From positions 1,992 through 65,991 of the forward strand of contig JBJMSU010000065.1 of assembly GCA_045801465.1 (NCBI GenBank): DNA of 64,000 nucleotides, read 5' to 3'. Positions 1 through 64,000 of the stretch are shown here, in pieces. The translations under genes were made by a program, and so were the position numbers. Numbering within the stretch: position 1 is the first letter of the stretch; every line of letters begins with the position of its first letter. The notes beneath the pieces were generated by a model. That model worked only from the letters and a program-made list of their open reading frames with translations, was not told the origin of the DNA and did no database searches. The stretch comes from Xanthobacteraceae bacterium. GTDB taxonomy: Bacteria > Pseudomonadota > Alphaproteobacteria > Rhizobiales > Xanthobacteraceae.

Positions 1-1
1 C

Positions 2-2509
2 GTCGGCGGCCTGATCGGCGACAACGGCGGGTCGATCAGCGGCCTCACGGCCAGTCAGAGCGTGATCGGCGGGGAAAACAGCGTCGTCGGCGGGCTGGTG
101 GGCAGGAATGGCGGGCTGACTTCGATCCCGGGGCTTCCCTCGATCTTCGCGACCTGCACCCAGGCGGCTTGCATCGCGCTCCAGAACGCGTCCGTGTCGT
201 CGGCGCCTGGCAGCATTGCAAAGTCGCAGGCGACCGGGAACGTGACCGGCGGCGTCGGCAGCGTAGTCGGCGGGTTGGTCGGCGAGAATCCCGGGCTGAT
301 CAGTGAATCCACCGCCTCCGGTATTGTCGGCGGCGGCGAGGGCAGCTCTGTCGGTGGGCTCGTGGGGCGCAACGTCCACGGCCGGATCACCCTGGCGGCG
401 GCAACCTCCACGGTCATTGGCGGCCATGGGAGCATGGTCGGCGGCCTCGTCGGCCTCAACCTTGCTGGGTTGATCCAAGACAGCTTTGCGAGCGGTTCGG
501 TGAGCGGCGGCGACGGCAGCATTGCCGGCGGACTCGTTGCCGCCAACCTCGGCACGGTGTCGCGCAGCTTCGCTAACGGCGCCGTCACCGGCGGCGACGA
601 CAGTCATGTCGGCGGTCTTGTCGGCGTGAACTACGCGATCCCGGGCTTCAGCGGAGATGTCGCCAGCGGCACGATCTCGCAATCGTACGCGACCGGGGCA
701 GCGACCGGCGGTGCCGGCAGCACGGTCGGCGGTCTCGTCGCCGACAATGGCGGCACCGTCGACCAGACCTATGCCACCGGCTTGGTGACGGGTGGGCCCG
801 GCAGCACGACGGGCGGTCTCATCGCGGTGAACTCTGCGACCTTCGTGGTTCCCGATGGGTTGTTGAGTGACGGTGGTGGCCCCGCCAGCGTGACTGCCGC
901 GCTCGGCGGGCCTACCGAGACCGGCACGGTCACGTTCTCATACTGGGACAAGCAGACCACCGGACAGACGAGCAGCGACGGTGGCACGGGCCTGACGACT
1001 GCGCAGTTCAACTCCGGCCTGCCGGCGGGATTCGATCCTGCAGTCTGGGGCGTGCTTCCGGGGGAAAGCTATCCGTTCCTCCACGGCCAGCCGGTCGGCA
1101 CGATCCAGCCCGTGGGCCCGCTTCCGCCGCCGCCGCCCGACGTAACGCCGCTGCCCCCCTTGCAGGAAGTCCTGCTGCCGCCGCCGCCCCAGCAGCAAGT
1201 GGTCGAGCTACGGCAGACGGACCCCCAACCCACCGGCGAAGTGGTGTCGACGCAGTCGCCGCCAACGACCGGCAGCACCTCGCGTCCGTCCGACCAGGCC
1301 TCTGGGCGTGGGCCGCTGCGGCCTGACGGCAGGCCGAGCAACGTCCCGCCGATCGGCGAGACGCGCTTCATCAACAATGAGGTCGTGTTCCAGATCTGCA
1401 GCGACGTGCCGGCGCAGCGCATCCAATCCACCATGCGCCGCCTGCGCCTCGATCTTCTCTCCTCGCAGTCGCTTGGATTGATTGGTTGCACGGTCTATCA
1501 CTCGCGCATCACCAACGGCCGTTCCGTGCGAGATATCATCATCGCGCTCGAGCGCGACCGGCTCATCGACGAAGTGACGCCGAACTACACGTTCGCTCTC
1601 GCGCAGGACGCCAGCGCGCCGGCCCCGGCCGCGGCGGGCGAGGCCGCGCAGTACGCGGTCGCCAAGCTTCGCCTTGCCGAGGCTCACCAGCTGGCCAAGG
1701 GCGACAATGTGCTCATCGCGGTGATCGACTCCGAGATCGATGCCAAGCATCCGGACCTCGAAGGCGCCATCGCGGCGCGCTACGACGCGGTCGGACCGGC
1801 CGACAAGCCGCATCCGCACGGCACCGGCATGGCGGGAGCGATCGCATCGCACCGCAAGCTCATCGGCACGGCGCCGGGCGCCCGCCTTCTCGCCATCCGT
1901 GCTTTCGGCAGCGGATCGGGTGGTGCCCAGGGCACTACCGTCCAGATCGTCAAAGGCATCGACTGGGCGATCAGTCAGGGCGCCAAGATCGTCAACATGA
2001 GCTTCGCCGGCCCCAAGGACCCGACCTTGCAGAAGGCCTTCAAGGCGGCTCTCGACAAGAGCGTCGTGCTGATCGCCGCGGCCGGCAATGCCGGACCGAA
2101 GTCGCCGCCGCTCTATCCCGGCGCCGACCCCAGCGTGATCGCAGTCTCGGCGACGGATGCCGACGACCAGGTCTACACCAACGCGAACCGCGGCAAGTAC
2201 GTGGCGGTGGCGGCTCCCGGGGTCGATATCCTGGTGCCGGCTCCGCAGGGCAATTACGAGCTCACCACCGGGACCTCGGTCGCGTCGGCAGAGGTGAGCG
2301 GCGTGGCGGCGCTGCTGCTCCAGCGCGATCCCAAGATGGATCCGGCGACGGTGCGCGAAATCCTCACCTCGACGGCCAACCTTCTGGGGGCCAAAGGCCG
2401 CACCGATGAGCTTGGTTACGGCCTGGTTGATGCCTACAAAGCTTTGCTGTCGGTCAACGCGAAGTCGGCAAGCGCGCCGGGAGCCGTGGCGGCGACCTCG
2501 CGCAATTGA
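2..2509 (+). CDS. GLVG/GLUG-repeat protein with a proline-rich linker, an I9-like propeptide region and a C-terminal subtilisin-family (S8) peptidase domain. The 5' end is cut by the window edge.
   Basis: The frame of ORF 62..2509 stays open back to nt 2. There are about 10 degenerate repeats of S.VGGLVG.N.G. The linker reads PLPPPPPDVTPLPPLQEVLLPPPPQQQ. S8 triad motifs are AVIDSEID (Asp codon 1727-1729), HPHGTGMAG (His 1817-1819) and GTSVASAEVSG (Ser 2276-2278). The stop is TGA at 2507-2509. Confidence 0.85.
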   Translation, partial: VGGLIGDNGGSISGLTASQSVIGGENSVVGGLVGRNGGLTSIPGLPSIFATCTQAACIALQNASVSSAPGSIAKSQATGNVTGGVGSVVGGLVGENPGLISESTASGIVGGGEGSSVGGLVGRNVHGRITLAAATSTVIGGHGSMVGGLVGLNLAGLIQDSFASGSVSGGDGSIAGGLVAANLGTVSRSFANGAVTGGDDSHVGGLVGVNYAIPGFSGDVASGTISQSYATGAATGGAGSTVGGLVADNGGTVDQTYATGLVTGGPGSTTGGLIAVNSATFVVPDGLLSDGGGPASVTAALGGPTETGTVTFSYWDKQTTGQTSSDGGTGLTTAQFNSGLPAGFDPAVWGVLPGESYPFLHGQPVGTIQPVGPLPPPPPDVTPLPPLQEVLLPPPPQQQVVELRQTDPQPTGEVVSTQSPPTTGSTSRPSDQASGRGPLRPDGRPSNVPPIGETRFINNEVVFQICSDVPAQRIQSTMRRLRLDLLSSQSLGLIGCTVYHSRITNGRSVRDIIIALERDRLIDEVTPNYTFALAQDASAPAPAAAGEAAQYAVAKLRLAEAHQLAKGDNVLIAVIDSEIDAKHPDLEGAIAARYDAVGPADKPHPHGTGMAGAIASHRKLIGTAPGARLLAIRAFGSGSGGAQGTTVQIVKGIDWAISQGAKIVNMSFAGPKDPTLQKAFKAALDKSVVLIAAAGNAGPKSPPLYPGADPSVIAVSATDADDQVYTNANRGKYVAVAAPGVDILVPAPQGNYELTTGTSVASAEVSGVAALLLQRDPKMDPATVREILTSTANLLGAKGRTDELGYGLVDAYKALLSVNAKSASAPGAVAATSRN

Positions 2510-2684
2510 CGGGCATTGCCTCGGTGCTGGTGCGGCGCGTGCATAGCTTGCGCGCGCCGCACGCATTTCCGGCGACAAATTGTTGAATTGCGCCGCCGCC
2601 ATTGGTGCTATACGCCAGACACGATTGGAAACGTGAAAACGGCACCGGATCAACGGCGCCGAGATCAATCGAAAGGGAGCGACA

Positions 2685-4649
2685 ATGGGACACGAGGAAA
2701 CCCACCCGAAGGTCAATCGACGCAAGTTCCTGGCCGGCGTTGCAGTGGCGGGCGCGGCCGCGCCCGGCATCGCCAATGCGGCCACTTCCGCGACATCGGC
2801 CACCAGTGCGCCGCGGCCTTCCGTGCTGCCGCCGTCAGCCGCCGTTGCGGCGGCAGAGACCGGCACCCCGCCGGCAATGCCGCATGCCAAGGGACCGGCC
2901 GGATCGGATTTCATGGTGGATGTCATCAAGACACTCGACATCCCCTACCTGCCGTCCAACCCGGCTTCAAGCTTCCGCGGCCTGCACGAGTCGCTGATCA
3001 ACTACGGCAACAACACCAAGCCCGAATTCCTCACCTGTCTGCATGAGGAATCCGCCGTCGGCATGTGCCACGGCTATTTCAAGGTGACCGGCAAGCCGTT
3101 GATGACGCTGTGCCACGGCACCGTGGGCCTGCAGCACGCCGCGATGGCGATCTACAACGCCTGGTGCGATCGCGTGCCGATGATCGTCGTCGGCGGCAAC
3201 GACCTCGATGCCGCCAAGCGTCCGCCCGGTGTGCCGACGTTCCATTCGGCGCAGGACATCAATGCGATGGTGCGCGACTTCACCAAATGGGACGACACGC
3301 CGGTGTCGCTGCAGCACTTCGCGCAATCGTTCGTTCGCGCCTACAAGATCGCCATGACGCCGCCCTATGGGCCGGTTGCGATCTCGCTCGATGCCGGCCT
3401 GCAGCAGGAGCCGGTCCACGAGAACAGCGAGCGCTTGTACATCCCGCGCCATGTGCCGACGGCGCCGCCGCAAGGCGACGCCAACGCGGTGCGCGAGGCG
3501 GCCCGTCTGCTCGCCAACGCGCAGAACCCGGTGATCGTCGTCGACCGTGCAGCCCGCAGCGAAAACGGCATCCGGCTCCTGGTGCAGTTGGCCGAGGCGC
3601 TGCAGGCGCCGGTGGTCGACCAGGGCGGCCGGATGAACTTCCCCAAGACTCATTATCTCGCGAGCGCACCGACGGTGGTCGGCCGCGCCGACGTGATCAT
3701 CGGCATGGAATTGTCCGATTATTGGGGCACGGTGAATGCGTGGATCGACAACGGCGGCGATGACGGCACCGGCTTGCGCGAGTCGCGCATCAAGCCCGAC
3801 ACCAAGCTGATCAGCATCAGCTCCGTCGACCTCAACACCAAGGCCAACTACCAGGACTTCCAGCGCTTCCAGACGATCGACGTGCAGATGGCCGGCGATG
3901 CCGAGGCGACGCTTCCGGCGTTGATCGACGCCGTCAAGGCTGCCATTCCCAACGACCGCAAGGCGGCGATCGAGAAGCGCGGCGAGGCGTTGAAGAAAGC
4001 GCGTGCCGAGGCGATGGAGCGCACCCGGGCCGCGGCGGCGGTCGCCTGGGACGCCAGCCCGATCAGCACGGCACGCCTGGTGATGGAGACCTACGCCGCG
4101 ATCAAGGACCTCGACTGGTCACTGGTCGCATCCTCCGGCAATGTCAGCAATTGGCCGAACCGGTTGTGGCCGATGGAGAAGCATTACCACTGGCTCGGCG
4201 CCTCGGGTGGTTACGGCGTCGGCTATGGCGCGCCAGCCTCGGTGGGCGCGGCGCTCGGCAACCGCGAGGTCGGGCGCTTCTCCGTCTCGATCCAGGCCGA
4301 CGGCGACCTGATGTATGCGCCGGGCGTGCTGTGGACTGCGGCGCACCACAACATTCCGCTGCTGGCGGTCATGCACAACAATCGCGGCTACCATCAGGAA
4401 GTCATGCACGTGCAGCGTCTGTCGAACCGGCGCAATCGTGTCGCCAGCCTCGGCAAGACCATGGGCCCGATCGGGACCTCGATCGAAGGGCCCGATATCG
4501 ACTACGCGAAAATGGCTGCGTCCATGGGATTGTGGTCGGCGGGTCCCATCAAGGACCCCGCCGAGCTCGCGCCGGCGCTGAAGCGCGCGGTCGCGGCGGT
4601 GAAATCCGGTCAGCCCGCGCTGATCGACGTGTGGACTCAGCCGCGGTGA
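2685..4649 (+). CDS. Thiamine-diphosphate-dependent enzyme (acetolactate synthase/benzoylformate decarboxylase superfamily) with an N-terminal twin-arginine (Tat) signal peptide
   Basis: The Tat motif NRRKFLAG has its RR codons at 2718-2723, followed by a hydrophobic stretch and IANA. The ThDP-binding motif is QADGDLMY...MHNNRGY. The central domain looks typical (NPVIVVDRAAR). AAGGGAG lies upstream of the ATG at 2685. Confidence 0.88.
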   Translation: MGHEETHPKVNRRKFLAGVAVAGAAAPGIANAATSATSATSAPRPSVLPPSAAVAAAETGTPPAMPHAKGPAGSDFMVDVIKTLDIPYLPSNPASSFRGLHESLINYGNNTKPEFLTCLHEESAVGMCHGYFKVTGKPLMTLCHGTVGLQHAAMAIYNAWCDRVPMIVVGGNDLDAAKRPPGVPTFHSAQDINAMVRDFTKWDDTPVSLQHFAQSFVRAYKIAMTPPYGPVAISLDAGLQQEPVHENSERLYIPRHVPTAPPQGDANAVREAARLLANAQNPVIVVDRAARSENGIRLLVQLAEALQAPVVDQGGRMNFPKTHYLASAPTVVGRADVIIGMELSDYWGTVNAWIDNGGDDGTGLRESRIKPDTKLISISSVDLNTKANYQDFQRFQTIDVQMAGDAEATLPALIDAVKAAIPNDRKAAIEKRGEALKKARAEAMERTRAAAAVAWDASPISTARLVMETYAAIKDLDWSLVASSGNVSNWPNRLWPMEKHYHWLGASGGYGVGYGAPASVGAALGNREVGRFSVSIQADGDLMYAPGVLWTAAHHNIPLLAVMHNNRGYHQEVMHVQRLSNRRNRVASLGKTMGPIGTSIEGPDIDYAKMAASMGLWSAGPIKDPAELAPALKRAVAAVKSGQPALIDVWTQPR

Positions 4650-4657
4650 GGCGCGTC

Positions 4658-5008
4658 ATGGTTCGTTTGCGTTTGCGCGTGGGGCTGGCGGCGCTCGCCG
4701 CCGGTCTCCTGTTCGCTCCGGGGACGGCTCTTGCCGCCTCCGCCGACAAAGGCAAGACCGCCTACGTCAAGTACGGCTGCTGGCAATGCCATGGTTTCCA
4801 GGGGCAGGGCGGTGTCGCCGGCCCGAAACTGGCGCCGGACACGATCCCGTCCGAGGCATTCGTGGCGTTCGTCCGCACCACCAATCGCGCCATGCCGCCG
4901 TACAGCGAGGCGGTGCTGCCCAACGAGGATCTCGCCGACATCCACGCTTATCTGCAGACCGTGGCCAAGCCGCCGGATCCGAAGAGCATCCCGCTGCTGA
5001 ATCAATAG
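4658..5008 (+). CDS. Class I c-type cytochrome, monohaem, with a Sec signal peptide
   Basis: The internal ATG at 4658 of ORF 4151..5008 lies 8 nt after the stop of the ThDP enzyme. The signal is MVRLRLRVGLAALAAGLLFAPGTALAAS. The haem motif CWQCH sits at 4778-4792, and a distal Met candidate is in NRAMPPY. Confidence 0.85.
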   Translation: MVRLRLRVGLAALAAGLLFAPGTALAASADKGKTAYVKYGCWQCHGFQGQGGVAGPKLAPDTIPSEAFVAFVRTTNRAMPPYSEAVLPNEDLADIHAYLQTVAKPPDPKSIPLLNQ

Positions 5009-5015
5009 TTTGGCA

Positions 5016-5171
5016 CGTAGGGTGGGTGTGAGGCGCGTCACGAGGCCTCGCGATTGCCTCGCAGTCCTGCGCGCCGAAACCCACCATTCCCCGTCCGGCC
5101 GTTGGTGGGTTTCGGCGCGCCACGCAGCGGTGCCATTGGCAGCCGTGCATGGCGCCTCAACGCACCCTACG
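5016..5171. repeat. Nested palindromic intergenic element (REP-like, family C) between convergent genes
   Basis: Outer arms are cgtagggtgggtgtgaggcgc (5016-5036) and gcgcctcaacgcaccctacg (5152-5171). An inner perfect 17-bp hairpin is gcgcgccgaaacccacc (5069-5085) / ggtgggtttcggcgcgc (5104-5120). Confidence 0.75.
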
Positions 5172-6177
5172 ATCTTTTGCTCAACCCCACGATCTCATCG
5201 AGCAGGGCCTGTGGCACGTCGAGTCCGTGCTCGGCCGCGGCGCGTCGCTGCTCGTAACGGCGCGCACCGGGGAGTCGCGCGCCGGGCTCCGCCTCGATGG
5301 TCGCCGCGAGACCTGCGAGACGGTCGGTCACCGTGGAACCGCCGAGCGCTTCGGGCGAAAGGGCGATGATGAGCTGGCCGGTTTCGGGCGGCGGCCCCTC
5401 CGTGTCGAAGAACGAGCTCGACTCGTAGGCGAAGCGGGCGCCGGTGAGACCACCTGCAAGAATCTCGACCATGAGCGCGAGCGCGGTTCCCTTGGCGTCG
5501 CCCATGGGGATCATCGTTCCCTGGATCGCGGCCTCGGGATCGGTGGTGGGACGCCCGTCGCGGTCGAGCGCCCATCCTTCCGGGATGGGCTCGCCTTTCT
5601 GCTTGGCGAGCAGCAGGCGGCCGCGCGGAATCTTGGAGAGCGACAGATCGATCACGATGGGGTCGCGTCCGCGCACCGGCCCCGCGAAGGCGATCGGATT
5701 GGTGCCGAACAACCCGCGCCGCGCGTTCCATGGCGCAATGCCGGGGGGCGTATTGGCGAACATCAACGCCGCAGTGCCCGCGCGCGCCAGGCGCTCGACA
5801 TGCAGGCCGGCAACGCCGCAGTGATTGGAGCGGTTGATGGCTGCGGCCGCAATGCCGTGCGCCCGGCAAAGCGGCGGCAGCCGCGCGATGGCGAGATCGA
5901 TCGCCGGGTAGGCGAAGCCGAGCGCCGCATCGATGACAAGCGCCGCCGGCGCCATCGAGGTGACCTGCGGCGCGGCAAGCCCGTCCACCTTGCCGCTCCG
6001 CGCCTGGCCCGCATAGGAGGGGACGCGCGAAAGGCCGTGGCTCTTGATGCCATCGGCCTCGGCGCCGACCAGCGCGGCTGCGACCGAACGCGCGTTCTCA
6101 GGCTTGGTGCGGTTCGCCGTGAGCGCCGCAACGACGAGGTCGCGCGCGGCGTCGAGGGAAATGGTCTTGGTGGACAT
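5167..6177 (-). CDS. Ldh2-family (malate/L-lactate/sulfolactate-type) 2-hydroxyacid dehydrogenase
   Basis: This is the C-terminal 336 codons of ORF 5167..6846, starting at MSTKTISLDAARDL (ATG at 6175-6177). Typical Ldh2 strings are GIKSHGLSRVPSY, NHCGVAGLHVE and GTNPIAFA. The upstream part of the ORF runs through a REP and antisense to the next gene. Confidence 0.88.
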   Translation of the reverse strand: MSTKTISLDAARDLVVAALTANRTKPENARSVAAALVGAEADGIKSHGLSRVPSYAGQARSGKVDGLAAPQVTSMAPAALVIDAALGFAYPAIDLAIARLPPLCRAHGIAAAAINRSNHCGVAGLHVERLARAGTAALMFANTPPGIAPWNARRGLFGTNPIAFAGPVRGRDPIVIDLSLSKIPRGRLLLAKQKGEPIPEGWALDRDGRPTTDPEAAIQGTMIPMGDAKGTALALMVEILAGGLTGARFAYESSSFFDTEGPPPETGQLIIALSPEALGGSTVTDRLAGLAATIEAEPGARLPGARRYEQRRAAAEHGLDVPQALLDEIVGLSKRS

Positions 6178-6198
6178 GATCGAGTTGATCGGATTGTT

Positions 6199-6290
6199 GT
6201 CGTTCCCGCGCAGGCGGGAACCCATGACCACCGGCAGCGCGAAAAAAGTACCGACTGTGGTTATGGGTCCCCGCCTGCGCGGGGACGACG
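6199..6290. repeat. Palindromic intergenic repeat, family A, copy 1
   Basis: The sequence is gtcgttcccgcgcaggcgggaacccatgaccac ... gtggttatgggtccccgcctgcgcggggacgac. It has the same architecture as the copies at 10078, 14695 and 19536. Confidence 0.85.
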
Positions 6291-6296
6291 AGACCG

Positions 6297-7472
6297 TTAC
6301 GCGCTGCGATAGAGCTTCGTCATCACGAACTCGCGGTGGCCGAGCGCTTCCGCGGCCGTGAGCCGCCCGTTGGCCGTGCGCACGACCATGTCGATCAGCG
6401 CGTCGCCGGCCTGGTCCAGCGTCATCTCGCGCCTCAGGATGCCGGACACGTCGAGATCGATGTGCTCCGACATGGTGCGCACCGTGCGCGGATTGCCGGT
6501 GATCTTGATCACCGGCACGATCGGGTTGCCGATCACGTTGCCCTGGCCGGTCGGGAACGTGTGCAGGACATAACCGGCCGCCGCCATGAGAGTGACGCAT
6601 TCGGCCGCCGCCGAGGACGTGTCCATATAGTAGAGACCCGGTCCCTTGGCCGGCGCCTCGGCGGGCGCGAGCACGTCGATATAGCGGCACGTGCGCCCGA
6701 TCTTCTCGAGATTGCCGAGCGCCTTCTCCTCGATCGTGGTGAGCCCGCCGGCGATGTTGCCCTTGGTCGGCTGCGACTCGGAGAGATCGTCGACCTTGTG
6801 GGCCTGAATTACCTCGTCCTCGTAGGCCTTCCACGTCCGGTACCACTTCTCGCCGATCTCCGGGCTCGCGGCCCGAGCCTTGGCGAGATGCTCGGCGCCG
6901 GTGATTTCCGACGTCTCGCCGAACACCCCATGGATGCCGTCCGGGATCAGCTTGTCATACATGTTGCCGACGGTCGGGCACGAAGCGAGCCCGGTTGTGG
7001 TGTCGGATTCGCCGCATTTGGTCGACACCCAGAGATCGGAGACGGGGCACTCCTCGCGCTGCAGCTCGGAAGCCCATTGCAGATAATCCTTGGCGGCGCG
7101 CGCCGCCTTGGCGATCGTCCCTAGGTCGCCGGTGCCCTCGATGCCGAAGCCGGTCACCGGCTTGCCGGTCTTGGCAATACCGTCGACCACGCGCTTGGTC
7201 CATCCGTCCTCGATCCCGACGACGACGACGGCCGCCACGTTGGGATTGGCGCCGGTGCCGATCAGGGTGCGGAAGAACAGATCGAGGTCCTCGCCGAACT
7301 GCAACCGCCCATAGGCGTGCGGCAGCGCCATCGTGCCCTTGATGTTGTGGGCGACCGCTTCGCTCGCCGCGTTGGAGAGATCGTCGAGGGGAAGAATCAC
7401 GACATGGTTGCGCACGCCTACGCGGCCGTTCTCGCGCCGCCACGCCGTCACGCTGCCGTTCCCATTCTTCAT
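6297..7472 (-). CDS. UxaA-family (altronate dehydratase C-terminal type) hydro-lyase large subunit; SuyB-like architecture
   Basis: The 391-aa ORF reads [31 protein letters not shown]...CGESDTTTG...[14 protein letters not shown]. It lacks the N-terminal SAF domain, which is encoded separately just upstream. Confidence 0.85.
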
Positions 7473-7482
7473 TGCGGTGGTC

Positions 7483-7830
7483 CTACCAGCGTTTGGTCTT
7501 CATATTGTGGACATGGACGTGCTCGCCGCGTCCGACCTTCTTGACGAAGCGGCCGATGTCCTGGCCATACTTGATCGCGGTGTCGCCTTCGGTGAAATCG
7601 GCAAGCGCGACCTTGTGGCCGATCGGGATGTCGTCCTTCACGACGATCGTGAAGGAGCTGTTGTCCGCGGTGACGACGCCGAAGGCGTCAGTGCCGGCCT
7701 TGAGACCTTCCACCACGACCACGGCGACGTTGTCTTTGGCGTCGTGGGCGAGAACATCCGGAACCCGGCTCTGCCCGGGCGCCGCGGCGGTTCCGGCCTT
7801 TGCGGAAGGGACATCGACGCGTTTGTTCAT
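7483..7830 (-). CDS. SAF-domain small subunit of the split UxaA-family lyase (SuyA-like architecture)
   Basis: The internal ATG at 7828-7830 gives MNKRVDV. The string [15 protein letters not shown]...[22 protein letters not shown] is typical of the SAF/UxaA N-terminus. It ends 10 nt upstream of the large subunit. Confidence 0.8.
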
Positions 7831-7902
7831 ACGAGATCTTGCCTCCCCCGTGCTGCGCATGACGTGATCTAGCACGTCTCGAGGCCGGCCGCAGCGGGAG
7901 GA

Positions 7903-8910
7903 TCAGTCGCCCTTGAGCCCGTGCACCTCGGGAAAGAACAGGTCCTGCCACGTCGCCGGCATGTTCTTCAGGGTGCCGACGCGATGCATGAAGCCATAGA
8001 TCTTCATCACGTTTTGCGGAGCGGGAGCGAAGGAGAATTCGGGGTCGACGATCAGCCTCTCGATGAAACCGATGGGCAGATTGGTTCTCTCAATCCGGGC
8101 GAAAATCTGCGCCGCCTCGCGCGGGTGTTCGGCAATGAAGGCATTCGCGTCCTGCAAGGCCGCCCAAACCGCCTGGTAGGTCTGCGGGTTCGCGTCGCGC
8201 CAGCGGCTCGTCAGCGCAACGGCGCTGAACGTGTTGGGGCCGTCGGTCGCATCGTACGAGCTTAAGAGCTTGCGGATCCCCGATTGTTCCAGCTGCTGAT
8301 ACTGGAACGGCGCTGACGTGAAATGCGCCGTGATCTCCAGCTTGCCCGAGAGGAATGCCGCAGTGCCGTCGGGATGGCTCATTGCCACGGTGAGCCTGTC
8401 GAGCACGTCGTGCTTGCCCGGGCCGAAGGTCCTTTCGGCGATCATCTGCAGCATGATGGCCTGCACCGACACCTTCGGTGCCGGCAAGGCGATGCGGTCG
8501 TTGTCGGTGAAATCGCGAACGGATTTGATATTCGGGTCGCGTGTGTTGAGGTAGGCCGGCTGGCGATTCAATGCCGCCATCGATTTGACATTCATGTTCC
8601 CACGCGTCTTGTCCCACATGGTCAGGAACGAGGGCAGTCCGACGCCGACCATATCGACACTGCCGGTCAGGAGAGCGTCGGTCAGCGCGGTCGGCGTGCC
8701 CAGGCCCGACCATTCGGTGGTGATCTTGCCCAGGCCAATCTCCAGCGCGCGCTTCTCGACGAAGCCCTTGTCCTGCAGGATGTAGAACTGCAGGTAGCCG
8801 AGGCCGAGCTGGCGCGCGAAACGGACATGGCTGACCTCCGCGCCGGCGCCGCCGCACAGGCCGAGAAAGGTGAATGCCGCTAACAGGGGCCTCAATCGCA
8901 CGCACTTCAT
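7903..8910 (-). CDS. ABC-type periplasmic substrate-binding protein, NMT1/THI5 (nitrate/sulfonate/taurine) family
   Basis: Start at MKCVRLRPLLAAFTFLGLCGGAGAEV (ATG at 8908-8910), which is a signal peptide. The upstream part of ORF 7903..9282 is AT-rich leader. No permease or ATPase gene is adjacent. Confidence 0.8.
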   Translation of the reverse strand: MKCVRLRPLLAAFTFLGLCGGAGAEVSHVRFARQLGLGYLQFYILQDKGFVEKRALEIGLGKITTEWSGLGTPTALTDALLTGSVDMVGVGLPSFLTMWDKTRGNMNVKSMAALNRQPAYLNTRDPNIKSVRDFTDNDRIALPAPKVSVQAIMLQMIAERTFGPGKHDVLDRLTVAMSHPDGTAAFLSGKLEITAHFTSAPFQYQQLEQSGIRKLLSSYDATDGPNTFSAVALTSRWRDANPQTYQAVWAALQDANAFIAEHPREAAQIFARIERTNLPIGFIERLIVDPEFSFAPAPQNVMKIYGFMHRVGTLKNMPATWQDLFFPEVHGLKGD

Positions 8911-9199
8911 CTCACGTTTTTTCCGATGTTCCACGAGCCGACGTGGCGAGACATTATCGTGCACACGCGCGGTCGAATAGCGCTCTTGGCGAAGGAGAAT
9001 TTTCGCTTTCCGGCTTGTCGTGTTGATGACAATAAATTTCTTTCTCGCGGTCGATCCCAGCCCAATTGTCCGGCAGCGGCACGAAACAGGACGCGCCAGG
9101 ATTGGCACTGCGCCCCCCGCTCCCCTATGATTGGCAAGGAACTGCACAGGAGCATACCGGCAGTTTTGCTTTCGTTTGCGAATGGCGGAGACGCAAAAC

Positions 9200-10072
9200 A
9201 TGTCTGTGAGCATAACGCCGTTGACGCCGGCGGTCGGTGCGGAAATCGCCGACCTCGATCTGCGCTCGCTGGATGACGCCACCTTTGCGGCGATCGAGCG
9301 AGCGTGGCACCGCTATTCGGTCCTGCTGTTCCGCAACCAGCAGCTCAGCGATGACGACCTGCTCGCCTTCAGCCGGCGCTTCGGCGAACTCGATCCACCG
9401 CCCAATCAGGAGCACGGCCGGCAAAGCCCGCCCGGCTATCCGGATATCTATGTGGTCTCCAACGTCCTCGACGAAAAAGGGCAGCCGATCGGCGCGCTCG
9501 GCGCCGGCGAGGCGGTCTGGCACACGGACATGAGCTATGCCGACCTGCCGCCGGATGCCTCGATGCTCTACGCCCTGGAGATTCCCCCCGCGGGTGGCAA
9601 TACCTATCTGTGCGGCATGCAGGCTGCCTGGGCGGCATTGCCGCCTGCACTGAAGCGGAAAATCGAAGGGCGCCGCATCAAGCACGACGGCACCTACAAC
9701 AGCGGCGGCTATGTCCGCAAAGGCGTGACGCCGACCGACGATCCGCACCAGGCGCCGGGCGCCTGGCATCCCGCGGTGTGCCGCCATCCGGTGACCGGCG
9801 TGCCGGGCCTCTATCTCGGCCGGCGCCGCAATTCCTATGTCGAGGGCTTCACGCCGGCGGAATCGGACGCGCTGCTGGACCAATTGTGGGAGGAGGCGAC
9901 CCGGCCCGAGTTCGTCTATCAGCACCGCTGGCAAGTCGGCGACCTGCTGTTGTGGGACAACCGCTCGACCCTGCACCGGCGCGATCCGTTCGACGCCGCC
10001 ACGCGGCGCGTCATGCATCGCACCCAGATCAAGGGCAAGTGGCCGCCGCGCGCCTATGTCAGCGCCGCTTGA
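9200..10072 (+). CDS. TauD/TfdA-family Fe(II)/2-oxoglutarate dioxygenase
   Basis: The translation reads MSVSITPLTPAVGAEIADLDLR...WHTDMSY...LWDNRSTLHRR. GGAG lies 10 nt upstream of the ATG at 9200. An alternative in-frame ATG is at 9182. Confidence 0.88.
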   Translation: MSVSITPLTPAVGAEIADLDLRSLDDATFAAIERAWHRYSVLLFRNQQLSDDDLLAFSRRFGELDPPPNQEHGRQSPPGYPDIYVVSNVLDEKGQPIGALGAGEAVWHTDMSYADLPPDASMLYALEIPPAGGNTYLCGMQAAWAALPPALKRKIEGRRIKHDGTYNSGGYVRKGVTPTDDPHQAPGAWHPAVCRHPVTGVPGLYLGRRRNSYVEGFTPAESDALLDQLWEEATRPEFVYQHRWQVGDLLLWDNRSTLHRRDPFDAATRRVMHRTQIKGKWPPRAYVSAA

Positions 10073-10077
10073 CCCTT

Positions 10078-10168
10078 GTCGTCCCCGCGAAGGCGGGAAC
10101 CCATGACCACCGCCGGAGTACATTTCGCGTGACCTGTGGTTATGGGTTCCCGCCTGCGCAGGAACGAC
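10078..10168. repeat. Palindromic intergenic repeat, family A, copy 2
   Basis: The sequence is gtcgtccccgcgaaggcgggaacccatgaccac ... gtggttatgggttcccgcctgcgcaggaacgac. It lies between convergent genes. Confidence 0.85.
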
Positions 10169-10198
10169 TCGCGGCGAAGCCGTCGCGCAAAATCGAGT

Positions 10199-11104
10199 TC
10201 ACGCGGCTGAAAAGAACTTCTTCAGGTCCTCGCGTGCGCTTAAGCCCGCATCCAGCTGCCAGCAGTTGACGACGGCCAGGCGAAAGCCGCCGGGGGGCAT
10301 GGCGTGGTGGGCCGCGGCCCGGTCCTCGTGAAACGTGATCTGCACGCTCGAGATGCCGGGCCGGCGCAAGACGTCATTCACCAGGTCCTGCGGCGGGTGG
10401 CGATAGCGTGGTCCCTTGCGGCCGAACAAGACGACGCTGTAGCCGTCGCGACGGTCGCGGTCGTCGAAGTCCCAGACCCGCCGGCCATAGAGCCGTACCA
10501 ACGCGTCGACCCACCCGACGCCATAGAGGTCGGGCCATTGATCGCTCAGGCGCAGGTGCACCTCGATCATCGTTCCGCCGATGGTCTCGAGATTGAGCAT
10601 GCCGGTGTAGTTGGGCAGGTGACGGCGAATCCACGCGCCGCACCTCTCCTCGATCTTCTGCTCGCCCTCCGCGCGCACGGTCCAGAAATCGAACGTTCCA
10701 CCGCGTCCGGGTTCGCCGGTCACGTGTCGCCACCAGCAGGGCGCGCCTTTCACGACCGCGACGTCGGAGCTGACATGGCGGCCTTCCAGCAGCGGCATCC
10801 ACATGTGGCCGGCGCGATAGTGCCGCTCGTAGTCTTCCGCCGAGCGGATGACCCGGCTGCCGATGCCCATGCCCTTGAGGTTGACGATCGGTTTGGAAAA
10901 CACCGGAAAATGCGGCGGCGTCGTGCCGTGCGGGCCTGCCATCAGGCCTTGGCTGTGCGCGACCGCGATCTTGTCGTAGACCCAGCGCTCGTTCGGGTAC
11001 CACATCCATGCGTCGAAGTCTTCGGTGGGAATGTTGACGTGCGGCGGGCATTCGACGCGGCAGAAATATTGCAGCCGCCACGGATCGGCTTCACAGATCG
11101 GCAT
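10199..11104 (-). CDS. ATP-grasp-like ligase, function unknown
   Basis: The 301-aa ORF has ATP-grasp-like motifs: PVFSKPIVNLKGMGIGSRVI, MWMPLLEGRHVSSDVAVVKG and MLNLETIGGTMIEVHLRLS. It has ordinary amino-acid composition and is co-directional with egtBD. Confidence 0.65.
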   Translation of the reverse strand: MPICEADPWRLQYFCRVECPPHVNIPTEDFDAWMWYPNERWVYDKIAVAHSQGLMAGPHGTTPPHFPVFSKPIVNLKGMGIGSRVIRSAEDYERHYRAGHMWMPLLEGRHVSSDVAVVKGAPCWWRHVTGEPGRGGTFDFWTVRAEGEQKIEERCGAWIRRHLPNYTGMLNLETIGGTMIEVHLRLSDQWPDLYGVGWVDALVRLYGRRVWDFDDRDRRDGYSVVLFGRKGPRYRHPPQDLVNDVLRRPGISSVQITFHEDRAAAHHAMPPGGFRLAVVNCWQLDAGLSAREDLKKFFSAA

Positions 11105-11250
11105 TCAGCGTATCCCCGCCGCGCAGCTCGTGTCCTGTACGCAGTGCAGCGCAAGCGCGTGAGCGCCCAGCGATGCACTGCAGATGCGGGACCCCGATTC
11201 TCCCACGGCAGGCAATCGGGGTCCCGGGTCTGCAGCGCCCCTTCGCTCGG

Positions 11251-12246
11251 CTATGTGTCGCGCTGCGGCCGGGACATGGGCTCGTTCACGAGAAAATAGA
11301 CCGCAAAATATTGGTTGGCATCGGTCCACAGCGCCTGCACGCTCCAGCCGGAGCCGCGGGCCAGCGCGCTGAACGAGGCGGGCGTGTACTTGTAGCTGTT
11401 CTCGGTGTGGATCGTCTCGCCGGCGCGGAATTCGATCGTCTCGCCCAAAACCTTCACCTTCTGGCGCTTGATGCTGGCGAGATGCATCTCGATGCGCGAG
11501 CGCTCGCGATTGAAGAAGGCGTGGTGCTCGAAACATTTGAGATTGAAATTGGCGCCCAGCTCGCGATTGATCCGGGCCAGCAGATTGAGATTGAACTTTG
11601 CCGTCACGCCGGCCGCATCGTTGTAGGCGGCGTGGAGGACGGCGCGGTCCTTGACGAGATCGACGCCGATGATGAATGCCGCGCCGCGCCCGAGAATACG
11701 GCCGGCATTACGCAGGAACGTGCAGGCCTCGTGCGGCTCGAAATTGCCGATGGTCGAGCCGGGGAAGAATCCGGCCCGCGGTAGGCTCGCCAGCTCGGCC
11801 GGCACCTCGAACGGCTGGCAGAAATCGGCATCGACCGGGATAACGGCAAGCCTCGGGAAGCTGCGCCGCAGAACGTCGGCTTCGTGGTGGAGGACTTCCG
11901 ACGAGATGTCCACCGGGATGTAAGCGGCAAGCTGCGGCGCGGCGCCGAGCAGGATCGATGCCTTGGTGCTCGCGCCGCTTCCGAACTCGACCAGCGCGGC
12001 TTGGTCCGGCAGCCGCCCGGCCATGTCGGCCGCGTGCTCGCGGAGAATGCCGAGCTCGGTGCGAGTCGGATAATATTCCGGCAGTTGGCTGATGCGCTCG
12101 AACAGCCGCGAGCCGGCGCTGTCGTAGAAATACTTTGCCGGCAGCGTCTTGCGCTCCGCTTGCAATCCGGCAAGGACGTCGGCGGCGAAAGCGGCGGTAG
12201 CCTTTGATGGTTCGACAAGGGGTGCAACGCGGGCAAGGGCGGGCAT
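11251..12246 (-). CDS. egtD: L-histidine N-alpha-methyltransferase (ergothioneine biosynthesis)
   Basis: Motifs are KYFYDSAGSRLFERISQLPEYYPTRTE, LVEFGSGASTKASILL and ETIHTENSYKY. It starts 9 nt after the egtB stop. Confidence 0.9.
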   Translation of the reverse strand: MPALARVAPLVEPSKATAAFAADVLAGLQAERKTLPAKYFYDSAGSRLFERISQLPEYYPTRTELGILREHAADMAGRLPDQAALVEFGSGASTKASILLGAAPQLAAYIPVDISSEVLHHEADVLRRSFPRLAVIPVDADFCQPFEVPAELASLPRAGFFPGSTIGNFEPHEACTFLRNAGRILGRGAAFIIGVDLVKDRAVLHAAYNDAAGVTAKFNLNLLARINRELGANFNLKCFEHHAFFNRERSRIEMHLASIKRQKVKVLGETIEFRAGETIHTENSYKYTPASFSALARGSGWSVQALWTDANQYFAVYFLVNEPMSRPQRDT

Positions 12247-12255
12247 GGTTTTGAC

Positions 12256-13554
<1,299 letters not shown>

Positions 13555-13753
13555 GCCATCCTCCTCAATCGGGCGCTTGGCAACCGGGTGCAGATGTAAG
13601 GTCGTCGTGGATTCGCCACCAGGGCCGGATCTTCACAATATCGAATCCCGCCAAGGGTGCCATACCGTCTCCGTCGTCCGCGACGACACAACCACGAAAA
13701 ACCGGGATCGTTCCGATGGTTTGGGAGCGTCCGGCCGCGGCAATGCATAAAAT

Positions 13754-13779
13754 GACCCCGGCAAGCCGCTGCCGGGGTC
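13754..13779 (-). terminator. Candidate intrinsic terminator downstream of the MBL hydrolase gene
   Basis: A 9-bp GC stem, gaccccggc / gccggggtc, has an 8-nt loop. On the minus strand it is followed by ATTTTAT. Confidence 0.55.
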
Positions 13780-13870
13780 GTATTCAAATTGTCAGGTCCG
13801 CCGCATCCGCAGATGTTCCCAAGAAAACTCTTTGAGCCCCGACTTCGTTCCAATCTTTTTCGGTCAGCCA

Positions 13871-14671
13871 TCATGCTCGGATCGGATCCGCGTCGAGCCG
13901 TACCACCCAGCCGTCGAGGCCGGCGCGCGCGGGCGGATAGCGTTCGATCACGCGGGGGTCGTGGCCAGGGATGACGTGGTCGCGCGAACTCGCCAGCCGC
14001 TTGAGCGTTTCGTAGCCGTCGAGCACCTCGCCCACATTGTAGGTGATGGGAAATACGCGGCCTTCGTCGATGTGCTGGTAAAGATGAGTCGCATCCGACG
14101 CCAGCACGACATAGCCGCGTCGCGTTTTCACCCGCACGCTCTGCAGTCCCTTGGAATGCCCGCCGATCCGATGCACCGTGATGCCGGGCGCGATCTCGTC
14201 GTCGCCGTCGTGAAATAACACCCGGCCGGCGAACACCTTGCGCACCATGGCGACGACGTCGTCGGACTCGAACGGCAGGCGCAGGTGGGCGTGGCACATC
14301 GAGCGGCCGGTGGCGTAGGCCATCTCGCCGTCCTGCAGGTGATAGCGCGCGCTCGGGAACAGGTCGTAATTGCCGCTGTGGTCGTAGTGCAGGTGGGTGA
14401 CGATGACGGTTTCGATGGTGTCCGGCGCGATACCGATCGCCTTGAGGCCGTCGCCGACCGGCTTGATGAGACTACGCTTGCGCAGCTGCGCCATGGCGGC
14501 ATCGAAACCGGTGTCGACCACATAGGTCCCGTCCGGGCCGACGATCGCCCAGACGTAGAAGTCGAGAGGCTGAAGAACGTCGTGCGGGTCGCCGCCGATA
14601 AAATTTTCCGGCGACCGGCGATCGTGATGACCATAGCGAATCGCATAGACTTCGTACACGTCGTCACTCAT
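13871..14671 (-). CDS. Metallo-beta-lactamase-fold hydrolase (N-acyl-homoserine-lactonase-like subfamily)
   Basis: Start at MSDDVYEVYAIRYG (ATG at 14669-14671). The zinc motif is THLHYDHSGN. The upstream 25 codons of ORF 13871..14746 run through a family A repeat. Confidence 0.85.
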   Translation of the reverse strand: MSDDVYEVYAIRYGHHDRRSPENFIGGDPHDVLQPLDFYVWAIVGPDGTYVVDTGFDAAMAQLRKRSLIKPVGDGLKAIGIAPDTIETVIVTHLHYDHSGNYDLFPSARYHLQDGEMAYATGRSMCHAHLRLPFESDDVVAMVRKVFAGRVLFHDGDDEIAPGITVHRIGGHSKGLQSVRVKTRRGYVVLASDATHLYQHIDEGRVFPITYNVGEVLDGYETLKRLASSRDHVIPGHDPRVIERYPPARAGLDGWVVRLDADPIRA

Positions 14672-14694
14672 CGTGCCACCGATCACTCTCCGGG

Positions 14695-14785
14695 TCGTCC
14701 CCGCGAAGGCCGGGACCCATGACCACTGCCCAAGCATATATCGCAACGTCGGTGGTCATGGGTTCCCGCCTGGCGCGGGAACGAC
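14695..14785. repeat. Palindromic intergenic repeat, family A, copy 3
   Basis: The sequence is gtcgtccccgcgaaggccgggacccatgaccac ... gtggtcatgggttcccgcctggcgcgggaacgac. Confidence 0.85.
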
Positions 14786-14800
14786 GAGAAGCCGAGCCAA

Positions 14801-15703
14801 TCAATCATCGTTGCTCTGCGGCGCGCGCACCTCGACCCCGGCGCGGCGCTCGACCGGCTGCACGATGGTGGTGAGGTCCTTGTCGGGGCCGATCTCGTCG
14901 CAGGCGTGCTGCAGCAGCCGGGCGACGGCCGAGACCACCTCCATCGGCACGCCCAGCGACTTCGCCTCCGCCAGGCACAGGTTCACGTCCTTCATCATCA
15001 GGCCATTGGTGAATCCGAGATCGAACTTGCGTGGGATGATGTTGCGCGGGAACTTGGTTTCCGTCGCCGTATTGCGCCCGGTTCCGGCATTGATGACCTC
15101 GACCATCACGCGCGGGTCGAGCCCCGCCTTCACCCCCATCACGATCGCCTCCGAGGTCGCCGCCATCGCGGTCGCGGAGAGAACATTGTTGGCGAGCTTC
15201 ATGGTCTGGCCGGCCCCCGGCCGCTCACTGATGAAGAACACCTTGCCGAAGACTTTGAGCGCCGGCTCCGCCGCCTCGACCTCGGCGCGCGGGCCCGACA
15301 CCATCACGGCGAGCGTTCCCTTCTCGGCGCCCGACACGCCGCCGCTCACCGGCGCATCGATCTGCACGATGTCTTTCGCCTTCAGCGCGGTGAAGATGCG
15401 GCTCGCCATCTCGGCGCCGGTGGTCGACGTGTCGATGAAACGGCGCACGCGTTTGCCGGCGATGACGCCGTCCCGGCCGGTTGCCACGGCGAGCACGATA
15501 TCCGGGGTAGGCAGGCTCGCGATGACGGTCTCGAGGCGGTCGGCGATCTCGCGCGGCGAGCCGGCCGCCGCCGCCCCCAGCGCGACCAGGCGGTCGATCG
15601 CCGCGCGCCGCGTGTCGTAGACGGTGAGCGTATGGCCCGCCTCGATGAGGCGCCGGGCCATATGGAAGCCCATGTTGCCGAGCCCGATGAAGCCGATGTC
15701 CAT
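14801..15703 (-). CDS. NAD(P)-dependent 3-hydroxyisobutyrate/6-phosphogluconate-type dehydrogenase
   Basis: The Rossmann N-terminus is MDIGFIGLGNMGFHMARRL. GAGQTMKLANN is typical of the HIBADH family. Confidence 0.88.
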   Translation of the reverse strand: MDIGFIGLGNMGFHMARRLIEAGHTLTVYDTRRAAIDRLVALGAAAAGSPREIADRLETVIASLPTPDIVLAVATGRDGVIAGKRVRRFIDTSTTGAEMASRIFTALKAKDIVQIDAPVSGGVSGAEKGTLAVMVSGPRAEVEAAEPALKVFGKVFFISERPGAGQTMKLANNVLSATAMAATSEAIVMGVKAGLDPRVMVEVINAGTGRNTATETKFPRNIIPRKFDLGFTNGLMMKDVNLCLAEAKSLGVPMEVVSAVARLLQHACDEIGPDKDLTTIVQPVERRAGVEVRAPQSNDD

Positions 15704-15882
15704 GCGCCTGGTCCCCGTTCCGAATGGCGGAGTTTCTGCGAACGATAGCCGCTAAGCAATCGGCTCGTCCAAGGGCTTTTCGCATGCACGTCATGTGCGC
15801 CCTGTCTCTTGATCCGGGCGGCGGTTCGTGCACCGATTGTGTGACAAGCAAAAAGTCACAAGGACGAAGGGAGGACCTGACG

Positions 15883-17127
15883 ATGATGACCCGTCGCGCA
15901 TTCACCACGCTTCTTGCCGGATCCGTTGCGGCGCCGGGCGTGTCGCGGGCGCAGACCGCGGCTCCCAAGACGGCTTATTACGCGAGTATCGGCCCCGAGC
16001 TCGGCTGGTACGACATCGATGTCGCCGACGGCACAATCACCGCGCGCGGCGCCGTCACGCTGCCGGCCAATGTGCAATACGTGTGGGCGCACCCGTCGAA
16101 ACGCTATCTCTACGTCGTGTCGAGCAACGGGGGCCCCGGTCTCATTCCCGGCGACCGGCACCTGGCGAGCGCGTTCCGCATCGACGCGAGCGGAGCGCTG
16201 AGCCCGCACGGCGAGCCGCAGTCGCTGCCCTCACGTCCGATCCATTGCAGCGTCGATCGCGCCGGCGCCTACCTGTTGACGGCTTTCAACCACCCGAGCG
16301 CCGTCACGGTGCATCGGATCAACGGCGACGGCACGGTCGGCGGCCTGGTGAACCAGCCGGAGAAACCGGACGGCGGCATCTTCGCGCATCAGATCCTCAC
16401 GACGCCGGGAAACAAGAGCGCGATCCTGGTGACCCGCGGCAATAACGCCGACGGCAACAAGCCGGAGGATCCAGGCGCGCTGAAAGTGTACGGCTTCAAG
16501 GACGGCGTGCTGGCCAATCGCGCCTCGATCGCGCCGGGGGGAGGTCTTGGCTTCGGGCCGCGCCATCTCGACTTCCACCCGAGCCAGCCGTGGGTGTTCG
16601 TGTCGATCGAGCGCCAGAGCGAGCTCCATGTCTATCGGCTCGACGCCGATGGTTTGCTGGTCGCTCAGCCGATGTTCGTCAAGAGCGCGCTGGCCGAGCC
16701 CGGCAACGTACGCCCGACGCAGGCCGCCGGCGCGATCCATGTCCATCCCGATGGACGCTTCGTCTATCTGACCAACCGCAATTCCCGTCTGGTCGAGCTC
16801 GAGGGAAAGAAGGTGTTCGGCGGCGGCGAGAACAACGTCGCAGTGTTCTCGATCGATTCAGCGACCGGCGAACCGACGCTGATCCAGAACATCGACGCCC
16901 GCACCAACCACCTGCGCACCTTCGCCATCGATCCGAGCGGCCGCCTGCTCATCGCAGCGAGCATCCAGCCGATCGCCGTGCGCGAGGAAACGGGCGTCAG
17001 CACGCTCGCCGCTGCCCGCGTTGTTTACCGTATCGGCAACGACGGCAAGCTCGCCTTCGTACGCAAGTACGACGTCGACACCGGCAAGGCGATGCAGTTC
17101 TGGAGCGGAATGGTGACGCTGGGTTGA
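15883..17127 (+). CDS. Seven-bladed beta-propeller lactonase family protein with a Tat/Sec-type signal
   Basis: The ATG at 15883 is preceded by GGGAGGA. The signal reads MMTRRAFTTLLAGSVAAPGVSRAQ. Repeated blade-like segments include YLYVVSS, AYLLTAF, FVYLTNR and LLIAAS. Confidence 0.82.
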   Translation: MMTRRAFTTLLAGSVAAPGVSRAQTAAPKTAYYASIGPELGWYDIDVADGTITARGAVTLPANVQYVWAHPSKRYLYVVSSNGGPGLIPGDRHLASAFRIDASGALSPHGEPQSLPSRPIHCSVDRAGAYLLTAFNHPSAVTVHRINGDGTVGGLVNQPEKPDGGIFAHQILTTPGNKSAILVTRGNNADGNKPEDPGALKVYGFKDGVLANRASIAPGGGLGFGPRHLDFHPSQPWVFVSIERQSELHVYRLDADGLLVAQPMFVKSALAEPGNVRPTQAAGAIHVHPDGRFVYLTNRNSRLVELEGKKVFGGGENNVAVFSIDSATGEPTLIQNIDARTNHLRTFAIDPSGRLLIAASIQPIAVREETGVSTLAAARVVYRIGNDGKLAFVRKYDVDTGKAMQFWSGMVTLG

Positions 17128-17168
17128 GGCGGGCGCTCACGCTAAATTAGAGTGGCGGAAACACGTTG

Positions 17169-18530
17169 CTACTGCGCCTGGCGCAGCTCCGGACGTGCTG
17201 CCAGGCGCGCCGTGTTCAGCCGATGAATCGCGTAGCAGATGACGGCGCCGGCCAGGAAGGGAAGCGTCGACCAGAGATAGAGCTTCTCAACTGGAAGGCC
17301 GACGAACAGCGCGCCGACGAGAGGGCCGACAATCGATCCGATCCGTCCCAGTCCCAACTCCCAGCCCGATCCGTTGGCGCGCAGCGACGTCGGGTATATG
17401 AGCGCGCCGACAACGTTGATGCCGGACTGGATACCGAGCACGCAGAAGCCGGCGAAGAATGTCGCCGTCAGCAATGCGGTCGGGGAGGTCAATCCCGCAT
17501 AGCCGATCGACCCGACCACTGGCACGGCAATAACGAACAGGATGGCAATGGCGAGAAAACGCTGGCGTTGCAGCCACCAGCAAAGCAGCAATGACCCGAC
17601 GGTGCCGCCGACCTGCAGGCTCGCGCCCGCGAGCGCCACCGTCTGAGGCGGAAGCTTGGCGGCCGTCAGCAGCGTCGGCGTCCAGCTCAGCAGAAAGAAA
17701 TAGCCCATGAGGTTGAGGGCGAACAGGAGCCACAGCAGCGGCGTGATCAGCTCGAGCCCGTCGCGGAACAGATAGATCGGATTGAAGCCGGGGAATTGTT
17801 TCTCGTCTTCGACGACAAAGCGAGCGTTGGGCGGCACATGGAGATCGGGCCGAATGGCGGCGATGAGCTTCTCCATTCTGGGGCGCTGGTTCTCGTGCAG
17901 GGCCATGTATTTGATCGATTCCGGCAGGCCGAACATGCCGGCGATGGCGATCATGATCGGCACGATGCCGCCGATTATGAAGAGGATCGGCCAACCGTAT
18001 TGCGGCACATAGGCGGCCGTCACGAAACCCGGGATGGCGCCGCCGATCGGAACGCAACCGACTGCAATGATGGCAAGCGTCGCGCGCAAGTGGCGCGGGG
18101 CGGATTCCGCGTTGATCGCGACGACATTGGGGATGACGCCGCCGATGCCAAGCCCGGCGAGCAGCCGGAGCCAGAACATCTGCTCGAGGGTGCTCGAGTA
18201 GGCGGCCGCCAGCGTGAAAACGCCAAACAGCAGGTTCGAGCCGACCAACGCCGCTTTGCGACCGTAACGATCGCCTACCCAGCCGAACAGCGCCGACCCG
18301 AACAGAATGCCGACGAGGCTCGCGCTGAACACCGGGCCGAGCGCGGACGGCGGAACGCCCCAGGATCGCACCAGGTGCGGCGCCGCGAAGGCGATCGCGG
18401 CGATATCGTAGCCGTCGATAAGGACGATGAAGAACGACCAGATCAGCAACTTGACGTGGAACGAGGTCAATCCGCCTTCGTCGAGCAGACGAGAGACCTG
18501 AACGATTGGTTGGTCCGCCATCATTCCCAT
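17169..18530 (-). CDS. MFS transporter, aromatic acid/H+ symporter-like
   Basis: There are multiple hydrophobic segments. The MFS signature GWVGDRYGRK is present. The start is ambiguous among ATGs at 18530, 18524 and 18521 (MGMMADQ). Confidence 0.85.
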   Translation of the reverse strand: MGMMADQPIVQVSRLLDEGGLTSFHVKLLIWSFFIVLIDGYDIAAIAFAAPHLVRSWGVPPSALGPVFSASLVGILFGSALFGWVGDRYGRKAALVGSNLLFGVFTLAAAYSSTLEQMFWLRLLAGLGIGGVIPNVVAINAESAPRHLRATLAIIAVGCVPIGGAIPGFVTAAYVPQYGWPILFIIGGIVPIMIAIAGMFGLPESIKYMALHENQRPRMEKLIAAIRPDLHVPPNARFVVEDEKQFPGFNPIYLFRDGLELITPLLWLLFALNLMGYFFLLSWTPTLLTAAKLPPQTVALAGASLQVGGTVGSLLLCWWLQRQRFLAIAILFVIAVPVVGSIGYAGLTSPTALLTATFFAGFCVLGIQSGINVVGALIYPTSLRANGSGWELGLGRIGSIVGPLVGALFVGLPVEKLYLWSTLPFLAGAVICYAIHRLNTARLAARPELRQAQ

Positions 18531-18678
18531 CCTGATCTGCGTGCTCGGGCTTGCCGTATGCAATCCAATCCGAAAGAGAAAAACAAGCCTCGACAAATTG
18601 GACAAACCGCGGTCCTTTCTGCTTTCCTGGCCGCGCCGGCAGCCGTTCTGCCGGCGCAAATGCACCAGGAGACATCCG

Positions 18679-19515
18679 TTGCCTCAATCGCTCGATGAAG
18701 TCCGTTACGAGCTCGCGCTCGCCAATCGTATGGTCGCCCACGAGGGCGTGCTCGACGCGTTCGGCCATGTCAGCATGCGCCATCCCGGCGATCCCAACCG
18801 TTATTTGCTGTCGCGCTCGCGCTCGCCGGAACTGGTCGAGCCCGGCGACATTCTCGAATTTGATCTCGATTCCGAGCCGGTCGCGCCACCCACCCTGCGG
18901 CTCTACGGCGAGCGTGTCATTCACGGCGAGATCTACAAGGCGCGTCCCGACGTGACCGCGGTGTGCCACCATCACGCGGCAGCCTTCATGCCGTATTGCG
19001 TGTCGGGCGAGGAGGTCGTTCCGGTCTACCACCTCGGCGCGGTGATCGGCGCGAAGGCTCCGTTTTGGGACCAGCGTGACGATTTCGGCGATACCAATCT
19101 CCTGGTGATCGAGCCGGAGGAGGGGGCCTCATTGGCCAAGGCGCTCGGGCCGCATTGGGTGGTGGTGATGCGCCGCCACGGCGCCACGGTCGCCGGCCGA
19201 ACCTTGCAGGAAGTCGTATTCCGCACGATCTATTCCTGCCGCAACGCCGAATACTTGACGCAAGCGAAGCTCATCGGCATCCCGAGCCCGCTCAATCCGC
19301 GCGAGGCCGAGCGCGCCGCCGAGTACAATCTCGCCGCCGGCCCGGTGTCGCGCGCGTGGGAATACTGGAGCATGCGGCTCGCCAAGGCGGGCGGGACGCC
19401 GCCCCGCGCGACGAAATCGACGCGAAGCGGCGCGCGCTCTGGCGCGCGGTCGGCTACCGCGCGAAGCAAATCACCAAGAGGGGCGAAGAAAACTGCGAAG
19501 AAAGGGAGGAGATGA
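18679..19515 (+). CDS. Class II aldolase/adducin-family protein with a basic C-terminal tail
   Basis: The likely start is TTG at 18679, preceded by AGGAGA with a 6-nt spacer. Motifs are GHVSMRHPG, VCHHHAAA and MRRHGATVAG. The tail reads PPRATKSTRSGARSGARSATARSKSPRGAKKTAKKGRR. Confidence 0.8.
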   Translation: MPQSLDEVRYELALANRMVAHEGVLDAFGHVSMRHPGDPNRYLLSRSRSPELVEPGDILEFDLDSEPVAPPTLRLYGERVIHGEIYKARPDVTAVCHHHAAAFMPYCVSGEEVVPVYHLGAVIGAKAPFWDQRDDFGDTNLLVIEPEEGASLAKALGPHWVVVMRRHGATVAGRTLQEVVFRTIYSCRNAEYLTQAKLIGIPSPLNPREAERAAEYNLAAGPVSRAWEYWSMRLAKAGGTPPRATKSTRSGARSGARSATARSKSPRGAKKTAKKGRR

Positions 19516-19535
19516 TGAACCGTCTCGCCAGCTAT

Positions 19536-19662
19536 GTCGGTCCCGCGAAGGCGGGAACCTATGATCACCGACATCGCGATATGTTTTCTGACAGTGGCCA
19601 TGGGTCCCCGCTTCCGCGGCACCCCGCCGCGTCCCGCGGCGGGGACCCCTCGCGGGGACGAC
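19536..19662. repeat. Palindromic intergenic repeat, family A, copy 4 (expanded)
   Basis: The sequence is gtcggtcccgcgaaggcgggaacctatgatcac ... gtggccatgggtccccgcttccgcggc, plus an extra GC hairpin gtcccgcggcgggga and cccctcgcggggacgac. Confidence 0.8.
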
Positions 19663-19673
19663 CCGGCGTCATC

Positions 19674-20633
19674 GTGCGCCACGCGTTCGCGTTTGTGCTC
19701 GCTGTGCCGCTTGCATGGATTGCGACAAGCGCCGCCGCCGAGGACATGCTCAAGGTCGCGATCGGCCAGATCAACAACTGGGAGAACCAGGCGCCGACGC
19801 TCGGCCAGGATGCCGGCATTTTCAAGCAACGCGGGCTGGTGCTGGAGAACGTCGGCACGGCTGGCGCCGGCGAAACGCTGCAGCCGGTGATTTCCGGCAG
19901 CGCGGACATCGGCGCCGGCGTCGGCGTTGCCGGCGTCATGCGCGCGTTCTCGCGCGGCGCCCCGGTCCGCATCCTGCTTCCGGCTTTCACCGGGACGCAG
20001 GATCTCTACTGGTACGTCAAGGCGGATTCCCCGATCAAAAGCCTCAAGGATGCGACGGCGAGCAACACCATCGCCTATTCGACCAGCGGCTCGAGCTCGA
20101 ACAACCTCGTCGTGGCCTTCGTGGATGAGCTCGGCGCCAAGGCGAAGCCGACTGCGACCGGCAGCCCGCCCGGGACCCTGACGGCGGTGATGAGCGGCCA
20201 GATCGATATCGGCTGGGCGGCGCCGCCGTTCGGGCTCAAGGAGATCGAAGAGGGCAAGATCCGCATCGTCGCGCGCGGCAGCGACGTGCCGTCGCTGCGC
20301 GACCAGACCGTGCGCGTCCTGATCGTCAATGCCGATGCCTTGAAGAGCAAGCACGACGCGATCACGCGGTTCGTCGAGGGCTACCGCGAGGCGGTCGACT
20401 GGATGTATTCCGATCCCAAGGCGATCAAGATGTACGCCGACAAGATCAAGAGCAGCGAGGACCTGATCAAGAAGTCGATCCGCGAGTTCCATCCCAAGGA
20501 GGCGATGCAGACCGACGAGATGAAGGACCTCGACGGCATTCAGCGCGACGCGGTCAAGCTCAAGTTCATCGACAAGCCGCTCACAAAGGAGCAGCTCGCC
20601 GAGTTCTTCCAGATTCCGCCGCGCAAGAAGTAG
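19674..20633 (+). CDS. ABC-type periplasmic substrate-binding protein, NMT1/THI5-like (paralogue of 7903..8910)
   Basis: An in-frame GTG at 19674 gives the signal VRHAFAFVLAVPLAWIATSAAAED. The longer ORF from 19155 would cross a family A repeat and overlap the aldolase gene. Confidence 0.75.
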   Translation: MRHAFAFVLAVPLAWIATSAAAEDMLKVAIGQINNWENQAPTLGQDAGIFKQRGLVLENVGTAGAGETLQPVISGSADIGAGVGVAGVMRAFSRGAPVRILLPAFTGTQDLYWYVKADSPIKSLKDATASNTIAYSTSGSSSNNLVVAFVDELGAKAKPTATGSPPGTLTAVMSGQIDIGWAAPPFGLKEIEEGKIRIVARGSDVPSLRDQTVRVLIVNADALKSKHDAITRFVEGYREAVDWMYSDPKAIKMYADKIKSSEDLIKKSIREFHPKEAMQTDEMKDLDGIQRDAVKLKFIDKPLTKEQLAEFFQIPPRKK

Positions 20634-20652
20634 GCGTGATTGCCTCTCGAGT

Positions 20653-20795
20653 GTCATCCCGGCCGAGCGCCGAAAGGCGCGAGAGCCGGGACCCCAGGGT
20701 TCGCTGTGGTGAATTGTACTGCGGCCGCGCTTAATCTGTGATGCCGGGATACCTTGGTCCCGGATCGGCTCGCGTTGCGAGCCGTCCGGGATGAC
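20653..20795. repeat. MITE-like palindromic repeat, family B, copy 1 (inverted relative to copies 2 and 3)
   Basis: The termini are gtcatcccggccgagcgcc...gagagccgggacccc and ggtcccggatcggctcgcg..gcgagccgtccgggatgac. These are reverse complements of the ends of the elements at 26064 and 56183. Confidence 0.75.
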
Positions 20796-20813
20796 GAGCG
20801 CGCCTTTGCCACC

Positions 20814-21710
20814 CTACAGCACGTCCTTTGCCGCCGCGCTGACGGCGCCGAGCAGGACGGTGCCGCCCTCCCTGAGTGTGCTGCGGACTTTCTCCTGTTT
20901 TCCGATGCGGCCCATTTGGCGCTGGCGCTCGGCGGTCGCCGAGGCCATGAGCGGCGCGACGCCGAGCTCGCGCAACGTATCGGCCACTTCCTCCATCTCG
21001 GCGCCGCGGCGGGCGCCGTGGCTGGCCATGCGCTCGAGATTGTATTCGATGGTCCGGTTCCAATCGAGGGCAGGAAAGCTCTTGGCGAGCGAGGCGATCA
21101 CCTCGTCGGTGACGCCGGCGCGCGCGGCGGCGACGAAGCATTCATAGGTGAGGGCTTCCATTCCTTTGACCATCACGCTGCGCACCATCTTGATCGCCGC
21201 CGCGGCGCCGATCTCAACGCCCGCGCATGTCGCCTTCATCCCGAGCTCGTGCAGCAGCGGCTCGACTGTTTCGGCATGCGGTCCGGCGAGCAGCATCGGC
21301 GTCTGGTGGCGCGCGGGATGCACCGGCGCCATCACGGCCACGTCCACGTAGCGGGCGGCGGCAAGCTCTCTCGCCGTCTCCTGCTTGCGTCCGGGCGAAA
21401 CCGAATTGATGTCGAGAAAAAACTGGCCGGTCAGGTGCGGCGCGACCGACCGGGCGGCCTCGAGGCTTGCTGCCGCCGTGACGGCGGATACCACGACGTC
21501 GCTCGAGCGCACGGCGTCGGCGGCCGAGGCGGCGAGGCGCACGCCGATCCCTGCACCGGCTTGCCGCAGCCGCTCGCCCTCCGGCCCGGGAAATAGGATG
21601 TCCCAGGCCGATATGCTTGTGGTGCCGGCCTCGCGCAGCCCGGAAGCAATGGCCTGGCCGGCCTCCCCGAAACCGATGAAGCAGATGCGAACCGCGTTCG
21701 TTGGCGTCAT
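20814..21710 (-). CDS. NAD(P)-binding oxidoreductase (6-phosphogluconate-dehydrogenase-like N-terminus, DUF1932-type C-terminus)
   Basis: The Rossmann N-terminus is VRICFIGFGEAGQAIASGL. The 298-aa ORF has normal composition. Confidence 0.75.
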   Translation of the reverse strand: MTPTNAVRICFIGFGEAGQAIASGLREAGTTSISAWDILFPGPEGERLRQAGAGIGVRLAASAADAVRSSDVVVSAVTAAASLEAARSVAPHLTGQFFLDINSVSPGRKQETARELAAARYVDVAVMAPVHPARHQTPMLLAGPHAETVEPLLHELGMKATCAGVEIGAAAAIKMVRSVMVKGMEALTYECFVAAARAGVTDEVIASLAKSFPALDWNRTIEYNLERMASHGARRGAEMEEVADTLRELGVAPLMASATAERQRQMGRIGKQEKVRSTLREGGTVLLGAVSAAAKDVL

Positions 21711-21719
21711 GGCTGATCC

Positions 21720-22130
21720 TCAGGGTAAAGCGTGCAGCTTTGCCTGGACGCGTTGATCGAAACGCGCCACGTTGACCACCACGCGCGTGTGCGTCCCGTC
21801 GCCGACGCGTTCCCTTTCGTCGTGCGCTTCGACGCGGAACTCGAGTATCCGGCCGTCGATTTTCGTCAATTCGGCCGTCGCGCGCACCCGCATCCGTATC
21901 GGCGTGGCGGCGTAGTGACCGACGTCCAGACGGGTGCCGAGACTTTGGTGTCCGGGCGGCAAGAGATGCTCGACGGCGGCCAGTGCGGCAGCTTCCATGA
22001 GGTTGATCATCACCGGCGTGGCCAGCACGTGGACGCGTCCACTGCCAACGCGCGGCGCGGTGTGCTCCTCGCCGACCACCAGTTCGGCCGAGCCGGTCAA
22101 ACCGACCGTCAATGTCGACAAATCCACCAT
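21720..22130 (-). CDS. Hot-dog-fold thioesterase (FlK-like)
   Basis: Start at MVDLSTLTVGLTG (ATG at 22128-22130). VLATPVMINLMEAAAL is typical of this small thioesterase family. It ends 9 nt upstream of the next gene. Confidence 0.75.
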   Translation of the reverse strand: MVDLSTLTVGLTGSAELVVGEEHTAPRVGSGRVHVLATPVMINLMEAAALAAVEHLLPPGHQSLGTRLDVGHYAATPIRMRVRATAELTKIDGRILEFRVEAHDERERVGDGTHTRVVVNVARFDQRVQAKLHALP

Positions 22131-22332
22131 CGTTCCAACGATCCCGCGGGACCAGCTCATCGCGACGGTGAGGGACTTGGTCCTATGCACCCGTTCCATG
22201 CGACAAATTGCTGATTAACCATGCGGTTTTTACGGTGCCCAAGTTTCGCGCTGGCGTGTTATTCACTTATCACATCAGCCGTCTCGTAAGCGAGGCGGCG
22301 GGCAGGAAACACCCAAGCGAGAGGACGCCTTC

Positions 22333-23337
22333 ATGAAGCACTGGATCTTTGCAGGAGCCGCCATTGCCGCGCTGGCCCTGGTCGGCCCGGGCCAAGCCCA
22401 GCAGCCTATCGTGATCAAATTCAGCCACGTGGTGGCGCAGGATACCCCCAAGGGCAAGGGGGCGCTCAGGTTCCAGGAGCTTGCCGAGAAGTACACGAAC
22501 GGCAAAGCCAAGGTGGAGGTCTATCCCAACTCCACGCTCTACAAGGACAAGGAGGAGCTGGAGGCGCTTCAGCTCGGCGCCGTGCAGATGCTGGCGCCGT
22601 CGAACTCCAAGTTCGGCCCGATCGGCGTCAAGGAATTCGAAGTGTTCGACCTGCCGTTCGTCTTGCCCGACAAGGTGGCGCTGCGGCGTGTCACCGACGG
22701 CGCCCTCGGCAAGCGGCTGCTCAAGCTGCTCGAGCCCAAGGGCATGGTCGGCATCGCCTATTGGGACAATGGCTTCAAGCAGATGAGCGCCAACAAGCCG
22801 CTGCGCGAGCCCGAGGATTTCCGCGGCCTCAAGTTCCGCATCCAGTCCTCGAAAGTGCTGGAGGCGCAGATGCGGGCGCTCGGCGCCATTCCGCAGATCA
22901 TGGCCTTCTCGGAAGTGTATCAGGCGCTGCAGACCGGCGTCGTCGACGGCCAGGAGAACACGGCGTCCAACATGTACACCCAGAAAATGCATGAGGTGCA
23001 GAAGTACACGACACTGTCCGATCACGGCTACATCGGTTACGTCGTGGTCGTGAACAAGAGGTTCTGGGACGGGCTGCCGGGCGACGTCCGTACCAGCCTG
23101 CAACGCGCCATGGACGAGGCGACGACATACGCCAACGAGATCTCGCAGAAGGAGAACGACGAGGCGCTGGACGACATGAAGAAGTCCGGCAAGACGCAGT
23201 TCATCGAGCTTAACCCCGACCAGAAGGCGCGCTGGAAGAAGGCGATGATGCCGGTCTACAGTGAGATGGGCTCGCGCGTCGGCAAGAATCTGATCGACGA
23301 TTTCGAAAAGGTCATCAAGGCGACGGGCACCAACTGA
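22333..23337 (+). CDS. dctP: TRAP transporter solute-binding protein (DctP family)
   Basis: The signal is MKHWIFAGAAIAALALVGPGQAQ. Motifs include QPIVIKFSHVVAQDTPKG, AYWDNGFKQM and FRGLKFRIQSS. No dctQ or dctM follows. Confidence 0.88.
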   Translation: MKHWIFAGAAIAALALVGPGQAQQPIVIKFSHVVAQDTPKGKGALRFQELAEKYTNGKAKVEVYPNSTLYKDKEELEALQLGAVQMLAPSNSKFGPIGVKEFEVFDLPFVLPDKVALRRVTDGALGKRLLKLLEPKGMVGIAYWDNGFKQMSANKPLREPEDFRGLKFRIQSSKVLEAQMRALGAIPQIMAFSEVYQALQTGVVDGQENTASNMYTQKMHEVQKYTTLSDHGYIGYVVVVNKRFWDGLPGDVRTSLQRAMDEATTYANEISQKENDEALDDMKKSGKTQFIELNPDQKARWKKAMMPVYSEMGSRVGKNLIDDFEKVIKATGTN

Positions 23338-23368
23338 TCGTGCTTCCGCCGCTGGCGTCAAATGAATC

Positions 23369-23398
23369 AAGGCGGCCTGCACGGCCGCCTTGTCTTTA
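23369..23398 (+). terminator. Candidate intrinsic terminator after dctP
   Basis: A 9-bp stem, aaggcggcc / ggccgcctt, has the loop tgcac and is followed by gtcttta. Confidence 0.6.
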
Positions 23399-23402
23399 GA
23401 AG

Positions 23403-24704
23403 ATGACGAGACCCAAAGTCCGCGATCGGCTCGAACAGGCGCTCGACCGCATCGGCGATCCGGGCGGGGAAGGCGCGCGCGCGTGCCTCACGGTCTATCG
23501 CGAGGCGGCGCGCGCCGCTGCCGATGCCGCCGATGCGCGATCCGCCGCCGGCGTGACGCTCGGGCCCCTCGACGGGGTGATCGTCAGCATCAAGGACCTG
23601 TTCGATATTGCCGGCGAGGTGACGCGGGCAGGGTCCAAAGTGCTGGCCGATGAAGGGATAGCGGCAGCCGCCGACGCGCCGGTGGTGCAGCGCTTGCGCG
23701 CTGCCGGCGTGGTGATCGTCGCCAAGACCAATATGACGGAGTTTGCCTTCTCCGGGGTCGGCGCCAACCCGCATTTCGGCACGCCCGGCAACCCGGCCGA
23801 CCGCGCGCGCGTGCCCGGCGGCTCGACTTCGGGCGGAGCGGTGGCGGTGGCCGACCGCATGTGCGACATCGCGATCGGGACCGACACCGGCGGTTCGACG
23901 CGGATTCCAGCGGCGTTGTGCGGCATCGTCGGGTTCAAGCCGAGCAAGCGGCGGATCCCAACCGACGGAGCTTTCCCGCTCTCCTATACGCTCGATTCCG
24001 TCGGGCCGATGGCGCGCACGGTCGCCGATTGCGCCTTGGCCGATGCCGCCATGGCGGGAGAACCGCCGTGGCCGCCCGATCCGGCACCGCTCGCCGGGCT
24101 GCGGCTCGGTATCGCCCAGGGCCTGCCGCTCGAGGAGCTCGACGAAACCGTCGCGGCGCAGTTCACCGCCGCCTTGACCGGCTTGGCCAAGGCCGGCGCA
24201 CGGCTCTCGCACGAGACGCTCCCACCCTTGGACGCCGTGCGGAACGCCAACCTGAAGGGCGGATTTGCGCCGGCGGAGGCCTATGCGATCCATCGCGAAC
24301 GCCTGCATTCCCACCGCGACGGTATCGATGCCAACGTGCGCGGCCGCATCGAGCGTGGGCGCGAGATGACGGCTGCCGACTACGTCGAGCTCGTCCAGCT
24401 GCGCGTCCGGCTGGTGCAGGCCATGGATGTAAGCCTTGCGGATCTCGACGCGCTGGTCATGCCGACGACGCCGATCGTCGCGCCCAAGATGAGCGAGGTT
24501 GCCGATCCGGACATCTTCAAGGCGAGAAATTTCCTGCTCCTGCGCAACACGGGTCTCGCCAACTTCTTCGATTTGTGCGCGATCTCGCTGCCGCTTCCGC
24601 GCACGACTGGCCTGCCGGTCGGCTTGATGCTGATCGCCCGCAATGGGCATGATCGGCGGCTGTTCCGCATCGCGGCGGCGGTCGAGAAAGTCCTGTCGGG
24701 CTGA
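23403..24704 (+). CDS. Amidase-signature (AS) family amidase
   Basis: The AS motif is GGSTSGGAVAVADRMCDIAIGTDTGGSTRIPAALCGIVGFKPS. Confidence 0.9.
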   Translation: MTRPKVRDRLEQALDRIGDPGGEGARACLTVYREAARAAADAADARSAAGVTLGPLDGVIVSIKDLFDIAGEVTRAGSKVLADEGIAAAADAPVVQRLRAAGVVIVAKTNMTEFAFSGVGANPHFGTPGNPADRARVPGGSTSGGAVAVADRMCDIAIGTDTGGSTRIPAALCGIVGFKPSKRRIPTDGAFPLSYTLDSVGPMARTVADCALADAAMAGEPPWPPDPAPLAGLRLGIAQGLPLEELDETVAAQFTAALTGLAKAGARLSHETLPPLDAVRNANLKGGFAPAEAYAIHRERLHSHRDGIDANVRGRIERGREMTAADYVELVQLRVRLVQAMDVSLADLDALVMPTTPIVAPKMSEVADPDIFKARNFLLLRNTGLANFFDLCAISLPLPRTTGLPVGLMLIARNGHDRRLFRIAAAVEKVLSG

Positions 24705-24773
24705 TGCGGATCTGCTTGCGCGATGGCGCCTCGCGCTCCTACCATCCGGCGTGAATCCACGGGGAGCACTGCC

Positions 24774-26006
24774 ATGTCGAACTCGCGTCGCACATCGCTC
24801 ACGCGCCGTCGTTTGCTCCGCGGAGCCGCGGCCGCCACTTCGCTCGTGGCGACGCCGGCGCTCGTCCGCGCTCAGGGAGGCCCTGTCAAGGTCGGCGTCC
24901 TCCTGCCGCGGTCCGGCGCTCAGGCAGGTATCGGGCAGGATTGCCACCGCGGGGTCGAGATTGCGCCGGCGATCTTCAAGGAATTAGGCCTGCCGGAGCT
25001 CGCGATCATGAACGGCGACACCGAAACCAATGTGGAGGTAGCGCGCGCCCGGGCCGAGAAGATGATCAACGACGGGGCGCAGCTGCTGATCGGTGCCTTC
25101 GATTCCGGACAAAGCTCGGCGATCGCGCAAGTGGCCGAGCAGAAGGGGATTCCGTTCGTCATCAACATCGCCGCCGCCCCGCCCATCACCGAGCAGGGCT
25201 ACAAATTCGTGTTCCGCAATTTCCCGACGGCGCCAATGATTCTCGGCGACGCGTTCGCCAATCAGAAAGAGTTGTTCGAAACGGCCGGCGCCGCGCCGAA
25301 GTCGGTCGTGTTCATGCACGTGAACGACACGTTCGGCACCTCGATGGCGCAGGGTATCGGCAATATCCTGCCGAAATTCGACATGCCGTACAAGATCGCC
25401 GAGACGATTTCCTACGACCCGACCGCACGCGACCTGTCGGTCGAGATAGCCAAGGCCAAGGCGACAGGCGCCGAGGCGCTGCTCCTGGTCAGCCGCCTCA
25501 ACGACGCGATCCTGTTAACCCGCGAGCTGCTGAAGCAGCGCTGGTCGCCCATGGCGGTGCTCAGCATGGGCCCGGGTTGGTATGAGGACCAGTATCTCAA
25601 GACACTGGGCAAGCTGGCCGATGGTCCCATGAGTTTCGTGCCGTGGTACGACCCCAACAAGAAGCTCAGCAAGTCGCTCGAGGCGGCCTTGGCGAAGGCC
25701 CATCCCGGCGTCAACCTCAATACCAACCACATCTATACGTTCGAGGCATTGCTGGTTGCCGCCGACGCCTACAAGCGGGCTGGCTCCAGCGACCCCAAGG
25801 CGCTCGCCGACGCCATCCGCAAGACCAACATCACCGACAACGTCAGCATCGGCCCGGGCATTCAGTTCAACGACAAGGGCCAGAACGACAAGCTGAAGAA
25901 TGCCGCCATCCAGAATCGCGGCGGCAAGCTCCTGACGGTTGCCCCCAAGACGGCGTCCAACGCCAAGCCCGAGTTGCCGATGACGCCATACGATCGGCGC
26001 GGCTGA
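24774..26006 (+). CDS. Branched-chain amino-acid/amide-type ABC substrate-binding protein (LivK-like) with a Tat-like signal
   Basis: The ATG at 24774 follows GGGGAG. The signal reads MSNSRRTSLTRRRLLRGAAAATSLVATPALVRAQ. A periplasmic-binding-protein type 1 body follows. Confidence 0.85.
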   Translation: MSNSRRTSLTRRRLLRGAAAATSLVATPALVRAQGGPVKVGVLLPRSGAQAGIGQDCHRGVEIAPAIFKELGLPELAIMNGDTETNVEVARARAEKMINDGAQLLIGAFDSGQSSAIAQVAEQKGIPFVINIAAAPPITEQGYKFVFRNFPTAPMILGDAFANQKELFETAGAAPKSVVFMHVNDTFGTSMAQGIGNILPKFDMPYKIAETISYDPTARDLSVEIAKAKATGAEALLLVSRLNDAILLTRELLKQRWSPMAVLSMGPGWYEDQYLKTLGKLADGPMSFVPWYDPNKKLSKSLEAALAKAHPGVNLNTNHIYTFEALLVAADAYKRAGSSDPKALADAIRKTNITDNVSIGPGIQFNDKGQNDKLKNAAIQNRGGKLLTVAPKTASNAKPELPMTPYDRRG

Positions 26007-26063
26007 GGCTCATCCCTCCTCGAGGGGAGAGCAGTTGATTTGGTGATCTCGTGCCTTTCGATT

Positions 26064-26197
26064 GTCATCCCGGACGCCCCCGGACTTGATCCGGGGGGAG
26101 CCGATCCGGGATCCAAGGACCCCAGCATCAGAAAACAGGCGCGGCAGGGGTACCTAGGTCCCGGCTCTCGCGCCTCGCGGCGCTCGGCCGGGATGAC
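26064..26197. repeat. MITE-like palindromic repeat, family B, copy 2
   Basis: The sequence is gtcatcccggacgcccccggacttgatccgggg...ggtcccggctctcgcgcctcgcggcgctcggccgggatgac. Confidence 0.8.
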
Positions 26198-26233
26198 AGC
26201 GCAGATGCCGTGTACGTCGATTAGGACCATCAC

Positions 26234-27106
26234 GTGCCCGCAGAGATCTATCTGAACGTCGCCGTCGGCGGTTTGTTGACCGGCCTCGTCTACGGGCTGA
26301 TGGCGCTCGGCCTGTCGGTGATCTTCGGCGTCATGCGCGTGGTCAATTTCGCCCACGGCGAGATGATGACCATCGCCATGTATCTGGCGATCGCGCTGTT
26401 CTCCGCCCTCAAGCTCGACCCGCTGGTGATGATCGCGCCAATCGCGGCCGTGCTGTTCGTGCTCGGCTACGCCTTGCAGGCCGGTCTCATCAATCCGTTC
26501 GTCAACCGACCCGAGCATATGCAATTCATATTGCTGCTGGCGGTGGCGATCATCATCGTCAACGGCTTATTGATCATATTCGGGCCGGACGCCCGCAATG
26601 TGCAGACGTCCTACTCGTTCGACAGCTTTGCCGTCGGCCCGCTGATCATCGATGCTACCAAGTTGTATGCCGGCGGCGCCGCTGTGGCCGTGGCCGCGGC
26701 GTTGTTCATGTTCTTCCGCCACACGCGCTACGGCATTGCGATCCGCGCCTGCGCCGACAACTACACCGGCGCGCTGGTGGTCGGGCTCGACGTGAAGCGT
26801 CTCTATGCGCTCACCTTTGCGCTCGGCGCGGCATGCGTGGGAGCGGCCGGCTCCATGCTGGTGCTGTTCATCGACGTCACCCCGACGCTCGGACCCGCCT
26901 ACACGCTGCTCGCCTTCGTGATCGTCATCACCGGGGGGCTCGGCTCGATGGCGGGAGCGCTCGCGGGCGGCGTACTGATCGGAATGACCGAGGCGCTGGC
27001 CGGATTGCTGTTCACGCCGTCGGCAAAAAGTATGTTCGCGTTCGCGATCCTCGTGCTTGTCCTGCTGTTCAGGCCCCAAGGTCTGTTGGGGAAAAGGCTC
27101 ACATGA
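26234..27106 (+). CDS. livH: Branched-chain amino-acid ABC transporter permease
   Basis: GTG start. This is a 290-aa polytopic protein with motifs VINFAHGE and ACADN. Confidence 0.88.
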   Translation: MPAEIYLNVAVGGLLTGLVYGLMALGLSVIFGVMRVVNFAHGEMMTIAMYLAIALFSALKLDPLVMIAPIAAVLFVLGYALQAGLINPFVNRPEHMQFILLLAVAIIIVNGLLIIFGPDARNVQTSYSFDSFAVGPLIIDATKLYAGGAAVAVAAALFMFFRHTRYGIAIRACADNYTGALVVGLDVKRLYALTFALGAACVGAAGSMLVLFIDVTPTLGPAYTLLAFVIVITGGLGSMAGALAGGVLIGMTEALAGLLFTPSAKSMFAFAILVLVLLFRPQGLLGKRLT

Positions 27107-28110
27107 CGCGGAAGCTTCTCGACGGCGTGCCCCGCCGCGGCGTCGTGGCGCTCGCGACGGTGCTCGCGGTTCTCCTTGCTGCGCCGTTGTTTGCGAACGA
27201 TTACCTGCTGACCGTTCTCATCCTCATTCTCTACTTTGCTTATGCGGGCCAGGCGTGGAACGTCATGTTCGGCTTTGCCGGCCAGCTCTCGCTCGGCCAT
27301 GCGCTGTTCGTCGGTCTTGGCGCCTATGTCAGCGCCGCCCTTTACGTACACTTCGGGGTCGCGCCGTGGATCGGCCTCGGCGCAGCCATTGCGATTGCGG
27401 CCGCATGCGGCGCATCGATCGGCTTTCTCGCTTTCCGCTTCGGGGTTGCCGGCGTGTATTTCGCCATCCTCACCATCGCCTGCGCCGAATTCGCCCGCAT
27501 CGGATTCGATCACTGGAGCTGGCTCGGAGGTTCGGCCGGTTTCTTCCTGCCGGTTGCCAACTACGCGCGCAACGATCTGTGGAACCTGCGCGGCAGCCCC
27601 GCCATGTTCTATTACGTCATGCTGGGGTTGACCGTTGTCGCGCTCATCGCGTGCCGCGTATTGTCGCAGAGCCGCGTCGGCTACTATTGGCGGGCGATCC
27701 GCGAGGACGAACAGGCAGCTCGCACGCTCGGGATCGACACCTTTCGCTACAAAATGTACGCCGCGACGATTTCCGCCGGCATGACGTCGGTCGCGGGCGT
27801 GTTCTTGGCGTTCTATTACAACAATTTGTTCCCCGAACAGGTGTTCCACATTTTGCGCTCGATCGAACTGATCGTGGCGCCGATCATCGGTGGTGCCGGC
27901 ACGCTCATCGGGCCAATCATCGGTGCGGTTCTGCTCACCGGGCTGGCGGAAACCTTGCGCGAGGCGCTTGACCTTCTCGGCTTGGATGTGCCGGGCGCCA
28001 AGCAGGTGTTCTATGGCGTGTGTCTCCTCGTGGTGGTGACGCTCGTTCCCGGCGGCGTATGGCCGCCGCTGGCGCGCGCCTTGCGCCTGACGACGCGACA
28101 CGGTTCGTAA
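27103..28110 (+). CDS. livM: Branched-chain amino-acid ABC transporter permease
   Basis: The ATG at 27103 overlaps the livH stop (ATGA). The polytopic protein carries the motif AIREDEQAARTLGI. Confidence 0.88.
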   Translation: MTRKLLDGVPRRGVVALATVLAVLLAAPLFANDYLLTVLILILYFAYAGQAWNVMFGFAGQLSLGHALFVGLGAYVSAALYVHFGVAPWIGLGAAIAIAAACGASIGFLAFRFGVAGVYFAILTIACAEFARIGFDHWSWLGGSAGFFLPVANYARNDLWNLRGSPAMFYYVMLGLTVVALIACRVLSQSRVGYYWRAIREDEQAARTLGIDTFRYKMYAATISAGMTSVAGVFLAFYYNNLFPEQVFHILRSIELIVAPIIGGAGTLIGPIIGAVLLTGLAETLREALDLLGLDVPGAKQVFYGVCLLVVVTLVPGGVWPPLARALRLTTRHGS

Positions 28111-28111
28111 C

Positions 28112-28834
28112 ATGGACCCGCTTCTCGAGGTGACGGACCTGTCGAAACGATTCGGCGGCTTGCGCGCGATCCAGAACGTCGGTTTCCCGGTTCCCGCCGG
28201 GGCGATCTTCGCCGTCATCGGACCGAACGGCGCCGGCAAGACCACGCTGTTCAACCTCATTGCCGGCAGCTTGCGGCCGGACGCAGGCAGCATCCATTTC
28301 GCCGGCGAGCGGATCGATGGCCTCGCGCCGGACGCGGTGTGCCGGCGTGGCATCGGCCGAACCTTCCAGATCGTGCGCCCGTTTCCGGCTTTGACGGTCG
28401 AGGAGAACGTCGTCATCGGGGCGCTGCTGCACGCGCACAATGTCGAGACGGCGCGCAGCGCCGCCGGCGAGGTGCTCCGCCGGCTCGATCTTTACGAAAA
28501 GCGACATCAACCGGCGTCGTCGCTCACGCTTCCCGACCGCAAGCGGCTCGAAGTCGCGCGGGCGCTCGCCACCAGGCCGAAGCTCCTCCTGCTCGATGAA
28601 ACCATGGCAGGCTTGCGGCCGACCGAAACCGATCGCATGGTCGCCACCCTGCGCGAGCTTAACCGCAGCGGGCTCACGATTCTGCTGATCGAGCACGTCA
28701 TGCGGGCCGTGATGGCGCTCGCCTCGCACATCCTGGTGCTGCACCATGGCGCGACGATCGCGCAGGGGAGCCCGCGCGAGGTGGTCCGGGATCCGGCCGT
28801 ACTCTCCTCCTACCTCGGCGCCGAGGCATTGTGA
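28112..28834 (+). CDS. livG: Branched-chain amino-acid ABC transporter ATP-binding protein
   Basis: Walker A is GPNGAGKTT. It also has the N-terminal LEV.DLSKRFGGL string and the LLLLDE (Walker B) motif. Confidence 0.9.
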   Translation: MDPLLEVTDLSKRFGGLRAIQNVGFPVPAGAIFAVIGPNGAGKTTLFNLIAGSLRPDAGSIHFAGERIDGLAPDAVCRRGIGRTFQIVRPFPALTVEENVVIGALLHAHNVETARSAAGEVLRRLDLYEKRHQPASSLTLPDRKRLEVARALATRPKLLLLDETMAGLRPTETDRMVATLRELNRSGLTILLIEHVMRAVMALASHILVLHHGATIAQGSPREVVRDPAVLSSYLGAEAL

Positions 28835-29538
28835 TGCTGCGGGTCGAAGGCCTGGACATGTTTCACGGCGATGCCCAGGCGCTCGACGGCGTCTCGCTCG
28901 AGGTCCCGGAAGGCGAGATCGTCGCCATCGTCGGGGCGAACGGCGCCGGGAAGACTTCGCTCATCCGCACCATCGCCGGGATGCACCGTCCCGCGCGCGG
29001 ACGCATCCTGTTTCGCGGGGTCGACATCGCCGGCTGGCCGAGCCACCGCGTCTGCAACCTCGGCATCGGCCAGGTCGCCGAAGGCCGTCAGGTCTTCGCG
29101 ACGCTGACGGTCGCCGAGAATCTCGAGATGGGCGCCATGCTGCCGCGCGGCCGGGCTGCGCGCACGCGCAATCGCGAGCGCATCCATGCCGCGTTCCCGG
29201 TCCTGACGGAACGGGCGGAACAGCTGGCGGGGACATGGTCGGGCGGCGAGCAGCAGATGCTCGCGATCGGCCGCTGCCTGATGGGCTCGCCCGAACTGGT
29301 GATGTTCGACGAGCCCTCGCTCGGCCTTGCCCCGACGGTCGTGCAGGCCGTTCTCGGAATTATCCGCGAGTTGAACCGCGACGGGCTGACCTGCCTTCTG
29401 GTCGAGCAGAACGTCGCGGTCTCGCTCAAGCTGGCACAGCATGCCTATGTGCTGGAGAACGGCCGCATCACGCTCAGCGGCAGCGGCGAGGTGCTGCTCG
29501 CCGACGACCGCGTCCGCCAGGCCTATCTGGGGCTGTAG
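28831..29538 (+). CDS. livF: Branched-chain amino-acid ABC transporter ATP-binding protein
   Basis: Walker A is GANGAGKTS. The signature is WSGGEQQMLAIGR. There is a 4-nt overlap with livG. Confidence 0.9.
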   Translation: MMLRVEGLDMFHGDAQALDGVSLEVPEGEIVAIVGANGAGKTSLIRTIAGMHRPARGRILFRGVDIAGWPSHRVCNLGIGQVAEGRQVFATLTVAENLEMGAMLPRGRAARTRNRERIHAAFPVLTERAEQLAGTWSGGEQQMLAIGRCLMGSPELVMFDEPSLGLAPTVVQAVLGIIRELNRDGLTCLLVEQNVAVSLKLAQHAYVLENGRITLSGSGEVLLADDRVRQAYLGL

Positions 29539-29542
29539 GGGA

Positions 29543-29785
29543 TTATCGCCGGATCAGGGCGGCGAGGGCGGCGACGCGGGCGGTGAGCGGCGCGCGCGGG
29601 AAGGCGCGGCGTAATGAGCCCAGCGCCTGCGCATCGCTGTCCGGCGCCGATGCCGTGAGGTACGCGGCCATGGATCGCGCCAGCTCGGCTTGCGAGACCC
29701 CGGTGAGCTCGCGTGGCGCCAGCGACACATCTCCCAGCGCAACAGGCTCGTGAACCCGGATGGTCAACGGGGCGGCGACACGCAT
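29543..29785 (-). CDS. Small hypothetical protein (80 aa)
   Basis: An internal ATG at 29783-29785 of ORF 29543..29908 gives MRVAAPLTIRVHEPVALGDV.... Composition is plausible and I recognise no motif. Confidence 0.3.
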   Translation of the reverse strand: MRVAAPLTIRVHEPVALGDVSLAPRELTGVSQAELARSMAAYLTASAPDSDAQALGSLRRAFPRAPLTARVAALAALIRR

Positions 29786-30021
29786 GGCGAACCCTCGGGA
29801 AGGAAAATTTGAAATCGTGGACGCGCACGTAAACTCTCCACGGCCGCCGGAGTTCCCGTCGGTTGTTAGCGAACTGATGGCAAGCTGACTATTGCCACGC
29901 GCTTTCAAGCATAGGTGGACAAAGGCTTGATAATAAACGATTTTATGACAATTGGGTAGCGGATCAAAGGCGCCGGGGCTGGTGCTTGCTGATGATGCGC
30001 GCCGAGGGTAGGAACGTAGGC

Positions 30022-30264
30022 GTGAGTAAGCGCTGTGAAGCTATGCGGCGAAACCCGGCCGGTGATTGGACAATTCGGGACGTCGAAGCTGTTTGCCGCG
30101 AATTCGGAGTGATCTGCGAGCCATCGCGTGGCGGGAGTTCCCATTACAAGGTGGCACATCCCCGGATGACCGAAAAGCTGACCATTCCTTACAAACGGCC
30201 AATCAAACCCGTATACATTCGGAAGCTGGTTGCGTTTATTGATGCAGTGAGAACAGGCCGATGA
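30022..30264 (+). CDS. hicA: HicA-family type II toxin (mRNA interferase)
   Basis: The HicA pattern GGSSHYKVAHPRMTEKLTIPYKRPIKPVYIRKLVAFID is present. The start is uncertain (GTG 30022 or ATG 30043). The stop overlaps the hicB ATG (ATGA). Confidence 0.75.
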   Translation: MSKRCEAMRRNPAGDWTIRDVEAVCREFGVICEPSRGGSSHYKVAHPRMTEKLTIPYKRPIKPVYIRKLVAFIDAVRTGR

Positions 30265-30485
30265 GTCGTCTTGAATATCCTGTCGTTGTCGCGCCTTTGC
30301 CGATCGAGGACGGTGGCGGCTTCATTGCCACGGTGCCTGATCTGCCTGGCTGCATGAGCGATGGCGCCACTCCCGAGGAGGCGGTCTCGAACGTTCAGGA
30401 TGCAATCGTTGCCTGGATCGAAGCCGCCCGCGACCTCGGCCATGACATACCGAAACCCTCACGTCATGTCGCATTGACGGCGTAA
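30261..30485 (+). CDS. hicB: HicB-family antitoxin (N-terminal HicB fold only)
   Basis: The translation YPVVVAPLPIEDGGGFIATVPDLPGCMSDGATPEEAVSNVQDAIVAWIE matches the UPF0150/HicB pattern. At 74 aa it has no obvious DNA-binding tail. Confidence 0.8.
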   Translation: MSRLEYPVVVAPLPIEDGGGFIATVPDLPGCMSDGATPEEAVSNVQDAIVAWIEAARDLGHDIPKPSRHVALTA

Positions 30486-30524
30486 GCCGGTCAGCCCGCG
30501 GTGCGGGCGCGGCGCGGTTATCGA

Positions 30525-31115
30525 ATGAGATCGTCAACTCGCCTCGCACTGCTTCTGGTCGCCTGTTTCGCGTCGGGCGGCACACGCGCGCAAGGCCTTG
30601 CGGCCAATGAGTTTCGGCGCGTCGGTTCCGGATTCACATGTGTCACTGTCACTAAGGATTTCGAATCCGGTTACCTGCCATGCTTGCGAATTGGTCCCCT
30701 CTACGTCGGGCAGCGCGAGAAAGACATTGAGAAGCTCGTCGGCAAGCCGTGGAAGGCTATCCGGCAGGACGCCGCGACCGTGATCAAGGTGTATTCAATT
30801 GCATCGAAAGAAACAGAGAAGCCCTACTGGGTCATAACGTTTACACGAGGCGTTGCCGCCACAGTCCAAGTCACCGGCAGGAATCCCGGCGTCGAGTATC
30901 CATTTTCTTCGATCAAGCTCGGCGACCCCAAGGAAAAAGTCCTGCAAGTTCTCGGGGAGCCGATGGCGTCCGCGCCGATCGATCAGTCCAGAGGGACGGT
31001 TTGGGCCTACCCGCCTTGGCCGTTTTCAGTGGAGCTGGTCGACGACCTCGTCTACTCGATTCGTGTCACGTCGCCGCAACAAACGACGACGGCCCCGCCG
31101 CCGGCGTCACGATAA
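30525..31115 (+). CDS. Hypothetical lipoprotein
   Basis: MRSSTRLALLLVACFASGG carries the lipobox L-V-A-C. GC is lower than in the flanks. I recognise no domain. Confidence 0.6.
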   Translation: MRSSTRLALLLVACFASGGTRAQGLAANEFRRVGSGFTCVTVTKDFESGYLPCLRIGPLYVGQREKDIEKLVGKPWKAIRQDAATVIKVYSIASKETEKPYWVITFTRGVAATVQVTGRNPGVEYPFSSIKLGDPKEKVLQVLGEPMASAPIDQSRGTVWAYPPWPFSVELVDDLVYSIRVTSPQQTTTAPPPASR

Positions 31116-31213
31116 ATAATCTCCGCACTCGACTTGGGCCGGGCACCGGCCGCTGCTGCCCCTTGGGAGCGTCGGAAGGTGAGGCAAGAGGCCGCGGCGC
31201 GCGCCGTTAATGA

Positions 31214-31915
31214 CTATTTCGCCGGCGGGCCCATGGTCACCGTGAGCGTGCCGACGCCCGCGACCTCGCATTCGAGCTTGTCGCCCGGCACCGTGGCGGC
31301 GACGCCGGACGGCGTGCCGGTCATGATGACGTCGCCGGCGGCAAGCTCCACCATCTCGGACAGCTTGCCGATGACCTCCGGCACGTTCCAGATGAGCTGC
31401 TCGAGGTCGCCGTCCTGCCGGACCTTGCCGTTGCACTTCAGCATGATGCGGCCTTTGGCGGGATGACCGATCTCGGATGCGGGTCTCAGCGCGCCGCATG
31501 GCGCGGAGGCATCGAATGCCTTGCCGATCTCCCACGGGCGCTTGAGGTCGCGCGAGGCGATCTGCAGATCGCGCCGCGTCAAATCGATGCCGACGCCATA
31601 GCCGTAGATGCAATCGTTGGCGCGCCGCACATCGATATTGCGGCCGCCGCTCTTGAGCGCCACCACCAGCTCGACCTCGTGATGAAGGTCCTTGGTCAGC
31701 GGCGGGTAGGGGATCGTGGAGCCGTCCGGTACGACCGCGTCGGCGGGCTTGGCGAAGAAGAACGGCGGCTCGCGCTCGTCCTGTCCCATCTCGCGGATGT
31801 GCTCGAGGTAGTTGCGCCCGACACACCAGACCCGGCGGACCGGAAACAGCTTGGCCGTGCCGGCGACCGCAATGGAAGGCTGCGGCGGCGGCGGAATGAC
31901 GTAACGCTCGTCCAT
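31214..31915 (-). CDS. Fumarylacetoacetate hydrolase (FAH) family protein
   Basis: Motifs are GRNYLEHIREMG, HHEVELVVAL and GDVIMTGTPSGV. Confidence 0.88.
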   Translation of the reverse strand: MDERYVIPPPPQPSIAVAGTAKLFPVRRVWCVGRNYLEHIREMGQDEREPPFFFAKPADAVVPDGSTIPYPPLTKDLHHEVELVVALKSGGRNIDVRRANDCIYGYGVGIDLTRRDLQIASRDLKRPWEIGKAFDASAPCGALRPASEIGHPAKGRIMLKCNGKVRQDGDLEQLIWNVPEVIGKLSEMVELAAGDVIMTGTPSGVAATVPGDKLECEVAGVGTLTVTMGPPAK

Positions 31916-31959
31916 GGAGTTGCTCGTCCTTGGTTTGGCAGCAGTGAAAGACGTTCGTC

Positions 31960-33768
<1,809 letters not shown>

Positions 33769-33859
33769 TGACTTAAGTCCTTGCCCGGCCGGGGCGGGTT
33801 TTTCAAGGGAAAACGGTCGAGTCCGCCCCTATTTCGGCTCGGTGCGCAATGGCGAATGG

Positions 33860-34846
33860 CTACCGACTGCGTGCCCGCAGCTTGCGTTCCCAGGCCAGCG
33901 CGTGGCCGACGATGGTCGCAAGGTCGTCGAGCTGCGGCTGCCAGCCGAGCAGCGAACGCGCGCGCTCGCAGGCGGCCACGATGCGGGCCGGATCGCCAGG
34001 GCGCCGCGGGCCGAGCTGGACGGAAAAATCGACGCCCGAGACTTTCTTCACCGTCTCGATCACTTCGAGCACCGAGAAGCCGTGACCGTAGCCGCAATTG
34101 AGCGTCACCGAGGCGCAGTCGGCGCGCAGATAGCGCAGAGCGTCGATGTGCGCCCGGGTCAGGTCGGTGACATGGATGTAGTCGCGGATGCAGGTCCCGT
34201 CAGGGGTCGGATAGTCGGTGCCGTAGACTTCGATCCGGGGACGCACGCCGAGCGCCGTTTCCACCGCCACCTTGATCAGGTGCGTGGCGCCGCGCGTCGA
34301 TTGGCCGGTGCGCAGCATCGGATCGGCGCCCGCCACATTGAAGTAGCGCAGGATGACGTAGCGCAGATCATGCGCCTCCCCGGCGTCGCGCAGCATGATC
34401 TCGGTCATCAGCTTGGAGGAGCCGTAGGGCGACATCGGAGCAGGCGGCGCGTCCTCGGGAACCGGCACCTGCGCCGGATTGCCATAAACCGCCGCCGTGG
34501 ACGAAAAGATGAAACGGCGCACGCCGGCCGCCACCGCGGCTGCGATCAGCGTCCGCGAGTTGGCGGTGTTGTTGCGGTAGTAATCGAGGGGCTGACTGAC
34601 CGATTCGGGAACTACCACGGACGCCGCGAAGTGAATGATCGCGTCAACCCCGTGCCGCTCCATGACCGAGCGCATGAGGTCCCCGTCGCCGGTCTCGGCT
34701 TCCACCAGCGGCACGTCAGGCGGAACAGCCCAGCGAAAGCCGGTCGAGAAATTGTCGACGACGACGACCTGTTCGCCGCGATCCACCAGCTCGTGGACCA
34801 TGTGGCTGCCGATATAGCCCGCGCCGCCGGTCACGAGGACGGTCAT
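33860..34846 (-). CDS. galE: UDP-glucose 4-epimerase
   Basis: Motifs are MTVLVTGGAGYIGSHMVHEL, SPYGSSK, and the LRYFNVAGA and RDYIHVTDL strings. Confidence 0.9.
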   Translation of the reverse strand: MTVLVTGGAGYIGSHMVHELVDRGEQVVVVDNFSTGFRWAVPPDVPLVEAETGDGDLMRSVMERHGVDAIIHFAASVVVPESVSQPLDYYRNNTANSRTLIAAAVAAGVRRFIFSSTAAVYGNPAQVPVPEDAPPAPMSPYGSSKLMTEIMLRDAGEAHDLRYVILRYFNVAGADPMLRTGQSTRGATHLIKVAVETALGVRPRIEVYGTDYPTPDGTCIRDYIHVTDLTRAHIDALRYLRADCASVTLNCGYGHGFSVLEVIETVKKVSGVDFSVQLGPRRPGDPARIVAACERARSLLGWQPQLDDLATIVGHALAWERKLRARSR

Positions 34847-34974
34847 GGCGCATATCCGCTCGGTCGAATCATGGCGCCCCGCTCTATATCACGGGCATGA
34901 AAAAGTCCTGAGGGACCGGCGCCAGTTCGGGCTGTGGGTCAGCCGGGCGGCCGCGCCACTCCGCCGGGTTGCGG

Positions 34975-35340
34975 TCAGGCCGCCTGCCGTTGCGGGGGAA
35001 CGGGGCGCCGCCCGTGGTGCTGCGGGGACCGCTTGGGGGGCGGTCGGCCGGGCAAACCGTTGCGCACGGCGAAATCCATCTCGCAACGACGCACGCCGAT
35101 ATCGGCCAGCGTGCGATCGTCGAGCTGGTCGAGCGCACGAACGGCCTCGCGCCGGAGACGCTCGGCGGCCCAGTGGCGGGCCAGACGGGCGCTCCGCCGG
35201 GCCACGAAGCGGAGCCATTCCGTAAGCCCGCGTGCGGCGCTGCGAATGCATGCGCCGATGGCTAAGTTGCGCGCAAGGCGCAGTTGGCGATCAATTTCGA
35301 AGGACGACGGCTGCCGCCTCGGGTCGGCGATCTCGAGCAT
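34975..35340 (-). CDS. DUF1127-domain protein with unusually long flanks
   Basis: The core LDQLDDRTLADIGVRRCEM matches the DUF1127 pattern (L..LDDR.L.DIG..R..I). The N- and C-terminal extensions are Arg/Pro-rich, so the true boundaries are uncertain. Confidence 0.5.
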   Translation of the reverse strand: MLEIADPRRQPSSFEIDRQLRLARNLAIGACIRSAARGLTEWLRFVARRSARLARHWAAERLRREAVRALDQLDDRTLADIGVRRCEMDFAVRNGLPGRPPPKRSPQHHGRRPVPPQRQAA

Positions 35341-35430
35341 GGCTCAATCTCCTGCTTCCCATGCAGGCACGCCTCGCCGCGGCTGGCACGTGGGCGGATA
35401 TCTAGCGGTGAACGAGATTCGACGCTTGAG

Positions 35431-35492
35431 GGAGAATTTCCCTTTGGCGTGAATTTCCCTGGAGATTTCTTGTAGATGTCCTGGAGATTTCC
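35431..35492. promoter_or_regulatory. Cluster of direct repeats in the DUF1127/regulator divergent intergenic region (candidate operator)
   Basis: gaatttccct occurs at 35434-35443 and 35451-35460. cctggagatttc occurs at 35458-35469 and 35480-35491. The GGAGA(A)TTTC core appears three times. Confidence 0.45.
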
Positions 35493-35580
35493 TGAATGTG
35501 CTATTCTTCCAGTGCCTTGGTGGTCACCTTCTACGCCGTGCTCGCGTAGATCGGCGACCCGGTGGAACCCGGAGGGAGGC

Positions 35581-37200
35581 TTGGACTTCCGCTTCGCCGA
35601 GTACGAGATCGATATCGGGCGGCATGAGCTGCGCCGAGCGGGCGAAGTCGTCGCCATCGAGCCGCAGGTGTTCGACCTTTTGGTCTACCTCGTTCGGCAC
35701 CGCGACCGAATCATCAGCAAGGACGAGCTGATCGATGCCGTCTGGCACGGTCGCATCGTCTCGGATGCAGCGCTCAGCTCCTGCATCAGTGCCGCGCGGC
35801 GCGCCATCGGCGACAATGGAGACGACCAGCTCCTCATCCGCACGCTCCACAAGCGCGGGTTCCGCTTTGTCGGCCGTGTCGATGACGACATCTCGGCGGC
35901 CGCACCCGCAGATGACGCGAGACCTGCGCGGAAGGCTGCCACCGCCCGGGATTCGCGGGAACGCACGGGCGATGCCGAAGCCTCGAGGGTGCAACTGGCA
36001 CTTCCCGATAAGCCTTCGATCGCCGTCTTGCCGTTTCAGAACATGAGCGGCGATCCGGAACAGGACTACTTCGCCGACGGGCTGACCGAAGACATCATCA
36101 CGGGTCTATCCCAGCAGCGGTGGTTCTTCGTCATCGCCCGCAATTCCAGTTTTGCTTACAAGGGCGAAGCGGTCGATGTGCGCAAGGTGGCGAGCCAGCT
36201 CGGCGTGCGGTACGTCCTCGAAGGCAGCGTGCGCAGGGCCGCCGACCGCGTGCGCGTGACCGGACAATTGATCGACGCCACGCACGGAGTTCACCTGTGG
36301 GCGGATAAGTACGATCGTAAATTGACCGATATTTTCGAGCTCCAGGACGACATCACCAACAGCGTCATTGGCTCGGTCGGGCCGGAAATCCTGGTGGCGG
36401 AAGCGGCGCGCGTGCGTCGCAAACCGCCGCAGAACATCGACGCCTGGGATCTGGTGATGCAGGCGCTGCCGCACATGTGGCGCATGAGCACGGATGCGCA
36501 ACGGCAGGCGCAGGAATTGCTGCGCCAGGCCATCGCCCTCGACGCCGAGTATGCCCACGCGCACGCGTTGCTGGGATGGATCCATGTCGTCATGTTCAAT
36601 TTGGATTCGCGCACGCCGATCGGTGAATTCACCGACAAGGCGCTCGCTGCGGGCGCGCGGGCCCTCACGCTCGACGAGCAGGAGCCTTGGGGCCATCTTG
36701 TCGTCGGGCTTGGCCATGCGCGACGGCGGCGCCCCGAGCTGGCCGTGACTCACCTGTCGAAATCGCTCGACTTGAACCCCAACTTCGTGCTCGGCCATGC
36801 GGGACTCGGCTACGCATTGGCGTGCGGCGGCCAGCCGGAACGCGGGCTGCAGTCGCTGGCGCAGGCGCAGAGACTGAGCCCGCGCGATCCGTTTCTCGCC
36901 ATCTATGCGCCGACGGTGCGCTACATGGCGCTGTTTGCGCTTGCCCGGTACGAAGAGGCGGTTGCCGTGTGCCGTTCCACCGCGGCATTGCACCCCCATC
37001 ATGCCGGTGCCTGGCGACTGATGACCGTATCCCTGGCGCTGCTCGGCAGAATCGACGAGGCAAAAGACGCTCTTGCGCACACGCTCACCCTTCAGCCCGA
37101 TCTTTCCAGCGCCCATGTCACAAACAACACGGTGTTCGCCGATCCGGCGGATCGTGCCCGCTTTCTCCTCGGACTGCAGAAGGCCGGGTTGGAGAACTAA
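35581..37200 (+). CDS. Transcriptional regulator with an OmpR/PhoB-type winged-helix DNA-binding domain, a TolB-N-like region and TPR repeats (no receiver domain)
   Basis: The likely TTG start at 35581 follows GGAGGGAGG. The wHTH reads FAEYEIDIGRHELRRAGEVVAIEPQVFDLLVYLVRHRDRIISKDELIDAVWHGR. SIAVLPFQNMSGDPEQDYFADGLTEDIITGLS follows, and the C-terminus has TPR-like helices. Confidence 0.82.
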   Translation: MDFRFAEYEIDIGRHELRRAGEVVAIEPQVFDLLVYLVRHRDRIISKDELIDAVWHGRIVSDAALSSCISAARRAIGDNGDDQLLIRTLHKRGFRFVGRVDDDISAAAPADDARPARKAATARDSRERTGDAEASRVQLALPDKPSIAVLPFQNMSGDPEQDYFADGLTEDIITGLSQQRWFFVIARNSSFAYKGEAVDVRKVASQLGVRYVLEGSVRRAADRVRVTGQLIDATHGVHLWADKYDRKLTDIFELQDDITNSVIGSVGPEILVAEAARVRRKPPQNIDAWDLVMQALPHMWRMSTDAQRQAQELLRQAIALDAEYAHAHALLGWIHVVMFNLDSRTPIGEFTDKALAAGARALTLDEQEPWGHLVVGLGHARRRRPELAVTHLSKSLDLNPNFVLGHAGLGYALACGGQPERGLQSLAQAQRLSPRDPFLAIYAPTVRYMALFALARYEEAVAVCRSTAALHPHHAGAWRLMTVSLALLGRIDEAKDALAHTLTLQPDLSSAHVTNNTVFADPADRARFLLGLQKAGLEN

Positions 37201-37922
37201 ACAAACGCGTGGACGATGAGGCGGCCGCGCTGCGGCTCGTTGGTGACGAGCGCGACGAGCTTCTTCGCCCAGCGCGACGATGGCGTATACATGACCTCGG
37301 CGCGGGCAAAGCCGGCGGCGTTGAGCGCATCCAGCACCCATGCACGAGTCGGATAACCGCCGTGGTGCCATTTGAACTTGGTTGCGTCCTCGTCGCCGGG
37401 AAAGAACGTGATCAGGGGGACCCATTCGTGCACGGCGGGCAGCAGCGAATGGGTTTCGAGGATGAGCTGGCCGGCCGTCACGCTCCTGATCCGCTCGAGG
37501 CCGACCAGCGGATTGCGCATGTGGTAGAGGACGCCGGCGCAGAAGACGAGATCGAAGCGCCCGACTGCCTCCGGACTGAGATCATGCACATCCATGCGGC
37601 GGTACTCGACCTTGCTCTTGAAATGCTCGCGCGCGAGGAGAAAGCAGTCGAGCGCGCCATGATCCCAGGCGTAGGTGTCGATGGCCAGCACGCGGGCGCC
37701 GCGCCGCTCGAATTCGAACGAGAAATAGCCGTCCCACGCGCCGATATCGAGCACTGTCTTGCCGGAGAGATCGGCGGGGATTTGCAGCAGACGCAGACGG
37801 CGGCGAAAACGCCGCTGCACGTGCCAGGGCCGCGTCACCAGGCCGTTGCCGAAATCTAACGGAGAGTGGAATCGCGGCAGGAGCGCCTGGACGCGTGCCC
37901 TCAGATCGTCTTGTTCGGACAT
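37197..37922 (-). CDS. Class I SAM-dependent methyltransferase
   Basis: The SAM motif I is KTVLDIGAWDGYFSFEFERRGA. The stop overlaps the convergent regulator stop by 4 nt. Confidence 0.8.
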   Translation of the reverse strand: MSEQDDLRARVQALLPRFHSPLDFGNGLVTRPWHVQRRFRRRLRLLQIPADLSGKTVLDIGAWDGYFSFEFERRGARVLAIDTYAWDHGALDCFLLAREHFKSKVEYRRMDVHDLSPEAVGRFDLVFCAGVLYHMRNPLVGLERIRSVTAGQLILETHSLLPAVHEWVPLITFFPGDEDATKFKWHHGGYPTRAWVLDALNAAGFARAEVMYTPSSRWAKKLVALVTNEPQRGRLIVHAFV

Positions 37923-37947
37923 CCGCGTGAGCGTAGCTGGTGGGCCG

Positions 37948-38757
37948 TCAATGGCCCGTCACCTGCCGCACCTCGTTGAGCACGAAGTTGCCGACCCGCT
38001 TGCCGCGGTTGCGCAAGAACCGGACGGTGCCGGCATCGACGAAGTAGGTGAGCAGAATGCTGTCGCGCGTGTCGACCTCGGAGCCGACCGGGTCGGCCGA
38101 GTGCCAGGTGACGTCGCTCACCGCAAAGGCGTAGCCGGTGTTGCGGGCAAACCGCATCTGTGCGCCCCGCGTCAGGGTTCCGTCCGGCTGCCGGCCGTGA
38201 AAGATCGTGCCGATGTTCACGTGGGCGTCGTCGCGCGGCAGGTAGAGCTGAACCGTGATCCCTTTCCATTGCGTATCGGTGTGCGGCAGGATCTTGTAGC
38301 CCGGAACGTCGCGGGTGAGGATCGGGACCGGATAGAGAGCGACGTCGGCGAAGCTCTCGCCGAAGCGCCGCCTGAGCTCGGGGGCGAGGCGGCGGACGAA
38401 AGCGGCCTGGACCTCGCTCGAGCACAAGGCGCGGCCGACGATGTCCCAAACCGGGCGCTTCTCCGCCGGAAGGCTGCGGATGTATTCTGGGAACAGGTCG
38501 ATCTTCACCCGCGTCGGCGTTCCGTCCTCGCGCACGTCCTCCTTGCGCCGCCCCGACATGCGCCGGTAATCCGAGGTGACCGGCATTGCCGCCAGCATGG
38601 CCGCATAGACGTTCTCCGGAAAGACGCGATCGAATTGGAGATGATAGAACGGGCTGTCGACAGCGCGCGCCGAATCCACGGACGTCGCGACGAAGGCGAT
38701 CAGATCCTTGACGGCGCGGCTGCGGTCCGTCGCGCTCAATCCAACCGTTTGATCCAT
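37948..38757 (-). CDS. Hypothetical protein, possible Fe(II)/2-oxoglutarate-oxygenase (double-stranded beta-helix) fold
   Basis: Start at MDQTVGLS (ATG at 38755-38757). A candidate HxD...H triad is LPHTDTQWKG, with VTWHSADP about 60 aa downstream. It lies 25 nt upstream of the methyltransferase. Confidence 0.55.
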   Translation of the reverse strand: MDQTVGLSATDRSRAVKDLIAFVATSVDSARAVDSPFYHLQFDRVFPENVYAAMLAAMPVTSDYRRMSGRRKEDVREDGTPTRVKIDLFPEYIRSLPAEKRPVWDIVGRALCSSEVQAAFVRRLAPELRRRFGESFADVALYPVPILTRDVPGYKILPHTDTQWKGITVQLYLPRDDAHVNIGTIFHGRQPDGTLTRGAQMRFARNTGYAFAVSDVTWHSADPVGSEVDTRDSILLTYFVDAGTVRFLRNRGKRVGNFVLNEVRQVTGH

Positions 38758-38967
38758 GCTGGCTGACCCGTCTCTCAGCTGACGTTTCGGGAGCTCCCCG
38801 GAACGAGGATTACATCCGATCGTCACGGCTGCGCAAGCTTGCCGGCTCCGCCGCGGGTCCTTCTGGCGCCGCACGGAGATTGTGCGCCAGCATCGCTAGG
38901 CGTGGGACGAAAAGCCCCAATGGTATAGAACGCGCCGGAAACCCCGCGGGGAGAGGGAGCAGAGCCA

Positions 38968-40035
38968 TTGCACGGCCAGGCGCTCGATGAGCTCGAGCTC
39001 ATCGTCCCTAATCTCAACTGGCGCTATTCCGGGGTCACGGCGACGAACCGCGCCATGGCCCCGCTGATGGCCAATCACTGTCGGGTTGCCTGGCTCGGTC
39101 CGCATCGGCCCGCGAGCATTCCACGCCTGGGCATTATCGAGCTCTTGCGCCTGCGCTTCCGCCCGCCACGCCGCCGCGCGGTCCGCATCTGGCATGCGCG
39201 GCGCAACGTAGAGATGATCGTCGGCGTGCTCCTGCGGGCGCTGGGCTTTCGCTTGGGCCTGGTCTTCACGTCGGCGGCCCAGCGCCATCACACCTGGATT
39301 ACGCGCTTCCTGATCGCCCGCATGGACGCCATCATCGCCACCACAGAAGCGGCGGCGTCCTACCTCAGGCGCACATGCACCGTGATCCATCACGGTGTCG
39401 ACACCGAGCTCTATTGTCCTCCGGCCGACCGGCAGGAGGCGTTGGCGGCGGCGGGTCTGCCCGGCAAGTATGGGATTGGCGCCTTTGGGCGGGTGCGTCC
39501 GCAGAAGGGCACCGATGTTTTCATTGCGGCGATGTGCCGGCTGTTGCCGCACTATCCCGATTTCACCGCGATCGTCATCGGACGGGTGACGCTCGAGCAC
39601 CGCGTTTTCTTCGAACGGCTACGCAGCGAGGTCGAGAAGGCGGGGCTGCGCGATCGCGTGCATTTTCTCGGCGAGCTGCCGATCGCCGAGGTGCCGCGCT
39701 GGTATCAGCGCGTCGCCATCTATGCGTTCGCCTCGCGCGAGGAAGGATTCGGGCTGACCCTGGTGGAAGCGATGGCGGCAGGCACGGCACTGGTCGCGGC
39801 ACGCGCCGGCGCGGCTGAGACGGTGGTCAGCGATGGCGACACGGGCGTTCTGGTCGCGCCGGGCGACGTCGATCAACTGGTTCGCGCGCTCGAGCCGCTG
39901 ATGCGCGAACCGCAACGCGCCGCCGACATGGGGCGGCGCGCGCGCGACCGGGCGGTCGCGCAGTTCAGCCTTGCGCGCGAAGCGGAGCGGATCGCCGCCG
40001 TGTATCGGCAAATCTGGGAGGGCGAGAAGAATTGA
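38968..40035 (+). CDS. Glycosyltransferase family 4 (LpcC-like LPS core mannosyltransferase type)
   Basis: TTG start after GAGGGAG. The N-terminus IVPNLNWRYSGVTATN resembles the LpcC-type pattern. The C-terminal GT4 motif is EGFGLTLVEAMAAGTALV. Confidence 0.82.
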   Translation: MHGQALDELELIVPNLNWRYSGVTATNRAMAPLMANHCRVAWLGPHRPASIPRLGIIELLRLRFRPPRRRAVRIWHARRNVEMIVGVLLRALGFRLGLVFTSAAQRHHTWITRFLIARMDAIIATTEAAASYLRRTCTVIHHGVDTELYCPPADRQEALAAAGLPGKYGIGAFGRVRPQKGTDVFIAAMCRLLPHYPDFTAIVIGRVTLEHRVFFERLRSEVEKAGLRDRVHFLGELPIAEVPRWYQRVAIYAFASREEGFGLTLVEAMAAGTALVAARAGAAETVVSDGDTGVLVAPGDVDQLVRALEPLMREPQRAADMGRRARDRAVAQFSLAREAERIAAVYRQIWEGEKN

Positions 40036-40038
40036 GGC

Positions 40039-40590
40039 TCAGCCGCGCGCGACATCGGCGAGGCACTGTTCGACGAATGCCGCGAGGTCGCCGCCGGGAA
40101 ACAGAAATCCTCGAATTCCCGCCGCCTGGGCGGCGGCGAGGTCGGTGTCGCGGTCGCCGATGAGGAAACTCCGGGAACGATCGACCGGCCAAGTGCGCAT
40201 GAGATCGGTGAGCATGCCGGGCGCGGGCTTGCGCCAGTCGGACGACCGGCAATAGGCCGGCACCGAACCTTCGGGATGGTAGGGGCAAAAGCGCACGTCG
40301 TCGATGCGGGCGCCGCTCCGTGCGAGCTCGTCGCGCATGAAGGCGTGCAGCGCCTCCACCTGCGCCTCCGTGAACAGGCCGCGCGCGACCCCCGACTGGT
40401 TGGAAATGAGAAACACCAGATAGCCGGCCTCGTTCAGGCGTCGGATCGCGGCGGCGGCGCCGTCGATCCAGCGCAGACGGTCGGGACTGATGACGAAGCC
40501 GTCGTCGTGATTGACCACGCCGTCGCGGTCGAGAAAGGCTGCCGGCTTGAGATTGCCGTCCGCTCGCGCCGCCATGGCGTCAGCTATCAC
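40039..40590 (-). CDS. gmhB: D-glycero-D-manno-heptose 1,7-bisphosphate phosphatase (HAD-IIIA)
   Basis: Motifs are [21 protein letters not shown], and CRKP-like [13 protein letters not shown] and IGDRDTD. Confidence 0.88.
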
Positions 40591-41179
40591 CGGCGCCCGA
40601 TGATCCGAGATCGCGCTCCACCAGCGCGCAGATCGCGTGCGCGGCCGTCATATGGATCTGCTGGATCACGGCGGTCTCGTCGCTGGGCGCCACCAGGCAC
40701 AGGTCGCACAATGCGCGCAGTGGCGTGCCTTGTTGGCCAGTGAAGCCGATCGCGACGAGGCCGCCCTCGCGTGCGGCTTTGAGGGCGGCGAGCACGTTGG
40801 GCGAGCGGCCGGACGTGGAGAGGGCGAGAAGCAGGTCGCCGCGCTGGCCGAGCCCGCGCACCTGACGCTCGAAGACGCACTCGAAACCGTAATCGTTGCC
40901 GATGGCAGTCAGCACCGCCGGATCGGTGAGCGCGACGGCCGGCAACGGGCGCCGCTCGGTCGCGAAGCGCGAAAGCAGCTCGGCGGCGATGTGCTGGGCG
41001 TCCGCCGCGCTGCCGCCGTTGCCGGCGATCAGGACCTTGCCGCCTGCGCGCAGCGCCGCCGCGATGGCGTCGGCAATTGCAAGCGTAGCCGCCAGCAGGT
41101 GGCGGTCGCCGGCCGCCCGGCCGAGCGCCTCGACCGAGCGGGCGAAATAGGCGGCGACGGCGTCCTCGCGTCCGCTCAT
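40580..41179 (-). CDS. gmhA: Phosphoheptose isomerase (SIS domain)
   Basis: Motifs are [26 protein letters not shown] and a conserved IHMTAAH-type C-terminus. It overlaps gmhB by 11 nt. Confidence 0.9.
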
Positions 41180-41244
41180 GTCGGGTCCAGGGCTGTGCTG
41201 GTGAACGTGGTACCGGCGGTCACGCGGTGGCGCAAGCGCGTCGG

Positions 41245-42357
41245 TCAGCGCGCCGCGACCGTTCCGGCGCTCTCCAGCGTGCGGCGCACGGCGTCGAGCA
41301 CCGGCTCGACCGGAATGTCTTCGGTGCGTCGGTGGTCGAGACGCGTGCAGCCCTTGCGGCCACAGCTCGAGCAGACGGCGGAAGTGGGCTCGATGGCGGC
41401 GGCCAGCGGGTTGAGCGGTCCGGTCAGATGCGGGCTGCTCGGACCGAAAATACCCACCGCAGGCGTAGCGAGCGCAGCCGCCACGTGGAGCAGGCCGGAA
41501 TCGTTTGCCACCGCCACATCGGTGGCGGCGAGTGCCAAAATGGCGTCGCGCAGGTCTTCTCCCGTGAGGTCGCGCACGGCCGCGCCGCCAGCATTGGCGA
41601 TGTCGGTTGCCAGGGAGCGATCATCCGGGCTGCCGAGCACCCACACGGCAACTCCGTCCGCCGCCAATGCACGCGCGAGTTCCCCGTAACGTTCGACCGG
41701 CCAGCGCCGCCCCGGTCCCACCGTTGCCGGGCAGAGCGCAACCACCTGGCTTTCGTTGAGCCCGCGGCGCGCCCGCCAGGCGGACACCTCGGCGGCGGGC
41801 ACCACCAGGGTAGGAAGCGGCAGCGAGGCGGGGAGGGCAGTTCGTTTGGGTAAGCTCAATGCCACTTTGCGATCGAGCATGCGTTCGAGCCCGCGCTCGC
41901 CCCAGCGCACGTCGTTGAGGAGAACGAAGCGCCCCTCGCCGGCGAACCCCGTGCGCTCCGGGATCCCGGCGAGAAAGGGCGCGAGCGCAGATTTCCAGGT
42001 CCGCGGCATGACCAGCGCGGAGCCGTAGCCCTCGGCCGTGAGCCGTTGCGCGAGCTCCCATTGCTTGGCCAGCGCCAGCCGCCCGCGCGGAAGCTCGCTG
42101 ACGATCCCCTTGCGCACGCCCGGCATGTAGTCGATGAGCGGCAGGGTGCGCGCAGTCGTGAGCATGTCGACTGGCCGGCGGGGGGAACGGGCGTTGATGA
42201 GCCGCACGGCGGTATGGCAACGGACGAAATCGCCGATCCACATATAGGGAACGATGAGGATCGGCCGTGTGTCGACGTCCGGCGCCGCTTGCGCCGTCGA
42301 CGTCGCAGCAGTTTCGTCCATTGCACCCATCGCTCGCCGGTTAGCCCGCCCGGTCAT
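41245..42357 (-). CDS. ADP-heptose:LPS heptosyltransferase (glycosyltransferase family 9)
   Basis: Motifs are [26 protein letters not shown] and [14 protein letters not shown]. The start is uncertain (ATG at 42357, 42330 or 42321). It is divergent from hldE. Confidence 0.85.
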
Positions 42358-42436
42358 GGATTTCCAGCCCGTCGTATTGCGCCTGCGGCCCGAGTGGGGC
42401 AAAGGAGGCCCAAGATCATGGCTTAGCCGAGGGGCA

Positions 42437-43915
42437 ATGTTCGATTTCGCCAAGCGCCTGTCCGAGCTCGACCAGGCCAGCGTGCTATGCGTCGGCGACC
42501 TCATGCTCGACACGTACGTCTACGGCGAGGTCGAGCGCATTTCGCCTGAGGCGCCGGCGCCGGTGCTCGCGGTGACGCGCGAGGAGCTCGTCATCGGCGG
42601 AGCCGGAAACGTGGCGCGCAACGTCGCCAGCCTCGGCGCACGCTGCATTTTCGTTGGCGTCGTGGGTGATGATGGCGCCGGCAAGACCCTGGAGTCAGCC
42701 TTTGCTCAGCAGACCGATCTGATCGAGTCGCGCCTGGTGGTCGATCAGGCGCGTCCGACCACGCGCAAGACGCGCTTCGTCTCCGAGCACTTCTCGACGC
42801 ATTTGCTGCGCGCCGATTGGGAGCTCGCCCGGCCAGTCGCATCCGACGTCGCAACCGCGGTGATCGCCTACGCGACGAACGCTCTGCCGCGCGTCGGGGC
42901 CGTCGTCCTCTCCGACTACAGCAAAGGGGTGCTGTCGCCGGCGGTGGTGCGCGCCGTGATCGCCGCCACCGCCAGGCTGGGCAAGCCGGTCATCGTCGAT
43001 CCCAAATACGGCGACTACAGCCTCTACAAGGGCACGACGCTGATCACGCCCAATCGCCGCGAGCTCGCGGAAGCGACGCGGATGTCGGCGGCGTCGGATC
43101 AAGAGCTCGCCGCGGCCGCATCGGCGCTCGCCGAGATGGTGCAAAGCCAAGCGGTGCTGGTGACGTTGAGCGAACACGGCATGACGCTCGTCGAGCGCGG
43201 CCGCGCGCCGGTCCATGTGCCCGCCTACGGCGTAAAGGTGCTCGATGTATCGGGCGCCGGCGACACCGTGGTCGCCGCCATGGCGACGTTTCTTGCCGCC
43301 GGTGCCGGCTACGAGGAGGCGATGCGCGCCGCCAATGCGGCGGCCTCGGTGGTGGTGGGCAAGCGCGGCACCGCCACCGTATCGGCGGCAGAGTTGCGCG
43401 CCCGCATCCTTCCCGAGGCCGCGCTCGCGCCCGAGCAGAAGATCGTGCCCGACTGGTCGGCGCTCGATCGGCGGCTCGATGCCTGGCGGCTGGAGGGCCT
43501 GCGCATCGGCTTCACCAACGGCTGCTTCGATCTCGTCCACCCCGGCCATGTCGAACTGTTGGCAAAGGCGCGCGCCCACTGCGACCGGCTGGTGGTCGGC
43601 CTCAACAGCGACGGCTCGGTCCGCCGGCTCAAGGGCGACGGGCGCCCGGTGCAAGCCGCGGCGGCGCGCGCCGAGGTGCTCGCCGCCATGGAGGCGGTCG
43701 ATCTCGTGGTCCTGTTCGATCAGGATACGCCGCTCGAGCTGATCCGCCGCATCCGGCCGAAGGTGCTGGTGAAGGGCGCCGACTATGGATTGGACCAAGT
43801 GGTGGGACGCGAGCTGGTCGAGGCCGACGGTGGCGAGGTCATCCTGGTCGATATCGTGCCGGGACACAGCACGAGCGAAATCGTCGGGCGCTCGCGCCGA
43901 CATGCCAAGGCGTGA
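42437..43915 (+). CDS. hldE: Bifunctional D-beta-D-heptose 7-phosphate kinase / D-beta-D-heptose 1-phosphate adenylyltransferase
   Basis: The N-terminal kinase has [29 protein letters not shown] and DVSGAGDTV. The C-terminal cytidylyltransferase has [15 protein letters not shown]. Confidence 0.92.
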
Positions 43916-43918
43916 GCA

Positions 43919-44650
43919 ATGCCTGCGGGACCGATGAACGCCATCCTTCCCTATGCGGCCGAAAATCGCCTGAAGGAGGAATTCTTCGGCCACTCAGACA
44001 ACGGTTTTTTCGTCGAGGTCGGGGCGAACGATCCCGAGCAATGGTCGCAGTCGTTCCATCTCGAGCGACTGGGCTGGCACGGCATCGTGGTCGAGCCGCA
44101 GCCGCATCTCGCCGAAATGCTGCGCCAGCGACGCACGGCCAAAGTTTACGAAGTGGCCTGCTCGGCTCCCGAGAACGCCGGCGAGCGCATGACGCTGCAC
44201 CTTGCGGGTGGCCATTCGTCATTCGATCCGATGCTCAAGGTCGCCGACGTGCGGCCCGAGGGCAGCTTGGAGGTGCCGCTCAGGACACTCGACGAGATCC
44301 TGGCCGAGACCGAAGCACCGAGCCCGATCGATTTCCTCGCGATCGATGTCGAGGGGCATGAGATGGAGGTGTTGCGCGGCTTCGACTTTGCACGCTGGCG
44401 GCCGCGGCTGATCATGGTCGAAGATCTCGTGCTCGACATGCGGCTGCATCGCTTCATGCAGTCGCAGAGCTACAAGTGGATACGGCGCACTGACGTCAAC
44501 AGCTGGTATGTGCCGTCCGAGTCGCCATTGCGGGTCGGCCTGATCGGGCGATGGCAGTTCTTTCGCAAATATTATCTGGGAACGCCGTTTCGGCGGCTGC
44601 GCGAGACCTTGCGTCGCCTGCGCGCGCGGCTGCGACGCACAGGCGCATGA
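43919..44650 (+). CDS. FkbM-family methyltransferase
   Basis: FFVEVGANDPEQWSQSFHLERLGWHGIVVEP and IDFLAIDVEGHEMEVLRG are typical FkbM strings. It starts 4 nt after the hldE stop. Confidence 0.85.
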   Translation: MPAGPMNAILPYAAENRLKEEFFGHSDNGFFVEVGANDPEQWSQSFHLERLGWHGIVVEPQPHLAEMLRQRRTAKVYEVACSAPENAGERMTLHLAGGHSSFDPMLKVADVRPEGSLEVPLRTLDEILAETEAPSPIDFLAIDVEGHEMEVLRGFDFARWRPRLIMVEDLVLDMRLHRFMQSQSYKWIRRTDVNSWYVPSESPLRVGLIGRWQFFRKYYLGTPFRRLRETLRRLRARLRRTGA

Positions 44651-44655
44651 TGTTG

Positions 44656-45315
44656 TCATCCGGTGCGCCGGACGATCACCTGATAGCCCTTGGCGAGCAA
44701 CCGATAGCGGCCCTCCTGCGCTGCGAGGAAGTCGTCGACCGCCGCCTGCGGCCGTTCGTCCGGGCGAAATTCCGGTGCCCATTCGTAATCGTCCCAGATC
44801 ACGATGCCATCCGGCGCGAGCATCTTCCACACCGACGTCGAGTCGCCCATCACGTCCTCGTAACGGTGGCCACCGTCGATATAAGCGAGGTCGAATTGTC
44901 GGCCCTGCGCGATCAACGAGTCGAGCGCCGGCGCCGAGCGGCTCTTGATCTTCTCGACCCTGTCGGAGAACGGTGCGAGATTGCGGTTGAACCGTGCCTC
45001 GATCCCGGGGAGGTGGTTTTCCAACAGCTTGTAGACATAGCCCTCTTCCGCGGTACCCTCGAACGTATCGATGCAGACGATCGTGGAGCGCGGCAGATAT
45101 TTCAGGAAAAACATCGCCGAGCGGCCCTCGAACGAGCCGATCTCGAGGATCTTCGCCGGCCGGTCGCGCAGCGGGGCGAGCACGCGGCGCCAGATCGAAT
45201 AGTTCTTCCAGATCCAATCGGACGTGAAGTCGCCGCGCCAAAACCATGGGCGATATCGGACTCGATAGAACACTTTGGCGATCGGCGACGGATCCCTGAA
45301 GATGGGATCAGACAT
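44656..45315 (-). CDS. Class I SAM-dependent methyltransferase (Methyltransf_24-like)
   Basis: Start at MSDPIFRD (ATG at 45313-45315). Motifs are ILEIGSFEGRSAMFF and FDLAYIDGGHRYEDV. Confidence 0.8.
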   Translation of the reverse strand: MSDPIFRDPSPIAKVFYRVRYRPWFWRGDFTSDWIWKNYSIWRRVLAPLRDRPAKILEIGSFEGRSAMFFLKYLPRSTIVCIDTFEGTAEEGYVYKLLENHLPGIEARFNRNLAPFSDRVEKIKSRSAPALDSLIAQGRQFDLAYIDGGHRYEDVMGDSTSVWKMLAPDGIVIWDDYEWAPEFRPDERPQAAVDDFLAAQEGRYRLLAKGYQVIVRRTG

Positions 45316-45484
45316 ATGGCGGTCTTTATGCTGCTGCACGGATGTCAACCGAATCCTCGATCTTCAAGTCGCACGTGGCCGGGCGGCACTGTCGGACATG
45401 CTGGCGACGGCACAGGCGCTGCGCTAGCATCCCGTAGACCAGCCAATTGATAGCGGTCAACCGAACATTCCCAACATCGTCGAC

Positions 45485-46333
45485 ATGCTCGCTTCGTTCA
45501 AGCAAACCCGGTCCTACATCACGTTCAAGGAATGGACGAAGGCGCTGCGCCGCCGGGCGAAGCTTTCCTACTATCGCGGGACGCAATATCGCTGTCCCAT
45601 CTGCGACATCCGGCTGCGGGCTTTCAAGCCGATCTGGCGGTCGTTCTGGACCGACTACCAACAGTACGAATTCATCCGTTCGCCCTTCTCCATGGAAACG
45701 TTCAACCCCGGGGCGTTTTCATGCCCGGCCTGCGACGCCTACGACCGCGAGCGGCTGACCGCGCTCTACCTCGACCGCGCTTTCCGCGCGTTCGATCCAA
45801 AGCGGCGCTACCGCCTGGTCGAGTTTGCTCCGGCGCATGCGCTCCACCGCATGATCAAGCGGCATCGGTTGGTCGAATACCGAAGCGCGGACCTGATGCG
45901 CAACGACGTGGACGACCGCGTCGACATCACGAACTGCCCCTATGACGACCGTTCGGTGGACGTGTTCCTGTGCTCGCATGTGCTCGAGCATATCGAGGAC
46001 GATCGTAAGGCCATGCGCGAGCTCCATCGCATCCTGGCGCCGGACGGCTTCGGCGTCGTGCTGGTGCCGCTTTTTCCCGACGTCGACGAAACGCACGAGG
46101 ATGCGCAGATCGCGACTTTGCACCAGCGCTGGAAATATTTCGGCGGCGGCGATCACGTGCGCCAATACGGCAAGCAGGATTTCATGGATCGGCTGGCGGC
46201 GGCTGGATTCAGGGTCGATCAGCTCGACATCAATTATTTCGGCAAGGATGTTTTTCGCGAAGCCGGGATCGCGGAGAATTCCGTCCTTTACGTGCTGCGC
46301 AAGCAGGAGCGGGCGCAGTCAACCCTGCATTAG
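45485..46333 (+). CDS. Class I SAM-dependent methyltransferase with an N-terminal CxxC...CxxC zinc-ribbon-like segment
   Basis: The Cys pairs are CPICDIRLRAF ... CPACDAYDRE. The methyltransferase core is VDVFLCSHVLEHIEDDRKAMRELHRILAPDGFGVV. Confidence 0.8.
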   Translation: MLASFKQTRSYITFKEWTKALRRRAKLSYYRGTQYRCPICDIRLRAFKPIWRSFWTDYQQYEFIRSPFSMETFNPGAFSCPACDAYDRERLTALYLDRAFRAFDPKRRYRLVEFAPAHALHRMIKRHRLVEYRSADLMRNDVDDRVDITNCPYDDRSVDVFLCSHVLEHIEDDRKAMRELHRILAPDGFGVVLVPLFPDVDETHEDAQIATLHQRWKYFGGGDHVRQYGKQDFMDRLAAAGFRVDQLDINYFGKDVFREAGIAENSVLYVLRKQERAQSTLH

Positions 46334-46428
46334 GTTAGATCTCTGATTGCACGCGGGAAGGGGCGTGCGAGAATGACGACCTGAGCGGCGGAGTGGCACC
46401 GGACATAAGGAATGTGATATAGTGGGTC

Positions 46429-46650
46429 ATGGTCAAGACATTGGAAATAGCGATCGCGAAGGCTGCGTCTCTGCCCGAACCGGCGCAGGAACAGCTCGGC
46501 CGCGAGCTGCTGGAGCGCATCGAAACACTGGCGGAGCTGCGGGCCGAGATCGAGATCGGTATCCGGGAGCTAGACGCTGGCCTGGGCGAGGAACTGGATA
46601 TCGAAGACGTTATCCGCCAAGCCCGCGCAGAGCATGCCAGGAAGGCGTAG
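46429..46650 (+). CDS. Type II antitoxin (ParD/'addiction module component'-like)
   Basis: A 73-aa acidic protein with ASLPEPAQEQLGRELLERIE and ELDAGLGEELDIEDV. It overlaps the downstream parE by 17 nt. Confidence 0.7.
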   Translation: MVKTLEIAIAKAASLPEPAQEQLGRELLERIETLAELRAEIEIGIRELDAGLGEELDIEDVIRQARAEHARKA

Positions 46651-46951
46651 GCGAGTCGTCTGGGCTCCGAAGGCCAAGCAGGACCTGCGCGAGGTCTGGC
46701 TCTATTACGCCCGCGTGGCATCGCCTGAAATTGCCGACAAGCTGGTGCGGGAAATTGATGGAGCAGGCGAGCGGCTGGAACAGGATGCATTGATGTGGCG
46801 GGCGCGTGATGAAATCCTGCCTGGCCTGCGTTCTGTCGTGATCCATCCGTACGTCGTTTTCTACAGGTCGACAGACACAAACGTTGAAATCGCCCGCGTT
46901 CTTCACGGGCGGCGGAATTTTGCCGCCATTTTTCGCACGGGCGAGAGTTAG
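46634..46951 (+). CDS. parE: ParE/RelE-family toxin
   Basis: Motifs are VVWAPKAKQDLREVWLYY, YVVFYRSTD and VEIARVLHGRRNF. Confidence 0.82.
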   Translation: MPGRRRRVVWAPKAKQDLREVWLYYARVASPEIADKLVREIDGAGERLEQDALMWRARDEILPGLRSVVIHPYVVFYRSTDTNVEIARVLHGRRNFAAIFRTGES

Positions 46952-47004
46952 GTGGTTTACGAGCAGATCACCAGGCCGTTGCTGCGCGACTTGACAAAGG
47001 AACT

Positions 47005-47157
47005 TCAAATCCGCCGCACGAGACGCTGCCAGCCGTAGAGCAGGAGGGCGGCGAGCGCGAGCGCCGACAGCAACCACAGCGCCGCCAGCCACGGATTCAC
47101 CGGAAAGGCGTCTTTGAGGCCTTGCAATACGATCGAAACCGCCGTCGTGGCGCTCAC
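47005..47157 (-). CDS. Unannotated 50-codon single-pass membrane micro-ORF, translationally coupled to the upstream gene
   Basis: This is my own translation: VSATTAVSIVLQGLKDAFPVNPWLAALWLLSALALAALLLYGWQRLVRRI*. The GTG start (47155-47157) overlaps the TGA stop (47154-47156) of the upstream gene as GTGA. It is below the 60-aa cutoff of the ORF track. Confidence 0.4.
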   Translation of the reverse strand: MSATTAVSIVLQGLKDAFPVNPWLAALWLLSALALAALLLYGWQRLVRRI

Positions 47158-48602
47158 GGCCGCCAATCTCCCAGGAACCGCTTCTTGAAGATCACGCGCA
47201 GCATCCGCAGCGCGGTCTTGCTGATCTTGAAATAGTTATCCGAGTGCTTGGACGTGCCGCTCACGCGCGCGTAATAGCTCACCGGGATCTCGATCACGCG
47301 TCGACGCGCGCGCAGCATCTCGATCATCATTTCCGGAGAGAATTCCGGCCCCACGCCTTGCATGCGATCGCGGATCTTGAGCCAGGCCTCCTTCCACACC
47401 GCGCGGAAGGTGCAGCCGACGTCGGTGAAGCGCGGCTGCTGTCCCCACCACATGACCTCGACCAGCTTGCCGACCAGCACGTTGCCCCAGCGCACGAGCC
47501 CGCGCATGTTGGTGCCCTGCTCGATGAGCTCGCGGGTTGTCCGGGTGCCGATCACCATGTCGGCGTCCTTGAGGTATTCGAGCAGCTTGTCGAGGTCCTT
47601 GGCGTGGAACGAATGGTCGGCTTCGGCGACGATGAGGATGTCGCCCACGGCATGGTCCAGGCCATATTTGATGCTGTCGCCGTATCCTTTCAGCGCCACG
47701 GTCTCGACGCGGGCGCCGTGCTGGCGAGCGACCTCTTCGGTGCGGTCGCGTGAGGAGTTGTTGACGATGAGCACTTCGTGCACGTGCGGCAGGAAATCGT
47801 CGATCGCATAGCCGATCGATTCCTCCTCGTTGTAGGCCGGCACCACCAGGCTCAATTTGTACTGACCGAACTTCAGCTTGCGACCGGCATAATTGGCGTC
47901 GTTGTAATCCTCGATCGAATTGACGTTGAAATACTGGCCCTGCACGTGCAGCGCGGTGACGCGCTCGCCGCCGTCGATCGCGTTCATGAGCGCATCCGTC
48001 AGCTCGATCTTTCCTGAGCGCGCCGACGGCGCCGTCTTGCCAATCCAGTCCGCCATGCGCGGATGGAACACGTAGGTGCCGACGCCGAGCACCTGGTCAT
48101 GGGTCGAGGACGGCTTCTCTTCCACCCGGGCGACGCGGTCATCGACGATTTTGACGCCGTAGTTCTTCAGGATCTGCCGCTTGTTGCGGGTGTGATGAAC
48201 ACCGCATGCCGCAACTGCCGAGCCGAGATCGAGCCCGGCAAAGTCGGCGTGGTTGGATTCGAGGTAGAGCTCGTCGCCGAGGATCGTCACGAACGGAGCG
48301 GCGATCCGGTCCATGGCAAGGAGGAGGCCGCGCGCCAGGCCGATCGTCGGATCGGGGCAACGCAGGAATGTCAGATCGACGCCCAGCGCCTCGCCCGATC
48401 CGAGCGCGGCGCGGACCTGGTCCTCCAGATAGCCGACGATGATGGTGATGTCGCGTATGCCAAGCTGATCGCGCATGATCTCGATGTTGCGCACGATCAG
48501 CGGCTTGCCGGCGATTTCGAGCAGGACCTTGGGGATGCGCTTGGTGGCCGGATAAGCACGAATGCCCTGACCTGCGGCGGGGATCACACCGTGAAACGCC
48601 AT
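47154..48602 (-). CDS. Fusion protein: sugar-phosphate nucleotidyltransferase (N-terminal) plus family 2 glycosyltransferase of the polyprenyl-phosphate sugar synthase type (C-terminal)
   Basis: Start at MAFHGVIPAAGQGIRAYP (ATG at 48600-48602), a G-x-G-x-R nucleotidyltransferase motif, with KVLLEIAGKPLI. The GT2 part starts near aa 248 (nt 47861): LSLVVPAYNEEESI, and IVAEADHS as the DxD-like motif. Confidence 0.82.
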   Translation of the reverse strand: MAFHGVIPAAGQGIRAYPATKRIPKVLLEIAGKPLIVRNIEIMRDQLGIRDITIIVGYLEDQVRAALGSGEALGVDLTFLRCPDPTIGLARGLLLAMDRIAAPFVTILGDELYLESNHADFAGLDLGSAVAACGVHHTRNKRQILKNYGVKIVDDRVARVEEKPSSTHDQVLGVGTYVFHPRMADWIGKTAPSARSGKIELTDALMNAIDGGERVTALHVQGQYFNVNSIEDYNDANYAGRKLKFGQYKLSLVVPAYNEEESIGYAIDDFLPHVHEVLIVNNSSRDRTEEVARQHGARVETVALKGYGDSIKYGLDHAVGDILIVAEADHSFHAKDLDKLLEYLKDADMVIGTRTTRELIEQGTNMRGLVRWGNVLVGKLVEVMWWGQQPRFTDVGCTFRAVWKEAWLKIRDRMQGVGPEFSPEMMIEMLRARRRVIEIPVSYYARVSGTSKHSDNYFKISKTALRMLRVIFKKRFLGDWRP

Positions 48603-48642
48603 GGAGGAAACGCCGGTCAACTGTCACACAGATGCCGAGCGC

Positions 48643-50280
48643 TTACGTCTTCGGCGGACAGAACGGGAAACGCTCGACGAGTCTAATATGGCGGGGAAGC
48701 CAGGAGCAAGTGCTCTCCGGTCCGGCCCGGCGCAGGCCCTGCTTGATCGGCTCGAACTGGCCGAACACCGCATTGATTGTGAGGAGAAGCGCGCCCAGCG
48801 GGAAAGCCAGGCGGTGCGATGCCGGGGCGGAAAAATTCGCCAACAGCCAGCAGGCGGCGATGACGACCAGCGGGTCGGCGTAGATGGCGTACTCGATGTG
48901 CAGATCGCGCAGCGTTCCGACAGCGTCCAGCCCCCAGGCTGCGGCCAGGAGAATGCCCACCTGCCCGACGAGCAGGCGCTCGCCGCGCCGCCACGCCATC
49001 ACCATTCCGGCGCACACGAGCCATTGCAGGAAGACCGTCGCCCGCGTCGAGAAATGAAGCACGAAAGTGAAACGGGCGAACACGTCGGCGATGCCGAAGA
49101 CCACTGACTGAAAGAGCCGCGAGCTGAACACGCCATCGCCCGTTGCGAGCTGCGGGTCGGAGAACGAAGCCCACGCCATCATGTGCTCGATCGGATTGAC
49201 GACGGAGAGCACGTTCTGCGGATGGTAGCGGATGTCGAGAGCGAGCAATCCGGCGCACACGCCGATGAACGCGGCAAGCAGCGTTGCGATGGTTTCCAAA
49301 GGGGGAACGCGCCAGATCGCCGCGAAGGCCAGGATCGCCGCTACCACCCATGCGGCGACCATCGCCTGGTAGAGGCCGACGATACCGAATGGCGGCGGCG
49401 GAAAGGGAAAGAGCGATGTCGGCCGCTCGACAAGCCCGAGACGGATCAGGTCGGCGGCGGGGATCGCGGTGAGCAGCGCGGCGGCCGCGAGCAGCGCAAT
49501 CGGCACGATGGCGCGCCGCGGCGAATGCCAGGAGGAACCGGCGTTGTCGCCGCGCACGCCGAAGAACATCGCGACCACGGTCCAGGCGAGCGCGAGCAGG
49601 ATGGCCTGCACCTTGTTGACGACGCCGAGCGTGCACAGCATGACGGCGATGCCGACGACAGCCGGGCGCCAGCGCCAATCGGGCGAACGCGCCGCCTCGA
49701 GCAACAGCAGCAATCCAGCGAACTCGAGGCCGGCGGCGAGCAGGTCCGTGCGGATGACCCGGGCGTGCCACATGACCGCGCTGGAGAGGGCGAGCATGAG
49801 GATGCCGAGCGCGGCAATGCGCCAGTCGGCAACCAGACGCCGCAGCAGGGCCGCGAATACGCCGACGAAGCAGAGAACGAGCACGAGCGACAGGAGCCTT
49901 CCTGCCCGAACGGCGGCGGTCCACACCAGCTCGAAATTCACGCTGTCGGCGGCAGGAGGAATGTCCGAGAGCGCGATCACCTTGAGGGCGCCGATGCCGT
50001 GCAGAAGCCGGAACCAAACGTCGGTGAGCAACACATTGAGATGTCCGGGATGATCGAAGAAATCCTGCGGCCGCCCGTCGTTGAGCAGAAACCCCTGATA
50101 CACCATCATGAAGTCCATATCGGCGCGGCGCCAATACGGATACCAGTAGCCGAACAGGAAAAACGAGACGACGATTGCCGCCATCGCGGCCACGATCGTG
50201 CCGGTCCAGCCGAACACGAGCACGCCGAAAAGCCCTTGGCGCGATCGGGTCTTCCGGATTGTCTCGATGTGGGCGTGCAT
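48643..50280 (-). CDS. Large polytopic membrane protein, possible GT-C-fold glycosyltransferase
   Basis: The 545-aa ORF has many hydrophobic segments. The first loop has acidic residues (DMDFMMVYQGFLLNDGRPQDFFDHPGH). It is the first gene of the operon with the nucleotidyltransferase-GT2 fusion. The fold assignment is inference. Confidence 0.6.
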   Translation of the reverse strand: MHAHIETIRKTRSRQGLFGVLVFGWTGTIVAAMAAIVVSFFLFGYWYPYWRRADMDFMMVYQGFLLNDGRPQDFFDHPGHLNVLLTDVWFRLLHGIGALKVIALSDIPPAADSVNFELVWTAAVRAGRLLSLVLVLCFVGVFAALLRRLVADWRIAALGILMLALSSAVMWHARVIRTDLLAAGLEFAGLLLLLEAARSPDWRWRPAVVGIAVMLCTLGVVNKVQAILLALAWTVVAMFFGVRGDNAGSSWHSPRRAIVPIALLAAAALLTAIPAADLIRLGLVERPTSLFPFPPPPFGIVGLYQAMVAAWVVAAILAFAAIWRVPPLETIATLLAAFIGVCAGLLALDIRYHPQNVLSVVNPIEHMMAWASFSDPQLATGDGVFSSRLFQSVVFGIADVFARFTFVLHFSTRATVFLQWLVCAGMVMAWRRGERLLVGQVGILLAAAWGLDAVGTLRDLHIEYAIYADPLVVIAACWLLANFSAPASHRLAFPLGALLLTINAVFGQFEPIKQGLRRAGPESTCSWLPRHIRLVERFPFCPPKT

Positions 50281-50384
50281 CGGCGCTACGACTACAGGGT
50301 TCGACGAATTCGTACAATTGGAACGGAGTTCCCCTTCGCCCGAAAAGGCTCTAACAGTGTGAGCACGATGGACTGCCGCGCATC

Positions 50385-51413
50385 ATGAGCACCGGCACGC
50401 CGACCAGCGGGCCCATTCTCGTCACCGGCGCTGCCGGCTTCATCGGATTCCATGTCGCGCGTCGGCTGCTGCAGGACGGACGCAGCGTCGTCGGCGTCGA
50501 TAACATCAGCGCCTATTACGATCCCGCCTTGAAGCAGGCCCGGCTCGCCGAGCTCGCCCCGTTTCCGGAGTTCCGTTTCGAGAAGCTCGATCTGGCCGAG
50601 CGAGACAGCACCGCGTCGCTGTTCGGCGATCACCGCTTTCCCTATGTGGTGCATCTCGCCGCACAACCGGGCGTGCGCTATTCGCTGATCGACCCGCATG
50701 CCTATGCGGACGCCAACCTCATCGGCTTTCTCAACGTGCTCGAAGGCTGCCGCCACGGCGGCTGCCGTCATCTCGTCTATGCCTCGTCCTCCTCGGTCTA
50801 CGGCGCCAATACCAAAGTGCCGTTCCGCACGTCGGACAATGTCGATCATCCGGTGAGCCTCTACGGGGCGACCAAGAAGGCCAACGAGGCAATGGCGCAT
50901 GCCTATGCTCACCTTTATGGATTGCCGGTCACGGGCCTGCGTTTTTTCACCGTGTACGGGCCGTGGGGCAGACCCGACATGGCGCCATGGCTGTTCACGC
51001 AGGCGATCAGCGAGGGTCGGCCGATCCGCCTGTTCAATCACGGGAAGATGCGACGCGACTTCACCTATATTGACGACATTGTCGAAGCGGTCGTCCGTCT
51101 GATCGAGCGCCCGCCGGCCGGCGATCCGGCCTGGTCGGGTGAAGCGTCCGATCCAGCGAGCAGCGCGGCGCCCTGGCGCCTCTACAACATCGGCAACAAC
51201 CGGCCGGTCGAACTCGATCACTTCGTGCGCGCGTTGGAAGCGGCGGTCGGCAAGCCTGCCGTGCGCGAGCTCGTGCCGATGCAGCCGGGCGACGTGATCG
51301 AAACCTATGCGGACGTCGCCGACCTGCAGGCGGCGGTCGGATTCCGGCCCGACACGCCCATCGAGGATGGTTTGCGCCGCTTCGTCGACTGGTACGTGAA
51401 CTATAAGAAGTGA
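50385..51413 (+). CDS. NAD-dependent UDP-glucuronate 4-epimerase (SDR, extended)
   Basis: ILVTGAAGFIGFHVARRLL, YYDPALKQARL, SSSSVYG, YGATKKANE and RFFTVYGPWGRPDMA are characteristic of the UDP-GlcA 4-epimerase subfamily. Confidence 0.85.
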   Translation: MSTGTPTSGPILVTGAAGFIGFHVARRLLQDGRSVVGVDNISAYYDPALKQARLAELAPFPEFRFEKLDLAERDSTASLFGDHRFPYVVHLAAQPGVRYSLIDPHAYADANLIGFLNVLEGCRHGGCRHLVYASSSSVYGANTKVPFRTSDNVDHPVSLYGATKKANEAMAHAYAHLYGLPVTGLRFFTVYGPWGRPDMAPWLFTQAISEGRPIRLFNHGKMRRDFTYIDDIVEAVVRLIERPPAGDPAWSGEASDPASSAAPWRLYNIGNNRPVELDHFVRALEAAVGKPAVRELVPMQPGDVIETYADVADLQAAVGFRPDTPIEDGLRRFVDWYVNYKK

Positions 51414-51423
51414 GGACGCCACT

Positions 51424-53253
51424 CTACATCCGAACCCGCCGCTTGCCCGTCACCATGCGGGCCATCAATGTGCCGTCGCTGTTGCGGCTGAGCGATGCCT
51501 CCATTTCGACGCCATCGTCATCGGCGTTCCAGTGGTGGATGCGATAGATCAGGGTGTCGTCGGGGTCGCTGTTGGCGAAATAGAATACGTCGCGGTGCTG
51601 CGTGCTCAAGTCGCGTGCAAAAGCCGGACCAGCGAAACGCATGGCGCAAACATCATTGATGATCGGATAGGCGGCGAAATAGAGCAGGCCAACGCCGTTG
51701 ATGTCGTGCGGCGGAATGATGTCATACTGGCACTCGAATATCGGCGGTGCCTGCTCGCGGGCGCGGCGGGCGCGGTACTCGTGAGCGAATTCCGGCAAAT
51801 CGGCATGATCGGGAATTGCGCAGCCGACCGGTATCTCGGGCTGACCTTTGAGCAGCGACGTGTTGGCGCCCGCCTCGCCGTACTTGGAGAAGCTCGACAT
51901 CACCCGCACCAGCGCCGACCGGCCATCGCCCCGCACGCCCGCATCGCTGAAGAACATCATGGCGCCATAACGCGAGCCTTTGGCGGCGACGGTAATAGTC
52001 TCGTTCTCCACATAGGCCGCAAGCGGCGCGGTCGAGCTCAGCTGGACGCGCGTGAAAGTGGCGTAAAGGCGGTTTCCGCCGGCGTCGGTCAGTCGGCTCG
52101 ACGGCTGGCCGAGCGCGCGGGTGATCAGGCTCCAATGGATATCGCCAACCTCCTTGAGCAACCAGGATTCCGAAAGCCCGCCGAGCGCCATTTGCGGCAT
52201 GTTCAGATCGTACACGCGTTGCTCGCTGGCGGGCGCGGTCGAAACGGCGCGGGCGCCCGGTGGCCTGGATCGACCCCGGGCACGATACGGACTAGGTTCC
52301 TCAAGGAATGAAATTTGCTCGACGCCGGCTGCGGCGCCGCGCTCTGTGCCGGCCAGGATGCGCACGACATCGCCAGGCGTGATCACCGAGCTCCACGACT
52401 CGTCGTCGATGACCGTGGCGAACGATTGTTCGATTCTGGTGCGCAGCGTCAGCATGGCGAAGCTGTCCACGGCGAGCCGGGCGAATGGCGTATCGAGATC
52501 GTCTTGGGAAAATGCCGGAAGCTCGGTCCGGATCAGCTCGATCAGCTGCGCGCCGAGCGCGCCTTCTACAAGGTCGGGCGTGCCGCTACGCTTGTTTGCG
52601 GCGACGGCTTCTTCGCTCGCCTGCGGAAGACCTTTGATTTCGCGGCAAGCCGCGACGAATCCCGAGATGTCGTCGCTTTGCAGCAATGGACGCAGCTGCC
52701 GAACCTGCGTGGCGTCGAGCTCCCACCAGCGCAGCTCCAGCAAGGTCGCGATGGCTTTGTCGGGAAAGCGCTTGCGCACGACACGGGCAGGATTGCCTAA
52801 CACGACGGCGTAGGGAGGAACATCGTCGATCACCACCGCGCCTGCACCGACGATGGCGCCGTCGCCGACCGTGACGCCCGACACAATCGTGGCGTTCGCC
52901 GCAATCCACACGTCCGAGCCGACGACGATGTCCCCCCGGGAAGTAGGAAGCTCGTCACGGGTTAGCGCGCCGAAAGCCAACCCAAGCGGGAACGTCGTGA
53001 CCGCGTCGGTGCGGTGATGTCCGCCGAGGATGAACGTCGCCCCCGCCGCAATACTGCAATACCGGCCAACCTTCAGGCGCGCGGAATCACCGAAGGTCCT
53101 GACCGCCGGTGCGCCAATCGAATAGTCGCCGATCTCGAAACCGTGGCGCGCCACATGATAGGCAAGCGTCCGCCGCAACTGATGACAGCGGGGAACTGAT
53201 CTCGCATGCCATCGCACACGCTGCCGCTTCCAGAACTCCGACAAGGTCGACAT
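51424..53253 (-). CDS. Tri-domain protein: hexapeptide-repeat (XAT/CatB-like) O-acyltransferase, then a carrier-protein (PP-binding) domain, then a double hot-dog (LnmK/thioesterase-like) domain
   Basis: Start at MSTLSEFWK (ATG at 53251-53253). The hexapeptide region is VGSDVWIAANATIVSGVTVGDGAIVGAGAVVIDDVP, followed by the XAT tail LLELRWWELD. The carrier motif is ARLAVDSFAMLTLR, with the Ser codon at 52462-52464. The C-terminal ~265 aa contain two hot-dog-like halves (LSESWLLKEVGDIHW... and PPHDINGVGLLYFAAYPIIND). Confidence 0.8.
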   Translation of the reverse strand: MSTLSEFWKRQRVRWHARSVPRCHQLRRTLAYHVARHGFEIGDYSIGAPAVRTFGDSARLKVGRYCSIAAGATFILGGHHRTDAVTTFPLGLAFGALTRDELPTSRGDIVVGSDVWIAANATIVSGVTVGDGAIVGAGAVVIDDVPPYAVVLGNPARVVRKRFPDKAIATLLELRWWELDATQVRQLRPLLQSDDISGFVAACREIKGLPQASEEAVAANKRSGTPDLVEGALGAQLIELIRTELPAFSQDDLDTPFARLAVDSFAMLTLRTRIEQSFATVIDDESWSSVITPGDVVRILAGTERGAAAGVEQISFLEEPSPYRARGRSRPPGARAVSTAPASEQRVYDLNMPQMALGGLSESWLLKEVGDIHWSLITRALGQPSSRLTDAGGNRLYATFTRVQLSSTAPLAAYVENETITVAAKGSRYGAMMFFSDAGVRGDGRSALVRVMSSFSKYGEAGANTSLLKGQPEIPVGCAIPDHADLPEFAHEYRARRAREQAPPIFECQYDIIPPHDINGVGLLYFAAYPIINDVCAMRFAGPAFARDLSTQHRDVFYFANSDPDDTLIYRIHHWNADDDGVEMEASLSRNSDGTLMARMVTGKRRVRM

Positions 53254-53355
53254 GAGGTTACTCGGAGCTCGCGCGCCGGGCCGCATCCAGACGCAGATAT
53301 GACCAATCAATGCGTGCCACGGTCATATTCTATTTCCGCGCGCAATCAATGCACA

Positions 53356-54858
53356 TCAGCCGCAGGAACCGAGTGGACCGATCGGGCCGCGCGGCGTGTC
53401 GAGCTTGAACGCGTAGTAGGTGCGGGCCGACGTCGGGCCGGTCCTGGCGTCGAAAGCGCCGAGCGCTTCGACCTGGGCGAACTGGGCGGCGAGGCGCGTT
53501 GTGGCGGAGCAACGGCTGACGAACAGAAGCGGCCGCGGCGTCGTGTCGGAAAGCGCGCGCGTGAGCTCGAATTGGTGCGCCGCAGTCGCTCCAATCGGCC
53601 ACGCCATGACGGCCTCCGGCTGATCGCGCCAATAATAGAGAAGGGAAGCGACGTCGTCGCGCTGGTCGCCGACGATGGCGCGGGCGCCGACCTGTTGCGC
53701 CAGCCGGCCGGTCGCTTCTCCCAAGGCGCGCCAGCCGAGCGTGCGGCGGTAAGCATCGCCGAGCACGGGAACGTGGAGCCCGGTTGCTTGCGTGTCCCCG
53801 GCCAGAAACAGCGCCTGCACGAATAAGCCGACGGCCAGACTGAGCGTCAGCCATTTCCAGGCGGCCCTGCGGATCATGATGGCGACCACCACGATCACTC
53901 CGGAAATGAACGCCGTGACCGCCCAGTTGGCGAAGGCGCGGCTGATGATCGCCGTCGCCGTGATGAGAACGAGCGGAGGAATCGCAAAGGCGAGCATCAG
54001 CCGATCGGCGCGAGTGATGAGCGGGGAGGCGATTCTGACCAACGTCGCGAGCAGCACGCCAAAGAGAACCGGACCGAATACCGCGAACTGCGAGGCGATG
54101 AATTCGAGCGCCCGCAGCGGATTGAGCTTCAAGCCGCCGCCCTGGATGTTGTCGCCGGTGTGCTTGAAGGTGGCAAGGCCGTGGGTGAGGTTCCAGTAAA
54201 TGTTCGGGGCGATCACCAGGATGGCGATGCCTAACGCGAGCCACAGCTCGGGCTTGCGCAGGAGCAGGCGGGCATCGCGGTCGAACCAGGCCGCCAATGC
54301 GGCGCCGAGGAGGAAATACGCCATGGCGTATTTGGCAAGCGCGCCCAATCCCAAAGCGATGCCGAGCACGATGGCCCAGCGTCGATCCGCACCGTTGAGG
54401 AGCTTGACGTAAGCAAGCAGGGCGAGCGCCCAGAAGAAGAGCAGCGGAACATCGGTCGAGATGATGCGCGCGGAGAACACCACGCCGGGCGTGAGCGCGG
54501 TCGCAAGCGCGGCGAAAAACGCGACGGTCTCGTCGTACAGCTGTCGCGCGATGGCGAAGACAAGCAAGCTGGTGCCGAAATAGAGGATGGGCGCCGGAGC
54601 GCGAATGCAGGCTTCCGAGCTGCCGCACAGCGTCTCGGCGCCGGCGATGAGCCAGGCGAGCAGGGGCGGCTTGGTGAAGTAGCCGAATGCGAGCTCGCGC
54701 GACCAGGCCCAATATTGGGCTTCGTCGAAGAAGAGATCGACCACCGAGAATTTCAGCCCGATCAGCCGAATGACCGTCAGTAAGGTAAGCAGCGCCACGG
54801 CGAGGCCGAAGCTTGGAATTGCCTGCGACCGGATCGTTGCCTGCGACGTCGACGCCAT
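53356..54858 (-). CDS. ArnT/PMT-like GT-C glycosyltransferase (GT39/83 type), polyprenyl-phosphate-sugar dependent
   Basis: Start at MASTSQATIRS (ATG at 54856-54858). LFFDEAQYWAWSRELAFGYFTKPPLLAWLI is the typical first-loop motif. The N-terminal half is polytopic and the C-terminal domain is soluble. Confidence 0.82.
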   Translation of the reverse strand: MASTSQATIRSQAIPSFGLAVALLTLLTVIRLIGLKFSVVDLFFDEAQYWAWSRELAFGYFTKPPLLAWLIAGAETLCGSSEACIRAPAPILYFGTSLLVFAIARQLYDETVAFFAALATALTPGVVFSARIISTDVPLLFFWALALLAYVKLLNGADRRWAIVLGIALGLGALAKYAMAYFLLGAALAAWFDRDARLLLRKPELWLALGIAILVIAPNIYWNLTHGLATFKHTGDNIQGGGLKLNPLRALEFIASQFAVFGPVLFGVLLATLVRIASPLITRADRLMLAFAIPPLVLITATAIISRAFANWAVTAFISGVIVVVAIMIRRAAWKWLTLSLAVGLFVQALFLAGDTQATGLHVPVLGDAYRRTLGWRALGEATGRLAQQVGARAIVGDQRDDVASLLYYWRDQPEAVMAWPIGATAAHQFELTRALSDTTPRPLLFVSRCSATTRLAAQFAQVEALGAFDARTGPTSARTYYAFKLDTPRGPIGPLGSCG

Positions 54859-55150
54859 CGATGATCTTTCCGCGAAGGGCGCGCACATTGGACCGACGCC
54901 GGGAGCGAGACAAGGGCAGATGGGCCGCAGGATGCGGCCGCGGATGGCGCGCGTCCCGCCACTCGATCGATTGCTTTATCGCTGCGCGCCGCGCCGCACA
55001 GGAATGCCACAATCCACCGCCTTTGTGGTGTAAACATTTGATTCGAAACGTGAGTGGGTGATTCGCCGTGACCGGGTCGCCAGCCGCCTCCAGGCATGCT
55101 AGGGGTGGTTGCCGGGCGGTGCGAGGCGTGATGGGGGTAGCTGTCCCGAT

Positions 55151-56149
55151 ATGGTGCAAACCGTGAAAGGCGGCGCGGCAGACGTGCTGCGCGTCGGGGT
55201 GGTCGGCGTCGGTGTCATGGGCAGCAACCATGCGCGCGTCCTTGCCGGGCTCCCCGGAATTCGACTCGTCGGAGTTGCCGATCCGGACCAGCAACAGGCC
55301 CGCTTCGTCGCCGGTGCGCTGGGCACCACCGCCGTCGACGAGGTGGATGCGTTGTTGCCGCTCGGCGTCGACGCCATCACCATCGCGGCGCCGACGCACC
55401 TGCATCACGACATCGCGCTCAGCTGCATCAAGCGCGGCGTCCACGTCCTGGTGGAGAAGCCGATCGCCTCCAATCCCGAGGAGGGGAGGCGCATCGTTGC
55501 CGCTGCACGGCGTGCCGGCGTCACCCTGATGGTCGGCCACGTGGAGCGTTTCAATCCTGCGGTCGAGACGATCAAGGAGGCGATCCGCGGCGAGGAGATC
55601 CTATCGATCGCCATCACCCGCGTCGGTCCATTCCCGCCCCGCATGTCCAATGTGGGCGTGGTGATCGACCTTGCAGTGCACGACATCGACCTCATCCGCT
55701 GGTTCACCGATTCGGAGATCGTGGACGTGCAGCCGCTCACCGCCAATGCGGTCGCCGAGCGCGAGGACATCGCGCTGCTGCAGTTCCGCACGACCTCGGG
55801 TGTGCTGGCGCAGATCAACACGAACTGGCTGACGCCATTCAAGGCGCGCACGGTCCACGTGGCGACGCGCGATAAATACATCATCGGCGATCTGCTGACG
55901 CGGACGGTCACGGAATGTTTCGGCTTCCAGCCGGACGGCAGCTATTCCATGCGCCATCTGTCGGTCGGCTATACCGAGCCGTTGCGCTCCGAGCTCGTCG
56001 CCTTCTTTACGGCCATCCGCTCGGGAAGCGCTGCCGTCGTGAGCGGCGAGGAGGGTGTCGCCAGCCTCGAGATCGCCATGCGCTGCCTGGACGAGCGTCC
56101 GGCGCGGGCGCGGCCGCAGCCCAAGGCAGCACGGCGCGCCGCCGGCTAG
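55151..56149 (+). CDS. Gfo/Idh/MocA-family NAD(P) oxidoreductase (sugar-nucleotide dehydrogenase type)
   Basis: Start at MVQTVKGG (ATG at 55151). The Rossmann motif is LRVGVVGVGVMGSNHARVL, with the EKP motif in VLVEKPIA. Confidence 0.85.
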   Translation: MVQTVKGGAADVLRVGVVGVGVMGSNHARVLAGLPGIRLVGVADPDQQQARFVAGALGTTAVDEVDALLPLGVDAITIAAPTHLHHDIALSCIKRGVHVLVEKPIASNPEEGRRIVAAARRAGVTLMVGHVERFNPAVETIKEAIRGEEILSIAITRVGPFPPRMSNVGVVIDLAVHDIDLIRWFTDSEIVDVQPLTANAVAEREDIALLQFRTTSGVLAQINTNWLTPFKARTVHVATRDKYIIGDLLTRTVTECFGFQPDGSYSMRHLSVGYTEPLRSELVAFFTAIRSGSAAVVSGEEGVASLEIAMRCLDERPARARPQPKAARRAAG

Positions 56150-56182
56150 CGCCCGCGTTCGCCCATTCTATGCCTTCCGATT

Positions 56183-56310
56183 GTCATCCCGGACGGCTCG
56201 CCATGGCGAGCTGATCCGGGACCCAAAGTACCCCTGCATCAGGAAAAGGGCTAGGCAGGGGGTTCCTGGGGTCCCGGCTCTCGCGCCTTGCGGCGCTCGG
56301 CCGGGATGAC
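56183..56310. repeat. MITE-like palindromic repeat, family B, copy 3
   Basis: The sequence is gtcatcccggacggctcgccatggcgagctgatccggg...ggtcccggctctcgcgccttgcggcgctcggccgggatgac. Its ends are near-identical to the copy at 26064. Confidence 0.8.
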
Positions 56311-56376
56311 AAATCGAGGGGCGATGCGTGTCGCCGTTGTTCGTCTCTTAGGCGCCACTCGAGCCATCCAACGGGC

Positions 56377-57936
56377 ATGATCGAGCGTATCCTCACGGTC
56401 GGCGGATTGACCCTGGTGTCGCGCCTCACCGGCTTCATTCGCGACATCGTGCTCGCCTATTTTCTCGGTGCCGGCCCGATCGCTGACGCGTTCTTCGTCG
56501 CCTGGCGCCTTCCCAATCATTTCCGCGCGATCTTTGCCGAGGGCGCCTTCAACGCCGCCTTCGTGCCCGCCTATGCGCGCATCCGCGAGCAGCACGGCGC
56601 CGATGCCGTGCGCCTGTTCGCCGACCGCGTCTTCACCCTCATGGTCGTCAGCCAGGCCGTGCTGCTCGTTGCGGCGCTCTTGTTCATGCCGTGGGTGGTG
56701 GCGGCGCTGGCGCCCGGCTTCACCCATGATCCGGGCCGGTTCGAGCTGGCCGTGGAATTCACCCGGATCACCTTCCCCTCCTTGATGCTGATGGCGCTGG
56801 TGACGCTTTACAGCGGCGTCCTCAATGCGCGCGAACGCTTCGCGGCTGCCGCGGCGGCGCCGATCCTGCTCAATCTGGCCATGATTGCCGCGTTGGGATG
56901 CGCCTGGCTTTTCCCCACCGCCGGCCACGCCGCCGCATGGGCCGTGTTGCTCGCCGGCTTTCTCGAACTCTTGCTGGTGACCGGCGACGCGGCACGCGCC
57001 GGGGCGACGGCGCGGTTTCGACTGCCGCGCTTCGACGAACACGTGAAGCGTTTCTTCAAGGCGCTCGGGCCGGCCGTGATCGGCTCCTCGGGGGTTCAGC
57101 TCGCGCTGCTCGCCGACACCATCATTGCGAGCTTCCTGGCGCGCGGCGCGGTCTCGGCGCTGTACTACGCCGATCGCCTCAACCAGCTGCCGATCGGTGT
57201 CATCGGGATCGCCGCCGGGACGGTGGTGCTGCCGGAAATGGCGCGGCGGATCGCGGCCGGCGATGAAGCAGGGGCCCTGCAGGCGCAGAATCGCGCGATC
57301 GAGTTCACGCTTGTGCTGTCGGTGCCCTGCGTCGCGGCGTTCCTGCTGGTGCCGGACCTGATCATGCGTGCCCTGTTCGCCCGCGGGGCGTTCACGGCGG
57401 CCGATGCGGCTGCCGCCGGGGCGACGCTCGCCGCCTACACGATCGGCTTGCTGCCGTTCGTGCTGATCCGCAGCGTGAGCGCGACGTTCCTCGCCCGCGG
57501 CGACACCTGGACGCCCGTGAAGGCCGCACTCGCCGCCGCGAGCGTCAATATCGCGTTGAAGATAGCCCTGATGGGTCCGCTCGCGCAGGTCGGGCTGGCG
57601 CTGGCGACCGCGATCGGAGCCTGGATCAACTTCGGCCTGGTCGTCTGGTTCGCGGCGCGCGCCGGCCTATTCGGACTCGACGACCGCCTCAAGTCCTCCA
57701 TCGTCAAGGTCTTCGTGGCCGGGCTTGCGCTCGCCCTGGTCCTTCTGCTGGCGCAAGATCCGGTGCTGGCGCTCTATCGCACGTGGCCGAGGCTGCGCGA
57801 GGAAGCCGCGCTGGCGACGCTCGCCATCATCGGCGCTCTCGTGTATGGCGGTCTTATTGCCGTCTTGTTTGGCCGCCAATGGCTGGCTGCGTTCCGCCGC
57901 AGCCGCGGCACGAAAGCGATCACGGCGGAAGATTGA
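56377..57936 (+). CDS. murJ: Lipid II flippase MurJ (MviN)
   Basis: A 519-aa polytopic protein reading LTLVSRLTGFIRDIVLAYFLGAGPIADAFFVAWRLPNHFRAIFAEGAFNAAFVPAY. Confidence 0.9.
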   Translation: MIERILTVGGLTLVSRLTGFIRDIVLAYFLGAGPIADAFFVAWRLPNHFRAIFAEGAFNAAFVPAYARIREQHGADAVRLFADRVFTLMVVSQAVLLVAALLFMPWVVAALAPGFTHDPGRFELAVEFTRITFPSLMLMALVTLYSGVLNARERFAAAAAAPILLNLAMIAALGCAWLFPTAGHAAAWAVLLAGFLELLLVTGDAARAGATARFRLPRFDEHVKRFFKALGPAVIGSSGVQLALLADTIIASFLARGAVSALYYADRLNQLPIGVIGIAAGTVVLPEMARRIAAGDEAGALQAQNRAIEFTLVLSVPCVAAFLLVPDLIMRALFARGAFTAADAAAAGATLAAYTIGLLPFVLIRSVSATFLARGDTWTPVKAALAAASVNIALKIALMGPLAQVGLALATAIGAWINFGLVVWFAARAGLFGLDDRLKSSIVKVFVAGLALALVLLLAQDPVLALYRTWPRLREEAALATLAIIGALVYGGLIAVLFGRQWLAAFRRSRGTKAITAED

Positions 57937-58074
57937 TCAGCTTTGCTGATCGGTACGATGGGTCGCGCCGATGGCGCGATCGAACCTGTGTTTGTGATTT
58001 GGCGGATGACCACGACGTTCATACATACCGCTTTTGCGCCGTCGATTTCGGGGCCACGCGGGAGCCCGCCGCAG

Positions 58075-59268
58075 ATGAGACAGCCGATGCCGAGCCATGC
58101 CTGGGTCGCGTGCGCGTTGATGATCCTGCTGCTCGCCGGCTGCGGGCAGGGCCAGCAGCCGGCGCAAACGACACCTCCGCCCCCGACCGTGACGGTCGCC
58201 AATCCGATGAAGCGTACGGTCGTCGACCACGACGAATACGTCGGCCGCTTCGTCGCCATCGATTCGGTCGAGGTGCGCGCGCGGGTCTCCGGCTACCTGG
58301 AAAACGTGCATTTCACCGATGGCCAGCTCGTCAAGCAGGGCGATCTTCTGTTCACGATCGACCGGCGGCCGTTCCAGAACACCCTCGATCAGGCGCGGGC
58401 CAATCTGGTGACGGCGAAATCGAATCTCACCTACACGGCAGGCGACCTGGCGCGCGGCCAACAGCTGGTACGCGACCGCACCATCGCCGAGCAGACGTTC
58501 GAGCAGCGTGCCCAGGCCAAGCGCAACGCCGAGGCCGCCGTGGCGGCGAACGAAGCCGCGGTCCGCCAGGCGGAGCTCGACCTTCAGTTCACCGAACTGC
58601 GCGCGCCGGTGACCGGCCGCATCGGCGACCGGCGGGTCTCGCCGGGAAACCTGGTTGCCGGAGGGACGACCGCCGGCACGGGGACGACCACGCTGCTCGC
58701 CACCATCGTGTCGACCGACCCGATCCGCTTCGAGTTCAGCTTCGACGAAGCATCGTTCTTGCGCTACCAGCGCCTGGCCAAAGAGAATCATAACGGCGAG
58801 CACTGGGCCGCGACCCCGGTCACGCTCAAGCTCATCGACGAGAAGACGCTCATGCATGGCGGCCGCATGGACTTCGTCGACAACGTGATCGACCGTGCCT
58901 CCGGTACCATCCGCGGCCGTGCCCAGTTCGCCAATGCCGACAATCTGTTCACGCCGGGCATGTTTGCCCGCGTGCAGCTTGCGGCATCGGCCCCGTACGA
59001 AGCGCTGCTCGTGCCCGACGCCGCCATCGGCACCGAGCAGGCGCGCAAATACGTGCTGGTGGTCGGGGCCGACAACAGCGTGAGCCAGAAATACGTCACG
59101 CTCGGTGAACTCGACGACGACCTGCGGGTCGTCAAGACCGGGCTCTCGGCCGACGATCGCGTGATCGTCAATGGAATGGTTCGGGCCCGTCCGGGCGGCA
59201 AGGTTACCCCGCAAGAACAGGGGAAAGCCCCCTCGGCTGCGAGCGGCGCCCAGGCGAAGAGCAATTGA
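58075..59268 (+). CDS. RND efflux periplasmic adaptor (membrane fusion protein), lipoprotein
   Basis: The ATG at 58075 gives MRQPMPSHAWVACALMILLLAGC, which carries a lipobox. Motifs are VSGYLENVHFTDGQLVKQGDLLFTID and APVTGRIG. Confidence 0.85.
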   Translation: MRQPMPSHAWVACALMILLLAGCGQGQQPAQTTPPPPTVTVANPMKRTVVDHDEYVGRFVAIDSVEVRARVSGYLENVHFTDGQLVKQGDLLFTIDRRPFQNTLDQARANLVTAKSNLTYTAGDLARGQQLVRDRTIAEQTFEQRAQAKRNAEAAVAANEAAVRQAELDLQFTELRAPVTGRIGDRRVSPGNLVAGGTTAGTGTTTLLATIVSTDPIRFEFSFDEASFLRYQRLAKENHNGEHWAATPVTLKLIDEKTLMHGGRMDFVDNVIDRASGTIRGRAQFANADNLFTPGMFARVQLAASAPYEALLVPDAAIGTEQARKYVLVVGADNSVSQKYVTLGELDDDLRVVKTGLSADDRVIVNGMVRARPGGKVTPQEQGKAPSAASGAQAKSN

Positions 59269-59275
59269 GACCGGG

Positions 59276-62200
59276 ATGCGGATCTCCCATTTCTTCATCG
59301 ACCGGCCGATCTTCGCCTCGGTGGTCTCCATCATCTTCGTGATCCTGGGGGCGGTCTCGTTCGCACGCTTGCCGGTGGCGCAATATCCCGAGATCGCGCC
59401 GCCGATCATCAACGTGCAGGGCCAATATCCCGGCGCCAGCGCCGAGATCGTGGCATCGACGGTCGTGGCTCCCATCGAGGAGCAGATCAACGGCGTCGAA
59501 AACATGCTCTACGTGTCGTCGAACTCGACCGCCGACGGCCGCTTCACCATCGCCGTCACGTTCGACCTCGGCACCAACCTCGATATCGCCCAGGTGCAGG
59601 TGCAGAACCGGGTCGCCATCGCCCAGCCGCGACTGCCACAGGACGTGCGTCAGGTCGGCGTCACCGTCATGAAGTCTTCGCCCGACCTGATGATGGTTGT
59701 GCACCTCTACTCGCCGGACAAGTCGCGCGACCAGCTGTTCATCTCCAATTATGCCACGCTGGAGATCAAGGACACCCTGATCCGCGTCGGCGGCATTGGC
59801 AACGTCACCGTATTCGGCAGCCGCGATTATTCGATGCGGGTGTGGCTCGATCCCGACCGCCTGCAGTCGCTCGGACTGACCGCCAACGACGTGGTCCTGG
59901 CGCTGCAGGGTCAGAACATCCAGGTGGCATCCGGTGTGCTCAACCAGCCGCCGGTGGAGCAGCCACGCGCCTTCCAGGTTTCGGTCCAGACGCTCGGGCG
60001 CCTCGCCAATCCGGATGAATTCTCCAACGTCGTGGTGAAGCAGACGGCGAGCGCAGTGGTGCGTCTCAAAGACGTGGCGCGGGTGGAGCTCGCCGGGCAG
60101 GACTACGGCTCCAACTCCTATCTCGATCGTGACCAGGCGGTCGCGCTGGCGATCTTTCAGCTGCCGGGCTCCAACGCGCTGACTACGGCGCAGGGCGTCA
60201 TCGCCACCATGAACGAGCTGTCGAAGCGCTTCCCGCCCGGGGTCAAGCACGCCATCATCTACAATCCCACCGAGTTCATCCAGCAGTCGGTCAACGCCGT
60301 CCAGGAAACCATCCTGGAGGCGATCGGCCTCGTCGTCCTGGTCATCGTGCTGTTTCTGCAGACCTGGCGCGCCGCCATCATTCCCCTCGTCGCCATCCCG
60401 GTGTCGCTCGTCGGCACGTTCTTCTTCATGGCGATGTTCGGTTTCACCCTCAACAACCTGTCGCTGTTCGGGCTCGTGCTCGCGATCGGCATCGTGGTCG
60501 ACGACGCGATCGTCGTGGTGGAGAACGTGGAACGCAACATCGCGGCGGGCTTGAGCCCGCGCGAGGCGGCGATCCGCAGCATGGACGAGGTCGGCTCGGC
60601 CCTGATCGCCATTGCGCTGGTGCTCTCCGCGGTGTTCATCCCGTCCGCCTTCATCACCGGCATTTCCGGGCAGTTCTATCGTCAGTTCGCGCTGACCATC
60701 GCCGGGGCGACCATCATTTCGCTGATCGTGTCGCTGACCTTGTCGCCGGCCTTGTGCGCGCTGCTGTTGAAGCCGCACGGCCAGCGGCCGGATCGCCTGT
60801 GGGAGCGTCCCATCCACGGCTTCTTCCGTGGTTTCAATGCCGCCTTCGATGCGCTTGCCCGCGGCTACGGCTGGGTGGTCGCGCGGGTGGTGCGGTTCGC
60901 CGTCCTCATGCTCGCCGTCTATGCCGGCGTCCTGGCGTTCGGGCTCAACGAGTTCCGCAAGACTCCGCTCGGCTTCATTCCGCAGGTCGACCGTGGGTTC
61001 CTGATCATCGTGGCGCAGCTTCCGCCCGGCGCCGCGCTGGCGCGCACCGACCAAGTGATGCAGCGCATCGCCGACATCGCGCTCAAGACCCCCGGCGTCG
61101 CCCATGGAGTCAATGTGGTCGGCTTTTCCGGGGCCACCTTCACGCAGGCTCCGAATGCCGGCGCGTTCTTCGCCGTGCTCGATCCCTTCGATCAGCGCGG
61201 GCGCGATCCGCGCCTGTCCGCCGGCGCCATCCAGGGCGAGCTGTTCAAGCGCCTCGCCGTCATCCAGGAAGCCTTCATCGTCGTCGTCCAGCCGCCCGCC
61301 GTGCAGGGCATCGGCAACGCCGGCGGCTTCCGCATGATGGTCGAGGACCGCGCCGGCCGCGGGCCGCAGGCGCTGCAGGCCGCCATGGTCGCCATGATGG
61401 CCCGCGCCGGCCAGACCCCGGGCGTCGCCCAAGTGTTTTCGCTGTTCGAAACGTCGACTCCGCAGCTCTATCTCGATGTCGACCGCACCAAGGCGCAGCT
61501 GCTCGGCATCAACATTCCCGACGTGTTCAGCGCGCTGCAGATCTATCTCGGCTCGGCCTACGTCAACGACTTCAATCTGCTTGGCCGCACCTTCCGCGTC
61601 GTTGCCCAGGCCGAGAGCGGGGAGCGCCTCGACCGCAAGGACGTGCTCAAGATCAGGGTGCGCAACTCCAGCGGCGAGACCGTGCCGCTCGGCTCGTTCA
61701 CCACGGTGCGCGACATCTCCGGGCCGTTCCGGGTGCCGCGCTACAATCTTTATCCGGCGGCCGAGCTCGACGGCGCCGCAGCCCCCGGCTACAGCCCGGG
61801 CCAGGCGATCGAGATCATGCAGCGGCTTGCTGCCGAAGTGCTGCCCGACGGATTCGGCTACGAGTGGACGACACTCGCGTTCCAGCAGCTGCGCGCCGGG
61901 AACACGGCAATGTTCGCCTTCGTGCTGGCGGTCGTGTTCGTTTTCCTGGTGCTGGCGGCGCAGTTCGAGAGCCTCACCCTGCCGCTCGCCGTGATCATGA
62001 TCGTGCCGATGTGCCTGGTCGCCGCCATTACCGGCGTGGTCTTGCGCGGCCAGGACAATAACATCCTGACGCAAGTGGGCTTCGTGGTGCTGATCGGGCT
62101 TGCCGCCAAGAACGCCATCCTCATCGTCGAATTCGCCACCCAGCTGGAGGAGCGCGGACGCGATCGCTGGGCCGCGGCGATCGAGGCCGCACGCTTGCGC

Positions 62201-62446
62201 TTGCGTCCGATCCTGATGACGTCGCTCGCGTTCATTTTCGGCGTGCTGCCGATGGTCTGGGCGATCGGCGCCGGCGCCGAGCTGCGCCAGACGCTCGGCA
62301 CCGCCGTGTTCTTCGGCATGGTCGGCGTGACGGCGTTCGGCCTGATCTTTACGCCGGCGTTCTACGTCGTCGCCCGCTGGTTCGCCCGGATCGGACGGAA
62401 GAAAGCAGCGCCGGCGCCGGCACCAGCACCTCATCCGGCGGAGTGA
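59276..62446 (+). CDS. RND-family (AcrB/HAE1-type) efflux permease
   Basis: The ATG at 59276 gives MRISHFFIDRPIFASVVSIIFVILG. The product is about 1056 aa. VVDDAIVVVENVER is a typical RND motif. Confidence 0.92.
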   Translation: MRISHFFIDRPIFASVVSIIFVILGAVSFARLPVAQYPEIAPPIINVQGQYPGASAEIVASTVVAPIEEQINGVENMLYVSSNSTADGRFTIAVTFDLGTNLDIAQVQVQNRVAIAQPRLPQDVRQVGVTVMKSSPDLMMVVHLYSPDKSRDQLFISNYATLEIKDTLIRVGGIGNVTVFGSRDYSMRVWLDPDRLQSLGLTANDVVLALQGQNIQVASGVLNQPPVEQPRAFQVSVQTLGRLANPDEFSNVVVKQTASAVVRLKDVARVELAGQDYGSNSYLDRDQAVALAIFQLPGSNALTTAQGVIATMNELSKRFPPGVKHAIIYNPTEFIQQSVNAVQETILEAIGLVVLVIVLFLQTWRAAIIPLVAIPVSLVGTFFFMAMFGFTLNNLSLFGLVLAIGIVVDDAIVVVENVERNIAAGLSPREAAIRSMDEVGSALIAIALVLSAVFIPSAFITGISGQFYRQFALTIAGATIISLIVSLTLSPALCALLLKPHGQRPDRLWERPIHGFFRGFNAAFDALARGYGWVVARVVRFAVLMLAVYAGVLAFGLNEFRKTPLGFIPQVDRGFLIIVAQLPPGAALARTDQVMQRIADIALKTPGVAHGVNVVGFSGATFTQAPNAGAFFAVLDPFDQRGRDPRLSAGAIQGELFKRLAVIQEAFIVVVQPPAVQGIGNAGGFRMMVEDRAGRGPQALQAAMVAMMARAGQTPGVAQVFSLFETSTPQLYLDVDRTKAQLLGINIPDVFSALQIYLGSAYVNDFNLLGRTFRVVAQAESGERLDRKDVLKIRVRNSSGETVPLGSFTTVRDISGPFRVPRYNLYPAAELDGAAAPGYSPGQAIEIMQRLAAEVLPDGFGYEWTTLAFQQLRAGNTAMFAFVLAVVFVFLVLAAQFESLTLPLAVIMIVPMCLVAAITGVVLRGQDNNILTQVGFVVLIGLAAKNAILIVEFATQLEERGRDRWAAAIEAARLRLRPILMTSLAFIFGVLPMVWAIGAGAELRQTLGTAVFFGMVGVTAFGLIFTPAFYVVARWFARIGRKKAAPAPAPAPHPAE

Positions 62447-62451
62447 GCCTC

Positions 62452-64000
62452 ATGAAGTTCGGCATCGGCCAGGCGGTCACGCGCAAGGAAGACGATCCGA
62501 TCCTGCGGGGCAACGGCCGCTATGTCGCCGATCATGCGCCCACGGGCGTGCTGCACGCCGTGGTGCTGCGTTCGCCGCAGGCGCATGCGCGCTTCCGCAT
62601 CGCCGATGTGGCGACCGCCCGCGGCATGCCCGGCGTGCGGCTCATCCTCACCGCCGATGACATCGGCGAACTTGGGCCGCTTCCCTGCCAGGTCGCGTTG
62701 CCGGGCGTCGACATCGCCGTGCCGCCCTATCCGATCCTCGCCCGCGACGAGGTGCGTCATGTCGGCGACGCGGTTGCGTTCATTGTCGCCGAGACGCTCG
62801 ATCAGGCGCGGGATGCCGCGGAAGCGATCGCAATCGAATGGGAGACGCTGCCGCATGTGGTCGATGCCACGGTGGCGCTGCGACAGGGAGCGCCGCCGGT
62901 GTGGCCGGAACATCCTGGCAATGTCGCCTTCGAGACGACGATCGGGGATGAGGCCGCAACACGGAAGGCTTTTGATGCGGCAGCCCGCGTGGTGTCGCTC
63001 ACGCTGATCAATCAGCGGCTCGTTACCAATTATCTCGATACGCGCGGCGTCGTCGCCGAGCATGACGCGGCGCGCGACCGCACCAGCCTGACGCTGTCGA
63101 GCCAGGGCAGCCACGCCGTTCGCGACATCCTGTGCAACGACGTCTTGAAGATCGCGCCGGAGAAGCTGCGCGTTATTACGCCGGACGTGGGCGGCGGTTT
63201 CGGCACCAAGCTATTCTGCTACCGCGAATATGCGCTTGCCGCGGTTGCCGCGAAAGCGCTCGGGCGCCCCGTCAAATGGGTCGCCGAGCGCGGCGACCAT
63301 TTTCTCGGCGATGCCCAGGGGCGCGACAACGTCACCACCGCCAAGCTCGCCCTCGACGACAAGAACCGCTTCCTGGCGCTGGACGTGGATCTCGTCGCCG
63401 ATATGGGTGCGTATCTGTCGTGCTACGGCCCATTCATCCCGTTCATCGGCGCCGGCATGTCGCCCGGCGTCTATGACATTCCGGCCTGCCATGTCCGCAT
63501 CCGCGGCGTCTATACCAATACGGTCCCGGTCGATGCCTATCGTGGCGCCGGACGGCCGGAGGCGGCCTACGTCATGGAGCGCCTGGTCGATGCCGCCGCG
63601 CGCGACATCGGCGTCGAACCGGATGCGCTGCGGCGGAAGAACTTCATCAGGCCGAAGGCGATGCCGTACCGCACCGCGACGGGCAAGACCTACGACTCCG
63701 GCGACTTTGCCGCGCATATGGCTCGCGCCCAGGAGATCGCCGACTGGGCCAACTTCAAGAAGCGGCTGGCGCTGGCGAAAAAGGCCGGGAAGCTGCGCGG
63801 CATCGGGCTTGCGACTTATATCGAGGCCTGCGGCAGCAATGGACCAGATGCCGCGACCGTCAAGCTCGACGCGGACGGCGGCATCACCGTGCTGGCCGGC
63901 TCCCAATCCACCGGCCAGGGCCACCACACCGCCTATGCGCAGATCGTTGCCGAGCACCTCGGCGTGCCGCCGGACCGCGTCACCGTGGTCCAGGGTGACA
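62452..64000 (+). CDS. Molybdopterin-binding large subunit of the xanthine dehydrogenase/CO dehydrogenase family (form-II CoxL-like); 3' end cut by the window edge
   Basis: My own translation from the ATG at 62452 is MKFGIGQAVTRKEDDPILRGNGRYVADH..., and the frame is open to the window end. The motif AYRGAGR is at 63535-63555. It is absent from the ORF track because no stop lies inside the window. Confidence 0.85.
   Translation, partial: MKFGIGQAVTRKEDDPILRGNGRYVADHAPTGVLHAVVLRSPQAHARFRIADVATARGMPGVRLILTADDIGELGPLPCQVALPGVDIAVPPYPILARDEVRHVGDAVAFIVAETLDQARDAAEAIAIEWETLPHVVDATVALRQGAPPVWPEHPGNVAFETTIGDEAATRKAFDAAARVVSLTLINQRLVTNYLDTRGVVAEHDAARDRTSLTLSSQGSHAVRDILCNDVLKIAPEKLRVITPDVGGGFGTKLFCYREYALAAVAAKALGRPVKWVAERGDHFLGDAQGRDNVTTAKLALDDKNRFLALDVDLVADMGAYLSCYGPFIPFIGAGMSPGVYDIPACHVRIRGVYTNTVPVDAYRGAGRPEAAYVMERLVDAAARDIGVEPDALRRKNFIRPKAMPYRTATGKTYDSGDFAAHMARAQEIADWANFKKRLALAKKAGKLRGIGLATYIEACGSNGPDAATVKLDADGGITVLAGSQSTGQGHHTAYAQIVAEHLGVPPDRVTVVQGD

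Follow-up and report, generated by a model that had tools for sequence, protein, structure and literature searches.

Among described enzymes, benzoylformate decarboxylase (BFD; PDB 4Q9D, 1BFD), benzaldehyde lyase and 2-hydroxyacyl-CoA lyase have in common with the enzyme analysed here the three-domain thiamine diphosphate (ThDP) fold, the catalytic glutamate and the Mg2+-ThDP motif, whereas they are cytoplasmic and non-oxidative, with neither a signal peptide nor a cytochrome partner. The closest functional analogue within the superfamily is pyruvate oxidase/PoxB (pyruvate:quinone oxidoreductase, EC 1.2.5.1), in which the enamine is oxidised, the acetyl-ThDP is hydrolysed and the electrons feed the respiratory chain; it is, however, a cytoplasmic peripheral membrane protein that uses FAD as the internal and ubiquinone as the external acceptor. 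The ThDP enamine is oxidised by a flavin in pyruvate oxidase/PoxB and by Fe-S clusters in the 2-oxoacid:ferredoxin oxidoreductases (PFOR, oxalate oxidoreductase). The latter provide a precedent for flavin-free oxidation, in which the ThDP-bound intermediate passes its electrons one at a time to a metal cofactor, but they belong to another ThDP fold family, contain [4Fe-4S] clusters, work in the cytoplasm and have ferredoxin as their acceptor. A cofactor-loaded periplasmic dehydrogenase combined with a small class I cytochrome c from a neighbouring gene is found in nicotine oxidoreductase NicA2 with CycN, in p-cresol methylhydroxylase (a flavocytochrome c) and in PQQ alcohol dehydrogenase with cytochrome c550. 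Export by Tat alongside a dedicated cytochrome c gene is therefore not unprecedented among dehydrogenases, NicA2 being an example, yet all of these systems use flavin or PQQ and none uses ThDP.

To our knowledge, ThDP enzymes are regarded as proteins of the cytoplasm or of organelles, and we know of no review of Tat substrates that lists ThDP among the exported cofactors. The first-pass annotation of this DNA, made from the sequence alone, was aware of no characterised system of this type, and our search of the full-text literature agreed with it, since no paper was found on a periplasmic or Tat-exported ThDP enzyme or on this family; a Tat-substrate survey that matched 'thiamine' was rejected as a precedent because it concerns a different protein. 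Cofactor-coupled import of a folded ThDP enzyme has been documented for peroxisomal 2-hydroxyacyl-CoA lyase (PMC7463629), which differs from the present case in being eukaryotic, in using the peroxisomal import machinery and in being a lyase without a redox partner.

The window, i.e., the whole stretch of DNA analysed, comprises 64,000 nucleotides from a Xanthobacteraceae bacterium, and the features of its ThDP locus are listed in Table 1. The results confirmed that the first gene encodes a complete three-domain ThDP enzyme, as the first-pass annotation had read it. In Pfam searches, TPP_enzyme_N (60.0 bits), TPP_enzyme_M (42.2 bits) and TPP_enzyme_C (82.2 bits) all exceeded their cutoffs, and the AlphaFold2 model reached a mean pLDDT of 81.9 and a pTM of 0.82, with the middle domain folded with confidence. 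The GDG...NN motif attributed to the enzyme is present, but not literally, as the first Gly of the canonical GDG is replaced and the sequence reads A-D539-G540-D541...N565-N566; D539, G540, N565 and N566 are invariant across a 62-sequence alignment (A2). Glu121, likewise invariant in A2, pairs in alignment with the conserved glutamate of BFD (…LQE…), which is Glu47, the residue with the cofactor-activating role. As judged from sequence and model, the ThDP fold and its cofactor motifs are intact; ThDP binding and catalysis themselves have not been shown.

Table 1. Features of the ThDP enzyme-cytochrome c locus, in positions of the window (↓, signal-peptide boundary).
Feature	Position	Strand	Details	Basis
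Ribosome-binding site AGGGAG	2673..2678	+	6 nt before ATG of ThDP gene	Direct reading
ThDP enzyme gene, Tat-signal-bearing	2685..4649	+	654 aa; Pyr, middle and PP domains; start ATG 2685, stop codon 4647-4649	ORF, Pfam, AlphaFold2, Foldseek
Twin-arginine signal peptide, residues 1-32	2685..2780	+	RR (R12, R13) codons 2718-2723, within VNRRKFLAGVAVAGAAAPGIANA↓AT; hydrophobic region FLAGVAVAGAAAPGIA; predicted cleavage ANA↓A	
Linker / N-terminal arm of mature protein, residues 33-72	2781..2900	+	Ala/Ser/Pro-rich; conserved LPP...AAE motif (L48-E58, 2826-2858)	
Glu121 codon, within invariant H120-E121-E122	3045..3047	+	Aligns with cofactor-activating Glu of BFD	
ThDP-Mg2+ binding motif D539-G540-D541...N565-N566	4299..4382	+	Variant of GDG-X(24-27)-NN; aligned to GDGS...NN of BFD	
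Monohaem class I cytochrome c gene	4658..5008	+	116 aa; 8 nt after ThDP stop	Pfam, 132-partner alignment
Sec-type signal of cytochrome c, residues 1-26	4658-4735	+	MVRLRLRVGLAALAAGLLFAPGTALA↓AS	Read by eye
CWQCH of cytochrome c, residues 41-45	4778-4792	+		
Met79 of MPPY, distal ligand of cytochrome c	4892-4894	+		
IPLLNQ, conserved C-terminal tail of cytochrome c	4988-5005	+		
Perfect 18-bp inverted repeat, 16-nt loop	5069..5120		Between converging ends of cytochrome gene and minus-strand Ldh_2-family gene	

To place the enzyme among known families, its sequence and model were compared with solved structures and curated models. Among solved structures, BFD gave the best sequence match, at E 1e-28 when the single sequence was searched and at 3e-41 when the family profile was used. 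Foldseek searches with the model returned decarboxylase-superfamily ThDP enzymes only, at 18-20% identity, with target-normalised TM-scores of up to about 0.84 for the BFD group, and the identity of the family to any solved structure is no more than 18-20%. In comparison with the BFD group, the mature part is about 55 residues longer, and there is the N-terminal arm in addition. None of the curated NCBIfam cutoffs was met by the Tat-signal-bearing family: the scores were 172.6 bits for the BFD model NF005485 (equivalog cutoff 493) and 82 bits for the pyruvate oxidase model NF006377 (cutoff 742). POR_N was matched below threshold as well (23.3 bits, cutoff 27). The best-scoring curated model was PRK08327 'thiamine pyrophosphate-requiring protein' (210.7 bits, cutoff 456), a name that carries no function; other members of the clade scored 209-235 bits against it, and the sister clade also fell below its cutoff. 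The segments NNxGYxxE and GxxLSDY, which in our reading resemble motifs of pyruvate decarboxylase, were used in a segment search of the PDB, in which BFD ranked first and no pyruvate decarboxylase was among the matches listed; that likeness is at most a tentative lead.

The clear twin-arginine signal proposed in the first-pass annotation was supported by the score of the isolated N-terminus against TIGR01409 (TAT_signal_seq), 19.6 bits with a curated cutoff of 16.7, and it fits the S/T-R-R-x-F-L-K-type pattern with a weakly hydrophobic region and an AxA cleavage site; residues 1-49 are disordered in the AlphaFold2 model. The proposal would have been refuted if translation in orthologues began downstream of the RR motif. 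We surveyed 161 loci (43-88% identical) with a scripted criterion, namely an RRxFL motif and a hydrophobic stretch, both encoded in frame ahead of the core. The results showed that 154 of the 161 loci passed and that no real downstream start occurred, the seven exceptions being technical: frameshifts (assembly) in the Ala/Pro-rich linker, contigs cut there, or long upstream ORFs picked by the script in error. Across the loci, the signal follows the consensus (V/L)(D/N)RR(K/N)FL(K/A)G(A/V)A, with an AxA motif after it in 141 of the 154. At the protein level, RRxFL is kept along with the hydrophobic region and the AxA site, while the residues around them vary and all six arginine codons are in use at the RR positions; some homologues carry precomputed Pfam TAT_signal matches (PF10518). 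In the arm that follows the signal, E58 is nearly invariant in A2, and the model reaches a pLDDT of 54-61 there and places a short helix over residues 52-59. It is well supported that the predicted Tat signal is real and conserved; actual export and a periplasmic location are inferred from it.

As the first-pass annotation had predicted, the signal-bearing representatives formed one clade, outside which 58 signal-less relatives fell. The closest relatives of the clade are 33-41% identical over the whole core and have no signal peptide; the proteins of this signal-less sister clade also lack the arm and start at about residue 70. Of 600 pattern matches in species-representative genomes, at least 588 code for a relative, and relatives number in the thousands among metagenome proteins. 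Xanthobacteraceae, Burkholderiales and related bacteria from soil and freshwater commonly carry the family.

Analysis of the second gene confirmed, with its coordinates, the signal-bearing monohaem cytochrome c with CWQCH that had been annotated 8 nt downstream. The protein scored 48.1 bits against Cytochrome_CBB3 (cutoff 27) and also exceeded the cutoff of Cytochrom_C. An alignment of 132 monohaem partners revealed conservation of GCxxCHG, MPPY and the IPLLNQ tail, by which the partners are a cytochrome subfamily of their own, as defined from these aligned sequences. Weak matches were obtained to the cytochrome subunit of p-cresol methylhydroxylase (1DII_C, E 0.0045) and to PedF c550 (17.8 bits), and the window cytochrome met none of the family cutoffs for the cytochromes of the flavin and PQQ systems described above.

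Loss of co-conservation would have counted against a dedicated partner, and this check was passed too. The cytochrome gene lies on the same strand directly downstream of the ThDP gene in 76 of 78 testable genome loci, and directly downstream in 58 of 70 testable metagenome loci, with four more having it nearby; an adjacent cytochrome gene was lacking, despite room for it, in two and eight loci of these two sets, respectively. The gaps between the two genes are mostly −4 to +15 nt. Even P0130, at 43% identity the most divergent of the signal-bearing representatives examined, has the cytochrome gene, and the pair occurs in alpha-, beta- and gammaproteobacterial genomes. The signal and the pairing were each seen again in more than 130 independent loci, and neither can be ascribed to chance. 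These comparisons give good support to a conserved and translationally coupled partnership of the two proteins, in which electron transfer between them is an inference.

The inverted repeat that follows the cytochrome gene has no T tract. It is probably a hairpin that ends a two-gene operon; this terminator role is only inferred, because a consensus terminator scan, like the promoter scan, found nothing. A third partner was sought by ORF clustering at 80 and then 160 loci, and no third gene conserved with the pair was found, so the pair looks functionally sufficient. One 41-locus cluster turned out to consist of antisense ORFs over the Ala-rich signal region, and a TctC/Bug-type binding protein, the only recurring neighbour (24 of 160 loci, at varying positions), was taken as background. 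Genomic context gave no clue to the substrate, as the contexts in Burkholderia cenocepacia, Paraburkholderia acidicola, Rhodoplanes and P0130 all differ. In the window itself, the neighbours include a sulfolactate-dehydrogenase-like Ldh_2 protein, a split UxaA-type dehydratase, an SsuA-like binding protein and a TauD-like dioxygenase, which hint at organosulfonate metabolism. They were rejected as a guide to function because they lie on the opposite strand, fall short of curated cutoffs and show no conservation with the gene pair.

Taken as a self-contained operon, the two genes would encode a periplasmic dehydrogenase, a reading that we favour by a little over an even chance and in which export, electron transfer and oxidative chemistry are all inferred. 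Most likely, Tat exports the enzyme with its cofactor in place, and once in the periplasm the enzyme oxidises a 2-oxo acid or an aldehyde and hands the electrons to the cytochrome c, though the chemistry and the substrate are inferences. In the proposed sequence of events, the enzyme would fold in the cytoplasm, bind ThDP and Mg2+ and assemble into a dimer or tetramer before export, an oligomer being needed because the active sites of the ThDP fold lie between subunits. The Tat pathway would then export it whole, bringing the cofactor into a compartment without a ThDP supply, whereas the cytochrome would be exported unfolded by Sec and receive its haem in the periplasm. There, the ThDP ylide may attack a 2-oxo acid, or an aldehyde or 1,2-dicarbonyl compound, and loss of CO2 would give the hydroxyalkyl-ThDP enamine. 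Instead of being protonated and released as aldehyde, the enamine would be oxidised in two one-electron steps, with the electrons ending on the haem of the partner cytochrome; the acyl-ThDP would be hydrolysed to a carboxylic acid, and the reduced cytochrome c would deliver its electrons to a terminal oxidase. Pyruvate, glyoxylate, oxalate, 2-ketogluconate and arylglyoxylates are candidate substrates on chemical grounds only. Sulfoacetaldehyde, which had been put forward in the first-pass annotation, found no support, the sulfoacetaldehyde acetyltransferase (Xsc) model TIGR03457 scoring 115.8 bits (cutoff 676) and NF005713 120.1 bits (cutoff 620).

No redox cofactor besides the partner haem could be identified in the enzyme/cytochrome pair. 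As ThDP lies deep at the subunit interface in this fold, direct transfer to a haem outside the enzyme requires a relay, and none was identified; a flavin or aromatic-residue relay between ThDP and haem is inferred only. No experiment of any kind stands behind the dehydrogenase reading.

An exported enzyme need not be oxidative. It may be a periplasmic decarboxylase, lyase or carboligase whose neighbouring cytochrome c serves some other step, such as re-oxidising a separate dehydrogenase for the aldehyde product, or is merely co-regulated. We consider this unlikely, given that the cytochrome gene is coupled translationally to the ThDP gene (gaps of −4 to +15 nt), that the pairing persists among ThDP proteins diverged to 43% identity and that the cytochrome belongs to a dedicated subfamily marked by a conserved tail of its own, and yet the nearest solved enzymes by sequence and fold (BFD, benzaldehyde lyase, 2-hydroxyacyl-CoA lyase), together with HKA synthase, are all non-oxidative. 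A flavin-binding signature was not recognised in the ThDP enzyme and about 10% of testable loci have no adjacent cytochrome gene, which suit a non-redox role, whereas the absence of a conserved cytochrome-using third gene nearby (e.g., for an aldehyde dehydrogenase) does not. An invariant Glu572 shortly after the NN motif occupies what we take to be the position of the enamine-protonating glutamate of pyruvate decarboxylases, and would favour plain decarboxylation. A PoxB-like flavoenzyme is another possibility: FAD in the middle domain would take the electrons from ThDP and pass them to the cytochrome, making the pair a flavocytochrome-type dehydrogenase. The enzyme does have a middle domain, folded with confidence in the model, and FAD-binding glyoxylate carboligase, acetohydroxyacid synthase and cyclohexane-1,2-dione hydrolase match that model as well as the non-flavin members do, but by sequence the highest similarity is to FAD-free enzymes and no flavin site was recognised. 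After the first middle-domain strand, the enzyme has a conserved Asp287-Arg288 (VIVVDRAA) where FAD- and ADP-binding members presumably have a glycine-rich turn; this FAD comparison was not rigorous. Tat export would suit a protein with two bound cofactors, and the HEE around the catalytic glutamate occurs in pyruvate oxidases also. On balance, we doubt the flavoenzyme and regard it as rather improbable.

Both of these readings accept export, and a cytoplasmic enzyme would remove the premise. Translation might start at the in-frame Met65 or Met77, or the signal might be a relic or a membrane tether, with the cytochrome gene a mere neighbour. There are no localisation data to exclude this, and gene callers do call some homologues short, starting at MVDV...; those shortened homologues, however, are explained by frameshifts or contig ends, and the ATG at 2685 is preceded by its AGGGAG ribosome-binding site. 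Moreover, RRxFL, the hydrophobic region and AxA are conserved as protein in the face of varying surroundings and the use of all six Arg codons, and the true cytoplasmic relatives lost, or never had, the whole 70-residue extension. A cytoplasmic location is accordingly very hard to uphold.

If the favoured periplasmic dehydrogenase is correct, the family may be the first periplasmic ThDP family and a new class of 2-oxoacid (or aldehyde):cytochrome c oxidoreductase, in which oxidation of the enamine would involve neither flavin nor Fe-S clusters, a dedicated cytochrome c taking the electrons directly and passing them on to the aerobic respiratory chain, ThDP being added to the cofactors carried by Tat. 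We advance this wider proposal only tentatively, as a possibility that falls short of being probable. A conserved and widespread Tat-exported ThDP family would add this cofactor and carbon-carbon bond chemistry to the bacterial periplasm. With the cytochrome as electron acceptor, the pair would also give electrons a new point of entry to the respiratory chain, as the periplasmic dehydrogenases with PQQ or flavin do, and would be a new way to oxidise the ThDP enamine. Because the family is common in soil and freshwater bacteria, unrecognised extracytoplasmic oxidation of organic acids could matter for soil carbon turnover. The gene pair was found in cultured B. cenocepacia, P. acidicola and Rhodoplanes, which makes the system directly testable.

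All coordinates of the first-pass annotation for the gene pair (the span 2685-5008, the RR codons, the 8-nt gap and the CWQCH motif) proved correct, and they are listed below together with the neighboring features. The RR motif of the predicted Tat signal is followed by a weakly hydrophobic Gly/Ala-rich stretch and a putative AxA cleavage site, and the isolated N-terminal segment matched TIGR01409 (TAT_signal_seq, NCBI) at 19.6 bits (cutoff 16.7).

Coordinates of the ThDP enzyme–cytochrome c gene pair and neighboring features in the window
Feature	Position	Strand	Details
S8 subtilase-domain protein	62-2509		815 aa
Ribosome-binding site AGGGAG		+	6 nt ahead of ThDP enzyme ATG; read from sequence
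ThDP enzyme gene	2685-4649	+	654 aa; stop codon 4647-4649
Twin-arginine signal MGHEETHPKVNRRKFLAGVAVAGAAAPGIANA	RR codons 2718-2723		residues 1-32; putative cleavage site ANA↓A
N-terminal arm of mature enzyme	LPP...AAE motif 2826-2858		~40 residues; conserved
Cytochrome c gene	4658-5008	+	116 aa; starts 8 nt after ThDP enzyme stop codon
CWQCH	4778-4792		in cytochrome c
C-terminal tail (P)PDxKxIPLLNQ	4988-5005		in cytochrome c
Inverted repeat GCGCGCCGAAACCCACCA / TGGTGGGTTTCGGCGCGC	5069-5120		between converging gene ends; perfect 18 bp, 16-nt loop
Organosulfonate-metabolism-like cluster	5167-8949; 9131-10072	-; +	downstream of pair
ORF adjoining egtD	10199-11104		301 aa
EgtD	11251-12246	-	401 bits, cutoff 291

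Conservation of the signal was analyzed in 161 loci including the window, namely 80 related loci from species-representative genomes of Xanthobacteraceae, other Hyphomicrobiales, Burkholderiales and Steroidobacteraceae (66-88% identical) and 80 metagenome loci (49-68% identical to the window protein). A scripted test recovered an in-frame RRxFL motif plus hydrophobic stretch upstream of the catalytic core in 154/161 loci, with the consensus (V/L)(D/N)RR(K/N)FL(K/A)G(A/V)A, and an AxA site followed in 141 loci. All seven failures had technical causes, among them assembly frameshifts in the linker, contigs cut there, and long upstream ORFs that misled the script. The RR positions use all six arginine codons, which implied selection at the protein level. 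A start codon downstream of the RR motif in orthologues, named beforehand as an observation that would refute export, is thus not what the loci display, because the signal is conserved and the exceptions are technical. Precomputed Pfam TAT_signal matches also exist for some homologues. In three metagenome-assembled loci (L040, L043 and L109), the signal and the enzyme core lie in different reading frames; assemblies seem to acquire indels readily in the GC-rich, Ala/Pro-rich linker, with the result that gene callers begin the protein at MVDV... and the signal is hidden.

The Tat-bearing clade that had been predicted does exist. Representatives clustered at 50% identity were searched exhaustively with HMMER. 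All full-length matches at least 43% identical begin with a Tat signal, and the matches at 33-41% identity have no signal peptide and start right at the core (…YGSDLIVD…). A neighbor-joining tree of 85 full-length sequences placed all signal-bearing proteins in one clade of 27, with the 58 signal-less ones outside. Of the clade members missed by the strict filter, some proved to carry the motif when inspected and others are truncated gene calls; one has RKKFL in place of RRxFL. The arm with the LPP...AAE motif, located between signal peptide and core, has no equivalent in the signal-less sister clade.

TPP_enzyme_N, _M and _C, the Pfam domains of the ThDP decarboxylase superfamily, all scored above cutoff in the enzyme. 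The cofactor motif previously described as GDG...NN is present, but it reads A-D-G-D...N-N and is not GDG in the strict sense. In alignments it corresponds to GDGS...NN of benzoylformate decarboxylase (BFD), and the key residues do not vary across the family. The ThDP site is intact (E121, D539/G540, N565/N566), together with many more invariant His, Arg and Trp residues. Glu572, just after the NN motif, is also invariant and may resemble the glutamate that protonates the enamine in pyruvate decarboxylases, a point that would count against the oxidative scheme; a special kinship with those enzymes was not supported by a local PDB search. No curated NCBIfam cutoff was reached by the enzyme, other clade members or the sister clade; the window protein scored 211 bits against PRK08327, an unnamed family (cutoff 456), 173 against BFD (493), 116-120 against sulfoacetaldehyde acetyltransferase (620-676) and 82 against pyruvate oxidase (742). 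The closest solved structures by sequence are BFDs (E 1e-28 for the sequence alone, 3e-41 for the family profile). The AlphaFold2 model (mean pLDDT 81.9, pTM 0.82) is disordered at residues 1-49, as expected for a signal peptide plus linker, and many ThDP enzymes match it about equally (17-21% identity, E near 1e-33), including HKA synthase, BFD, benzaldehyde lyase, 2-hydroxyacyl-CoA lyase, acetolactate synthase, glyoxylate carboligase and cyclohexane-1,2-dione hydrolase. Because cutoffs are unmet and the matches to solved enzymes are only distant and roughly equal, the family, judging from sequence and predicted structure, branches deeply within the superfamily; it is unnamed, and none of its members has been solved or characterized. 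Public annotations call its proteins "acetolactate synthase large subunit" or "thiamine pyrophosphate-binding protein."

The partner carries a Sec-type signal peptide, the CWQCH motif and an MPPY methionine, and belongs to the Pfam families Cytochrome_CBB3 and Cytochrom_C. Loci with at least 420 nt downstream of the ThDP gene were taken as testable, and "nearby" meant on the opposite strand or within 2.5 kb. A cytochrome c gene lay directly downstream on the same strand in 76 of 78 testable genome loci (none nearby, two without any found) and in 58 of 70 metagenome loci (four nearby, eight without), so that the lack of co-conservation which would have refuted the pairing was not encountered. 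L064, one of the two exceptions among the genomes, belongs to a genome with another copy (L058) that does have the cytochrome. Most of the gaps between the two genes are in the range -4 to +15 nt, a sign of translational coupling. The pair also occurs in the most distant signal-bearing representative examined (P0130, 43% identical) and in cultured Burkholderia cenocepacia, Paraburkholderia acidicola and Rhodoplanes sp.; the first two have a dihaem partner. Alignment of 132 monohaem partners defined a subfamily of their own with conserved GCxxCHG, MPPY, LADIxAYL and a C-terminal IPLLNQ tail. The tail is retained across the whole range between Xanthobacteraceae and the most divergent metagenome members, dihaem versions included, and may serve to dock the cytochrome to the ThDP enzyme. 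Comparison of neighboring ORFs in related loci found no third gene conserved with the pair. In one metagenome locus (L085, 122-4900), no cytochrome gene of its own follows the ThDP gene. Its neighbors are a 625-aa flavoprotein-dehydrogenase-like ORF and a gene for a small subunit bearing a Tat-type signal, with a cytochrome c homologue on the other strand; by eye, without a family scan, these last three resemble a gluconate-2-dehydrogenase-type cluster.

In ThDP enzymes of this fold, active sites are formed between subunits. Since ThDP-Mg2+ would have to be loaded in the cytoplasm and these intersubunit sites assembled before transport, Tat is inferred as the route by which the holoenzyme would be exported. 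In the periplasm, a 2-oxo acid would be decarboxylated, or an aldehyde or dicarbonyl added, to give the enamine, whose oxidation in two one-electron steps would deliver electrons finally to the partner haem before acyl-ThDP is hydrolyzed to the acid. This chemistry would be equivalent to that of PoxB, with cytochrome c replacing the quinone, and the general layout matches that of PQQ- or flavin-dependent dehydrogenases of the periplasm that have a cytochrome c dedicated to them. Cofactor-coupled import of a ThDP enzyme, 2-hydroxyacyl-CoA lyase, into peroxisomes offers a documented parallel to such export (PMC7463629).

At the sequence level it is established that the ThDP site is intact and that both the Tat signal and the coupled cytochrome c are conserved; export and the chemistry are inferred. 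Export is highly probable, with no localization shown; that the enzyme stays in the cytoplasm and makes no use of its N-terminal extension is very improbable. A functional partnership with the cytochrome is likely, and the oxidative scheme as a whole is held only slightly above an even chance. Its internal electron relay cannot be named, the closest relatives of the enzyme are non-oxidative, and the adjacent cytochrome gene is missing at about one in ten testable loci; a non-redox periplasmic decarboxylase or lyase is considered unlikely. We also regard as quite unlikely a flavin-containing, PoxB-like version. The middle domain may or may not bind FAD; its conserved Asp287-Arg288 would occupy the position of a glycine-rich turn in FAD binders.

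In a full-text literature search, which did not cover all journals, no paper turned up that describes a ThDP enzyme in the periplasm or exported by Tat, nor one using cytochrome c. The parts (ThDP fold, Tat export, dedicated cytochrome c) are known and the combination is not, and there is a substantial chance that the pair defines a new enzyme class.

Candidate substrates, on chemical grounds only, are pyruvate, glyoxylate, oxalate, 2-ketogluconate and arylglyoxylates, and the genomic contexts of the pair vary between lineages. The downstream cluster in the window looks like one for organosulfonate metabolism, with an Ldh_2-family dehydrogenase (best match L-sulfolactate dehydrogenase, 182 bits, cutoff 500), a UxaA-type dehydratase split into a large subunit and a small N-terminal one (best match the N-terminal part of galactarate dehydratase), an SsuA-like binding protein and a TauD-family dioxygenase. 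All of these proteins scored below the curated cutoffs, and such genes are not co-conserved with the pair. The inverted repeat lacks a T tract and was missed by the terminator scan. In B. cenocepacia (L161, 6867-14518), the pair lies inside a longer same-strand run comprising a LysR regulator, the ThDP enzyme, the dihaem cytochrome c, an NMT1-type binding protein, DUF485, an SSF (ActP-like) carboxylate symporter and an Amdase-family protein; uptake of an acid product by the symporter is conceivable, but this arrangement is not conserved elsewhere. Farther along the window, the ORF adjoining the gene for EgtD (L-histidine N-alpha-methyltransferase of ergothioneine synthesis) matched no Pfam or NCBIfam family. 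Upstream of the pair, the subtilase domain is C-terminal, and the N-terminal half of that protein is Gly-rich and repetitive with a GLUG motif.

Follow-up and report, generated by a model that had tools for sequence, protein, structure and literature searches.

The three genes described here, A, B and C, lie on the minus strand of the window, by which we mean the whole 64,000-nucleotide stretch of DNA that was analysed, from a soil alphaproteobacterium of the Xanthobacteraceae (Table 1). The ORF listing and the sequence bear out the arrangement given in the first-pass annotation, including the GTGA at 47154-47157, in which the GTG start of gene C overlaps the TGA stop of gene B. The longest ORF for gene B runs from a TTG (47154..48620); the ATG at 48602, which gives 482 residues, agrees with the N-termini of 28 homologues in an alignment. 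The longest ORF for gene C likewise begins with a TTG (47005..47166), and the GTG at 47157 gives a 50-residue product. An insertion of about 680 nt, whose toxin gene matches ParE_toxin (E 2.6e-18), adjoins gene C and alters its last codons. The insertion is missing from related loci L084 and L164-L172, where gene C overlaps a convergent methyltransferase gene. The genes around A and B code for GmhA, GmhB, HldE, a GT9 heptosyltransferase, a GnnA-like oxidoreductase, a UDP-sugar epimerase and, 3 kb away, a second GT-C enzyme, an ArnT-like PMT_2 protein (53356-54888; PMT_2 E 1.6e-29). A promoter scan of the region gave no site, and terminator-like sites were no commoner than in shuffled sequence.

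Table 1. Features of the A-B-C locus, in coordinates of the window.
Feature	Position	Strand	Description
Gene A	48643..50280	-	545 aa, ATG start; polytopic inner-membrane protein, putative GT-C-fold glycosyltransferase, family without annotation
Gene B	47154..48602	-	482 aa, bifunctional fusion, no TM helix
B N-terminal domain	47889..48590	-	Residues 5-238, RmlA/GalU-like sugar-1-phosphate nucleotidyltransferase
B C-terminal domain	47241..47858	-	Residues 249-454, GT2, polyprenyl-phosphate glycosyltransferase type
B C-terminal amphipathic helix	47175..47234	-	Residues 457-476, KTALRMLRVIFKKRF; AF2 model
Gene C (micro-ORF)	47005..47157	-	50 codons, single TM, GTG start; family not tied to A/B
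GGGAGA Shine-Dalgarno-like motif	47167..47172	-	9 nt 5' of the gene C GTG, within the 3' end of B; sequence read
Insertion of ~680 nt with ParD-like/ParE pair	46334..47011	pair on + (46429-46650, 46634-46951)	Outside the operon

Gene B had been read as a sugar-1-phosphate nucleotidyltransferase joined to a GT2 domain of the polyprenyl-phosphate sugar synthase type, and domain matches, alignments with PDB sequences and invariant motifs all agree with this. The protein matches NTP_transferase (PF00483) over residues 5-238 (E 2.2e-19) and Glycos_transf_2 over residues 251-358 (E 2.4e-19). Among PDB sequences the N-terminal half found RmlA at E 4e-16, and its fold agreed with that of RmlA in a Foldseek comparison (E 7e-20, TM 0.72-0.87 on target). 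This half carries the G-x-G-x-R...K signature and the E-K-P sugar-phosphate motif, both invariant; residues G11, G13, R15, K25, D110, E162, K163, P164 and D232 are the same in 29 sequences from many phyla. Since the domain is closest to glucose-1-phosphate thymidylyl/uridylyltransferases, its sequence suggests a common hexose, not an unusual sugar. The fold and catalytic signature are common to RmlA, GalU and AglF; to our knowledge these occur singly or joined to acetyltransferase domains (GlmU type), not to a GT2 domain, and a search of the literature available to us for a described nucleotidyltransferase-GT2 fusion found none.

With the exception of one unnamed glycosyltransferase, the PDB sequences matched by the GT2 half were solely polyprenyl-phosphate glycosyltransferases: DPMS (5mlz, E 2.3e-12), ArnC (three entries, E 5e-07) and GtrB sll0501 (three entries, E 1.6e-4), with residues 243-454 aligned. 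The half also matched AglJ in NCBIfam (1.6e-26), and full catalytic-domain alignments reached PpgS as well. Its best solved relative, the P. furiosus DPMS, itself has no nucleotidyltransferase domain. The 'DXD' motif is E327-A-D329, aligned with D-A-D, and an R446-x-x-G-x-S-K motif (R446, G449, S451, K452) aligns with the PDB relatives. Both motifs are invariant in the 29 sequences; thus, the catalytic residues of both halves are conserved across many phyla. A hydropathy scan of B detected no hydrophobic segment, and the C-terminal TM anchor of the GtrB/ArnC type is missing. All 29 homologues in the alignment (29/29) stop at about residue 478, and the amphipathic helix found there is conserved. 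In the AF2 model, helix 457-476 is a probable membrane-interface helix, in place of the TM anchor of DPMS, ArnC and GtrB, and the C-terminal end of B resembles that of human-type DPM1 rather than that of GtrB or ArnC.

The fusion, whose conservation the first-pass annotation had proposed to examine, is kept in relatives and far more widely, and is not local to this genome. It is encoded in 231 species-level genomes and was found across many phyla at 50-65% identity, with hosts among the Planctomycetota, Acidobacteriota, Omnitrophota, Binatia, Myxococcota, cyanobacteria and alphaproteobacteria. Using a crude hydropathy criterion and a 400-nt limit, we called an adjacent polytopic ORF at 35 of the 73 loci (30 of the 55 with full flanks), often with overlapping stop and start codons; by the same crude criterion, about half of the fusion loci are without such a neighbour. 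Pfam assigned the 37 adjacent polytopic ORFs to PMT_2 (20), PMT (9), DUF2142 (3) and GT87 (2), and at least 20 of the 37 belong to recognisable GT-C families. Two neighbours of the fusion are Acyl_transf_3 proteins, not GT-C, and the partners of the fusion fall in several unrelated-looking families. No homology was detectable between A and the 515-aa Planctomycetota protein beside the fusion in L001.

The proposal that A is GT-C-like was examined by structure prediction and Foldseek, which put GT-C enzymes on top with weak scores. Hydropathy gave about 13 hydrophobic segments, where at least 8 TM helices are expected of a GT-C protein, and the AF2 model (pLDDT 90.9, pTM 0.92) is an all-helical bundle. 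The high-probability matches (0.9-1.0) of this model in the PDB were solely GT-C enzymes, namely ArnT, Pmt4, STT3, ALG12, DPY19, AftB and Pmt1/2, with a best E of 1.9e-3 and TM-scores of 0.24-0.47. Residues D54 and D56, in a W-R-x-A-D-M-D motif right after TM1 (residues 25-43), are invariant in 46 homologues, and the basic N-terminus suggests that this D54-x-D56 loop is periplasmic. At the sequence level, A could not be linked to any described GT-C family (PMT_2, PMT, GT87, DUF2142). It had no match in Pfam or NCBIfam, its profile gave 0 matches at E<=10 among PDB sequences, and a permissive Pfam scan of 46 family members yielded one PMT match only (E 0.0021). Moreover, hhalign of A with the PMT_2 protein of the window and with a PMT_2 neighbour in L013 gave non-significant probabilities (<4%). 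The 370 homologues of A are all labelled 'hypothetical'. From the predicted structure and the invariant D54-x-D56, the likeliest reading of A is a divergent enzyme of the GT-C fold.

In five more alphaproteobacterial locus types (L084, L164-L172, L096, L009 and L004), too, A precedes B. Where A is ~46-63% and B 65-78% identical, the two genes keep their order and stay about 40-60 nt apart. Thus the adjacency noted at this locus recurs in relatives, and elsewhere the fusion adjoins recognisable GT-C genes. Within 4 kb of most A-family loci (40-60% identity) there is no fusion, so A is not generally dependent on B; a plain DPMS-like GT2 gene lies near about 14 of 80 other A-family loci.

The reading frame of gene C is open in 11 of 11 population sequences, with no frameshift or stop. 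Of its 15 polymorphic sites, 11 fall at codon position 3 (p = 0.0018), and dN/dS relative to L084 is ~0.12. The synonymous bias that the first-pass annotation had proposed to look for is thus present, and the pattern of substitution indicates that gene C is a real gene under purifying selection. Nor is the ORF, which is missing from the supplied ORF track, new to annotation: several Xanthobacteraceae MAGs deposit the 50-aa GTG form, together with 49-aa variants, as 'hypothetical protein'. Gene C does not, however, follow B in L096, L009 and L004, three loci with a B of 65-78% identity. A family HMM run over 160 loci of the fusion or the A family, all from other lineages than that of the window and 80 of them fusion loci, found no member. 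Eleven distant homologues were identified, and the family consists of full-length proteins of 43-61 aa that are found without any fusion or A homologue. At the eight other loci whose context we examined, the gene lies between hisA and hisF in five and beside methyltransferase genes in three. As the relatives with a similar B lack it and its distant homologues are mostly found between hisA and hisF, gene C probably does not serve A and B as a dedicated subunit or flippase accessory, the role first proposed for its one-helix product. It appears instead to be an independent gene for a small membrane protein, one whose translation became coupled to that of B in this lineage alone, and it cautions against equating translational coupling in one lineage with functional partnership. 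Many fusions share 4 nt with the start of a GT-C gene downstream, so we also considered that gene C might be the truncated N-terminus of a lost GT-C gene; the existence of an independent family of full-length proteins ruled this out. A tblastx extension hinted at a relic of B upstream of the gene C homologue in L173, where DNA alignment shows no homology 5' of the start codon.

The coupling of a lipid-phosphate-sugar synthase to a GT-C enzyme is a central bacterial means of remodelling LPS, teichoic acids and glycoproteins. The domains of B, the linkage of the fusion to GT-C genes, the predicted fold of A and the recurrence of the A-B pair lead us to accept, for A and B, the proposed chain of activation, lipid linkage and transfer. 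That the two genes form a periplasmic glycosylation cassette within an LPS core/lipid A locus is the reading we favour, and we consider it reasonably probable. The N-domain of B would use dTTP or UTP to turn a hexose-1-phosphate, in all likelihood glucose-1-phosphate, into an NDP-hexose, which may be channelled between the two active sites of the protein. At the cytoplasmic face of the inner membrane, the GT2 domain would load the sugar on undecaprenyl (polyprenyl) phosphate; because B has no TM anchor, it would rely on amphipathic helices for its hold on the membrane. The lipid-linked sugar would then be flipped by a component encoded outside this locus, and A, with its D54-x-D56 loop facing the periplasm, would hand it on to a glycan of the envelope, probably LPS core, lipid A or O-antigen. 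From the gene context, LPS is the likely acceptor. The A-B cassette is probably a new version of the known synthase and GT-C pathway, in which one enzyme both activates the sugar and loads the lipid carrier.

The window holds no flippase gene of the GtrA, SMR or MATE type (no ORF of 80-170 aa with at least 3 hydrophobic segments), and just 2 of the 73 fusion loci have a multi-hydrophobic ORF of this size at a distance of up to 2.5 kb. One cyanobacterial fusion locus has a 97-aa multi-TM ORF downstream. With neither a TM anchor nor a flippase gene, two steps call for an explanation: synthesis of the lipid-linked donor at the membrane and its passage to the other side. Possibly, the fusion is a widespread self-sufficient route from sugar-1-phosphate to polyprenyl-phosphate sugar, the TM-less synthase docking on the GT-C enzyme and the pair coupling synthesis, translocation and transfer without a dedicated flippase. 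This would account for the 50-65% identity across phyla, the frequent stop/start overlap with the GT-C gene and the near-absence of flippase genes; we regard it as unlikely.

It also seems conceivable, if rather unlikely, that the GT2 domain of B, working at the cytoplasmic face, does not load polyprenyl phosphate but adds the sugar directly to some other acceptor, for instance a nascent glycan, a small molecule or a lipid, and that A is a transporter or a polymerase/ligase-like or acyltransferase-like protein rather than a glycosyltransferase. The lack of sequence-level GT-C membership of A, the lack of TM helices in B, a weaker NCBIfam match of B residues 244-341 to glucosyl-3-phosphoglycerate synthase (2.3e-10) and the two Acyl_transf_3 neighbours would fit this view. 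However, the full-length GT2 alignments are with DPMS, ArnC, GtrB, AglJ and PpgS, the C-terminal G-x-SK motif included; GT-C proteins, whose donors are by definition lipid-phosphate sugars, make up at least 20 of the 37 neighbouring membrane ORFs; and Foldseek puts GT-C enzymes, not transporters, on top for A (probability 0.98-1.0). A and B could instead adjoin but act separately, A being fed by another synthase and B feeding another GT-C such as the ArnT-like protein 3 kb away. Most A homologues have no nearby fusion, and elsewhere the fusion is paired with several different GT-C families, both in keeping with separate action; the order and spacing of A and B kept among the alphaproteobacterial loci argue against it, and we hold it distinctly unlikely. 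Finally, the nucleotidyltransferase half of B might have lost NDP-sugar catalysis and serve as a regulatory or substrate-binding domain. Nothing specific speaks for this, although degenerate domains of the kind do exist, and one of them, GalF, is among the weak NCBIfam matches of B; the invariance across phyla of G-x-G-x-R...K, D110, E162-K163-P164 and D232, together with the agreement in fold with active RmlA enzymes, makes this very improbable.

The first-pass annotation leads to a three-protein machine, with C as a dedicated subunit, either a DPM3-like anchor for B or an ArnE/F-like flippase accessory. The GTGA overlap and the Shine-Dalgarno motif imply that C is co-translated with B, C is under purifying selection, B has no TM anchor and the window offers no other flippase candidate. 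There is also a precedent in the small DPM3 that anchors the TM-less DPM1 in many eukaryotes (PMC7728079); the fusion has no conserved equivalent of DPM3. Yet C is absent from all of the 80 fusion loci of other lineages and from three of the A-B relatives, and its family occurs in unrelated contexts. In addition, the protein has a single TM helix, and its basic C-tail (about 7 residues), which the positive-inside rule would place in the cytoplasm, would offer little docking surface for B. Distribution and predicted topology led us to reject the DPM3-like anchor, and we judge the three-protein machine as a whole very unlikely.

The ArnC/ArnT and RgtE/RgtA-D systems rely on separate enzymes for the NDP-sugar; ArnC carries two TM helices, and ArnE/F are four-TM proteins. 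The A-B cassette resembles ArnC/ArnE-F/ArnT and RgtE/RgtA-D in joining an Und-P (or Dod-P) sugar synthase to a GT-C enzyme in an LPS context; ArnC aligns with B residues 249-454, and genes for an ArnT-like PMT_2 protein and a UDP-sugar epimerase are neighbours. It differs from the Arn system in that B has no TM helix, the gene C product has one helix and not four, and A is not of the PMT_2/ArnT family by sequence. A GT2 polyprenyl-phosphate sugar synthase and a polytopic GT-C-type transferase in one operon, with an envelope glycan as the target after export, also characterise the three-component periplasmic glycosylation systems GtrB/GtrA/Gtr* of Shigella and Salmonella and the analogous CsbB/GtcA/YfhO (PMC11127046); here this arrangement is predicted from the genes. 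Unlike in those systems, the synthase B is fused to its NDP-sugar-making enzyme and has lost its TM helices, no GtrA, SMR or MATE flippase gene is present, and the transferase A belongs to no described GT-C family. If our reading is correct, A founds a new GT-C family missed by Pfam and CAZy-style sequence models, and the NDP-sugar-making fusion offers a compact, portable two-gene glycosylation cassette of interest to glycoengineers. Thousands of proteins that now bear only the label 'glycosyltransferase' or 'dTDP-glucose pyrophosphorylase' would also be better annotated.

The three minus-strand ORFs that the first-pass annotation had proposed as an operon were all found in place: A, a polytopic membrane protein; B, a nucleotidyltransferase-GT2 fusion; and C, a micro-ORF overlapping the stop codon of B (see the table). 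The ATG start of B fits the N-termini seen in 28 homologues. The GTG of C and the TGA of B overlap as GTGA, and GGGAGA lies 9 nt upstream of the GTG. About 13 hydrophobic segments were counted in A and none in B. The G+C content of the window is 62-70%, and deposited proteins from Xanthobacteraceae MAGs are near-identical to A and B.

Features of the window, and homologues of C at other loci (L numbers, contigs from other genomes, with their own coordinates)
Feature	Position	Strand	Remarks
GT4	38968-40035		
GmhB	40039-40590		
GmhA	40580-41179		
GT9 heptosyltransferase	41245-42513		
HldE	42254-43915		
Three methyltransferases	43919-46333		
ParD-like/ParE toxin-antitoxin insertion	46334-47011	+	about 680 nt; genes 46429-46650 and 46634-46951; ParE_toxin E 2.6e-18
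C	47005-47157	-	50 aa from GTG; no Pfam/NCBIfam match
B	47154-48602	-	482 aa from ATG; Pfam NTP_transferase residues 5-238, Glycos_transf_2 residues 251-358
A	48643-50280	-	545 aa; no Pfam/NCBIfam match
SDR sugar-nucleotide epimerase	50385-51413	+	
628-aa three-part protein	51424-53310	-	between epimerase and ArnT-like GT-C genes
ArnT-like PMT_2 GT-C	53356-54888	-	E 1.6e-29
GnnA-like GFO/IDH/MocA oxidoreductase	55109-56149	+	
MurJ	56377-57936		
C homologues, hisA-hisF slot	L177 5692-5841; L178 and L179 6001-6153; L180 1135-1302; L181 293-439; L182 1247-1378		soil-bacterial histidine operons

The N-terminal half of B is an RmlA/GalU/AglF-like sugar-1-phosphate nucleotidyltransferase. It matched the NCBIfam models rmlA_long (4.5e-31) and AglF (1.5e-28) as well as RmlA sequences in the PDB (down to 4e-16), and the AF2 model of B (pLDDT 84.6) superimposed on RmlA in Foldseek (E 7e-20, TM 0.72-0.87 on the target). 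When the C-terminal half alone was searched against PDB sequences, eight distinct sequences were matched: the Dol-P-Man synthase of P. furiosus (2.3e-12), three ArnC, three GtrB (sll0501) and one unnamed GT. These alignments span the first strand and E327-A-D329 (D-A-D in the PDB matches), and reach up to R446-x-x-G-x-S-K. Domain, PDB and fold matches agree with the proposal that B joins a sugar-1-phosphate nucleotidyltransferase to a GT2 domain of the polyprenyl-phosphate type.

The fusion is no local accident. A protein database search with B returned 1548 proteins at E<=1e-3, and both domains are present in all of the best 120 of them (57-99% identity). With one genome scanned per species, the two domains occur together in 231 loci of many phyla, among Planctomycetota, Omnitrophota, Acidobacteriota, Binatia, Myxococcota, Nitrospirota, Chloroflexota, alphaproteobacteria and one archaeal-labelled MAG; a cyanobacterial fusion was met in the protein search rather than in the genome scan. 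Across 29 aligned fusions, columns average 67% identity and neither half varies in its catalytic residues; each ends in an amphipathic helix, and none has a TM segment. A literature search for a description of a nucleotidyltransferase-GT2 fusion found none. Fusions at about 49-51% identity were also seen in contigs labelled as Aenigmatarchaeota (L071), Klebsiella and Enterobacteriaceae MAGs (L076, L080), which reflects either horizontal transfer or binning/labelling errors.

Protein A has 370 homologues, none of them named and most from Xanthobacteraceae or Rhizobiales MAGs. In an alignment of 46 sequences, D54 and D56 are invariant within the motif W-R-x-A-D-M-D that directly follows TM1; the alignment also has several invariant Arg residues. 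The AF2 model is all-helical and confident (pLDDT 90.9, pTM 0.92), and its only Foldseek matches in the PDB at a probability of 0.9-1.0 were GT-C enzymes, with weak scores: ArnT (5ezm, E 1.9e-3), Pmt4 of C. thermophilum (TM 0.43/0.47), ALG12 (TM 0.41/0.46), STT3, DPY19 and AftB. Transporters and pyrophosphatases stayed at a probability of 0.23 or below. The fold search is in line with the suggestion that A is a GT-C enzyme, but sequence methods gave no link to a named GT-C family. Because of this, and because the Foldseek scores are weak, we term A only GT-C-like and assign it to none of the described families.

A and B are adjacent in the closest relatives of the window locus (L084 and L164-L172, about 99% identical) and in three more diverged alphaproteobacterial loci: L096 (A 58%, B 76% identity), L009 (A 59%, B 78%) and L004 (A about 46-63%, with a frameshift in the MAG; B 65%). 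A fusion within 4 kb is lacking in most of the remaining A-family loci (40-60% identity), and in about 14 of 80 a plain DPMS-like GT2 gene takes its place. It follows that A-type enzymes draw donors from different synthases. We also scored polytopic neighbours of the fusion across phyla, using a crude hydropathy measure (ORFs of 380 aa or more, with six or more hydrophobic segments, no further than 400 nt away). Such an ORF lies immediately 5' or 3' of the fusion in 35 of 73 loci (30 of the 55 with full flanks), and many share a few bases with its stop or start codon. Among the 37 neighbours, matches were to PMT_2 (20), PMT (9), DUF2142 (3), GT87 (2) and Acyl_transf_3 (2), the first four being GT-C families. 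The fusion serves different GT-C families, and the parts of the A-B cassette are modular. In Blastocatellia (L034, L037, L039 and L050), the fusion has two GT-C-like paralogues in tandem on its 3' side (about 561 and 527 aa), which suggests a single donor synthase feeding two transferases. Lipid-phosphate sugars are the donors of GT-C enzymes (PMC11127046), and the linkage of GT-C genes to the fusion is therefore independent support for B making such a donor.

Domain identity, motif conservation and linkage were observed directly, and the mechanism that they best support would have four steps; its sugar, carrier, acceptor and topology, and any channelling, are those that we infer. The N-terminal domain of B would convert hexose-1-phosphate and NTP to NDP-hexose, and the GT2 domain, at the membrane face, would pass the hexose to polyprenyl phosphate. 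The lipid-linked sugar would then be flipped by a component outside the cassette, and A would move the sugar in the periplasm onto LPS or another envelope glycan. The cassette would follow the logic of the Gtr, Arn, Rgt and CsbB-YfhO systems (PMC11127046). Unlike them, it has a donor synthase joined to its own nucleotidyltransferase and free of a TM anchor, no flippase gene, and a transferase outside the described GT-C families. Human-type DPM1 likewise has no TM anchor, and the cited account describes its need for DPM3 (PMC7728079). Next to the fusion, small multi-TM ORFs that might encode flippases of the GtrA or SMR type are very rare (2 of 73 loci), and the window has no such candidate. 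In the cyanobacterial locus L002, a 97-aa multi-TM ORF (1920-2213) follows the fusion; it resembles a small transporter of the SMR or ArnE type and is among the very few candidate flippases adjoining a fusion.

The A-B finding is solid and widespread, yet conventional in mechanism, and the most striking claim, that of a coupled micro-subunit C, fails. C is a genuine gene. None of the 11 population sequences interrupts its frame, codon position 3 holds 11 of its 15 polymorphic sites (binomial p = 0.0018), and comparison with the L084 allele gives dS 0.30 and dN 0.035 (ratio 0.12). The first-pass annotation had noted that C is not in the ORF track supplied to it; the 50-aa and 49-aa products of C are already annotated in MAGs. 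Searching 1.8 billion representatives exhaustively with HMMER added 11 distant homologues (43-61 aa, 47-67% identical, E 2e-10 to 1e-3) with the common motif V-N-P-W-L-A-A-L-W ... L-V-Y-G-W-Q-R-L. By the positive-inside rule, the 22-residue N-terminus would be periplasmic and the short basic tail cytoplasmic.

That C is a dedicated subunit or flippase part of the cassette is nevertheless very unlikely. No C follows B in L096, L009 and L004, and outside the window's own lineage the C-family HMM had no match in the 160 loci with a fusion or an A-family gene. Homologues of C sit elsewhere. In five of eight other loci they lie between hisA and hisF, with the hisA stop overlapped in two (L177 and L182); in the other three, their neighbours are homologous to the methyltransferase genes of the window, and no fusion lies upstream. 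Those in the hisA-hisF slot are an uncharacterised small membrane-protein family with a conserved position in related soil bacteria. Since C does not travel with the cassette, we conclude that its coupling to B is peculiar to one lineage.

Among 11 related sequences, C is polymorphic at 10.5% of sites and A and B at about 2%, a roughly fivefold denser variation (window 47015-47095, L084 3340-3420); against L084 alone, there are 14 differences in about 150 nt of C, 12 in 1638 of A and 8 in 1449 of B. The excess may reflect the import of a divergent allele, or a hotspot of recombination where the operon ends. The ParD-like/ParE insertion is lacking in all 10 closely related contigs, where the 3' end of C and the convergent methyltransferase gene overlap by 15 nt; its junction falls within the last codons of C and changes ...LVQR-stop to ...LVRRI-stop.

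The cassette lies within an LPS core/lipid A locus. GnnA-kind oxidoreductases are used for 2,3-diamino-glucose lipid A. Grouped near A-B, the epimerase, ArnT-like PMT_2 protein and GnnA-like oxidoreductase hint at another system, distinct from the cassette, for modifying lipid A or the core. The 628-aa protein is built of a hexapeptide acyltransferase (Vat/CatB-like), a phosphopantetheine-binding (ACP) domain and an LnmK-family acyltransferase/decarboxylase (TIGR04098, E 1.1e-48); it may decorate a sugar or lipid A with an unusual acyl group.
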